Below, piece by piece: positions 1 through 32,000 of a stretch of 32,000 bases of DNA. The position numbers and the translations under genes were made by a program. Below the pieces are notes generated by a model that saw nothing but the letters and a program-made list of their open reading frames with translations, was not told the origin of the DNA and ran no database searches. This DNA is from Dickeya dadantii NCPPB 898 (GTDB lineage: Bacteria > Pseudomonadota > Gammaproteobacteria > Enterobacterales > Enterobacteriaceae): contig NZ_CM001976.1 of the NCBI RefSeq assembly GCF_000406145.1, positions 1,832,061 through 1,864,060 of the forward strand, given 5' to 3'. Position 1 is the first letter of the stretch; each line of letters starts with the position of its first letter.

Positions 1-757
1 GGATTCGGCGCGTAAGCGTAGTTATTTTCCCCGCCCAACACCCCTATCGGGTCTGGCGAGACATAACACCCACCGGCCGGGTCGTAGTACCGGAAGCGGT
101 TATAGCACAGCCCGCTTTCACTGTCACGGAGCTGCCCGGCGAAGGCCAGACCCGGGTCCGGACTTTCCGATTTTTCTGTCTGCCGCTGGCCCCACAGCGT
201 GGCTTTCGGTGCCTGCCAGCGCAGGGTGCCGTCGTGTGCGAACAGCGCCTGTGGCGCGCCGTTCTGGCTGCTGGTGACAAAATCCGTTTCCCAGTCGCCG
301 CCGGGGTGCTGGCGCTGCTGCACCACCAGCTCCCAGCCGTTGTACACCCAGTGACGGCGTTGTATCAGCTGGCCGTGGCGGTAGTGGCGGATTTCCGCTA
401 TCTGGTCGCCGTCCCACAGGTAGCGGGTCTCTTCGGCTTTCTGGTCGCAGCGTTTGCCCACCCGGCGACCGAACGGGTCGTAACGGTACAGCCAGCGTTC
501 GCCGCTCGGGGTATCCACCACCCGTAGCTGGTTGCGGCTGTCCCAGCGGTACTGCCACACCTGCGGGCGGTAGCCCGGCTGCACCACCTGTTTACGGATA
601 AGCCGTCCGGCCCTGTCGTACTGGTAGTGGGTGTCGTCGTGCTGAACCAGTCGGCCAGACTGCCACTCGGTGAGGCGGCCTGCCTCCTGCGGCAGGCCGC
701 TGCGGGTGTAGTGAAAGCGGGCGGTGGTGTCCACCGGTTTGCCCGCACCACCGCTTA
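1..757 (-). pseudogene. Rhs core C-terminal segment, out of frame with the upstream Rhs ORF; continues beyond window start
   Basis: Manual minus-strand translation from about 743 to 1, in the frame offset by one nt from ORF 592..3879, is stop-free. It reads GKPVDTTARFHYTRSGLPQEAGRL...YRWDSRNQLRVVDTPSGERWLYRYDPFGRRVGK...GQLRDSESGLCYNRFRYYDPAGGCYVSPDPIGVLGGENNYAYAPN. These are YD repeats plus the conserved Rhs core-end motif. The toxin domain would lie outside the window. Confidence 0.75.
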
Positions 758-3700
758 AGCACTGCCTGCACCCGGCCGGTGGCGTCCAGACGATAACCTT
801 CGGCGTCGCGGTTGTGACGCACCCCGGTCAGGTTGCCGGCACCGTCGTAGCGGTATTCCCGTGTCTGTGCTGCCAGCAGGTGGCCGTCGTGCTGCGCGCC
901 GCTCTGCTCCCGCGTCAGCCAGCCCATCACGTCGTATTCCCGCTGCTGGACAAAGCCGCTGCCGCCGCGGCGATGTGACTCGCGGCCCGCCGCGTCCTGG
1001 GTCAGGGTCAGGTCGGCACCGTCCGGCAACTGCACCTGCCGCAGTTCGCCGGTGCGGGTGTAATGGAACAGACTGGTGAGCGGCGCGAGGGTGCCGGTGG
1101 TGTCCCCGGCGTCGCCGTCCCAGGTCAGGGTGCGGGTGACGGTGCGGGCCGCGTCATCATACTGCCGGGTGAGCAGCGTGCCGTTGTGCCATTCGCGCAC
1201 CACCCGGTCGCGCAGGTCGTACTCCAGCTGTACGTGGCTCACCGACGAGGTGACTTCCGTCAGCCTGCCGGCGGCGTCATAGCGGTAGTGCAGGGTGTCG
1301 TCCGGCGCGGTTTCACGCAGCAGCAGGCCGCGGGCGTCGTACAGGAAGTGGCGGGTGTCGCCTTCGCCGTTGCGCACGCTGATGCACAGGCCGTCCTCGT
1401 CGTAGCCATAGTGGGTCTCGGTGCCGGTCATGTCACGCTCGCGGATGACCCGCCCGTCGGCATCCAGCCACCACTGCCAGCGGCTGCCGTCCGGGGCGAT
1501 AACCGCTATCAGCTGCTGGCTTTCCCTGTCGTACTCGTAGCGCCAGGTGCGGCCTTCGGCGTCGGTGCGGGCGGTCAGCAGGTCGAACGGGCCGAAGCTC
1601 TGACGCCACAGCGCGCCGTTGCCGTCCACGTAGCTCAGCAGGTTGTTGTGGCGGTCGTACTGGCGCCGCTCTTCCTTGTCGTCCGGACGCATCAGCTGCT
1701 CCGGCAGCGTCCAGCTGGCCCGGCGATAACCGAGCCCGAAACGCGCACCGTCCGCACGTTGCCACTGCACCACCCGGTCCTGCCCGTCGTAGCGTAACTG
1801 CTGGGTACGGCTCTCGGCGTCAGTGGCACTCAGCAGCCGTTGACGGTGGTCGTACTGCAGCCGGGCCTGCACCTCACCGGCGGCGTCGCTCACCTGGGTC
1901 AGCAGGCCGTAGCGGTTCCAGGTGAACCGCACTTCGCTGGCATCCGGGCCGGTAAGCCGTTCCGGGTTACCCTCGGCGTCATACACCCAGCCCCACTCGC
2001 GGCCCAGCGGGTCGGTGACGCCGCACAGCCGCTGCGCCTCGTCGTAGGTGTACTGCCACTGATGGCCGCTGGCGTCGGTAAAGGTGCTGACCCGCCCGGT
2101 GTCGTCGAGATAACCGAACTCGACCACCCGCCCGGCGGGCGAGATTTCCCGCAGCAGGTTGCCAACCTCGTCGTACTCGTAGCGGGTGACGTGCCCGAGC
2201 GGGGATTTTTCCCAGCTCATCAGGTACAGGTCGTTAAAGCCGAATTCGCTGCGCTGGCCGAGGCCGTCGGTCATCACCACCCGGTCGGGGAGGTAGTCGA
2301 AGCGGGCGGTCAGAAAACCGTCGGCGCAGGTGGTGTAGACGCAGCGCCCCTGTGCGTCGTATTCGTAGCGCGCCCAGGTCTGGTCGTTATCGTGCCAGCG
2401 GGTCAGCCGATGGGCCGCGTCGTACTCGTAATAGAGGTGATAGGCGTGGGTGGCGTCCGCTTCCACCAGTCGGCCCTGTTCGTCCTGGCGGTACCCGGCC
2501 AGCAACGTCTTCTGGCCGCCATCGATACGTTGTATCTGGTGCAGGAATTCGCCCCGCCACACCAGCAGCAGGGTGACGCCGTCGCTGTGGCGCAGCTGGC
2601 GCAGGTAGCCTTTCGGGTCGCGCACCAGCTCGATGCGGTTGTCGTGGCTATCGTGAATGGCCGACAGCAAGCGGTGCTCGCCCTGTACCACGCTAAAGTC
2701 GCGCCAGGTCTGCTGGTCGCGGTGCCACAGGCTGAAACCCTCGCCCCGGCGGTGCAGGGTAAATTCAGGGTAGTGCGGGCAGTACACCGCCTGTACGTCC
2801 TGATGGAAGGTAAAATCGATGTCGTAGCCCTGAGCCAGCGTGATGACCACGTGGGTGTTGAGGCCGTCGCGCGTTACCGTCGCCACCTCGCTCCAGCTGT
2901 CGTGCCAGCCGCGGCCCGGCAGCCCGACATGTACCGAGGCGGAGCGGTAGGTGCGCTCGAACACCAGCGGCAGCGTCTGGCCCAGCGCGATATCGGTACG
3001 GGATTCAATCACCTCGCCGCTGGCGATATAGACCGGGTCTTTCAGGAACGCCTTTACTGCGGCCTTGGCTCGCGTCAGCCCACTGCTGGCTTTGAAAGCC
3101 TTACTGGCACAAGATGATTTATCCGCGAGGCGACCGGCAATCCACTTTGCCCCTGCTCTGGCTCCGCGTAGTACTGCCTTGGGACCACGGATAAACAGCT
3201 TTCCCAGTCCCTTCAGCATTCCCCGGCTGGGCGGCACCAGAAACTCCACCGCAATCAGCAACGCTTTTTCCCACCAACTGAACTCGTCGGCAATCTCCAG
3301 ATAGGTGCCCTGACCGGAGCCGAAAAATACCGTTGAGGCCCCTTCCTTGATAGTGGCACCACAGACGGTTTTATCGTCGATACGGGCGGCCGGGGCGTCG
3401 TTCACGAACACGGATTCGCTGCCCTGGGCAATCAGTTGCGGGCTGTTGTGCTTGGTGCAGGCGACGGTGTCCTGGGTGGCGCGGGCCACCGGCTGCTTTT
3501 CAACAAACACGTTACCCGAGCCCGACGCGACCGGCCCGAAGGCCGGTGACGCACTGTCCACCATCGCCGAGACCTTGCTGGTGACAGCGGAAATCAGGTC
3601 ACCGGCAGCAAACACCGCCAGTGCCCCGACGGCCGCCACCGCCAGCCCGCCGGTGACACCGACCAGAAACACTGCCGCCGCCGCGACGGCCGCCGCCACC

Positions 3701-3879
3701 AGCGCCCCGGCCACGGCACCGGCCAGTGCACCGAGAAAACTCTTGTGTTTGATGGTCTTGCCCGGCGACGTTGGCGGTTTACCCTGACAGGGTTGTGGCC
3801 GGTCGGCGGGCGGGTTGGGACGGTTTCCGGCATGCATGGCCCCCACCCGGGCCACCCGGCTCAGAATATCGTTGAGCAT
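592..3879 (-). CDS. T6SS Rhs-family effector: prePAAR-like N-terminus, Gly/Ala-rich TM region, PAAR-like domain, YD-repeat shell. The ORF ends in out-of-frame Arg/Pro-rich sequence after an apparent frameshift.
   Basis: 1095-aa ORF. The N-terminus has ARVGAMHAG, then a long G/A/V hydrophobic stretch, then a PAAR-like VFVNDAPAARIDDKTVCGATIKEGASTVFFG. Many YD repeats follow (YEYD, RYDxxGR, YxYDxxG). The last ~55 aa (KRWCGQTGGHHRPLSLHPQRP...) look like wrong-frame translation. An AGGGAG RBS lies upstream of the ATG, directly downstream of the Eag gene. Confidence 0.85.
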   Translation of the reverse strand: MLNDILSRVARVGAMHAGNRPNPPADRPQPCQGKPPTSPGKTIKHKSFLGALAGAVAGALVAAAVAAAAVFLVGVTGGLAVAAVGALAVFAAGDLISAVTSKVSAMVDSASPAFGPVASGSGNVFVEKQPVARATQDTVACTKHNSPQLIAQGSESVFVNDAPAARIDDKTVCGATIKEGASTVFFGSGQGTYLEIADEFSWWEKALLIAVEFLVPPSRGMLKGLGKLFIRGPKAVLRGARAGAKWIAGRLADKSSCASKAFKASSGLTRAKAAVKAFLKDPVYIASGEVIESRTDIALGQTLPLVFERTYRSASVHVGLPGRGWHDSWSEVATVTRDGLNTHVVITLAQGYDIDFTFHQDVQAVYCPHYPEFTLHRRGEGFSLWHRDQQTWRDFSVVQGEHRLLSAIHDSHDNRIELVRDPKGYLRQLRHSDGVTLLLVWRGEFLHQIQRIDGGQKTLLAGYRQDEQGRLVEADATHAYHLYYEYDAAHRLTRWHDNDQTWARYEYDAQGRCVYTTCADGFLTARFDYLPDRVVMTDGLGQRSEFGFNDLYLMSWEKSPLGHVTRYEYDEVGNLLREISPAGRVVEFGYLDDTGRVSTFTDASGHQWQYTYDEAQRLCGVTDPLGREWGWVYDAEGNPERLTGPDASEVRFTWNRYGLLTQVSDAAGEVQARLQYDHRQRLLSATDAESRTQQLRYDGQDRVVQWQRADGARFGLGYRRASWTLPEQLMRPDDKEERRQYDRHNNLLSYVDGNGALWRQSFGPFDLLTARTDAEGRTWRYEYDRESQQLIAVIAPDGSRWQWWLDADGRVIRERDMTGTETHYGYDEDGLCISVRNGEGDTRHFLYDARGLLLRETAPDDTLHYRYDAAGRLTEVTSSVSHVQLEYDLRDRVVREWHNGTLLTRQYDDAARTVTRTLTWDGDAGDTTGTLAPLTSLFHYTRTGELRQVQLPDGADLTLTQDAAGRESHRRGGSGFVQQREYDVMGWLTREQSGAQHDGHLLAAQTREYRYDGAGNLTGVRHNRDAEGYRLDATGRVQAVLKRWCGQTGGHHRPLSLHPQRPAAGGRPPHRVAVWPTGSARRHPLPVRQGRTAYP

Positions 3880-3890
3880 CGTGACTCCCT

Positions 3891-4298
3891 TCAGGACGCG
3901 GCTTTGAACGTCTCGATGACCGCCAGTAGGGCGGTTTTTTGTTCCGCTTTCAGTTCACCGGCGGCGGTAACGGTAAAGGTCAGCAGCAGCTCGCCGCGTA
4001 CCTGCATCACCACCACCTGGTGCATCGGCCCTTCCGGCGAGCGCCAGCTGTACTCCAGGCCGCGCGCGGGCTGGCCGTCCAGCGTCAGTTCCCAGGCGGC
4101 GCGCTCCTGATAGCCCTTCAGGTGGGCGGAAAACTGCGCCAGCGTCTGTTCATACACCGTCTCCGGCGACAGGCCGAATTCAATCGGCGTGCGGTTGACC
4201 ACCAGATTGGCGGTATCGCCCGGCAGCACAAACACGTGCAGCGACTCGTCGCGCCAGCCCGCCGGAATACTCAGGGTGCCTTCATTCATCTGGTACAT
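3891..4298 (-). CDS. DUF1795 / Eag-family chaperone for a prePAAR Rhs effector
   Basis: 135 aa beginning MYQMNEGTLSIPAGWRDESLHVFVLP, as remembered for DUF1795 (EagR-type) proteins. Its position between vgrG and rhs is the canonical arrangement. Confidence 0.75.
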   Translation of the reverse strand: MYQMNEGTLSIPAGWRDESLHVFVLPGDTANLVVNRTPIEFGLSPETVYEQTLAQFSAHLKGYQERAAWELTLDGQPARGLEYSWRSPEGPMHQVVVMQVRGELLLTFTVTAAGELKAEQKTALLAVIETFKAAS

Positions 4299-4311
4299 AC
4301 GTGCTGCTCCC

Positions 4312-6165
4312 TCAGTTCAAATCGATACGGGTGCCGTTCAGCACCAACCCTTTACCGGTAATGGAAATGTTGCCGTCCTTGTCGATGGCGATGAAGCCGC
4401 CGGCGGTGGCAATCAGGATGTCGCCGCTCTGGGACTGGATGGCGATATTGTTTTTCACCTGCAGCGACTCGTTGTCGTCGACGGTGGTGTGGCGGTTTTT
4501 GGTGACGGCGACGGTCTGCTCGCCCTGAATCTCGGTGACCTGATTTTCCTTCACCGACACCGTCTGGTTGTGCTGCACCACCACCGTCTGGTCGCCGCCC
4601 ACGTTCTCGGTGTGGCTGGCGTTGACCGACGTACTACGGTTGTTCAGCACCACGGTATTCATGTCCTTCTGGGCGTGGATAAACACCTCTTCCTGCCCGG
4701 CCTGGTCTTCGAAGCGCAGCTCATTGAACCCGGCCCCTTTATGGGTACTGGTGCGCAGCGAGGTGCGGGTCTTGCTGGCCGGCAGGGTATACGGAGACGG
4801 GTTGGTGGCGTGAAAGGTGCGACCGGTGACGATGGGCTGGTCCGGGTCGCCCTCCAGAAAGCTCACCACCACTTCATGGCCGATGCGCGGAATGGCGATT
4901 AACCCGTACTGGCCGCCGGCCCAGCCCTGACTGACCCGCACCCAGCAGGAGCTCTGGTCGTCGCTGGCGCCGTAGCGGTCCCACGGGAACTGCAGCTTCA
5001 CCCGTCCGAACTGGTCGCAGTAAATCTCTTCGCCCGCCGGGCCGACCACGGTGGCAATCTGCGGGCCGTCCACCATCGGCTTGTACGGCATGGCCGCCCG
5101 CCAGGTGGTGGTGGCTTTCACCACCTCGAAACTGTTGCTGATGGTGGTCGGCTCGCCACCGCTTTCCTCTTCCAGCGCCTGCGGCTGCTGCCCGCTGTGG
5201 GTCACCGCCACCACCTGCCAGGCCAGGTTGAATGCCGGGTTCGGGTGCTCGGTGAGGGTAAAGGTGCCACCCGGCCTCAGTTCGGCGGCGTTGGATTCGC
5301 CGCTGCCGGTCATCGCCCCGGCACGCAGCGCATCCAGCCGGTAACCGGTAAACGCCTTGCCGCTCGGGTCCTGCTTGAAGCGGCCGGGGTAATCAAAGTG
5401 CTGGTAGGATTCACGCTGATGGTCCAGCTCGCTGCTCATCCTGTTGTGCAGCAGCCCGTAGGCCGGGGTTTTGAAGCTGTAATCCTTCAGCGCCACCTCG
5501 GCGGTACTGACCGCTTCGGCATAACGGAAACGCCGCACATAAGCGCCTTCGCTCAGCCCTTGTGTAGCGAGATTGAAGAACAGTTCCGGGCCTTTGGTCA
5601 GTGCACCGGCGTCATCGGCGAATACCACCCGGTGCTTGCCCGCTTCGAACTCGTGAAAGTAGAACAGCCCTTCTTCCGCCGCCAGCCGGTTGATAAACGC
5701 CAGGTCGCTTTCGCGGTACTGCACGCAGTATTCGCGCACCGCGTGCTCATGGCGCAGGGCAAAGGCAAAGTCGGTAATCCCGGCTTCTTCCAGCAGGGTG
5801 CCGATAATCGCGTCCGGTTTTTGGGTCTGGAAAATACGGGCGTTGGTGCGCAAGCCCAGTCGCCACAGCGCCGGGCGCACCTCGGCCTGATAGCGGGTGC
5901 GGCGAAAGCCGGTGTCGCCCTGGGCAAAGCGGCTGACGATGCCGCTGACCCGGCGCTGCAGCTCGCCTTCGTACCACACCAGCAGCTCGCACGGCTGGTC
6001 CAGCACCGCGCCGAAATCGATGCCGGGCTGGCTGCTGGCAAGACTCAGCGACAGCGCAAACGGCTGGTTCAGCGCCTCGCTCAGTTCAAAATCCACCACC
6101 GCGAACGTCGTTTCCGGCAACGCGCCGACCTTCACGGTAAACTGCAATCCGGTACTGTTGGCCAC
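4312..6165 (-). CDS. vgrG: T6SS spike protein VgrG (TssI), short form without a C-terminal extension domain
   Basis: 617 aa. Starts with the N-terminal [26 protein letters not shown] signature. The gp27/gp5-like core includes [21 protein letters not shown] and beta-helix repeats. Confidence 0.9.
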
Positions 6166-6235
6166 CTGACTTCCTCCTTATTCCCTGTCTGCGTCCGCAC
6201 TCAGCGATGACCGCCGCCATCGCTCAGGGCAGGCT

Positions 6236-6267
6236 GAAAACGACAACACCCGGACCGGAGTCCGGGT
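6236..6267 (-). terminator. Intercistronic hairpin/attenuator between hcp and vgrG
   Basis: Minus strand ACCCGGA-CTCCGG-TCCGGGT (7-bp GC stem) followed by GTTGTCGTTTTC. Lies 10 nt after the hcp stop. Confidence 0.45.
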
Positions 6268-6277
6268 TAACAGGCGA

Positions 6278-6796
6278 TTACGCTTCGATCGGCGCGCGCC
6301 AGTCGTCGGAGCCGGAGGTCCCGGCAACGGTGTGCTCCCAGTCCACCTTGCGGTAGGCCAGCGACACTTCGATCAGCTGGGTGTAATCCTGCTTGGACGG
6401 GTCCTGGCAGTGCGGCATCTGGTTGTTGATGTCGACGATGGTGGCGTCGGTCAGGGTGGTGGTGAAGAAATGCTCCTGCTTGCCTTCGACGGAGGTGCGG
6501 TACCACTTCAGGGTCACGGTCGGCAGCATTTCGCCGGAGGCCAGCGCGTTATACAGCAGCGGCACGGCCTTGTTCAGGGCGACGGTGAATTTGAACGGTT
6601 TGTGCACGCGCTGACCGGACGGCTGGCCGGACTGCGGGTCGGTCGGCACGGTCACGACGTGGTTGAATTCCTGCACCAGCATCTCGTCTTCGTGGCCCTG
6701 CACGTAGATGTTGCCGACGGAGTCGGAGGTGAAGGCACCGGCGGTGATATTGCCCTGAGTTTTACCTTCGATGCTGATATAGCATGGAGTTGGCAT
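6278..6796 (-). CDS. hcp: T6SS tube protein Hcp (TssD)
   Basis: 172 aa, MPTPCYISIEGKTQGNITAGAFTSDSVGN...HKPFKFTVALNKAVPLLYNAL, typical Hcp1-family sequence. AAGGAG RBS upstream. Confidence 0.92.
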   Translation of the reverse strand: MPTPCYISIEGKTQGNITAGAFTSDSVGNIYVQGHEDEMLVQEFNHVVTVPTDPQSGQPSGQRVHKPFKFTVALNKAVPLLYNALASGEMLPTVTLKWYRTSVEGKQEHFFTTTLTDATIVDINNQMPHCQDPSKQDYTQLIEVSLAYRKVDWEHTVAGTSGSDDWRAPIEA

Positions 6797-6845
6797 AGTC
6801 TTGCTCCTTGTTGTTGAACGATAAGTGTAACTTCAGTGTTCCTGG

Positions 6846-6861
6846 AGCAATTCCCGTGCCA
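6846..6861 (-). promoter_or_regulatory. Sigma-54 (-24/-12) promoter for hcp
   Basis: Minus strand reads TTGGCACGGGAATTGCT, matching the TGGCAC-N5-TTGCW consensus exactly. It ends about 50 nt upstream of the hcp ATG (6796). Confidence 0.8.
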
Positions 6862-6922
6862 ATTAATATCTTATTGTTTTTAAATACAATTCACTTAAGT
6901 AAAATTTTCCCTAAGTCAAATT

Positions 6923-6942
6923 TGAGCAAAAAGTTGCGCAGA
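6923..6942. promoter_or_regulatory. Proximal copy of a 20-bp dyad repeat (candidate enhancer-binding-protein UAS)
   Basis: TGAGCAAAAAGTTGCGCAGA has internal dyad arms TGAGCAA / TTGCGCA. Sits roughly -87 to -106 from the predicted sigma-54 start. Confidence 0.45.
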
Positions 6943-6993
6943 CTTCCCGAAAAAACGGCATCCATTGCTCAAACAGGGATTTATGCTGGAAAG

Positions 6994-7013
6994 TGAGCAA
7001 GAAGTTGCGCAGA
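6994..7013. promoter_or_regulatory. Distal copy of the 20-bp dyad repeat (candidate UAS)
   Basis: TGAGCAAGAAGTTGCGCAGA is 19/20 identical to 6923-6942, 71 bp away. An extra inverted half-site TTGCTCA lies at 6965-6971. Confidence 0.45.
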
Positions 7014-7065
7014 TTTTGCATTTGTTCTGTTGGTGGTTGTTTTGTGAGCGGATGTTATCCATTTT

Positions 7066-7085
7066 TATGTGATATTTATCACATA
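7066..7085. promoter_or_regulatory. CRP-type palindrome TGTGA-N6-TCACA
   Basis: TATGTGATATTTATCACATA has perfect 9-bp arms around a 2-bp centre. The core TGTGATATTTATCACA fits the CRP consensus spacing exactly. Confidence 0.55.
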
Positions 7086-7388
7086 ATGTGCTCTGTGCGA
7101 TCGCTGGATCCTGGTGGAAGAGTGTGCGTCGGGGCGAGGCAGACTGGATGAAAAGGGCTGTGCGTTTCACTCATGACATCATCATCTGGGGAGGTAACGC
7201 CCTGAGCTGTCATTTCAGTTTGGTCAGTGATGGATACATTCTTTTTTAATATGGTAAAACAGGGCAGGGAAGTCATCGAAATGCGACTTATTGGGCTGGC
7301 GTGATACTTTTTCGTGAAATTGTCAGACTTGGTTTTTTATGCAGTGTAGCGAAAAGGATATTCTGAAATGGTTTTCTGAAAGTATTCT

Positions 7389-7416
7389 GAAATGCAAAGG
7401 GCTGCATACGCAACCC
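7389..7416 (-). terminator. Intrinsic terminator downstream of tRNA-Asn
   Basis: Minus strand GGGTTGC-GTAT-GCAGCCC (7 bp including one G-U pair) followed by TTTGCATTTC. Confidence 0.6.
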
Positions 7417-7427
7417 CTTGATAAATT

Positions 7428-7503
7428 TGGCTCCTCTGACTGGACTCGAACCAGTGACATACGGATTAACAGTCCGCCGTTCTACCGACTGAACTACAGA
7501 GGA
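7428..7503 (-). tRNA. tRNA-Asn (anticodon GTT)
   Basis: Reverse complement reads TCCTCTGTAGTTCAGTCGGTAGAACGGCGGACTGTTAATCCGTATGTCACTGGTTCGAGTCCAGTCAGAGGAGCCA. It is 76 nt with a full cloverleaf and encoded CCA, and matches the enterobacterial tRNA-Asn as remembered. Confidence 0.95.
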
Positions 7504-7612
7504 ATCGTTGGAACGGGGCGCATCTTATCCGCGGTGCCCTTACGCTGTCAACGGGCAAAACCGACATTCTGTGCTGACTGCTTGGCTTCTGTACAATCCG
7601 CAGGATTCGGCG

Positions 7613-8404
7613 TCATTCTGGTGACAAATCAACCTGCGGCGGGTTCGCTTGCCAGTGCTGCAAACGTTCCAGCGGGCTTTGACGGTAAAATCCGCAAAAG
7701 TGCTGGTATACCGCCGGGAAGCGTTCCGCCAGCAGGTCTGGTGCGCTGAAAAAATACTCGGACAGCACGGCGAAGCACTCTGCCGGATCGGTTGCGGCGT
7801 AAGGGTCCATACTGGCGGCGTCTTCGCCTACCAGCTCTATTTCTTCGCGCAGTTCCTCCATCGCGGCATGCAGCACCTGCTCCCAGCGTGCTACGTCACG
7901 CAATGGCATGGCGGGAACCCCGGACGGCCGCTCGTTGCCGCGCATATCCAGCTTGTGCGCGACTTCGTGGATAATCAGATTGAATCCGGAAAGATCAAAC
8001 GAGTCCTGAATCTCCAGCCAGTTCAGCACGAGCGGCCCCTGATCCCAGCTCTGACCCGACTGTACGCTGGGGCCGCTATGCACCAGACCGAACTCGTCCA
8101 TCCATTCGCCATCGACCATAAAGGGTTCGGGGTGAATCAGTACGTCATGAAAGCCGTCAAGCCATTCAATACCCAGTTCCAGCACCGGGAGCGCAAACAA
8201 TAGCGCGATGCGTTGCGCCATTAGCTCCGTCAGCGCCAGCCCCTGTAGCGGCACCAGACGTTTCTGGCGCAGAAACTGCCTGGACAGCATGACGATATGC
8301 CGGCGTTCAGTTTCTGCCAGCGGCGTTAACAGCGGGATCGACAGCGCCTGCTGCCAGTCCGAAAAAGCGTCGGGGGTAGGGGATTTCCATTGCCACTTCA
8401 TCAT
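7613..8404 (-). CDS. mtfA: MtfA (Mlc titration factor A, M90 peptidase family)
   Basis: Collinear similarity to E. coli MtfA as remembered ([33 protein letters not shown] with HExx[18 protein letters not shown]). Start moved to MMKWQWK (8404), which matches the E. coli N-terminus MIKWPWK. Confidence 0.9.
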
Positions 8405-8498
8405 GGTGTTGCTCGCTAAGTCATCACTTGAATTCAAAGGCGTCGGTTTGTTCTTGTTAACATGCCATAAAACAGGGCATTATAGGCACCACTTTTAC

Positions 8499-8588
8499 GG
8501 AGAGATGCCGGAGCGGCTGAACGGACCGGTCTCGAAAACCGGAGTAGGGGCAACTCTACCGGGGGTTCAAATCCCCCTCTCTCCACCA
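8499..8588 (+). tRNA. serU: tRNA-Ser (anticodon CGA), class II with long variable arm. Its 3' end is the prophage attachment junction.
   Basis: GGAGAGATGCCGGAGCGGCTGAACGGACCGGTCTCGAAAACCGGAGTAGGGGCAACTCTACCGGGGGTTCAAATCCCCCTCTCTCCACCA. Identical to E. coli serU as remembered, except that the discriminator is A instead of G. Confidence 0.93.
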
Positions 8589-8634
8589 CTATTCAATAAC
8601 TTACGGAAGATAATTTCCGTGACCGTTATCTATA

Positions 8635-8667
8635 TTGGTATATTGTTGGTATATCGTGTTGGTATAT
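8635..8667. repeat. Three direct TTGGTATAT repeats (candidate integrase arm-type sites)
   Basis: TTGGTATAT at 8635-8643, 8646-8654 and 8659-8667, between the tRNA end and the int stop. Flanked by two copies of ACTATT(C/G)AATAACT (8588-8601 and 8677-8690). Confidence 0.55.
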
Positions 8668-8688
8668 CAACTGACTACTATTGAATAA

Positions 8689-9705
8689 CTATTCATCATT
8701 ATTGATTAGCGGCAGATCTAACGTTGGCGAAACGCTGACCTTTCTATCGTACGTTATGACCTGCGCTTCGGTCTTGTGTCCGCTGAAAAGTTGCTTATCG
8801 CGACTGCTGCCCTCGTAGTCAGAAATGCCCTTGGCTTTAATATCGTGAAAATGGCATGTTAAGGGACGCCCCAGCTTCTCACTTGCCGCTGACCTCGCTT
8901 TCCGAAACAAATCATTCAGACCAGATTTGCTGTATTTTCCACCCTTTGAGTTAGCAATAATGTATCTGCTGCCGCCAAGCTCCTTTGCTTTGTTTAAAGC
9001 CGCACGCAACCGGTCTGTATAAGCCTTGATTTGTTTTTTTCCGGTTTTCCCTTGCTGTATAAATAATCCTAAATCCATTTCCTGAGCCCATTCGAGATCA
9101 CGCACATCACCGCTTCTTGCGGCACACAGATACGCTATCTCCATTGCGCATTGTAGTGCCAGCGTCGCTTCGTTATAGATAGCCATATAAACATCGTCAT
9201 CGATATAGAGATCCCTGGGCTTGACCGAGAATTTTGATATTCCTGCACACGGATTCGTTTTCACATAACCCCGCTCATAACCCCAGCGATAAACCCGGCT
9301 CATACTGCTCTTTTCCTGATTTGCTTGCGTGCGTGATTTTTTCCCCCTGATATCAAGATAACGCCTGACGTGCTCCGGCTTGATAGAATCAGCCTTAGCG
9401 TTACCAAACGCGTGCAGCAGTTTTTTTTGATGCTGTAGGTAGTCAGACTGAGTGCGCGGCGACAAATCTTTGTAATACTCACTATTAAGAAAAAATACCC
9501 ACAGTTTTCCAAACGTCATTACGTCACGTTTAGAGCTAATAATCTTTTCGTATTTTTCCCAAACCTGCGCTATGGATAAATCACGAATTTTCCCTAACGT
9601 GATCGTCTCTTTTGTTTTTGCAGGTTTGAATATGTAGCTGTATTTGTTTTTCCTGACTCGCGGAGGTAGTTTGTTATCCTCAGGATTAAGTCTCTTTCGT
9701 CCCAT
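8689..9705 (-). CDS. int: Tyrosine integrase (lambda Int family)
   Basis: 338 aa. Catalytic-region motifs AYLCAARSGDV, HDIKAKG and GHKTEAQVITY. Adjacent to the tRNA att site. Confidence 0.9.
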   Translation of the reverse strand: MGRKRLNPEDNKLPPRVRKNKYSYIFKPAKTKETITLGKIRDLSIAQVWEKYEKIISSKRDVMTFGKLWVFFLNSEYYKDLSPRTQSDYLQHQKKLLHAFGNAKADSIKPEHVRRYLDIRGKKSRTQANQEKSSMSRVYRWGYERGYVKTNPCAGISKFSVKPRDLYIDDDVYMAIYNEATLALQCAMEIAYLCAARSGDVRDLEWAQEMDLGLFIQQGKTGKKQIKAYTDRLRAALNKAKELGGSRYIIANSKGGKYSKSGLNDLFRKARSAASEKLGRPLTCHFHDIKAKGISDYEGSSRDKQLFSGHKTEAQVITYDRKVSVSPTLDLPLINNDE

Positions 9706-9710
9706 TAAAT

Positions 9711-9938
9711 CTAAATTCCATCAAAGTTTATTCCGGCATCATCATCTTCCAGCTCAGGCGCTGGCGTTCCGTTTAATACGGCGTTAACATGCGCCCATGT
9801 TGTGCGAGGATGACCGTCTTTATTTGGTATAAAGGATATTCCGTTCCTGGTTAGAATTTTTATCTGGCCTGATGCGTACTTATAACCCGTCAGCTCCATT
9901 AAATCGTCTTCGCTTAAAATGTCGTTTTCTTTTCCCAT
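9711..9938 (-). CDS. DUF4224-like small DNA-binding protein in the excisionase position
   Basis: 75 aa with LSEDDLMELTGYKYASGQIKILTRNGISFIPNKDGHPRTTW, resembling DUF4224 proteins found next to phage integrases. Confidence 0.5.
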   Translation of the reverse strand: MGKENDILSEDDLMELTGYKYASGQIKILTRNGISFIPNKDGHPRTTWAHVNAVLNGTPAPELEDDDAGINFDGI

Positions 9939-10098
9939 TATTTTTCCCCAGCGACTTTATTATTTCGTCAGCATCGGCGCAGGCCTTGTCTATATCCTGC
10001 TGAGTCAGAGTTTTATTTCTGGCGCTGCGGGTCAGTCGGCCTATTTTTAAATCAAAATCAGATAATAGGCGGGCGCCAGGTTGCCATTTTTTATACAT
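9880..10098 (-). CDS. Hypothetical protein (72 aa)
   Basis: ORF with GGAGG-5nt-ATG at MYKKW (10098). Its 3' end overlaps the next gene by 59 nt, which lowers confidence. Confidence 0.4.
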   Translation of the reverse strand: MYKKWQPGARLLSDFDLKIGRLTRSARNKTLTQQDIDKACADADEIIKSLGKNNGKRKRHFKRRRFNGADGL

Positions 10099-10142
10099 AG
10101 TGACCTCCATTAAGAGGTCACTATCTTATTTATGATTGCGGG

Positions 10143-10316
10143 TTATTTCTGATTATCGATAATCAGTTTTTCGCCCGGCGGATTGTTACTGACTCGAACA
10201 TCTGAGGGTAGGTCGTAAAACACATCAGCGCGCCGATGCGTCACTATCCTGCCAACCCTGCCGTCTGGCAGGGTGATGTATGTCGGTTTGTGCGGGTGGT
10301 GAGTCCGTTTCATCAT
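10143..10316 (-). CDS. Small hypothetical protein (57 aa, MMKRTHHPHKPTYITLPDGRVGRIV...), below the ORF-track cutoff
   Basis: Manual translation: 58 codons from ATG 10316 to TAA 10143-10145. Preceded by the exact conserved cassette CCGAGGCAAAACCAATG. Confidence 0.55.
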   Translation of the reverse strand: MMKRTHHPHKPTYITLPDGRVGRIVTHRRADVFYDLPSDVRVSNNPPGEKLIIDNQK

Positions 10317-10340
10317 TGGTTTTGCCTCGGTGCGGGATGG

Positions 10341-10841
10341 TCAGCGGACCTGCAGCGACGGCTGCCCGATCTCAATGTGAGCGCCGGGGACGTCAACGCC
10401 AGCATCGATTGCCTCCTTGATGGCCTTTTTGTCCGGAGCAACCAGCGTTTGGACTGTAACGAGTTCATCCGGCAAAAGGCTCTCATTGTCGATGATGACG
10501 CTGGCAACTCCTTTGCGCGCCGTGAACGTGTTGCGCGGCGTCTTGAGCGATGACAGACCGGCAGCCAGCAGGCAATCCAGTGCGTATTTTTTCAGCTGCT
10601 TTTCCCGGTTTTCAAAAGAGCACTTACGCTCAGCCAGGCGTCTGGCTTCATCGTCACACGTCTTTGCCTGCCCCTGCAGGTTGCGGGTATGGATCATGAT
10701 GGCATCCAATTTATCACCGAGCTCCATTTCCATGCCGAGCATTGTGTCGGCGATCATTTCCGGGGTCAGTTCATCCGACTCTTCCAGCAACCGCTGGAGT
10801 TTTGCCATATCGCTGGCAATTGCGATAGCGGTAGTGCTCAT
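10341..10841 (-). CDS. Siphovirus Gp157-like protein (recombination-module accessory)
   Basis: 166 aa, coiled-coil N-terminus (LQRLLEESDELTPEMIADTMLGMEMELGDKLDAI) typical of the Gp157 family. ATGA start/stop overlap with the upstream annealing-protein gene. Confidence 0.6.
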   Translation of the reverse strand: MSTTAIAIASDMAKLQRLLEESDELTPEMIADTMLGMEMELGDKLDAIMIHTRNLQGQAKTCDDEARRLAERKCSFENREKQLKKYALDCLLAAGLSSLKTPRNTFTARKGVASVIIDNESLLPDELVTVQTLVAPDKKAIKEAIDAGVDVPGAHIEIGQPSLQVR

Positions 10842-12898
10842 GCTTTCTCTCCTTCTTTGGCTTTCAGTTCCGCGATGCGGGTGTCTTTCAGTTCGCTCAG
10901 GCGGCGCAGGCGGCCAGACAGGTATTTAGCGTGGTCGCTGTCGCCTTTTGCTTCGGCGTTCTTGCGGTGGACCTCAACCTCACGCGCCAGCACGCCGTAA
11001 ACCTTGGCCGCCTCGTTTTCGCTGACGGCCGCTTTAATGGTTTCTGCGGCGCGCCCCAGTTTTTCGTCCAGCTCTTCGCGCAGGCGGGTGACATCAACCG
11101 CTTTTTCACTGGCTCGCTTAATGCCGAACTCGACTTCGTTTTCTGCTACATATTCAGGGTTATCATGCATACCCAGCCACACGTCAGCACTGAAACCGAG
11201 CAGGGAAAGTGCCTTTTTGATGGCGTCAGTAAGGCTTTTCTTTATAACTTCCGAGTCGGTTTTAATCCCCTTCTGCGTTTTGTACATGTACGGAGTGGCA
11301 CCGTACGCCTCGATCTCTGAGTGACCGCCGTCATCGTTGATGTACCAGAATGCGATTTTCATCGAGTGATTCAATTCGGTGATAAGCGAACCATCCGCGT
11401 CACGCAGCAGCTTTGTGCCGATGAATTTTTTGTTGTCGTCATAAATTGCTTCACTTAGTGGCGCGCCAGGTAACATCTTTTCTTCCAAAATGCGGTGACC
11501 CCATCCGCTGCCCGCCGGACCAAAAATCTCCGTAGCCCGCATGAACATGTATTCGCTATTGATGCTGGTGCCTTCAAAGCCAGCGCCCGTCAGCGGTTTG
11601 GTGTAACGAGGGTCTGTGCGCTGCACACGTTTCCAGATGCTGAGATTTTCTTGCTCGACAACAGGCTTTTCTGCGATAGCTGATTCCACGGCCGCGGCGC
11701 GGGCCTGAAAATCATCCGCAGGTGCAGGCACCCCACCTTCATCATTACCCGCGTAAATGCCATACCCAATTTCATCGAGCTCCTGGCGGGCCTGCTGCGC
11801 GACGCTGACCGCCGGCTCCGGCTGGCTCGCTTCCGTTTTTTCTCCCTGATTTGAGGCGCCAGATTCGGGGCCGATCAATCCGTCGATAGAGAAACGTCCA
11901 CAGCCGAGATTTTGGATGTCGGGCTGCCGTGTGGCGGTAGCCGCGCCGGCATGCTGCGTACCATCGTCTTCGCGCCATGCGGCTAAATACTCGTCAGCCA
12001 AACGCTGGCGCGCGTTCGCATCGTTGAGCAGTTCGGGGCGTTTTTTCGCTTCGCGCAGCAGCCCCAGCAACACATCGCCGGGGATGGACAGGGCGCCATC
12101 TTGCAGTCGGATCGCCATCGACCAGCGCTGAAACATCTGGTCATCAGATTTAGCCAGCTCCTTCGCTCGAGCCACATCAGACGCGGACACGCCGTCGAAC
12201 GTGTCGGCATCAGTCACGAGGCACGACGCTATTCCGATGTCCAACCGATCCATGTTCGTCCACACGCGCTCAACTGCTGGCGCGTCTGCCGGCGGCGCGC
12301 TCTGGGTATGGCGATCAGATGTTCCGTATATCCAGTTATTGACGAACGCGCTGGCCTGCGCAGCATCAATCGGCGGGCTAAATTTTTTCTCGATCTCGGC
12401 AACCAGCTCGGTTACGCGAGCAGGGTACATTGCGGCCACGGCTGGGTACTGCGACAGCACTCTAACGATAGTGTGCGTGTCGTCATCGCCTGATTCATCG
12501 TCAGCAAAAAAATCGAGGACGAGAGAGTAGTCGTGGTCATCCAAATCTGTTTTGCCCAGTAGCACCAGCGCTGCGATTTTCTCCTGCAACGACAACTCAG
12601 CGGGGCGCTGAGGGGCCGGGTCTGGCTTGCGCGTCCACACGCCATCTACCAGCTCGTTTTCTTCCATGAAATCAGTGCTGAACTTACCGATTCCCGGACG
12701 CGGTGAGCCGACGCGATCCTCGGTAATGGTCGGATTAAAAAAATTGTCACTGGAGCCGGGGAATAGCTCTTCAATCAGCATGGTTGCCGCCATAGCGGCC
12801 AACTTCTGAGTCTTTGCTTCAACAAGCGTAGCCATTGCTTTGGCTCCGCTTTTTATCGCCGATTTTTTCGGCTCGAATGATGCGACATACATGGTCAT
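10838..12898 (-). CDS. Rad52/Rad22-type single-strand annealing protein with a ~400-aa N-terminal extension of unknown function
   Basis: 686 aa. The C-terminal third contains FEGTSINSEYMFMRATEIFGPAGSGWGHRI and KKSLTDAIKKALSLLGFSADVW, matching remembered Rad52-family phage SSAP motifs. The N-terminal part is acidic/low-complexity and has no motif I recognise. Confidence 0.65.
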   Translation of the reverse strand: MTMYVASFEPKKSAIKSGAKAMATLVEAKTQKLAAMAATMLIEELFPGSSDNFFNPTITEDRVGSPRPGIGKFSTDFMEENELVDGVWTRKPDPAPQRPAELSLQEKIAALVLLGKTDLDDHDYSLVLDFFADDESGDDDTHTIVRVLSQYPAVAAMYPARVTELVAEIEKKFSPPIDAAQASAFVNNWIYGTSDRHTQSAPPADAPAVERVWTNMDRLDIGIASCLVTDADTFDGVSASDVARAKELAKSDDQMFQRWSMAIRLQDGALSIPGDVLLGLLREAKKRPELLNDANARQRLADEYLAAWREDDGTQHAGAATATRQPDIQNLGCGRFSIDGLIGPESGASNQGEKTEASQPEPAVSVAQQARQELDEIGYGIYAGNDEGGVPAPADDFQARAAAVESAIAEKPVVEQENLSIWKRVQRTDPRYTKPLTGAGFEGTSINSEYMFMRATEIFGPAGSGWGHRILEEKMLPGAPLSEAIYDDNKKFIGTKLLRDADGSLITELNHSMKIAFWYINDDGGHSEIEAYGATPYMYKTQKGIKTDSEVIKKSLTDAIKKALSLLGFSADVWLGMHDNPEYVAENEVEFGIKRASEKAVDVTRLREELDEKLGRAAETIKAAVSENEAAKVYGVLAREVEVHRKNAEAKGDSDHAKYLSGRLRRLSELKDTRIAELKAKEGEKA

Positions 12899-12913
12899 TG
12901 GTTTTGCCTCGGT

Positions 12914-13267
12914 TTAAGCGGTGGTAATTCCGCTGAGGGAGAGATGGTCAATGCATTGCAGGGTTTTAATTTGGTCTTCAATTTCCGACGCCTGCAGGTG
13001 AGCAGATTCGATAATGCTGGACTGCTGGCGGCGTAACTGCTCGACGTATTTGTTTTTGAGATCGTCTGCTGACAACTGAGGAGCGGGAATTGTAATTTCA
13101 CGAACTTCTATGAGCGTAAACCCGTTCCATTGTGACATGTCACAGGTGGCAACAAACGGAGCGGGATTAAAACGATTGTGATGGATGTACAGCTTGACGT
13201 TGATATCTGGCGCTTTCATAGCGATCCCTTTATACTTGAGCCTCCAGTGACGGCCCTTGGTTGTCAT
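12914..13267 (-). CDS. Hypothetical early protein (117 aa)
   Basis: Start reassigned to MTTKGRHW (13267) because it is preceded by the exact CCGAGGCAAAACCAATG cassette. The longer track ORF would run through a GC hairpin. Confidence 0.6.
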   Translation of the reverse strand: MTTKGRHWRLKYKGIAMKAPDINVKLYIHHNRFNPAPFVATCDMSQWNGFTLIEVREITIPAPQLSADDLKNKYVEQLRRQQSSIIESAHLQASEIEDQIKTLQCIDHLSLSGITTA

Positions 13268-13339
13268 TGGTTTTGCCTCGGCGCGGGGTGGTTCCCGCGC
13301 TGTTCCCGAAAGGTTTGGTCGCCGATCGGGGTGAAGAAG

Positions 13340-13366
13340 CCCGCGCAAGCGGGCTTTTTTGCTTCA
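13340..13366. terminator. Bidirectional intrinsic terminator hairpin (distal of two on the early-left transcript)
   Basis: GCCCGC-GCAA-GCGGGC followed by TTTTTT on the plus strand. On the minus strand the same stem is followed by TTCTTCAC. Confidence 0.65.
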
Positions 13367-13432
13367 CAACACAACACACTCTGGCCTTTTAAAACCGAAT
13401 AGACCCGATTTATCAGAGCGCGCTGTGGTGTG

Positions 13433-13470
13433 AAAAAGGGCGGATAGGGAAGGTAATAACCCACACCGCC
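13433..13470 (-). terminator. Intrinsic terminator hairpin on the early-left transcript (proximal)
   Basis: Minus strand GGCGG-tgt-GGG-ttattacctt-CCC-tat-CCGCC followed by CTTTTT. Confidence 0.6.
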
Positions 13471-13967
13471 AAGGTCTTACACGCAGCTTACTGGCAAGGA
13501 TCACGGTCCTAACGTGATTTGGTTGTGACGCCCGGAGTCGAACCGGGCGGCGGGTAGGGTTTCCCGCCGATCACCTGATCGTCAATTTGGTTGTGGTGCC
13601 GGGTGCCTCCCGGTTTTGATCCCCGCTCAAGAATCAAAGGCTGAGTGTTGTTAAACGAGGTTTTGCTTTGAACGCGCCCCGGCGCATAGCCGGATTCACC
13701 ACAACGGTAAGGGTATTGGGATTCGGTAACTACCTATAATTACTGATGTGCTGGCCGCTCAAGCGCGGGACACATAACAAACCAATACCCTTACCTGTTG
13801 TGTGCTCCGTAACGTGGAGCAGACGGTCTGTTTTTAAGCCTCACGGGGCATTCTTTACGCGGGCGGACGACTCAACCGCGTTCACTGCCGTGACAGGGGG
13901 CTTGTGTGGTGTTACGCGCCCATTGCTCAATTACTACCACCACCGCAACGAATCTAATCTGTGCCGG
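13433..13967 (-). ncRNA. Candidate large structured non-coding RNA / leader of the early-left operon
   Basis: No open frame on either strand that looks like protein; stops are dense in all three minus-strand frames. Many GC hairpins, a 20-bp long-range helix (13700-13719 with 13782-13802), tandem hairpin+CACAACCAAAT modules, and a terminator at the 3' end. Confidence 0.4.
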
Positions 13968-14084
13968 TTACGCTATCCGGCGTCGCTTTACCGACCCAAT
14001 CAGGCCAGAATTTACGACCGAACCTCTGGTGTTAGCGCAGTCTTTCCCGCTGTCAGAACTCATTACCCAAACTACTGCGGTCAT
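13968..14084 (-). CDS. Possible 38-aa leader peptide (MTAVVWVMSSDSGKDCANTRGSVVNSGLIGSVKRRRIA)
   Basis: Manual translation. The ATG at 14084 is preceded by the exact CCGAGGCAAAACCAATG cassette used by six other early genes. No recognisable family. Confidence 0.35.
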   Translation of the reverse strand: MTAVVWVMSSDSGKDCANTRGSVVNSGLIGSVKRRRIA

Positions 14085-14164
14085 TGGTTTTGCCTCGGTG
14101 CGAATCATCTACCTATTCGTGCGCCGGTAGCGGCTACTTCGTGGGCGTCCTGCCTGTTCGCTGT

Positions 14165-14264
14165 CGTTGGAATAACCTTAACTAAAGGTAAGTGAAAAGG
14201 CAAGCAAAAATACTTTCAAAAAGTTAAGTTGGCGAGCGGAAGTTATTATGCTAATGATTTTTAA
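14165..14264 (-). promoter_or_regulatory. Probable OL/PL region (early-left promoter and operators)
   Basis: AT-rich block just downstream of the cI stop. Candidate minus-strand promoters are TTGAAA-17-TTCACT and TTGCCT-17-TAAGGT. Motifs AACTAAAGGTA (14180-14190) and TTAAGTT (14224-14230) recur in the OR region (14718-14728 and 14701-14707). Confidence 0.4.
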
Positions 14265-14666
14265 TTATTTTTTGTTTGATTTTTTTCTAGCCATTAACAG
14301 CTCTTCGAAGAGTGCGTTAAATCCATCCACTTTCTGCTCAAGGTCTGCCAGATGACGCTCTTTTTCCGACTCGGGTAGAGAGTCAAACAAATCCAACAGT
14401 TTACGCTGTCTGTCATCCAGCTCTGTCGGTAATTCTTCCGGTGCCGCCGGGGTGCTGGATTCATCGCCATACAGAAGCCACGTGGGTGAACATCGGAGCG
14501 CCCTGCTCAGCGAGAAGAGGTTTTGGCCCTTAGGCTGAGAATCGCCATTTTCCCACTTGAATATCGTCACATGGGAAACCTTCACAGCATCGGCCAGGCG
14601 CTGCTGTGACATGTCCATTTCAGTTCGTCGCGCTCTAATGCGCTCATTCAGTGTTTCTGTCTTCAT
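14265..14666 (-). CDS. CI-like repressor, HTH_XRE N-terminal domain, no S24/LexA-type peptidase domain
   Basis: 133 aa. HTH SQQRLADAVKVSHVTIFKWENG. The C-terminal ~60 aa is a helical acidic region (LDDRQRKLLDLFDSLPESEKERHLADLEQKV) with no GxSM...K cleavage-domain motifs. Divergent from the cro-like gene. Confidence 0.8.
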   Translation of the reverse strand: MKTETLNERIRARRTEMDMSQQRLADAVKVSHVTIFKWENGDSQPKGQNLFSLSRALRCSPTWLLYGDESSTPAAPEELPTELDDRQRKLLDLFDSLPESEKERHLADLEQKVDGFNALFEELLMARKKSNKK

Positions 14667-14745
14667 GCGCTTAATATAAATTATGTTGACTTAGCTTTTA
14701 TTAAGTTTTAAATTCCAAACTAAAGTTACAGGTACGGAGGTGTTC
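14667..14745. promoter_or_regulatory. OR region with divergent PR/PRM promoters
   Basis: Plus-strand TTGACT (14686-14691), 17 nt spacer, TAAATT (14709-14714). Dyad ACTTA-N8-TAAGT at 14688-14705 overlaps the spacer. Shares motifs with the OL region. Confidence 0.55.
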
Positions 14746-14943
14746 GTGTTTAAAAATGACGCAATAAAATTTTTCGGCAGTAAAACAAAGCTGGCCATTG
14801 CTGCCGGTGTGTCGCAGGCGTCCGTGTCTCGCTGGGGTGACGTAATACCTGAGCGACGGGCGGCGCGGCTCGACCGCGTTACCAACGGTGCGCTGCGTTA
14901 TGACCCTGATCTCTACCAGCGTCATAACGATACCCAGGGTTAA
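14746..14943 (+). CDS. Cro/YdaS-like HTH regulator
   Basis: FGSKTKLAIAAGVSQASVSRWG helix-turn-helix. GTG 14746 lies 5 nt after GGAGG (the track start, GTG 14740, overlaps the SD). Position is opposite cI. Confidence 0.75.
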   Translation: MFKNDAIKFFGSKTKLAIAAGVSQASVSRWGDVIPERRAARLDRVTNGALRYDPDLYQRHNDTQG

Positions 14944-14993
14944 CCCAAAAATCTGATTATCAAAAATCAATGCGAATGCGTAGGAGACGCGGA

Positions 14994-15440
14994 ATGGATA
15001 TCAGGGATTTAAAAAACGAGGTTGAGGATTGGGCCGCAGAAGCGGGGCAGGAGCGAGTAGCGATAGAGATATCGCGGGCGCTGGCGGAGCTGGGAGGTCA
15101 TCCGGGCATCAAGTTGCACGATATCGAGTGCGGCGACGTCTGGCGAGCTATCAACAACAACCGGCAGCAGATTTTTAGGTGGTTGCGTAGCGACACGCGA
15201 GCAGCTGACAGAAAAATTCAGGCGCTGGCGCCAGCCATCAAGCGGGCATTGCCAGCTGAACGCCGGGCGCGGCTCGAATCGAGCGCAATGTACCTGGTGT
15301 CGATCGCTATCCGTGAGTTTTTCGAGGCCGTGATTGCAATCCTGTTAGGCGACTGTGACATGTCACAGCGTTTGGCAACAGCAAACGCAGCAATAGCAGC
15401 TGTGGCGCCAGTGCTACAACAACGGCTGACCACCGTTTAA
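14994..15440 (+). CDS. YdaT / CII-like regulatory protein
   Basis: IFRWLRSDTRAADRKIQALAPAIKRALPAERRARL aligns with remembered Rac YdaT (IYHRWLKGETKTQREKIQKLIPAILAILPRELRHRL). Start set at ATG 14994, 6 nt after AGGAG. Confidence 0.55.
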   Translation: MDIRDLKNEVEDWAAEAGQERVAIEISRALAELGGHPGIKLHDIECGDVWRAINNNRQQIFRWLRSDTRAADRKIQALAPAIKRALPAERRARLESSAMYLVSIAIREFFEAVIAILLGDCDMSQRLATANAAIAAVAPVLQQRLTTV

Positions 15441-15455
15441 ACCGAGGCAAAACCA

Positions 15456-15668
15456 ATGACAACTATCACGTATTGCAATGGTTTCCGTCTGAACGGCGAC
15501 CCGGCACACATCGCAGATATCGTGCCAATTTTTGAAGCGCGTCGCGAGGCTGCGCGCTCGGCGTGGGAGCAGTACGAACAGCGCAAGGCTGAGCTGTGCA
15601 GCGAAAACCTGACGCCCGATCAGTATCAAGACGCATGCCGGGCAATCGCTGAGGCGCTGGGGGTGTGA
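15456..15668 (+). CDS. Hypothetical protein (70 aa)
   Basis: ORF preceded by the exact CCGAGGCAAAACCAATG cassette. No family recognised. Confidence 0.55.
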   Translation: MTTITYCNGFRLNGDPAHIADIVPIFEARREAARSAWEQYEQRKAELCSENLTPDQYQDACRAIAEALGV

Positions 15669-15669
15669 C

Positions 15670-16497
15670 GTGAGTATGCAATTAATGGCAAAGGCCATGA
15701 GCTGCAAAGTAGGTAACCCGCTGCGAAAGCTGGTCCTGATTAAACTGGCAGATAACGCGAATGACAAAGGCGAGTGCTGGCCGTCATACCAGCACGTGGC
15801 CGATCAGTGCGAATGCAGCAAAAGCGCGGTGAAATCCCACATCACCGCATTGATAGATATGGGTTTTCTCTCTAAAGAAAACCGAATCGGCGAAAACAGC
15901 GGGAAGGGGAATAAATCGAACGTTTACTATCTCACGCTCGATAACCCTGTGGTGCCAGAAAGCACAGCCCCTGTGCCGTCAAAAAGCATAGGTATGTCAC
16001 CATGTGACCCACCTGTGGTGCCAGAAAGCACAGCCCCTGTGCCGTCAAAAAGCACCAGAACCTATCACTCTTCTGAACCAGTCAATGAACCAGTCATTGA
16101 ACCTAAAACACATGGTGCGCGAGACGGAAATTATTCAGAACAGTTTGAGTTGTGCTGGAAGGCTTATCCAAAACGTGAGGGATCAAACCCAAAAAACCAC
16201 GCATTCAAGCACTTTCAGGCCCGCGTCAAAGAAGGCGTAAGCCCTGATGACCTGCTGGCGGGCACTCGGCGTTACGCCGCGTTCTGCGCAGCAAAAGGGC
16301 AGGTTGGCACGCCGTATGTCATGCAAGCGCAGCGGTTTTACGGCACAAGCCGGGAGTTTGAAAACAGTTGGGAAGTATCGACCACTCCAGCACCAGCGCC
16401 GCGCCAGCAGAAACCAGCGGACACAACGCAAGACATGCTGGCCCGCCAGTATCAGGGCGGCGGAGTTAACTGGAAATTCAGAGGTGAATCGCGATGA
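15670..16497 (+). CDS. Replication initiator, N-terminal helix-turn-helix (O-like / HTH_36-type)
   Basis: N-terminus LRKLVLIKLADNANDKGECWPSYQHVADQCECSKSAVKSHITALIDMGFL is typical of phage replication HTH proteins. Contains internal iterons. Followed by DnaC-like and DnaB genes with overlapping stops and starts. Confidence 0.7.
   Translation: MSMQLMAKAMSCKVGNPLRKLVLIKLADNANDKGECWPSYQHVADQCECSKSAVKSHITALIDMGFLSKENRIGENSGKGNKSNVYYLTLDNPVVPESTAPVPSKSIGMSPCDPPVVPESTAPVPSKSTRTYHSSEPVNEPVIEPKTHGARDGNYSEQFELCWKAYPKREGSNPKNHAFKHFQARVKEGVSPDDLLAGTRRYAAFCAAKGQVGTPYVMQAQRFYGTSREFENSWEVSTTPAPAPRQQKPADTTQDMLARQYQGGGVNWKFRGESR
15946..16054. repeat. Two perfect 43-bp direct repeats (iterons; probable ori) inside the initiator gene
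   Basis: CCTGTGGTGCCAGAAAGCACAGCCCCTGTGCCGTCAAAAAGCA at 15946-15988 and 16012-16054. Each holds two CCTGTG sub-repeats. Followed by the tandem GAACCAGTCAATGAACCAGTCATTGAACC. Confidence 0.7.
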
Positions 16498-17099
16498 CAA
16501 CGACTACCGACGTTTCTGAAATCCTGGCTGCAGATTGTGGGGTGGGGCGCCGGTTTATTCGGTCAACCCTGCAGAATTTCACGCCCGTCAGTGAGCAGGC
16601 GGATGGCAACCTGGCTGTATGCCGACAGTTTGTCAGCGAGTGGGGTCAGATTTACGAAAACGGCTCCAGCCTGGTCATGAATGGCCGCCCCGGTACCGGG
16701 AAGACGCATCTAGCTGTCGCAATTATGCGCGCACTGATTGAGCAGCACGGCATAGACACGTACATGACGACGGCCCAGCGCATCATTCGCGCAATGCGCG
16801 ACTCGTGGCGACAGGGCAGCAACCGGACTGAATACGAAGTGCTGAGTTTTTATTGCGAAAAAGACCTGCTCGTCATTGACGAAGTCGGCATGCAACACGG
16901 TACGGACTCAGAGCGCCTGCTGGTATCCGAAGTAATTAATACTCGCTACGAACGCATGTTACCCAACATCCTGATCAGCAACTACACACGCGATGAAATG
17001 GACGGCTTCCTTGGTTACCGGGCGATGGACCGGGTGATGGAGAGCTCAGCTGTGCTGGTGTTTGACTGGGAAAGCTACAGGACGGGGCAACATGGCTGA
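16494..17099 (+). CDS. DnaC/IstB-like AAA+ helicase loader
   Basis: Walker A GRPGTGKTHLAVAI and Walker B LLVIDEVG. ATGA overlap with the upstream gene. Confidence 0.85.
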   Translation: MTTTTDVSEILAADCGVGRRFIRSTLQNFTPVSEQADGNLAVCRQFVSEWGQIYENGSSLVMNGRPGTGKTHLAVAIMRALIEQHGIDTYMTTAQRIIRAMRDSWRQGSNRTEYEVLSFYCEKDLLVIDEVGMQHGTDSERLLVSEVINTRYERMLPNILISNYTRDEMDGFLGYRAMDRVMESSAVLVFDWESYRTGQHG

Positions 17100-18510
17100 C
17101 ATGGCTGATTTTTTACCGCCGCATGATCTCAATGCTGAACAGGCCGTACTGGGCGGACTGATGCTCAACGATGACGAAGAGCGACGCGCCGCGGTAATGG
17201 CGATGCTCAAGCCGGAGTCGTTTTATTCACGGGCCCATGAGCGGATTTATCGCGGACTGCAGGCGCTGGCAAAAACAGACCGGCCAACTGACGCGGTCAC
17301 GCTGTCAGCTGAGCTGACGGCCAGCGGTGATATTGAGCTGGTGGGTGGATTCGGCTATCTCGTCGAAATATGCCGAGTGCCGGCCGCAGCAAACACCGCA
17401 GCATACGCGCGCATCGTTCGTGATAACGCAATAGCGCGATACACGCAGCGCCAGTTGATCGCGTGTACTGAAATTATCATGGCCAGCGGCGGTAAGCCGA
17501 TTGACGAAAAACTGGCGTCAATCCAGCAGATCATGGGGCAGATGTTTGAGCACGCATTCAACGGAAAGCGCGGCGGCCTACGCCCGTTCGCTGATGTGCT
17601 CGCTGAGTGGATAGACGAAGTTGATCGCAGATTCACCGACCCAAACGCTGGCGGGTTGACATTAGGATTTTCAGGGCTGGACGAAATCATGGCGCCGAAA
17701 TACGTCTCGCGCGGAGCGTTGGTTGTTATCGGGGCGCGCCCCAAAATGGGTAAAACTGCATTCTATAACCGGGTAGTCGGGCACTTTGCCCTGAATCATC
17801 AATTACCCACGCTGGCATTCTCGCTGGAAATGTCTGCAAAAAAAATTGTCGAGCGAATGGTTAGCCAGGAGGCGCGAGTTAAATCGGAGATTTTTTACGC
17901 CGGCACGAATGATGAGATGGAGATGGCTCGTGCAATGGCAAAAGCGGAGGAGCTAGCGGAAACAAACCTTATGATCGATGACACCCCAGCTGTATCCCTG
18001 GCTCACATCACTAACGAATGCCGACGGGTGAAGCGCCGGCGTGGCGCCATAGGGCTGATTGCCGTCGATTACCTGACCCTGATGAAAGGGGAGCAAGCGG
18101 AGCGGCGCGATATCAGCTACGGCGAAATCACGAAGGGGTTGAAGTCGCTGGCGAAAGAATTGGACTGCGTTGTACTACTGCTGACCCAGCTTAACCGAGC
18201 GCTTGAGCAGCGAGTAGACAAGCGGCCACTGCCGTCAGACAGTCGCGATACTGGGCAAATCGAGCAGGACTGTGATGTATGGGTCGGGCTGTATCGCGAC
18301 GCAGTTTATAACGAAAACGCCGACCCCCAGCTGACAGAATTGATATTACGGATGAACCGCGAAGGTCCGTCAGGAACGGCATACACGCTACTGCGAGACA
18401 GCTATTTCGTGGACACAACACCGGAGGATATAGCGCAGAAAAAATCGCAATCAGCAGCACCGCAGCACGAGCGGCGGTACAGAAAAAAAGAACCGATTCA
18501 ACCGTTTTAA
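17092..18510 (+). CDS. Replicative DNA helicase, DnaB family
   Basis: N-terminal PPHDLNAEQAVLGGLM, Walker A GARPKMGKTAF, and DYLTLM and LLTQLNR motifs. Start set at ATG 17092 (MADMADF), which overlaps the loader stop (ATGGCTGA). Confidence 0.9.
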   Translation: MADMADFLPPHDLNAEQAVLGGLMLNDDEERRAAVMAMLKPESFYSRAHERIYRGLQALAKTDRPTDAVTLSAELTASGDIELVGGFGYLVEICRVPAAANTAAYARIVRDNAIARYTQRQLIACTEIIMASGGKPIDEKLASIQQIMGQMFEHAFNGKRGGLRPFADVLAEWIDEVDRRFTDPNAGGLTLGFSGLDEIMAPKYVSRGALVVIGARPKMGKTAFYNRVVGHFALNHQLPTLAFSLEMSAKKIVERMVSQEARVKSEIFYAGTNDEMEMARAMAKAEELAETNLMIDDTPAVSLAHITNECRRVKRRRGAIGLIAVDYLTLMKGEQAERRDISYGEITKGLKSLAKELDCVVLLLTQLNRALEQRVDKRPLPSDSRDTGQIEQDCDVWVGLYRDAVYNENADPQLTELILRMNREGPSGTAYTLLRDSYFVDTTPEDIAQKKSQSAAPQHERRYRKKEPIQPF

Positions 18511-18557
18511 ATTTAAACCGCGCCTGACCAGCGCCAAACAAAAAAAGAGGCAAAACC

Positions 18558-19037
18558 ATGACTACTCAAACTGATGTTGTATTCGCAAAACACGCCGGCA
18601 TGATAGATGACGGCTGCGACCATACCGTCGTCTTTCTCTGGGAAATGAATCAGCGGGCCCGCGCCGTCAGCCGATCGGTATACATTCCACGTCCACAACC
18701 GATCCCCGTCGTCAAGCCGCGCGAGCTGGCCGCAAGGAAGCCGGCGCGCCGCCAGGCCGAATCAACGCAGTACCGCTACGCCAATACGCTGCCGCTGGAG
18801 TCCCTAATTGCCGTCATGACTGGTCGCTGGCTCAGCAGCCAATCAATTATGAGCATCATCAAAAACGAATATCCGCAGCACACTATCAGCCCTCGTGCGC
18901 TGGCCGTCCGCATCAGCTCAATGATGAAGAGCCCCAGCGTCGACATCGAGAGTCGGGATATCAGCGTAACCGAGTATCGGCTGAATAGCGTCGACCCGGC
19001 ATATCTCGAACGTTCAAAACGTGGCAGTGGAAAATGA
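18558..19037 (+). CDS. Hypothetical protein (159 aa)
   Basis: ORF preceded by GAGGCAAAACCATG, a cassette variant. No family recognised. Confidence 0.55.
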   Translation: MTTQTDVVFAKHAGMIDDGCDHTVVFLWEMNQRARAVSRSVYIPRPQPIPVVKPRELAARKPARRQAESTQYRYANTLPLESLIAVMTGRWLSSQSIMSIIKNEYPQHTISPRALAVRISSMMKSPSVDIESRDISVTEYRLNSVDPAYLERSKRGSGK

Positions 19038-19270
19038 CGCGGCAGTCCGACTACCTACCCAGCGGACTGCCGCACAATCGCGGGCTCTGGCCTCAAGAAT
19101 ACAGAGAAATGGAGTGGCTGGACCTGCGGGCCAACCAGCTTATTCACGCTCTGATTGACGGCAAGACCGACCGCCATCTGGTCGAAGCGGAGATAAGCCG
19201 CACGGCGGAACAGCATCAGGAACACTTTAAACGCCGCCTAAATTACTGGCGGGAATATCTCAAGAAATAA
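19034..19270 (+). CDS. Hypothetical protein (78 aa)
   Basis: ATGA-coupled to the upstream ORF. No family recognised. Confidence 0.5.
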   Translation: MTRQSDYLPSGLPHNRGLWPQEYREMEWLDLRANQLIHALIDGKTDRHLVEAEISRTAEQHQEHFKRRLNYWREYLKK

Positions 19271-19281
19271 GGCAAAACCAA

Positions 19282-20481
19282 ATGACAGAACTGACGAAAG
19301 AGGCGCTGACCGACGCCATTAGATCCGCAGCAGTCAAGGCGGCATCAACCGATGAACGCCGGGTACTGAATTACGCTGCGGGTGAAATTGAGCGGCAGGG
19401 TAATGAAATTGAACGCTTGAAATCCGATATGCGGGAACTTACTGAGGCGATGAATCGCGCCCGGCGTACAGCGAAAGAACTGGGTGAAGAAAATCACTCA
19501 TTACGCAATCCGGCATCGACAGAAAAAATCACCGCTCAGCTGGAAGGGCTGAAATACACGCGCGCCGAACCCAATGGCTGGACATGTAAAACGCTCGCTC
19601 ATGGGCGCGTTACCGACGATGTGGCCGAGTCGTGGAACGGCGCAATCGATGCGACAATTCTGACTATCGCAGATTGGGATGCGCTGCGTCATGCGCAGCA
19701 AGAGCCGATCATAACGGATAGCGAGCTTGCCAGCGGCCCACGCGGTCAGATTTTCATCAGAAAGCCAACACCATCACCAGAGGTGCCGGAAGAAACTGGT
19801 TCATCCTTGCAGTTGCGCAATCTCATCCGTCAGCGCCATGCGGCGTGGTCACAGGCTACGTTCGGTGATGTTGGTCCTGTTGGCCCGCTAAGACATCTCA
19901 GCAAAGAAGCACTGGAAGCAGCGGCGGAGCCTGAAGACCTCAGCGAGTGGGCTGATATGCAGTTCCTGCTCTGGGATGCCCAGCGCCGTGCCGGTATCTG
20001 CGATGGTGAAATCACAGCAGCGATGGAAGAAAAGCTGAAGGTGAATATGGCGCGTCAGTGGCCCGAGCCAAAAGATGGCGAGCCGCGTCTGCACATTAAG
20101 GAGGCTGGCGCTGACCATTCCGAGCACCCGATCGAATTGGTCGAAATACCAGTGGAGCGTGACGAAAGCGGCTACTGGTCGCACCCTGCGTGGAGTGCGC
20201 TTTTCGGCGAACGTGAGGGTATGCCGCGAGACGAACTGAACGCACTGCTGGCGTCAAAAAACCTCGAATGCACATATATCGAACTGGAATGCAATTACTC
20301 GACCGAAAGCGAAGGGGTGGCCTACCGCTATTTTGAGAATGGCGACACGAATATCAGCGACTGGAACCCAGCACCGCCGGAAGGTGATGGATGGTTCATC
20401 GTGTCTATTCACGAAACGGACGATGGCCCTGTTTGTTGGTGGGTTCGGCCAATTCCCCAGATTGAAGGGGATAAGGCATGA
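19282..20481 (+). CDS. DUF550 (MazG-like dATP/dGTP pyrophosphohydrolase-type) domain protein with coiled-coil N-terminus
   Basis: Central RQRHAAWSQATFGDVGPVGPLRHLSKEALEAAAEPEDLSEWADMQFLLWDAQRRAG resembles remembered DUF550 phage proteins. Cassette variant AAGGCAAAACCAAATG upstream. Confidence 0.5.
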   Translation: MTELTKEALTDAIRSAAVKAASTDERRVLNYAAGEIERQGNEIERLKSDMRELTEAMNRARRTAKELGEENHSLRNPASTEKITAQLEGLKYTRAEPNGWTCKTLAHGRVTDDVAESWNGAIDATILTIADWDALRHAQQEPIITDSELASGPRGQIFIRKPTPSPEVPEETGSSLQLRNLIRQRHAAWSQATFGDVGPVGPLRHLSKEALEAAAEPEDLSEWADMQFLLWDAQRRAGICDGEITAAMEEKLKVNMARQWPEPKDGEPRLHIKEAGADHSEHPIELVEIPVERDESGYWSHPAWSALFGEREGMPRDELNALLASKNLECTYIELECNYSTESEGVAYRYFENGDTNISDWNPAPPEGDGWFIVSIHETDDGPVCWWVRPIPQIEGDKA

Positions 20482-22649
20482 GTATTTGGCCCACCGAGGT
20501 TTTGCAGTGCGCATCATCAGTGATCCCCGCACACCCAATGAACAATGAGCGCCGCGAGGCGCTCCTATCTCACATGAATGCAATGTTTTTGCGTCGCGAA
20601 AACCCCGCCGACATTCAGCGCACGGCCCACATGCTGGCGCGCCGTCAGCAGATAGAGGGTGCTCGCCCGGATGCAGATAACGGGCTGGTCGTCGTTGGGT
20701 TTGCTGGCGGTGGCGGTAGTTGTGAGGGCATTAAGCAGGCGCTGGGATTCGAGCCGCACATAGCGATGAATCACAACCCGGTCGCAATGGCTATGCACGC
20801 GATGAATCACCCGCGTACGCTGCATTATCCTGAAGATATTTTCAGCGTTGACCCGATTGTTTCCACCGGCGGCCTGCCTGTGCTTTTGGGGTGGTTTTCC
20901 CCGGATTGCCGCCACTTCTCAAAAGCAAAGGGCGGCACGCCTGTCAAAAAAGAGATTCGGGGATTGGCCTGGGTAGTTCTGCGCTGGGCGCTGGCCGTGC
21001 GCCCGCGCGTGCTGATGATGGAGAATGTGGAGGAATTCCGGGGCTGGGGGCCACTGGTCGCTGACAGAAAGGGGCATTTATACCCAGACCCAGCGCGCGC
21101 CGGCGAGACATTTCAAGGATTCATCGGGATGCTCAGCACCGGCGTCCCTCGCGACCACCCGGCGATTGATGAGGCGTGTGAATTTCTGAAAATCCCGCGT
21201 GACGGCGATGAGGTGAAGAGACTGATCGCCGGGTTGGGGTACAACGTAGCTCACAAAGAGCTACGCGCATCTGATCACGACACGCCGACAATCAGAAAAC
21301 GCCTTTTTGTTGTCGCTCGCCGCGACGGTAAGCCGGTTCAGTGGCCGGAGCCGACGCACGGCGACCCGGTGACAGCGTCAGTGATTAATGGGTTGCTCAA
21401 ACCGTGGCGCACCGCGGCGGAATGCATAGACTGGAGCATTCCAACGAGAAGCATTTTTGGCCGAAAGAAAGACCTGGCTGACAATACATTGCGGCGCATT
21501 GTCCGCGGGCTGCAGCGATTTGTTATCGACAACCCTACCCCGTATATCGTGCGGATTGGGCAAACGGGGTTCGGCGGAAACGGCATGCAATATTCCTGCG
21601 ATCAGCCGTTAACAACGATCACAAGCAAGGCCGAGCATTGCCTGATTGAGCCGTTTGTCGTCAAAGCAAATCACACCAGCACAAAAACAAAATACGACTG
21701 TTTTAGGGGCCGATCGATGCGCCGGCCACTGCAGACAATCACGAAAACACATGGGTTTTCCGTGGGCGCGCCGGTGGTTGTCCGCCAGTTCGGTAACAGC
21801 AACGCCCAGCGCCCAGATCACCCCGTCGGTACAATCATGCCGGGTGGTGGCGGTAAAACGCAGGTGGCATCTGCTGTTCTTGTGGGTGCTGGCGGCCCGG
21901 CATACTCTGGCAAGCCGCGAGATATCAACTCTCCGGCAATCACGCTGACCACCGAATCACATACCGCGCTGGTTTCGGCAAACCTGATCAAGCACTACGG
22001 CGGCAATTATTCGGGCGCCGGAGTTGAGGTGGATGAGCCGCTACACACGATCACCACCACCGATCACCACGCCCTAATGACTTCACACCTGGTGAAACTG
22101 AGGGGGACATGCCGTGACGGGCAGGCCATCGATGAGCCAATGCCGACAGTAACGGCCGGCGGAAACCACGTTGGTGAGGTGCGCGCCTTTCTGACCAAAT
22201 ACTATGGAAACGAGAGGGACGGGGTCGCCGTTGATGATCCGATGCACACCATCCCGACACGGGACCGGTTTGGTTTGACGTCGGTTCAATGTGAGCCCGA
22301 GCCATTAACTGATGATCAGCGATACGGTGCATGGTGGTGCGCCAGGCTGTTCGATAAATTCAGCGATACCAATGACGACTCAGATTTGTTTCCAGCACCA
22401 CGTCAGCAGTATCTGTCTGTCGGAGAATGCGTCATTGTCGACATCTGCATGCGCATGCTGGAACCCCGCGAGTTGTACACCGCTAACGGGTTTCCGCCGG
22501 ACTACATCATCGACAGAGACGCAGATGGTAACGTCATATCGAAAGCGGACCAGGTAGCACACTGCGGCAATGTCGTATGCCCGCCCGTCGCCAGGGCACT
22601 GGTGTATGCAAATTTGCCGGAATACTGCATTGGGGAGATGGCAGCATGA
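20478..22649 (+). CDS. DNA (cytosine-5) methyltransferase, large phage type with a repeated variable region
   Basis: Motif I VVVGFAGGGGS; motif IV SPDCRHFS (catalytic Cys); motif VI MMENVEEF; motif VIII TIRKRLFVVARR; motif X GNVVCPPVARAL. The exact start is uncertain (alternative Met at 20538). Confidence 0.85.
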   Translation: MSIWPTEVLQCASSVIPAHPMNNERREALLSHMNAMFLRRENPADIQRTAHMLARRQQIEGARPDADNGLVVVGFAGGGGSCEGIKQALGFEPHIAMNHNPVAMAMHAMNHPRTLHYPEDIFSVDPIVSTGGLPVLLGWFSPDCRHFSKAKGGTPVKKEIRGLAWVVLRWALAVRPRVLMMENVEEFRGWGPLVADRKGHLYPDPARAGETFQGFIGMLSTGVPRDHPAIDEACEFLKIPRDGDEVKRLIAGLGYNVAHKELRASDHDTPTIRKRLFVVARRDGKPVQWPEPTHGDPVTASVINGLLKPWRTAAECIDWSIPTRSIFGRKKDLADNTLRRIVRGLQRFVIDNPTPYIVRIGQTGFGGNGMQYSCDQPLTTITSKAEHCLIEPFVVKANHTSTKTKYDCFRGRSMRRPLQTITKTHGFSVGAPVVVRQFGNSNAQRPDHPVGTIMPGGGGKTQVASAVLVGAGGPAYSGKPRDINSPAITLTTESHTALVSANLIKHYGGNYSGAGVEVDEPLHTITTTDHHALMTSHLVKLRGTCRDGQAIDEPMPTVTAGGNHVGEVRAFLTKYYGNERDGVAVDDPMHTIPTRDRFGLTSVQCEPEPLTDDQRYGAWWCARLFDKFSDTNDDSDLFPAPRQQYLSVGECVIVDICMRMLEPRELYTANGFPPDYIIDRDADGNVISKADQVAHCGNVVCPPVARALVYANLPEYCIGEMAA

Positions 22650-22777
22650 ATGATACACGTGAGCGGGCTGCGACCCGCTGCCGGTTGCCAACTGCTGCCT
22701 ACAAGGCGATCTGGCGTGCTGGGTTACACTAGGATGGCACGACATCAAGCTAACCGTGTAAATCCACAGGTAAAGAG

Positions 22778-22806
22778 AAAAAGGAGCTTAAACGCTCCTT
22801 TTTTAT
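22778..22806. terminator. Strong bidirectional intrinsic terminator after the methyltransferase gene
   Basis: AAAAAGGAGC-TTAAAC-GCTCCTTTTTT: 7-10 bp stem with a T-run on the plus strand and an equivalent U-run on the minus strand. Confidence 0.8.
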
Positions 22807-22933
22807 TGCAAAAACTCATTATCAACAGAATTAATAAAAAACATAAATGTTTTTATGCAATTTTGTATAATAACATAAGTAATTATACGGATATGATAGA
22901 AGTTGTTAAGTTTGGTTCAAGTATTCCAAGTGG

Positions 22934-22953
22934 TACTGTTTTTATATACAGTA
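22934..22953. promoter_or_regulatory. LexA (SOS) box
   Basis: TACTGTTTTTATATACAGTA matches the TACTG(TA)5CAGTA consensus at 18 of 20 positions, with both CTGT/ACAG arms and both TA flanks perfect. Overlaps a TATAAA -10-like element (22952-22957). Confidence 0.8.
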
Positions 22954-22959
22954 TAAATA

Positions 22960-23175
22960 ATGTGGGTCGTGAGTGGGGGTTTAGTGTCTGACATCGAGTC
23001 TGTAGCTGAGGGGCTCCCAGACGGCAGAGCGCTAATAACGATAGAACAGGGAAAGATAGTTAGCGTTAGAATAGTTGATGATAATGAACATGTGGCGAGC
23101 CTTGCGGCGCTACTCGACATTGCAAAACTTGCTGGATGTGTAATTGTAAACTCTGGGAACAAGCCGTATAATTAA
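22960..23175 (+). CDS. Small moron-like protein, candidate SOS-controlled antirepressor (63-71 aa)
   Basis: ORF immediately downstream of the LexA box, in a visibly AT-richer island. The more likely start is GTG 22984 (GGGGG, 4 nt, GTG), giving VSDIESVAEGLPDGRALITIEQGKIVSV... No family recognised. Confidence 0.5.
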   Translation: MWVVSGGLVSDIESVAEGLPDGRALITIEQGKIVSVRIVDDNEHVASLAALLDIAKLAGCVIVNSGNKPYN

Positions 23176-23229
23176 TGTGCCGGATTGAACACCCGGCAAC
23201 CCAAATTACTGCGCTATCGAGAGGATAAG

Positions 23230-23823
23230 ATGGCGCAGTTATCATTAGTAAAATCTCCGGGCGGGATACTGGTTCCGTCCACACCTGACACCCGCGACTA
23301 TCTGAACCGGCTCTCTGTCGGCGCAGTAATTTGTTGCGAGTTTAAAAAGGCCCGCAACCCCGCATTTCACCGAAAATATTTCTCCCTACTGGGTCTTGGT
23401 TTTGATTACTGGGAACCGGTAGGCGGGGCCATATCTCAATCCGAGCGCGATTTCGTTCGTGGATTCGTGCGTTATCTCGCCAGCTACGCTGGCGCAGAAG
23501 ATGCAATAAGCGCTGTCGCTGACGAGTATATCGAAACCACGGGCCGCCAGCGCGCCGCCAATATCTCCGCCACAAAATCATTTGACGCATTCCGCCGCTG
23601 GGTAACAGTCGAGGCCGGACATTACGACGCCTACATCATGCCAGACGGCAGCATTCAGAAAGAGGCGCGCTCAGTCTCATTTGCAAAAATGGATGACCTG
23701 GAATTTAACGATCTGTACCGGGCCACGCTAGACGTGCTCTGGAATTTCATCCTGCGCCGATCATTCCCCACCCTGCAGTCAGCAGAAAACGCGGCCGCGC
23801 AGCTGCTGGAGTATGCAGCATGA
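23230..23823 (+). CDS. DUF1367-like nin-region protein
   Basis: MAQLSLVKSPGGILVPSTPDTRDYLNRL...NPAFHRKYFSLL resembles remembered DUF1367 proteins of lambdoid nin regions. GAGGA RBS before ATG 23230. Confidence 0.55.
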   Translation: MAQLSLVKSPGGILVPSTPDTRDYLNRLSVGAVICCEFKKARNPAFHRKYFSLLGLGFDYWEPVGGAISQSERDFVRGFVRYLASYAGAEDAISAVADEYIETTGRQRAANISATKSFDAFRRWVTVEAGHYDAYIMPDGSIQKEARSVSFAKMDDLEFNDLYRATLDVLWNFILRRSFPTLQSAENAAAQLLEYAA

Positions 23824-24104
23824 AAACCATCTATCGCAGTAAAAAGTGGCTGGCCGCCGTCGGTAGCATTCAGCAGTGCGTTCTGTGCGGTGCTTGGGGA
23901 ACCCAAGTCGCACATAGAAATGAAGGTAAGGGCATGGGCATTAAGGCCGACGATTGCGCAACTGCCGCCATCTGCACGGGATGCCACACCGAGATAGACA
24001 ACGGGAAAAACCTGACGCGTGAAGAGCGACGACAGCAAATGGATCGCGCCATCGTCTTGACTATTATTCAGATCGCCCGCCAGGGTCTGGTGGTGCCGAA
24101 GTGA
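23820..24104 (+). CDS. YbcO-like (DUF1364) putative Cys/His metal-binding nuclease
   Basis: 94 aa with CVLCG...HR...CTGCH pattern. Sits directly upstream of the RusA-like gene, as ybcO does in DLP12. ATGA coupling at its start. Confidence 0.5.
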   Translation: MKTIYRSKKWLAAVGSIQQCVLCGAWGTQVAHRNEGKGMGIKADDCATAAICTGCHTEIDNGKNLTREERRQQMDRAIVLTIIQIARQGLVVPK

Positions 24105-24457
24105 AAACCTACAACATTACGCCGATAGGCAAGCCGCGCATGACCCAGCGCGACAAATGGCAAAAGCGGCCACCAGTACTTCGGTACCGGGCGTTTTGCG
24201 ACGAGGTCAGGCTGAACAAAATCACACTGCCGGACGGCGGCTGGCACGTCACGTTCGTCATACCGATGCCAGCAAGCTGGAGCAAAAAGAAGCGTGCGGA
24301 GTTCAACGGCAAACCCCACCAGCAGAAACCCGACAAAGACAACCTGGAGAAAGCCCTGCTGGATGCGATTTTTGATGACGATAGCCGCATCTGGGATGGC
24401 CGGGTTTCAAAAATATGGGGTGAAATAGGGCAGATCATTATATGCGAGGACGCATGA
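24101..24457 (+). CDS. rusA: RusA-family Holliday junction resolvase
   Basis: GKPRMTQRDKW near the N-terminus and the KPDKDNLEKALLDAI acidic catalytic motif. Position is upstream of Q. Confidence 0.65.
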   Translation: MKTYNITPIGKPRMTQRDKWQKRPPVLRYRAFCDEVRLNKITLPDGGWHVTFVIPMPASWSKKKRAEFNGKPHQQKPDKDNLEKALLDAIFDDDSRIWDGRVSKIWGEIGQIIICEDA

Positions 24458-24594
24458 ATCATACCAACCACATCACCGATATCTTGCGCCTCCGCTGGTG
24501 CCGCCTGCGCATATACCGCTACGCCGGCTCGGTCGTCATTGATTACCGGATTCTGCGCAATTATCAAAAAACACTGGTGAGGGCTGGCGCGTGA
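24454..24594 (+). CDS. Small 46-aa protein, positional analogue of ylcG (below the ORF-track cutoff)
   Basis: Manual translation MNHTNHITDILRLRWCRLRIYRYAGSVVIDYRILRNYQKTLVRAGA. ATGA overlap with the RusA-like stop and GTGA overlap with the Q start indicate translational coupling. Confidence 0.5.
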   Translation: MNHTNHITDILRLRWCRLRIYRYAGSVVIDYRILRNYQKTLVRAGA

Positions 24595-25286
24595 ATAATC
24601 AATTTTTGCAGTACGTTCGTGAAGAAATCATGCTGGCTACCGCTGATTTTAGTGGCAGGACAAAAGGCCAACTGGTGGCGCTGGCAGAACAGTTGCAGTA
24701 CACGAACGACAGATACCCACGTAAACGCCAGTTCGTCATCGATCCGGAAACCGAAAAGAAAGTCATGCTGAAAAACCCACCGATACCCGGCAAGCAGTCA
24801 CGCGCAAAAGGGAGCTCTATCCCGCTGGTAATCCCAGTCGAGTATGCAACAGCGTCGTGGCGCCGCGCTATCGGTGTGATTGATGAGCATCAGGGTGCAT
24901 GGTTGCGCTGGAACTATGCAGGCGATACCGATTTTCAACTCCAGGCCATTATTGTCAGATTTGGCTGGGTGGAATTCAGCGAAGGCATTAAAGGGCGACG
25001 CATTGCGAAGAAAACGCGTGAGCGGTTGCGGGCACTGATCTGGCTGGCGGCGCAGGACGTAAAATTTCAGTTGGCAGGGCGCAATGACGACGTTTATCAG
25101 CACGCCGATTTAGCGGCTCTGGCGGGCGTAAGCAAGTCAACATGGTCAGAAACGTATCAGCCGCACTGGCTATCTATGACCCGGATTTTTACTGAAATTG
25201 ATCGCGCTGCGTTGATATCGGTTTCAAAAACACGATCACAGCAAAAATCGACAAATTGCAAATCATGTATTGCAAAACCGAACTAA
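24591..25286 (+). CDS. Late-gene antiterminator Q (probable)
   Basis: 231 aa. Lies between the RusA-like gene and the lysis cassette and is followed by a promoter-like element and two terminators. Family assignment rests mainly on synteny. Confidence 0.6.
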   Translation: MNNQFLQYVREEIMLATADFSGRTKGQLVALAEQLQYTNDRYPRKRQFVIDPETEKKVMLKNPPIPGKQSRAKGSSIPLVIPVEYATASWRRAIGVIDEHQGAWLRWNYAGDTDFQLQAIIVRFGWVEFSEGIKGRRIAKKTRERLRALIWLAAQDVKFQLAGRNDDVYQHADLAALAGVSKSTWSETYQPHWLSMTRIFTEIDRAALISVSKTRSQQKSTNCKSCIAKPN

Positions 25287-25355
25287 ATAGGCCATATTTA
25301 AGTTCACTTTGATATTCTGCCAAAACTTTAAGTGGCGGCAATGAGCAGAGAAGAA

Positions 25356-25377
25356 GCCCGCCTTGCGCGGGTTTTTG
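25356..25377 (+). terminator. First terminator downstream of the late promoter (tR'-like)
   Basis: CCCGC-CTTGC-GCGGG followed by TTTTTGCGTTT. Confidence 0.65.
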
Positions 25378-25453
25378 CGTTTCTGGGGGATCTGAATTAT
25401 GTGACAGCAAAACGGATAGACCTCGGCCGCTGCGAGAAGTGGCAAGAATTCAC

Positions 25454-25484
25454 AGCCTCGGCATTCGCCGGGGCTTTTTTATTT
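25454..25484 (+). terminator. Second terminator before the holin gene
   Basis: AGCCTCGGC-ATTC-GCCGGGGCT (9 bp with one G-U pair) followed by a T-run. Confidence 0.7.
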
Positions 25485-25519
25485 CTACAGCACCGTTCCC
25501 CGCGCGGGAGGTAGAGGCT

Positions 25520-25843
25520 ATGAGAATGCCATACAAACAGGATTTGCTGGCTGCACTGCTGGCTGCAAAAGAGCAAGGCGCGGGCGCGGTTTTGGCGTTC
25601 GTCATGGCCTATCTCAGGGGGCGTTATAACGGCGGTAAATTTCTCCGCACGCTCATTGATGCACTTATGTGCGCAATGATCGCCTGGTTCATCCGCGACC
25701 TTTTGGATTTTGTTGGGCTGAGCACGAATCTGGCATACATCGCGAGCGTGTTTATCGGCTATATCGGCACCGATTCAATTGGCGCCCTCATCAAAAAGAT
25801 CATCAACAAACGCGCGGGGGTTGAGGATGCAAATCAGCAATAA
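25520..25843 (+). CDS. Class I holin, lambda S family, with dual-start motif
   Basis: 107 aa, [39 protein letters not shown]...FIRDLLDF...[10 protein letters not shown]. Nearly collinear with lambda S as remembered. The MRM start mirrors the lambda MKM holin/antiholin dual start. Confidence 0.92.
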
Positions 25844-26267
25844 CGGCATTGCGTTGATTAAGAAATCCGAGGGGTGCCGGCTGTCCGCATATCAGGACTC
25901 CGTTGGCGTGTGGACCATTGCATATGGCTGGACTCAGCCCGTTGACGGTAAACCGGTCCGCGCCGGCATGCAGATTGACCAGGCTACCGCAGAACGGTTA
26001 TTGCGCTGCGGCGTTGTTCAGTACGAACAGGCTGTAAATCAACTGGCGAAAGTCAGGCTGACGCAGAACCAGTTTGATGCGCTGGTTAGCTTTGCATACA
26101 ACCTCGGCATTCGTTCCCTGTCTACATCGACGTTGCTGAAAAAACTGAATGCCGGCGATACTGCTGGTGCGGCTGACGAACTCCTGAAATGGAACAAAGC
26201 CGGAAGCCAAATCCTGCCGGGATTGGTGGCGCGCCGCGCCGCCGAACGCGAGATGTTTTTGTCATGA
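25827..26267 (+). CDS. Endolysin, GH24 (T4/P22-type) lysozyme
   Basis: [36 protein letters not shown] carries the catalytic-Glu context. Start chosen at ATG 25827, after GAGG. Confidence 0.9.
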
Positions 26268-26842
26268 ACTGGTCGAAATCAGTTATCGCCGATGTGCTGC
26301 TTTTGATGCTGGCCGGCGTGGCGGCGATGGCGGCGTACTATCACGGCCAATACAGACTGCAATCTGAGCGCGCCGACAAGCTGCAATCTGAGGTCAACGC
26401 TCAGCAGTCCGTTATTTCTCAGCAGTCGCTCCAGTTTCAAAAGTTCAACCAAATCGCAGGCCATGCCAGCCGGCAGGCCATGGCAATCACGGCAAAATCA
26501 GAGGAGCGGCAAATTGTCTACCGCACGATTATCAAAACCGATGCGCCTGGGCGCCAGTGTGTTCCTGATGATGTTGCTGGCCGGCTGCTCGACTACGCGC
26601 ACAGTCTACGTACCGCAGCAGTGCCAGCTGCTCCCGGAGACGCTAACACAGCCGGTGTTACCACCGCTGCCGCCGGCTGCCGACTGACATACGCTCAGGC
26701 CGTTTATTGGCTTGACCCGCTACTGGCCGCAATTGAGCGTGCAAATGGGCAACTGGCGGCGATTCGTGATGTGGAGCATGCAAGAAAAGGTATTAGCGAT
26801 GGGTCGAAAGCAGCCGACGGCGCCGCCGTACAAGCCAGGTGA
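26264..26842 (+). CDS. Rz: i-spanin (Rz-like)
   Basis: N-terminal TM segment VIADVLLLMLAGVAAMAAYY, then coiled-coil. ATGA overlap with the endolysin stop. Contains an embedded lipoprotein ORF. Confidence 0.8.
   Translation: MNWSKSVIADVLLLMLAGVAAMAAYYHGQYRLQSERADKLQSEVNAQQSVISQQSLQFQKFNQIAGHASRQAMAITAKSEERQIVYRTIIKTDAPGRQCVPDDVAGRLLDYAHSLRTAAVPAAPGDANTAGVTTAAAGCRLTYAQAVYWLDPLLAAIERANGQLAAIRDVEHARKGISDGSKAADGAAVQAR
26541..26687 (+). CDS. Rz1: o-spanin (Rz1-like) lipoprotein embedded in the +1 frame of Rz
   Basis: MRLGASVFLMMLLAGCSTT has a lipobox (LLAGC). Pro-rich C-terminus LPPLPPAAD. Lies entirely inside the Rz gene. Confidence 0.8.
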   Translation: MRLGASVFLMMLLAGCSTTRTVYVPQQCQLLPETLTQPVLPPLPPAAD

Positions 26843-27018
26843 TGTGGTGAGAAGGCCATCTCCACCACCGATGCCACCACCGCCACTTTGTTGATTTTAT
26901 AAAATTCTGCAAATGGTGCTAACAAAGCGCCATTGACAGAGTTTTATATAGGTTTTCGCGATCGGGTATTTCGTATATTCCCGGCGGTGCATTTAACGAG
27001 GTAGCGGAAAATTCTGTT

Positions 27019-27657
27019 ATGAGTGACTCAGCAACAAAAAGACCGCGCGCACCGCAGTCATTCATCACACCAGCAGACCCGTATCCGTACACGCGTTTAA
27101 CCCCGGCAAACGATATTCACGACTGGATAAGCGACAACATCATCAGCGATGCCGGTTATTTGCATAACCCCGATCACGTGCATCTGGCGGAAGCTGACAT
27201 TGCGTTTTTGTGGGCATCGAACGCATTCGAGAAAAAGGGGCGCGCCGTTCTCGGCCAGTGTGAAGAGGTGATGATGCGCGCCGGTGGTTGGCAGAAAGCC
27301 AGAATGGAACAGCAGATGCATGAATGGTTCGGGCGCATACCGAAGTTCATCATCACGCTGGCGGCCGACTACTGCTCGCAATGCAGTGACCTCGAGTTCT
27401 GCGCTCTGGTAGAGCATGAGCTTTACCACATCGCCCAGGCCACCGATGATTTCGGCGCGCCGAAGTTCAACAAAGAGACGGGGCAGCCAGTGCTTACACT
27501 GCGTGGCCACGACGTCGAAGAATTCACAGGTGTCGTGCGTCGATACGGCGCCAGCAAAGAAGTACAGGAGCTCGTTGATGCGGCCAATGCGCCAGCAGAG
27601 GTGGCTCACATCGATATAGCCAGGTCATGCGGAACATGCATGCTAAAGCTGGCCTAA
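27019..27657 (+). CDS. Putative phage metallopeptidase-domain protein (HExxH)
   Basis: 212 aa with LVEHELYHIAQ (HExxH) and a C-terminal CGTC. Lies between the lysis and packaging modules. Confidence 0.5.
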   Translation: MSDSATKRPRAPQSFITPADPYPYTRLTPANDIHDWISDNIISDAGYLHNPDHVHLAEADIAFLWASNAFEKKGRAVLGQCEEVMMRAGGWQKARMEQQMHEWFGRIPKFIITLAADYCSQCSDLEFCALVEHELYHIAQATDDFGAPKFNKETGQPVLTLRGHDVEEFTGVVRRYGASKEVQELVDAANAPAEVAHIDIARSCGTCMLKLA

Positions 27658-27689
27658 CAATATGACTGATTATGACAGGCAGGTAATCT

Positions 27690-28169
27690 ATGGCGACACT
27701 GAAAGGTGGGGTCAAAGCCTTCATCGTTCAGTCCCTTGCCTGCTTCGATACCCCATCCCAGGTGGTTGAGCTGGTCAAAAAAGAATTTGGCCTGAGCATC
27801 ACTCGTCAACAGGTCGAATCCCACGACCCGACGAAAGCAAACGGCAGGGGGCTGGCGCAGAAATGGGTGGACATGTTCAATGTCACCCGCGAACGCTTCC
27901 AGAATGAAATCTCCGATATTCCGATCGCCAACAAGGCGTACCGCCTTCGAGTGCTCGACCGTATGGCAACGCGTGCGGAGGGCATGAAGAACCTCGCGCT
28001 TACTGCAGAGATTATCGAGCAGGCGGCGAAGGAATGCGGCGATGCCTACACCAATAAGCACAAGTATGAACATTCCGGCCCGAATGGTGGTGCCATCCAG
28101 ACGATCACCATGAGCAAAGAGGAATACAAATCCGCACGGCAGGAGATGATGGAGGATGACGACTGCTGA
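27690..28169 (+). CDS. terS: Terminase small subunit (DUF2280-like)
   Basis: MATLKGGVKAFIVQSLACFDTPSQVVELVKKEFG resembles remembered DUF2280 small terminases. Overlaps the start of the large subunit gene. Confidence 0.6.
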   Translation: MATLKGGVKAFIVQSLACFDTPSQVVELVKKEFGLSITRQQVESHDPTKANGRGLAQKWVDMFNVTRERFQNEISDIPIANKAYRLRVLDRMATRAEGMKNLALTAEIIEQAAKECGDAYTNKHKYEHSGPNGGAIQTITMSKEEYKSARQEMMEDDDC

Positions 28170-29628
28170 GCAAAGGGCATTTGCCCGTAAGGTTGAATGC
28201 GAAGAGGACGGGCTCTATTACGCTCGCTACTTCTTCAAGCAGCGCACCGGCGGAAAGATGATTGTCGCGCCTCACCACAAGGTGATACAGCAAACACTGG
28301 ACCGCGTCATTGATGGTGAGATTCAGCGTCTGATCATCAACGTCCCGCCGGGGTACACGAAAACAGAGCTGGCTACCATCAACATGATGGGTCGCGGACT
28401 GGCGCTGAACTGCCGGGCCCGCTTCATGCACCTGTCCTATTCGCACAACCTGGCGCTGCTGAACTCCTCAACCGCGCGCGGCATGATTAAGTCGCAGGCA
28501 TACCAGTCCATGTGGCCGATGGCGCTGCGCGATGACGCTGACAGCAAGGCGATGTGGTGGACAGAGCACGGTGGCGGCGTTTATGCGTCGTCAGCTGCCG
28601 GGCAGGTTACCGGCTTTCGTGCCGGGCACATGGAACCTGGCTGGCAAGGTGCGCTGATTATCGATGACCCGGTTAAGCCGGACGACGCTTACTCTGAGAT
28701 CGTCCGCGACGGGGTCAACAACCGCTTTAACGAGACAATCAAATCACGATTGGCGATCGAGACGACGCCGATGATTGTCATCATGCAGCGGATCCACTAC
28801 CACGACCTGAGCGGCTATCTGCTGCGTGGCGGGAGTGGTGAGAAATGGCATCACCTGAATCTGCCGGTGATTATCGATAGCAGCCGCAGTTACGAAGAAA
28901 CTTACCCGGAAAACACCCACGCTATCCCGATTGACCACGGCTTGGCTGATGGCTGGCTATGGCCGTTTAAGCATAACGAATCGCACCGCGTATCGCTGTT
29001 CTCTCACCGGCGCACCGCCGAAGCTCAGTATATGCAGAACCCTAAACGCTTCAATGCGGAGGGAGCACTGTGGAATGAGGAGATGATCAGCGCCGCACAT
29101 GCGATGCGGATCACACTGGAGTTGTCCCGTACGGTAGTGGCAATCGACCCGCAGGCCACCAACAGCGAAGAGAGTGACGAATCAGGGATTGCCGTCGCCA
29201 GTGTTTATGGTTCCGGCGATGAAAGACAGTACAGCCTAGATGCGGATTACAGCGGAAAGTATTCGCCTAACGGCTGGGCTACCAAAGCCATTGAGGCCTA
29301 CGAGCAGCACGAAGCTGATGCGATCGTCATCGAAACCAACCAGGGCGGCGATATGGCGGAAGATACGCTGCGCAATGCCGGGTTCGGCGGCCGCATCATC
29401 CGCGTGCACGCCAGTAAGGGTAAATACGCACGTGCAGAGCCCATTTCCGCGCTTTACGCACAGGGGCGCGTCGCTCACCGCGGCAGTCTCTACGAGGTCG
29501 AAAATCAGTTCATGGAATACGTGCCATCCACTGCGAAAAAATCACCTGACCGCCTTGATGCTGCGGTTTATGCATTAACCGAACTATCAGAACCACAATC
29601 CATTGGCATGTTGGTGCGATCGCGCTGA
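28156..29628 (+). CDS. terL: Terminase large subunit
   Basis: 490 aa. ATPase motifs INVPPGYTKTE (Walker A-like) and LIIDDPVK (Walker B). C-terminal nuclease region VAIDPQAT...DESGIAV. Followed by the portal gene. Confidence 0.85.
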   Translation: MTTAEQRAFARKVECEEDGLYYARYFFKQRTGGKMIVAPHHKVIQQTLDRVIDGEIQRLIINVPPGYTKTELATINMMGRGLALNCRARFMHLSYSHNLALLNSSTARGMIKSQAYQSMWPMALRDDADSKAMWWTEHGGGVYASSAAGQVTGFRAGHMEPGWQGALIIDDPVKPDDAYSEIVRDGVNNRFNETIKSRLAIETTPMIVIMQRIHYHDLSGYLLRGGSGEKWHHLNLPVIIDSSRSYEETYPENTHAIPIDHGLADGWLWPFKHNESHRVSLFSHRRTAEAQYMQNPKRFNAEGALWNEEMISAAHAMRITLELSRTVVAIDPQATNSEESDESGIAVASVYGSGDERQYSLDADYSGKYSPNGWATKAIEAYEQHEADAIVIETNQGGDMAEDTLRNAGFGGRIIRVHASKGKYARAEPISALYAQGRVAHRGSLYEVENQFMEYVPSTAKKSPDRLDAAVYALTELSEPQSIGMLVRSR

Positions 29629-29639
29629 CGGAGGACATC

Positions 29640-31091
29640 GTGACCGAAAGCGAAATGAAACAACAGCGCGCCAGTAACTCCAGTGTTGAGAGGGAGCGGA
29701 ATAAAAACCTCTCAATGCTGTTTAACGGCACCAGTAATACCAAACGCCAGCGGCTCTATCAGGAATTCGGCTACCCGCTGCACCTCACGTTTGATGACTT
29801 CTACCGGGCGTACCGGCGTAATGCGGTGGCTGGTGCCGCTGTGACGCGCATGCTAGACGGGTGCTGGGAAGACTACCCTGATGTCTACGAAGGCGACCAG
29901 ACAAAGGACGCATCGAAGCAAACGGCGTGGGATAAGCGCGTCAACAAGCTACTGAAGCGCTGCTGGGAGCAGATTAAAGGCGCAGACCGTCGTAACTTGG
30001 TTGGGCGTTACTCTGCGATCCTGCTTCAGATTAAGGACAGCCAGCCATGGTCCGAGAAAGTAGATAAGGAAGTCGTTGGACGACTTCAGGAAAAGGCACT
30101 CGTTAAATTAATCCCGGCATGGGAAGCGCAAATTGACCCTGTGACCTGGGACGATAATCCGGACAGTGAAACGTTCGGTGAAGTGACGATGTACTCGTTC
30201 ACCGAATTGCCGGTTGACGGAAACTTTGACGCCCGCCCGGGGCGAATCATCAACGTCCACCATGATCGCGTAATCATCCTGGCCGAGGGCTCTGATGATG
30301 GCGTGATGACGTCGGGCAAATCGCTGCTTGAGGCTGGATTCAACAAGCTGCTGGACATCGAGAAAGTGAGCGGTGGTGCGTCTGAGGGATTCCTGAAGAA
30401 CGCCAGTCGCCAGCTTAACTACTCGTTCAGTGAGAAGACTAACTTCTCCGCACTGGCGAAAGCGCTAGGCGTGGCGGAAGGGCAGCTTGCTGAAGCACTT
30501 GATCAGCAGGTCCGTCGCCTTAACGACAGCACCGACAGCGCCAGTTTTATGCAGGCTGGTACTGCCGAGGTGTTGAGTGTGGCAGCAGCTGACCCAGAGC
30601 CGACCTGGCGTACAGCGCTGAGCGAGTTCTGCGCGACCGTTCCTATCCCTGTGAAAGAGCTCGTTGGGATGCAGACGGGTGAGCGCGCCAGCACTGAGGA
30701 CGCCAAAGGTTGGGGGCGCACCAGGATGAGCCGCCGGAAAGGCTTCCTGACCGACGTAATCACCGATGTAGTTTCGCGATTCTGGACGCTTGGCATCATT
30801 CCACTGGCTCAGAATGAAGAAATCACTGTAGGTTGGTCTGATCTGCTGGCGCCGAGCCAGGCAGAGAAGATTGCCAACATGGACAAACTCGCGGACGTGG
30901 CCGTTAAGTCGACAAACGCGTTTGGACGCTCGGCTATCGAAGAGAACGAAATCCGCGCTGCTGGCGAACTGCAGCCACTGCCTGAGCTTGATGATGAGGT
31001 TCCGCCTGATGGCAACAAACCAAAACCTGATCCTCTGGCCGACCCTCAGTCAGAAGCCGAAAAGTCCGGTGATACCACGGTCGAAAGTTGA
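29640..31091 (+). CDS. Portal protein (DUF1073-like)
   Basis: 483 aa. Sits directly after terL. GTG start after GGAGGA. Acidic C-terminus. Confidence 0.75.
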   Translation: MTESEMKQQRASNSSVERERNKNLSMLFNGTSNTKRQRLYQEFGYPLHLTFDDFYRAYRRNAVAGAAVTRMLDGCWEDYPDVYEGDQTKDASKQTAWDKRVNKLLKRCWEQIKGADRRNLVGRYSAILLQIKDSQPWSEKVDKEVVGRLQEKALVKLIPAWEAQIDPVTWDDNPDSETFGEVTMYSFTELPVDGNFDARPGRIINVHHDRVIILAEGSDDGVMTSGKSLLEAGFNKLLDIEKVSGGASEGFLKNASRQLNYSFSEKTNFSALAKALGVAEGQLAEALDQQVRRLNDSTDSASFMQAGTAEVLSVAAADPEPTWRTALSEFCATVPIPVKELVGMQTGERASTEDAKGWGRTRMSRRKGFLTDVITDVVSRFWTLGIIPLAQNEEITVGWSDLLAPSQAEKIANMDKLADVAVKSTNAFGRSAIEENEIRAAGELQPLPELDDEVPPDGNKPKPDPLADPQSEAEKSGDTTVES

Positions 31092-31098
31092 CCCCACA

Positions 31099-32000
31099 AT
31101 GTCGCGCAAGTCCGTCAGCAAGATGGAACGCGACATTGAGGATCGGTATTACGCGATAAAGTTGGCGCTGAAATCCCTGCTTGACCAGCGCCTGATCGGG
31201 CGAGAGCGAGAGGTAAACAGCCATAACTGGCACTTCCTCTGCCACGACAATGGCGCGGACATGCGGCTCTACCATGTCAACGCCGGCAAGTTCATCTACG
31301 ACATGTCGGCGCAGGAACTGGCTGACCTGCTGGAGGCAGTGCAGGCCATTCTCGATGACCATCTGCTGGAGGGTGGCGAGCAAAACCTGTGGGCGATGGA
31401 TTACGTCGTCGCAGAAGCTCAGCGCGGCACGCTGGAGGCATTCAACAACCTCTCGCAGCAGTCGCAGGTGTACGCCAGCCAGACGACGCTACAGCAGCTC
31501 TTAAGCAGTCCCGGTCACCTTAATCAGGTGGCGGCAGCCAGGCTAACAGCGTTCAGTGACTGGAAGGTCATCAGCGATACAGCCCGCGGAGACCTTACCA
31601 ACATCATCACTGACGCGGTAGCGCGCGGCGTGAATCCTCGCGAGACGGCCAGCGTAATCAGTAAGCGCCTCGATGTGTCGATGTCGAAGGCGAAGACCAT
31701 CGCTCAGACTGAGCAGGTCGGCGCGCTGCGTGAAGCTCAATGGAATGAGACGGACTGGGCTTCCGAGAGGCTCGGGCTGAATACTGGTCTTCTCCATCTT
31801 TCTGCGCTGAAGCCTACCACCAGGACAACGCACGCATTCTGGCATGGAAAGGTCAGAACCGTGCAAGAGGTGCGCGACTGGTATGCAGTAGATGGTAATA
31901 AATACCACTGCTATTGCGGCCAGATCCCGGTGCTGCTCAACGACGACGGCAGCATCTTCAACGAAGGGCTGGCTGATAAGCTGACAGCCGAACGTAAACA
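31099..32000 (+). CDS. Head morphogenesis / minor head protein (Mu F / SPP1 gp7-like), 3' end outside window
   Basis: Manual translation from ATG 31099 is stop-free to the window end: MSRKSVSKMERDIEDRYYAIK...TIAQTEQVGALREAQWNE...TTRTTHAFWHGKV...YHCYCG. Not in the ORF track because it is truncated. Confidence 0.65.
   Translation, partial: MSRKSVSKMERDIEDRYYAIKLALKSLLDQRLIGREREVNSHNWHFLCHDNGADMRLYHVNAGKFIYDMSAQELADLLEAVQAILDDHLLEGGEQNLWAMDYVVAEAQRGTLEAFNNLSQQSQVYASQTTLQQLLSSPGHLNQVAAARLTAFSDWKVISDTARGDLTNIITDAVARGVNPRETASVISKRLDVSMSKAKTIAQTEQVGALREAQWNETDWASERLGLNTGLLHLSALKPTTRTTHAFWHGKVRTVQEVRDWYAVDGNKYHCYCGQIPVLLNDDGSIFNEGLADKLTAERK

Follow-up and report, generated by a model that had tools for sequence, protein, structure and literature searches.

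An early-left prophage leader of Dickeya dadantii may be an array of exchangeable structured-RNA cassettes

Non-coding RNAs can be cut from repressor-controlled phage transcripts, as are the DicF-type sRNAs of Qin and the RNase P-processed C4 (P1/P7) and CI (P4) RNAs. Prophages also encode GOLLD and ROOL, conserved non-coding RNAs with complex folds, which have no known function and sometimes lie beside tRNA genes. In phage lambda, the loop of the boxB hairpin is GAAAA or GAAGA. The put RNAs of the N-less temperate phage HK022 are processive antiterminators that act as nascent RNA, and further put sequences are reportedly listed in King 2011. The PL copy, putL, is promoter-proximal (PMC9378689). 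Relatives of STnc100 and PasD have been described as prophage base-pairing sRNAs (bioRxiv 10.64898/2026.05.13.724894).

Here we compare with these systems a gene-free stretch in a prophage of D. dadantii NCPPB 898, which lies in the 32,000-nt piece of DNA that was analysed as a whole (the window). An early-left (PL-like) promoter is found on the minus strand at 14175–14203, with a −35 element TTGCCT (14198–14203), a 17-nt spacer and a −10 element TAAGGT (14175–14180). An ACCTT-TAGTT-AAGGT inverted repeat across the −10 element is a putative operator, and transcription would start near 14168. Phage ZF40 has an early-left promoter of matching geometry (TTGACA-17-TACATT). Downstream of the leader lie int, xis, Gam-like and exonuclease genes; upstream of it or divergent from it are HTH repressor, Cro-like, cII/YdaT-like and replication genes. 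With moderate confidence, we assign the leader to the repressor-controlled early-left transcript of a ZF40/ST64B-type temperate phage. Its position after cI is shared by ZF40, ST64B, SfIV, mEp460, YeP1, AH07 and one E. coli prophage, and in five of these (ZF40, ST64B, SfIV, mEp460 and the E. coli prophage) the position holds a gap of 0.4–1 kb.

In the window, about 950 nt without a conserved ORF separate the promoter from the first real early-left gene, which belongs to PHROG 2479 (function unknown; 12914–13219, minus strand). The PHROG 2479 alignment starts at residue 17 (MKAPDINV) of a longer ORF, and homologues begin at MEALAIPVKLYIH and MKAPEITITLYIH. Because homology begins at residue 17, we place the true start at the ATG at 13217–13219 and not at 13266. 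The GCGCGGG/CCCGCGC stem, which an earlier sequence-only reading had put right at the next ribosome-binding site (RBS), therefore does not lie at the real one. From 13267 to 14264, the minus strand holds no credible ORF, the largest being 32–66 aa and mostly with GTG or TTG starts; the long ORF-poor stretch noticed in that reading is thus borne out and extends further than it had said, to the ATG at 13219.

It is hardly credible that the leader is a decayed or unrecognized coding sequence, be it a 38-codon ORF, a 149-aa ORF on the opposite strand or a gene resembling ZF40 gp09. ORFs do exist, one of 38 or 46 codons on the minus strand (13968–14084/14108) and one of 149 aa with an ATG start on the plus strand (13746–14195), the latter unmentioned before, and the equivalent gap in ZF40 is annotated with gp09. 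However, the leader ORFs gave no match to Pfam or PHROGs at E ≤ 0.1, the antisense ORF included, and gp09 has only marginal PHROG matches (E ~0.05). The ATG of the mini-ORF is missing in ZF40, which carries an insertion of about 50 nt there. The tblastn matches of the antisense ORF are mostly limited to the stretch antisense to an invariant RNA motif, and the longer ones also cover conserved leader nucleotides. Homologues share no conserved frame and have single-nucleotide indels within the best conserved block, and conservation in the leader tracks helices, not codons.

A 904-nt stretch of the leader, read as the minus strand, folds at −350.1 kcal/mol, compared with −310 ± 8.1 kcal/mol for 20 shuffles (z = −4.98), in keeping with the hairpin density noted earlier; the plus strand has a z of −5.11. 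The earlier description, in which the early-left transcript has a long leader that is structured and untranslated, is supported. Arranged along the early-left strand are a 5′ leader motif (R1), a boxB-like hairpin, a mid-block RNA (R2), a long helix, an STnc100-like core, a tRNA-like cloverleaf, a terminator-like hairpin (T1) and further hairpins including a second terminator-like one (T2). We consider it quite plausible that the leader is an array of structured-RNA cassettes, each conserved separately and open to exchange, and that it is neither a single put-like element nor the remains of a gene. R1 and the mid-block each belong to a large covarying family that Rfam lacks, and compensatory changes are abundant across their homologues. 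A protein frame shared by homologues, or a lack of such changes, would have refuted the sequence-only reading by its own terms, and neither was observed. At the Rfam gathering thresholds, the only matches in the whole window were two tRNAs, neither of them within the prophage leader. The Rfam search of the leader that the sequence-only reading had proposed returned, at E ≤ 10 over 13100–14400, only a sub-threshold STnc100 match and noise (CRISPR-DR28, isrB and isrK around T2). Our literature searches found no description of the R1 or mid-block sequence strings, of put-like RNAs in prophages or of matching structured prophage RNAs. Judged by sequence, R1 and the mid-block thus appear to be two widespread RNA families without a description in Rfam or the searched literature.

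R1 is a 62-nt motif on the minus strand (14100–14161) enclosed by helix P1 (14157–14161 paired with 14100–14104); it lies just beyond the segment that the sequence-only reading had described. Inside it are the P1a hairpin GGC-AGGAC-GCC (14144–14154), the near-invariant core CCCACGAAGUAGCC (14132–14145) and the P2 hairpin (14109–14130), which is followed by GAUGA. The family plan has the same order (P1, GGC-loop-GCC, CCACGAAGUAGCC, P2 with a GGCRYAYGAA loop, GAUGA), and family members are placed downstream of a repressor gene, 6–9 nt past a sigma-70 transcription start. A 21-mer of R1 occurs in at least 119 IMG/VR viral contig stretches, 106 of them distinct. Of 97 distinct regions upstream of R1 homologues, 53 have a sigma-70 match of 9/12 or better, a score that no control window reached, and in these 53 regions the −10 element mostly ends 13–16 nt ahead of P1. 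In the alignment, 95% of R1 cells are paired, compared with 18–46% when the partners are slid. Double changes occur in 10 of the 11 pairs, with a score reached by 0 of 500 shuffles; these loci are related, and so the counts of covarying cells for R1, and likewise for the mid-block, overstate the number of independent events. The R1 model scores 83.3 bits against the window copy, with all model positions matched, and the promoter geometry matches too. By contrast, the fold energy of R1 is ordinary (z between +0.7 and −0.9), and wobble pairs leave its strand unset (9 G-U versus 8 A-C). R1 gave no match in Rfam at E ≤ 10, and no second copy was found in the 32-kb window. Among 100 related loci, a second copy was seen only in L075, where it is degenerate and on the same strand, and no copy was seen on the PR side. 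The 13-nt core is near-invariant across at least nine genera, from Escherichia to Photorhabdus.

Because R1 holds the position of HK022 putL and is independent of which gene follows, we consider it the best candidate in the leader for any read-through function. A search of the early-left operon revealed no N-like protein; the sequence-only reading had likewise seen none between the immunity region and the terminators. An N-like first gene was also rejected for the family at large, given that the first ORFs downstream of R1 are mutually unrelated among loci and are not arginine-rich. Like putL, R1 opens the PL transcript of an N-less temperate phage, and both are 60–75 nt long with near-invariant unpaired nucleotides between covarying helices. 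However, put consists of two side-by-side stem–loops, whereas R1 has an enclosing P1 and two internal hairpins; and put has copies downstream of both PL and PR, whereas R1 is PL-proximal only, with no PR-side copy in the window. Homology to put was rejected: a search of the HK022 cI-nun-cro region with the R1 model, filters off, gave a best score of 8.3 bits (E = 0.38), off the put sites, and a hand alignment to a reconstructed putL, with HK022 as the sole put source compared, revealed only short shared words.

A link to rrn-type boxA antitermination is suggested by the consensus boxA, (C/U)GCUCUUUAACAA, found 50–160 nt past R1 in 22 of 102 distinct related leaders. Terminator-like hairpins follow R1 on the sense strand in 59 of 89 loci and on the antisense strand in 73 of 89, and sense-strand enrichment was rejected as unspecific; since sense terminators are no commoner than antisense ones, these counts do not demonstrate a general need for antitermination. 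It is also conceivable, although improbable, that R1 is a mere stabilizer of the 5′ end or a translational control element of the first cistron and leaves RNA polymerase unaffected. Bacterial mRNAs are protected by 5′-terminal stems, R1 starts about 6–9 nt from the inferred transcription start, and in many loci the first RBS is 15–50 nt past it. Yet a 13-nt core that is near-invariant across so many genera is more than a simple protective stem needs, and in the window and many other loci R1 is followed by 0.2–0.9 kb without an ORF.

The mid-block (13803–13954, minus strand) is a structured domain of about 150 nt, of type A, and its strand is fixed by the many G-U pairs. It comprises H1′ (GUGGUG/CACCAC), H2′ (GGGC/GCCC), H3 (UGUCACGG at 13888–13895 paired with CCGUGAGG at 13839–13846), the H4 hairpin (13858–13880), flanked by k-turn-like GUGAA and AAAGAAU, and the H5 hairpin (13803–13822), and the core plan of R2 runs CCUGUCACGGCAGUGAA, H4, AAAGAAUGCCCCGUGAGGCUUAAA, H5. 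At the sequence level, GU-GA-A:CGCGG opposite CCGCG-U:AAA:GA-AU fits the plan of a k-turn (a C-stem, a 3-nt bulge, tandem sheared G-A/A-G pairs and an NC-stem); in alignment A6, G132 and A101 are invariant and G100 is replaced by A in 6 of 47 sequences. The family was collected with an exact 17-mer that the window copy contains, and GCCCCGTGAGGCTTAAA matches 63 IMG/VR stretches (about 50 distinct) of types A and B. In the core shared by both types, 96.2% of cells pair, compared with 24–55% when slid, and 61 cells show double changes, compared with 20.6 ± 3.1 in shuffles; for type B, RNAalifold predicts 34 pairs, 8 of them compensatory. The R2 model scores 115.5 bits on the window over positions 1–110, a match that is partly by construction because the window is a seed member. 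No Rfam model matched the mid-block, including riboswitch and T-box models. Like GOLLD and ROOL, it is a conserved, complex-folded non-coding prophage RNA, but it is much smaller (about 150–190 nt across the family), enterobacterial and unrelated in sequence, with no match to those Rfam families.

The mid-block is missing from 98 of the 100 searched sources that have R1, and it has no match in the GenBank phage isolate collection; the leader modules therefore need not act together. Searches with nhmmer and R2 for diverged copies in ST64B, SfIV and other R1 loci found none except in L094, and only six records of complete E. coli genomes match. The mid-block also adjoins tRNA genes, including inside tRNA arrays on phage-plasmid-like contigs, and in some contigs a suppressor-type tRNA and other tRNAs lie beside it. 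A general tRNA adjacency was rejected, however, as no more than about 8 of some 58 loci have canonical tRNA genes beside it. A T-arm consensus is found downstream in the sense orientation in 14 of 56 loci and in the antisense orientation in 0 of 56. These features bear on the possibility that the mid-block is a riboswitch-like or tRNA-sensing aptamer, through which a metabolite or uncharged tRNA would control read-through of the downstream terminators in cis. Its complex fold, near-invariant internal loops and k-turn-like motif recall several riboswitches and T-boxes, which share such features; it lies upstream of T1, and tRNA or tRNA-like elements accompany it in some loci. Nevertheless, we regard this as quite improbable: the cassettes after the mid-block vary by phage (STnc100-like, tRNA or other hairpins) and provide no conserved expression platform, within the tRNA arrays it is far from any obvious regulated gene, and the riboswitch and T-box models are among those that failed to match.

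Next to R1 is the upstream copy of a 23-nt direct repeat, D3 (CGCaCCGAGGCAAAACCAAUGAC; 14080–14102, minus strand), which is 96% identical to 13263–13285 and carries an SD-like GAGG and the AUG, missing in ZF40, that opens the non-conserved 38-codon ORF. Further along is the boxB-like hairpin (14037–14058, minus strand), in which a UUCUGACA flank precedes GCGG-GAAAGA-CUGC. The same arrangement of (Y)CUGACA, a stem of 4–6 bp and a GAAAGA loop recurs in ZF40 and in L019/L088, L024, L032/L054 and L046, with stems that differ among loci yet stay complementary, and the leader of E. coli strain 44 contains the hairpin four times. A conserved purine-rich loop on a covarying leader stem is reminiscent of lambda nut, but this loop has 6 nt, not 5. 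Moreover, whereas nut has a boxA like CGCUCUUA, the window has only CGCUCUGA (13413–13420), a weak 7/8 match to the lambda boxA core that lies within the stem of a long imperfect hairpin, and no N-like arginine-rich protein was found.

In the minimum free energy (MFE) fold, a long hairpin spans 13702–13800 (minus strand), and about 19 bp form its stem (5′ arm 13782–13800, 3′ arm 13702–13719). At its core is a 14-nt perfect inverted repeat, I2 (13706–13719/13782–13795), and the hairpin corresponds to the long-range helix previously put at 20 bp. It is a possible RNase III substrate, and its 5′ arm (beginning ACAACAGGUAAG) resembles the sequence after the mid-block in many other loci. The adjoining STnc100-like core (13592–13703, minus strand) has a UGUGGUG...CACCACA closing stem, internal hairpins and, by its 3′ strand, CCGGG-AGGCA-CCCGG, followed by ACCA. 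It shares the UGGUGAAUCC...ACCGGGAGGCACCCGGCACCA signature with RF02076 but misses that family's threshold, scoring 37.4 bits (gathering score 47; E = 3.1e-6) over model positions 31–147 of 206. The window core lacks the first 30 model positions and the terminator that belongs to the family, and it is separated from T1 by the cloverleaf and another hairpin. Full-length RF02076 members pass at the same place in related leaders (49.1 bits in L040; 72.2 and 52.6 bits in L010), and in about 40 of 123 loci an STnc100-type hairpin follows R1 at a distance of 440–1070 nt, always on the R1 strand and never on the opposite one.

The MFE fold places a tRNA-like four-way cloverleaf at 13526–13585 (minus strand), with a short acceptor-like stem, a D-like arm (GAUC-AGGU-GAUC), an anticodon-like arm (13549–13568) and a canonical T arm (CCCGG-UUCGACU-CCGGG; 13531–13547), then CA-ACCA. 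Compared with ZF40, four pairs are compensatory (UGACG/CGUCA to UAGCG/CGCUA; GGCGGG/CCCGCC to AACGGG/CCCGUU), and the acceptor-like stem covaries. As a tRNA, the element was rejected: ARAGORN did not call it, by default or down to a 70% threshold, and it has no RF00005 match at E ≤ 10. Only the T arm, whose UUCGACU loop is the tRNA consensus, and the ACCA tail are tRNA-like. The sequence-only reading had singled out two abutting stem–loops here (13548–13569 and 13531–13547) as a put-like pair; both exist, not as a separate pair but as the anticodon-like and T arms of the cloverleaf. That they form a protein-independent RNA that binds RNA polymerase and enables read-through of T1 and T2 is very unlikely. 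The hairpins abut without a spacer and lie upstream of T1, and the apparent lack of an N-like protein would suit such a role. But their T loop is that of tRNAs, they are about 600 nt from the promoter where putL is promoter-proximal, they show no sequence likeness to the reconstructed putL, and apart from the window only ZF40 and L170 were seen to carry the module. They are also an element wholly distinct from R1.

Past the cloverleaf, a small hairpin (AUCACG-UUAGGAC-CGUGAU; 13500–13518, minus strand, MFE fold) and T1 are both kept in ZF40 and L170. T1 (13431–13470, minus strand), a GGCGG...CCGCC hairpin followed by CUUUUUCA, resembles an intrinsic terminator on the sense strand (−14.1 kcal/mol, U5). 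It is followed by the long imperfect hairpin (13365–13432, minus strand, MFE fold) and by T2 (GCCCGC-UUGC-GCGGGC; 13332–13360), which on the minus strand has A6 upstream and UUCUUCA downstream. On the plus strand, T2 reads AAGCCCGCGCAAGCGGGCTT and then TTTTGCTTC (−15.0 kcal/mol), and it is terminator-like mainly in that direction, so that it may act in both. Of the two consecutive terminators proposed earlier, T1 is thus upheld by its sense-strand U5, whereas T2 has a poor sense U-tract; a second scan with stricter criteria reported neither of them as a minus-strand terminator. The T2 stem covaries in other loci (GCCCAC/GUGGGC, ACCCAC/GUGGGU). The leader ends, still on the minus strand (13263–13330), with hairpins at 13305–13330 and 13281–13300 (loop AACCAC) and the second D3 copy (13263–13285); the hairpin at 13281–13300 covaries in relatives (GCGCGGG/CCCGCGC versus ACAGGG/CCCUGU).

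Exchange of modules is seen directly in L170, a near-identical prophage whose flanks are about 97–100% identical to the window. The two differ by swaps of R1-P2 (CCCGG/CCGGG in L170 in place of CUACC/GGUAG, with flanks otherwise identical), the mid-block 5′ half, H5, and the helix and STnc100 cassette, which in L170 is a tRNA-Ala-like gene. Base pairing is retained in every swap; leader modules recombine as cassettes between closely related prophages. Such exchange is typical of accessory 'moron' loci and would suit trans-acting counter-defence or host-manipulating RNAs (tRNA-nuclease decoys, sponges or base-pairing sRNAs), with the leader serving only for early, repressor-controlled expression and no antitermination involved. 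The ACCA of the tRNA-like ends, the reported base-pairing by STnc100/PasD relatives and the suppressor-type and other tRNAs beside some mid-blocks all fit this possibility. It nonetheless seems unlikely to us in this form, as no target or defence system has been identified and R1 is tied to the promoter and not to any cassette. This explanation overlaps with our preferred one, and the sole difference is that it denies a role in cis.

Our preferred explanation, which may well hold but in which function is inferred from sequence, is that of a non-coding RNA operon or leader under repressor control, with products that probably undergo processing; among the alternatives raised in the sequence-only reading, a large non-coding RNA or precursor of processed sRNAs would be the best fit. 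On loss of the repressor, PL would make the leader RNA, and much of the transcription would stop at T1, giving a non-coding product. RNase III acting on the 19-bp helix, together with RNase P/E and 3′ trimming at the two acceptor-like stems with ACCA ends, would then split this product into stable fragments. Here the leader would resemble DicF, C4 and CI, in that the helix and these stems could be processing signals, although it has no sequence or Rfam similarity to those RNAs. Polymerases on their way to the recombination, excision and integration genes would have to get past T1 and cross about 0.9 kb of untranslated leader, and promoter-proximal R1 is the best candidate to arrange this passage. 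Nus factors may take part in the action of R1, since many relatives have an rrn-type boxA just past it. A bolder combination is improbable: that R1 is a second class of nascent-RNA processive antiterminator, structurally unrelated to put, in many N-less Enterobacterales temperate phages, and that the mid-block is a new trans-acting phage RNA of complex fold, which resembles a ribozyme or binds a protein or tRNA and is expressed together with tRNA mimics so as to manipulate the host or escape defences aimed at tRNAs.

An N-like protein is missing from many temperate phages of enterobacteria, among them ST64B, SfIV, mEp460, ZF40 and numerous prophages. For read-through of the early-left operon in such phages, R1 offers a concrete, testable candidate. 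The gap after cI, supposedly empty, is a swap-site for structured RNA genes. For both R1 and the mid-block there are now alignments and covariance models, and the window and L170 provide a natural pair that differs by cassette swaps.

The window carries a complete temperate prophage adjoining tRNA-Ser(cga) (8499–8588). Its minus strand encodes an integrase (8689–9705), an excisionase (9711–9938), two small ORFs, a Mu Gam-like/Gp157 protein (10341–10841), a 686-aa exonuclease (10838–12898) and, next before a gene-free stretch (the leader), a PHROG 2479 protein of unknown function; beyond the leader lies a 133-aa HTH_3 repressor gene (14265–14666). The genes divergent from the repressor gene comprise a Cro-like gene (14740–14943, plus strand), a cII/YdaT-like gene and O-like, DnaC-like and DnaB-like replication genes, with terminase and portal genes farther on. 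Given these flanking genes, the leader, on the leftward strand directly 3′ of the repressor gene, occupies the position of lambda PL, nutL and N. The nearest sequenced phage is Pectobacterium phage ZF40, and a gap of 0.4–1 kb, unannotated or with doubtful ORF calls, is found at the same position in ZF40, ST64B, SfIV, mEp460 and the Escherichia coli strain 44 prophage. Phage leaders and prophage ncRNA loci are a known kind of locus. In ST64B-type phages, the Rfam families IsrK and C4 antisense RNA lie adjacent on the early-right side, both above their gathering scores (L002:4632–4820, plus; L020:4100–4288, minus; L110:4401–4589, minus), and a further locus (L007) has an isrB match of 99 bits.

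An unlikely rival explanation of this stretch is that it consists of decayed genes. The sequence-only reading had called it ORF-free, and this held: the minus strand from 13267 to 14264 contains only ORFs of 32–66 aa, starting mostly with GTG or TTG, none of which matched Pfam or PHROGs at E ≤ 0.1. A 38-codon ORF proposed there lacks its ATG in ZF40, where about 50 nt are inserted. That reading had not mentioned an antisense, ATG-initiated, Cys/Arg/His-rich ORF of 149 aa (13746–14195, plus strand), which likewise had no Pfam or PHROGs match at E ≤ 0.1. In tblastn against all collected loci it matched mostly at residues 115–146, which are an invariant RNA motif translated in reverse; it is almost certainly not a gene, its conservation mostly mirroring that motif. 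The next gene, previously placed at 13266, starts instead at ATG 13219: PHROG 2479 homology runs from residue 17, and homologues start with MEALAIPVKLYIH or MKAPEITITLYIH. This puts the length of the untranslated stretch at about 950 nt. A 12-pair hairpin (13244–13270) lies just 5′ of the true RBS and on the plus strand resembles a terminator (a stem, then TTTTGCC). In ZF40, the annotated start of gp08 (L001:2544–3569, with gp09) is about 75 codons upstream of the start of PHROG 2479 homology (MKAPEITI), and gp09 lies inside the non-coding leader, with no credible family match; both annotations look wrong.

Alignment of the gaps of the window, ZF40, ST64B and SfIV revealed one block common to all four, a 62-nt 5′ motif (14100–14161) just upstream of the segment originally highlighted. 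At least 119 IMG/VR stretches contain its 21-mer CAGGACGCCCACGAAGTAGCC, in at least 106 distinct versions. Hosts in the phage collection are Escherichia, Salmonella, Shigella, Yersinia, Klebsiella, Citrobacter, Pantoea and Pectobacterium; Photorhabdus genomes also contain it, and in YeP1 and AH07 it lies within a short unannotated stretch just 3′ of the repressor gene. The motif comprises, in order, an enclosing helix P1, a small hairpin (GGC-loop-GCC), a near-invariant core CCACGAAGUAGCC, helix P2 with the loop GGCRYAYGAA, and GAUGA. Across 101 sequences, 95% of cells are paired, compared with 18–46% when the partners are slid; 10 of 11 pairs show double changes, and the observed score was never matched by shuffles. 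Photorhabdus variants support the small hairpin, because its AGGAC loop becomes AGGGAAA or AAGGAAA while GGC/GCC is kept; one C-to-U change there yields a U-G pair. Wobble pairs do not set the strand of the motif, and its fold stability is nothing unusual. It had no Rfam match and its sequence was not found in the literature searched. A covariance model of the motif (R1) detects a single copy in the window and, across 100 loci, one at each locus, bar one degenerate duplicate. That duplicate (L075:979–1035, minus), with a 13-nt core deletion, lies about 650 nt downstream of the intact copy and directly precedes the first RBS, suggestive of a scar left when something was inserted between motif and gene.

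The motif sits close to a predicted promoter. A sigma-70 match of at least 9/12 lies upstream in 53 of 97 distinct regions, compared with none of the control windows, with the −10 end mostly 13–16 nt 5′ of P1; TTGCCT-17-TAAGGT in the window has the same geometry. The motif therefore begins about 6–9 nt into the transcript, a placement at which it might act solely as a 5′ stabilizer. After it come no N-like first ORFs, the first ORFs being unrelated among themselves. Of 102 distinct leaders, 22, among them the SfIV type and those of Photorhabdus, have a consensus rrn-type boxA, (C/U)GCUCUUUAACAA, 50–160 nt after the motif, which in these N-less phages points to possible Nus-factor antitermination. 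The variant form (C/U/A)GCUCUUUAACAA follows the motif in L003, L127, L129 and about 20 other leaders, and in SfIV-type leaders boxA is just 3′ of a hairpin with A6 upstream. Other leaders, those of the strain 44 prophage (L131:1960–2900) and L136–L144, lack the 62-nt motif and begin with ACGACGCACUAACCACGCGGCAGUUG, possibly a diverged or deleted form of it; they carry four hairpins of CUGAC, stem and GAAAGA, plus repeated GAGGAAAGACCAAUG words. In Pectobacterium carotovorum DSM 30168 (NZ_FQWI01000002.1; L130:200–500), a type I-E CRISPR array with repeat GTGTTCCCCGCGCCAGCGGGGATAAACCG holds a spacer, TAGCCGCTACCGGCGTATGAACAGGTAGATGA, identical to the P2 region of ZF40-like phages and differing from the window copy by 3 mismatches; AAG, the canonical I-E PAM, precedes the protospacer in the phage.

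The second conserved module, the mid-block (13803–13954, minus strand), lies inside the highlighted segment. A 25-mer retrieved 10 viral contigs and the 17-mer GCCCCGTGAGGCTTAAA 63. The resulting set of about 50 distinct sequences falls into two types with alternative 5′ halves: type A, found in the window and in prophages of E. coli, and type B. Both share the core CCUGUCACGGCAGUGAA-H4-AAAGAAUGCCCCGUGAGGCUUAAA-H5. For 31 type B sequences, RNAalifold predicted 34 pairs, 8 with compensatory changes (for example, H1 as AU 17, UA 11 and GC 3; H4 as AU 16/CG 15 and GC 16/CG 15). In the shared core (n = 47), 96.2% of cells pair, compared with 24–55% when slid, and 61 cells show double changes against 20.6 ± 3.1 in shuffles. 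The divergent type A locus L171 compensates in H1′ (GUGGUG/CACCAC to GUGGUA/UACCAC). G-U pairs are frequent (for example, 46/47 and 32/47) and would read A-C on the opposite strand; the early-left strand is therefore the functional one. The nucleotides around H4 would fit a k-turn pattern, and a riboswitch-like mid-block is one rival to the reading set out below. Rfam gave no match at gathering threshold in seven loci, nor any at E ≤ 10, and the sequence strings were not found in the literature searched. Of 62 mid-block loci, 21 have the 5′ motif farther upstream in the same orientation, and the mid-block occurs in only 2 of 100 sources with the 5′ motif. On phage-plasmid-like contigs and on a 91-kb E. 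coli plasmid it has tRNA genes as neighbours and lies within an extended non-coding gap; only about 8 of about 58 loci have a canonical tRNA directly next to it. A T-arm consensus follows within 700 nt in the sense orientation in 14 of 56 loci and in antisense in none. In phage-plasmid-like contigs of 85–93 kb, a tRNA with anticodon UUA (ARAGORN 'tRNA-Stop') lies a few hundred nucleotides downstream (L165:2765–2848; L180:6031–6114; L189:4792–4875; L193:1334–1417), and in L183 a tRNA-Met abuts the 5′ end.

Around these modules the leader is structured throughout, folding at −350.1 kcal/mol compared with −310 ± 8.1 for shuffles (z = −4.98); the opposite strand shows a similar excess. A boxB-like hairpin (14037–14058; UUCUGACA then GCGG-GAAAGA-CUGC) recurs in ZF40, in five other leader types and, as four copies, in the strain 44 leader; flank and loop are kept, and the stems are different yet complementary. 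The long-range helix noted earlier is real: a hairpin at 13702–13800 has a stem of about 19 bp. Next to it, an STnc100-like core (13592–13703) scores 37.4 bits against a gathering score of 47; related leaders hold full members above threshold. In about 40 of 123 loci the signature hairpin shares the strand of the 5′ motif and lies 440–1070 nt farther downstream. STnc100 has been reported to be a PasD-related prophage sRNA (bioRxiv 10.64898/2026.05.13.724894). In another rival reading, the leader would yield purely trans-acting accessory RNAs.

The 3′ part comprises a cloverleaf, a small hairpin, T1, a long imperfect hairpin, T2 and two terminal hairpins. Two abutting stem-loops had been likened to HK022 put; they are instead the anticodon-like arm (13548–13569) and T arm (13531–13547; CCCGG-UUCGACU-CCGGG) of a tRNA-like four-way cloverleaf (13526–13585, minus strand), a junction recovered by the MFE fold. 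ZF40 has the same cloverleaf with four compensatory pairs (acceptor-like stem, UGACG/CGUCA to UAGCG/CGCUA; anticodon-like stem, GGCGGG/CCCGCC to AACGGG/CCCGUU). It ends in CA-ACCA, as does the preceding element. Neither ARAGORN nor the Rfam tRNA model called a canonical tRNA at 13526–13585. A put-like role for the cloverleaf is a further, improbable rival. For comparison, HK022 putL was rebuilt from the genome, its numbering matching residues named in the cryo-EM paper (PMC9378689); R1 found no match at HK022 put. The 8-mer CGAACGGC is common to the type B mid-block loop GGCGAACGGCAAG (for example, L145:5840–5865) and the putL stem I loop, a short match probably due to chance. Of the two terminators proposed, T1 (13431–13470, followed by U5) is a plausible sense terminator and T2 (13332–13360) has its U-tract on the plus strand; a stricter minus-strand scan called neither. 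Both T2 and the final hairpin show covariation with relatives. The RNA array is flanked by the two copies of a 23-nt direct repeat (14080–14102 and 13263–13285; 96% identical), which contains an SD-like GAGG and AUG and may be the array's insertion joint or a decoy start site. The word ACCAA occurs six times in the leader, mostly unpaired.

The clearest evidence for modularity comes from a near-identical relative (IMGVR_UViG_2854564814_000008; L170:5615–6750). Promoter, boxB-like hairpin, cloverleaf, T1, T2 and first gene are about 97–100% identical to the window, and four discrete RNA cassettes differ: P2 of the 5′ motif (CUACC/GGUAG to CCCGG/CCGGG), the mid-block 5′ half (type A to type B), H5 (GCUCC/GGAGC to GACCC/GGGUC) and the helix plus STnc100-like block, replaced by a tRNA-Ala(ggc)-like gene (6186–6266). 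All swaps preserve base pairing, as would be expected of exchangeable, structure-constrained RNA modules.

We propose that derepressed PL would transcribe an RNA array, many transcripts of which would end at T1. RNase III could cut the long helix, and the acceptor-like stems ending in ACCA could be processed by RNase P/E together with 3′ trimming, freeing stable RNAs. Polymerase bound for exo, gam, xis and int would need help past T1 and a long untranslated RNA, and the 5′ motif is the best-placed candidate helper, perhaps with Nus factors. We regard this composite reading as an even call. Antitermination is its weakest link: terminators on the sense strand show no specific enrichment downstream of the 5′ motif, and R1 finds no PR-side copy in the window or in 100 related loci.

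The STnc100-like piece belongs marginally to a known family, and the tRNA-like element and terminators are elements of ordinary types. For the 5′ motif and mid-block, Rfam 15 and the searchable literature yielded no match, with HK022 put the only put RNA excluded. King et al. (2011) reportedly list other put sequences. Taken together, the results show a non-coding, highly structured leader assembled from conserved early-left-strand modules, two of which, judged by sequence comparison, apparently define undescribed families.

Follow-up and report, generated by a model that had tools for sequence, protein, structure and literature searches.

A LexA box in front of an FsoA/GfoA-family gene points to SOS-controlled antirepression in a Dickeya dadantii prophage

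Our analysis of a 32,000-nucleotide stretch of Dickeya dadantii DNA (referred to here as the window) makes it very probable that the prophage it contains is induced by a LexA-controlled antirepressor which inactivates a non-cleavable DicA-type repressor. The original prediction for this DNA, in which a LexA-repressed antirepressor is encoded far from the immunity region and acts against a repressor that cannot be cleaved, was supported by every test we ran, with the support coming from the DicA/GtgR type of the repressor, the homology of a 63-residue protein with known antirepressors, the position of its gene in the slot held by gftA and gfoA in the Gifsy prophages, and the conservation of the LexA box in diverged relatives. 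The proposed module would extend the one described in 2011, with the lack of dinI, the Dickeya host and a promoter layout that is uncertain as its variations.

We propose that in the lysogen the host LexA protein would occupy 22934-22953 and silence the gene for the 63-aa protein, and that the weak GTG start of this gene would keep the basal level of antirepressor low. Following DNA damage, activated RecA would cause LexA to cleave itself and the 63-aa gene would be transcribed, after which its product would bind the 133-aa DicA-type repressor and take it off the operators, so that the early operons would be derepressed and the prophage induced.

The prophage is lambdoid, begins at the integrase gene (8689-9705, minus strand) and extends past position 32000, with about 23.5 kb of it inside the window. 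The preceding host DNA (~1-8500) encodes a Rhs/PAAR protein and VgrG and includes two tRNA genes (7431-7503, minus strand, and 8499-8585, plus strand); the host-side segment 592-6165 (minus strand) carries a type VI secretion VgrG of 617 aa and a PAAR-Rhs toxin of 1095 aa. The likely attachment site is a tRNA gene ~100 nt from the integrase gene. The right arm runs from the repressor, Cro and YdaT/CII-like genes through replication genes (for an HTH_36/DnaD-like initiator, an IstB-like loader and a DnaB helicase) to a gene with a dATP/dGTP pyrophosphohydrolase domain, a C5 methylase gene (20478-22649) and the antirepressor gene, after which come the DUF1367/NinB-like, DUF968, RusA and Q (24591-25286) genes. 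We note that within 19282-22649 the protein with the pyrophosphohydrolase domain (PF04447) has 399 aa, and that the C5 cytosine methylase which follows it is unusually long at 723 aa, with Pfam's best-scoring stretch to the methylase model confined to residues 75-187; neither protein has an assignment outside these parts.

The candidate LexA box, TACTGTTTTTATATACAGTA, can be read from the sequence at 22934-22953 and is strand-neutral. A near-consensus (18/20) box had been predicted at exactly this position, and we found it to differ from the LexA consensus TACTGTATATATATACAGTA by two mismatches and to be the only site within three mismatches of that consensus when the whole 32 kb window was scanned; none of 100 dinucleotide-preserving shuffles contained a site within three mismatches. 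The core CTGT-N8-ACAG, which is recognised by gammaproteobacterial LexA proteins including those of the Pectobacteriaceae, was observed twice in the window where 0.35 occurrences were expected. The boxes of E. coli umuD and sbmC rank among the tightest chromosomal LexA sites. When TACTGTTTTTATATACAGTA is reverse-complemented the result, TACTGTATATAAAAACAGTA, is letter-identical to these two boxes as listed in Table 4 of PMC3009722, and only two of the 20 letters of TACTGTTTTTATATACAGTA are changed in the box before Gifsy-2 dinI-gftA, for which a heterology index of 3.92 and SOS induction of the gene (14-fold with nalidixic acid) have been published (PMC8072944). We judged the box by its mismatch count and its identity to the umuD box because the heterology index we computed is only approximate, the matrix having been rebuilt from E. 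coli sites. With this matrix the recA box, whose published index is 4.31, scores 5.4. The second CTGT-N8-ACAG (15353-15368) was rejected as a LexA site, as it has a G+C-containing centre and an approximate heterology index of 22. On sequence grounds, we consider that a LexA box is present at the antirepressor transcription unit, where 30 nt separate TACTGTTTTTATATACAGTA from the start of the 63-codon gene (GTG 22984) and our reading of the sequence found no ORF between the two.

We gathered 84 related loci which fall into two clades, a LexA-box clade of Dickeya, Klebsiella and Raoultella types (61 assessable loci and one that is truncated) and a left-operon clade of phiP27, KPP5665-2 and Fels-1 FsoA types (22 loci); a scan of genome contigs found four loci. 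A perfect CTGT-N8-ACAG lies 5' of the gene in 61/61 of the LexA-clade loci, where it ends 15-30 nt before the start codon, and in 0/22 of the left-operon relatives when 300 nt upstream were searched. Among the 61 boxes there are 16 different 20-mers, set in 42 different contexts, with CTGT...ACAG invariant, the outer flanking bases nearly so, and the A/T-rich centre variable. Outside these boxes, the related loci (1.44 Mb) contain the core motif only 35 times, mostly as copies of one unrelated palindrome. These figures bear on the alternative explanation that the box in the window arose by chance in A/T-rich intergenic DNA and that transcription simply reaches the gene from promoters further upstream. 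The 150 nt around it are indeed very A/T-rich and conserved promoter-like elements lie off the box (TGTATAAT at 22864-22871 and ATAACA-16 nt-TATGAT at 22870-22897), but chance would have to account for the empty shuffles, for a CTGT...ACAG held invariant in 61 loci and 42 contexts while centre and flanks vary, and for the scarcity of the core in the rest of the related loci, and we regard this explanation as exceedingly improbable. As far as these loci indicate, prophages of Klebsiella, Raoultella and Dickeya form a large group in which the LexA-box antirepressor is the rule. The split into two clades also mirrors the published contrast between the LexA-controlled GfoA/GftA and the repressor-controlled FsoA, as in the left-operon clade the gene lies 3' of the phage repressor in the early-left operon, and several of the repressors there are lambda-CI-like with an S24 domain. 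Further good LexA boxes (AACTGTATGCGTATACAGTA and TACTGTAATTATATACAGTA) were seen at -340 and -733 from the gene in L013 and at -517 in L031, and some relatives may carry a second SOS-controlled gene nearby.

The antirepressor-family gene itself (22984..23175, plus strand) has 63 codons, a GTG start and a TAA stop, and its product is identical to the NCBI Dickeya dadantii protein P0001, for which NCBI gives the same start. A Shine-Dalgarno-like GGGGG (22975..22979, plus strand; GGGG in Dickeya variants) is located 4 nt 5' of the GTG. This start is found in 59/62 of the LexA-box clade members (61 loci plus the window), and two Dickeya variants (L010 and L011) have ATG in place of GTG 22984 and lack the upstream ATG at 22960. 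The ORF of 63-71 aa that had been claimed is real, with the GTG start that gives 63 aa. On the 5' side, a G+C hairpin (GGAGC-TTAAAC-GCTCC, 22783-22798) stands between an A-run and a T-run within 22777..22807, so placed as to be readable on both strands, and in the alignment of Dickeya variants its stem shows compensatory changes (GGAGC/GCTCC versus GGGGC/GCCCC); we interpret it as a two-way terminator-like element that ends the upstream methylase operon. A second hairpin, TGCCGG-ATTGAACAC-CCGGCA (23178..23198, plus strand), lies 3' of the stop codon, and because no T-run follows it on the plus strand, read-through from the 63-codon gene into the next gene is possible. The latter is the DUF1367/NinB-like gene (23227..23823, plus strand; Pfam DUF1367 E 7e-81, phrog_319), which begins 51 nt beyond the 63-codon gene and whose product aligns clearly by eye with the translation of Gifsy-2 STM1020 (irsA-type). 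In the LexA-box clade a DUF1367 gene follows immediately at every locus. The repressor gene is 8.3 kb away. A tblastn search with Gifsy-2 DinI found no DinI homologue in the window or in any locus of the clade, and we regard dinI as an accessory passenger and not as a defining part of the module. No phage record or E. coli genome matched 22650-23300 by megablast.

The gene had been described as a small orphan with no recognisable motif, and its product as apparently different from the established antirepressors, and this description proved mistaken: the protein falls in phrog_340 together with FsoA, has at least 335 database relatives (all unnamed) in a profile search, and is homologous to FsoA, GfoA and Rem. 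The 63-aa protein and FsoA match phrog_340 with E 2e-15 and E 1e-26, respectively, and each other with a BLASTP E of 7e-8, and the family alignment matches FsoA with a hhalign probability of 99.3. The core common to the two proteins is GR.(L/V)..IE.G.(I/V)...R...D(D/N)EH. The clear family member in Fels-1 is the ORF STM0898.2n (78 aa), and we identify this as FsoA because the fsoA cloning and tagging primers le154 and le162 (Lemire et al. 2011; PMC3121763 Table S1) encode an N-terminus, MNSQQMM, and a C-terminus, EAGIRFEEISNVG, which are exactly those of STM0898.2n. A family HMM built without GfoA or Rem sequences gave scores of 23.5 bits for a GfoA-like protein, 17.4 bits for Rem and a marginal 7.3 bits for GftA. 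Compared directly, the 63-aa protein matches GfoA with E 0.18 and BLASTP gave no alignment with GftA, and because direct similarity is this weak, the link to the LexA-controlled GfoA and GftA runs through FsoA and the family profile. A by-eye match to the N-terminal part of GftA was rejected, as multiple alignment places the shared core later in that protein. GfoA-like genes were recovered by blastn from phages SEN34 and mEp237, and an exact search of IMG/VR with the gfoA primer sequences found no match. A tblastn search of 50,697 phage records (E ≤ 1) returned only eight family members, none of them from 186, N15 or P22; relatives found by tblastn include those in phiP27, Klebsiella phage KPP5665-2 and Stenotrophomonas phage BUCT708. 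From this evidence we judge the 63-aa protein to be a member of the FsoA/GfoA/Rem family of small antirepressors.

Pfam gave no match to the 63-aa protein at E ≤ 0.01 (including to ANT, KilAC and Bro-N), and Pfam and NCBIfam hold no model for it or for FsoA, the GfoA-like protein, Rem or GftA; the family carries a precomputed Pfam tag, PF27490, in the sequence collection. An AlphaFold model (mean pLDDT 81) has two helices, the first of them short, with a beta-hairpin between them, and neither a sequence search of the PDB nor Foldseek against the PDB and BFVD gave anything significant, and it appears that there is no solved structure for any member of the family. We also observed weak similarity (E 0.002-0.03) between family members and the C-terminal 50 residues of phrog_4792 and phrog_2379, two profiles of 268 and 187 positions labelled 'anti-repressor', and larger antirepressors may also include this small fold as their C-terminal domain.

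A small protein made under SOS control might instead have some other job that involves no contact with a repressor, such as modulation of RecA in the manner of DinI, recombination with the NinB-like protein, or anti-defence. The constant position of the gene directly 5' of a DUF1367/NinB-like gene would suit this, as would the fact that PHROGs and NCBI assign the family no function and that no solved or predicted structure resembles the model. However, FsoA, GfoA and Rem relieve GtgR/GfoR/DicA-type repression in genetic assays, the Gifsy proteins do so biochemically as well, the resident repressor in the window is of exactly this type, and there is no sequence similarity to DinI; we therefore consider such a job very unlikely and retain antirepression as the function of the 63-aa protein.

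The repressor (14265..14666, minus strand) is a 133-aa protein of the DicA/GtgR type consisting of an HTH_3 domain and a conserved C-terminal helical module. NCBIfam recognises it over its full length as 'transcriptional repressor DicA' (NF007257, 180.7 bits compared with a cutoff of 101), and it shares 51% identity with E. coli DicA over its full length (E 4e-52) and 35% identity with Gifsy-2 GtgR (E 2e-13), including LL.LF..LPESEK in the C-terminal stretch. That this repressor lacks an S24 domain was confirmed, with Pfam finding HTH_3 only (residues 10-64) and the sequence containing no Ala-Gly or Cys-Gly bond, and because it has neither the peptidase domain nor the cleavage site, the lambda-type route of self-cleavage is closed to it. 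Searches of the window by tblastn with LexA and lambda CI found nothing. We presume from the systems to which it is related that the 133-aa repressor is the target of the 63-aa antirepressor, and that its operators lie between this gene and cro in a divergent control region (14667..14739), which is A/T-rich and contains the imperfect palindrome CTTAATA...TATTAAG. The Cro-like gene (14740-14943, plus strand; Pfam P22_Cro E 2e-20) and the YdaT/CII-like gene (14970-15440, plus strand; YdaT_toxin E 2e-26, and phrog_163 'CII-like transcriptional activator') are the first genes of the early right operon.

Two other features of the immunity region were observed. A 14-bp perfect palindrome, TGTGACATGTCACA, occurs twice at a distance of 2.2 kb (13131-13144 and 15354-15367) so as to flank this region, with one copy in the early-left region and the other inside the 3' end of the ydaT-like gene, and almost every one of ~50 related prophages (L005-L086), across repressor classes, has a copy with no more than one mismatch some 0.4-1.4 kb left of its repressor gene. 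The palindrome is not plausible as a LexA site and may be bound by a phage regulator that is conserved, such as the YdaT/CII-like protein. A 149-aa ORF (13746-14195, plus strand) with no Pfam or PHROG match lies on the strand opposite the early-left operon and close to the left side of the repressor gene, a position typical of an accessory or exclusion gene expressed in lysogeny.

The immunity region was captured for 51 loci of the LexA clade, and in 50 of them the resident repressor is short (128-154 aa) and without an S24 domain. The 50 short repressors form ten classes at 80% identity, and between the lambda-like and DicA-like HTH classes the N-terminal part is 22-34% identical (one pair 47%), while the last 50 aa of these same classes with unrelated HTH domains are 54-72% identical. 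The remaining locus, L057 (IMG/VR UViG_2767802184_000002, about 3233-3960), has kept the LexA-box gene beside a 241-aa repressor apparently of the S24 type, and may have redundant induction routes or a purely trans-acting antirepressor.

It should be noted that membership of the family is not in itself proof of a role in self-induction, because FsoA is dispensable for the induction of Fels-1 and acts on a heteroimmune repressor (PMC3121763). The antirepressor in the window might likewise be SOS-induced and act mainly in trans on the repressors of other prophages, with the resident prophage induced in some other way, and L057 would fit this explanation, as would the absence of covariation between antirepressor and repressor sequences amongst the Dickeya loci (between L009 and L012 the antirepressors are 90% identical and the repressors 60%). 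Against it, a non-cleavable resident repressor needs an inactivator, for which the 63-aa gene is the only SOS-linked candidate in the window, and the LexA-box gene accompanies a short non-cleavable repressor in all but one of the 51 loci; moreover, action in trans and self-induction can coexist. We consider an antirepressor working mainly in trans to be unlikely and self-induction through the resident repressor to be the better explanation, although a second induction route elsewhere in the prophage, of which the window spans ~23.5 kb, is possible.

The conserved end of the repressors is a module of ~45 aa, L..LF..LPESEKERH...L...V.GF..LFEELL, that is common to heteroimmune DicA/GtgR-type repressors. 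This pattern suggests that the antirepressor may recognise the C-terminal module, and if it does, this would explain why antirepressors and repressors in the Dickeya loci do not covary.

How LexA would repress transcription depends on the promoter. In the Klebsiella-type relatives TTGCGC-17 nt-TATA(T/A)A directly abuts the box, and because the box immediately follows the -10, LexA would cover the start site. The Dickeya loci have no obvious -10 abutting the box and have stronger-looking conserved promoter elements 40-70 nt upstream, which makes the mode of repression uncertain. The candidate we favour, with low confidence and without deciding among four, is a LexA-occluded promoter read from the sequence on the plus strand at 22924..22952, TTCCAA (22924-22929)-17 nt-TACAGT (22947-22952), in which TACAGT is the right half-site of the box; L010 and L011 have TTAACT-16 nt-TACAGT at the equivalent place, and this promoter is absent from the output of the automated promoter scan. 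The TATAAA which had been put forward as the -10 does exist (22952-22957) but is not kept in the Dickeya variants. The extended -10 TGTATAAT (plus strand), 63 nt 5' of the box, is perfectly conserved in all five Dickeya loci; transcription of the antirepressor gene from this element would require LexA to work in an unusual way, as a roadblock at about +56. ATAACA-16 nt-TATGAT is a further candidate.

A leftward promoter, TTAACA (22909-22904)-16 nt-TATAAT (22887-22882), with 11/12 matches, was also noticed on the minus strand of 22770-22909. It faces the hairpin at 22783-22798, and the predicted RNA of ~100 nt contains ORFs of no more than 13 codons and folds better than 200/200 shuffles (z = -3.9). 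This region is nearly invariant in four other Dickeya prophages despite differing flanks, and we suggest it as a candidate small RNA divergent from the antirepressor gene. Rfam gave only a sub-threshold GcvB match to 22770-22909 (24 bits versus 42), and across the window it found the two tRNAs at gathering score and, near the antirepressor gene, only sub-threshold matches at chance level.

A bolder proposal combines these observations, with the C-terminal module serving as a docking site through which one LexA-controlled master key would act on heteroimmune prophages, together with an unusual form of LexA regulation in Dickeya. We put this forward tentatively and think it rather doubtful as a whole. 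Were it true, the master key would co-induce prophages across Dickeya, Klebsiella, Raoultella, Salmonella and E. coli, and in Dickeya LexA would work downstream of a conserved constitutive-looking promoter and beside a divergent RNA of ~100 nt; heteroimmune prophages are reported to be cross-induced in Salmonella, and targeting of the C-terminal module would explain this too. The main finding, that the prophage is probably induced through its own antirepressor, has consequences of its own. It would extend the Gifsy/DicA antirepression switch to the prophages of a plant pathogen, and it predicts that DNA-damaging treatments induce this Dickeya prophage. It also exposes a gap in annotation, as PHROGs gives the family of the experimentally proven FsoA and GfoA the label 'unknown function' and NCBI that of 'hypothetical protein', and because of these labels SOS-inducible prophages of this type are easily misread as having no induction route.

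Amongst experimentally characterised proteins, FsoA of Fels-1 is the closest homologue of the 63-aa protein. FsoA inactivates the Gifsy-2 repressor GtgR (PMC3121763), which is homologous to the repressor in the window, but unlike the Dickeya gene, fsoA lies in the early-left operon under the control of Fels-1's own cleavable repressor and has no LexA box, and at 78 aa FsoA has a longer N-terminus. The Rem/DicA pair of the E. coli Qin cryptic prophage is more remote. Rem was found by its homology to GfoA and FsoA and relieves DicA repression 165-fold (Ragunathan and Vanderpool 2023; PMC10448788), and rem is similarly a small gene of the nin region upstream of Q, but the protein is only distantly related to the 63-aa protein by its score against the family profile and no LexA box was found in the 217 nt upstream of rem. 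The Tum protein of coliphage 186 and AntC of N15 share the logic of a LexA-repressed antirepressor directed against a non-cleavable repressor, while the proteins differ (Tum has 146 aa with a DinI-like C-terminal half; PMC3121763). Lambda shares the SOS input and the loss of repressor from the operators, and differs in that this loss comes from the RecA-stimulated self-cleavage of CI.

The nearest match is with the modules of Gifsy-1, -2 and -3, in which GfoA, GfhA and GftA act on GfoR, GfhR and GtgR, respectively, with pull-downs showing GfoA bound to GfoR (Lemire et al. 2011; PMC3121763). The Gifsy and the Dickeya prophages alike have an HTH repressor that is short and lacks a cleavage domain, an antirepressor gene ~8 kb away in the nin region and directly 5' of a DUF1367 (irsA-type) gene, a near-consensus LexA box at the promoter, and non-canonical starts (GTG in the Dickeya gene and GUG in GftA). 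The gene order in Gifsy-2 is LexA box, dinI, gftA and STM1020 (DUF1367), onward to ninG and Q, and in SEN34 and mEp237 it is LexA box, dinI, a gfoA-like gene and NinB/DUF1367, so that dinI stands between the box and the antirepressor gene in all three whereas it is absent in Dickeya; in Klebsiella phage ST16-OXA48phi5.1 a GftA relative lies directly 5' of the DUF1367 gene. The Dickeya module differs further in that its likeness to GfoA is at the profile level and to GftA is marginal, in its promoter layout around the box, and in having a plant pathogen rather than Salmonella as host. As far as the DNA alone can tell, the window combines the short DicA-type repressor, the antirepressor homologue and the nin-region slot of the Gifsy modules with an order in which dinI does not come first. 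Because the 63-codon gene belongs to the FsoA/GfoA family, we would read this arrangement as the Gifsy mechanism itself and not as a parallel invention.
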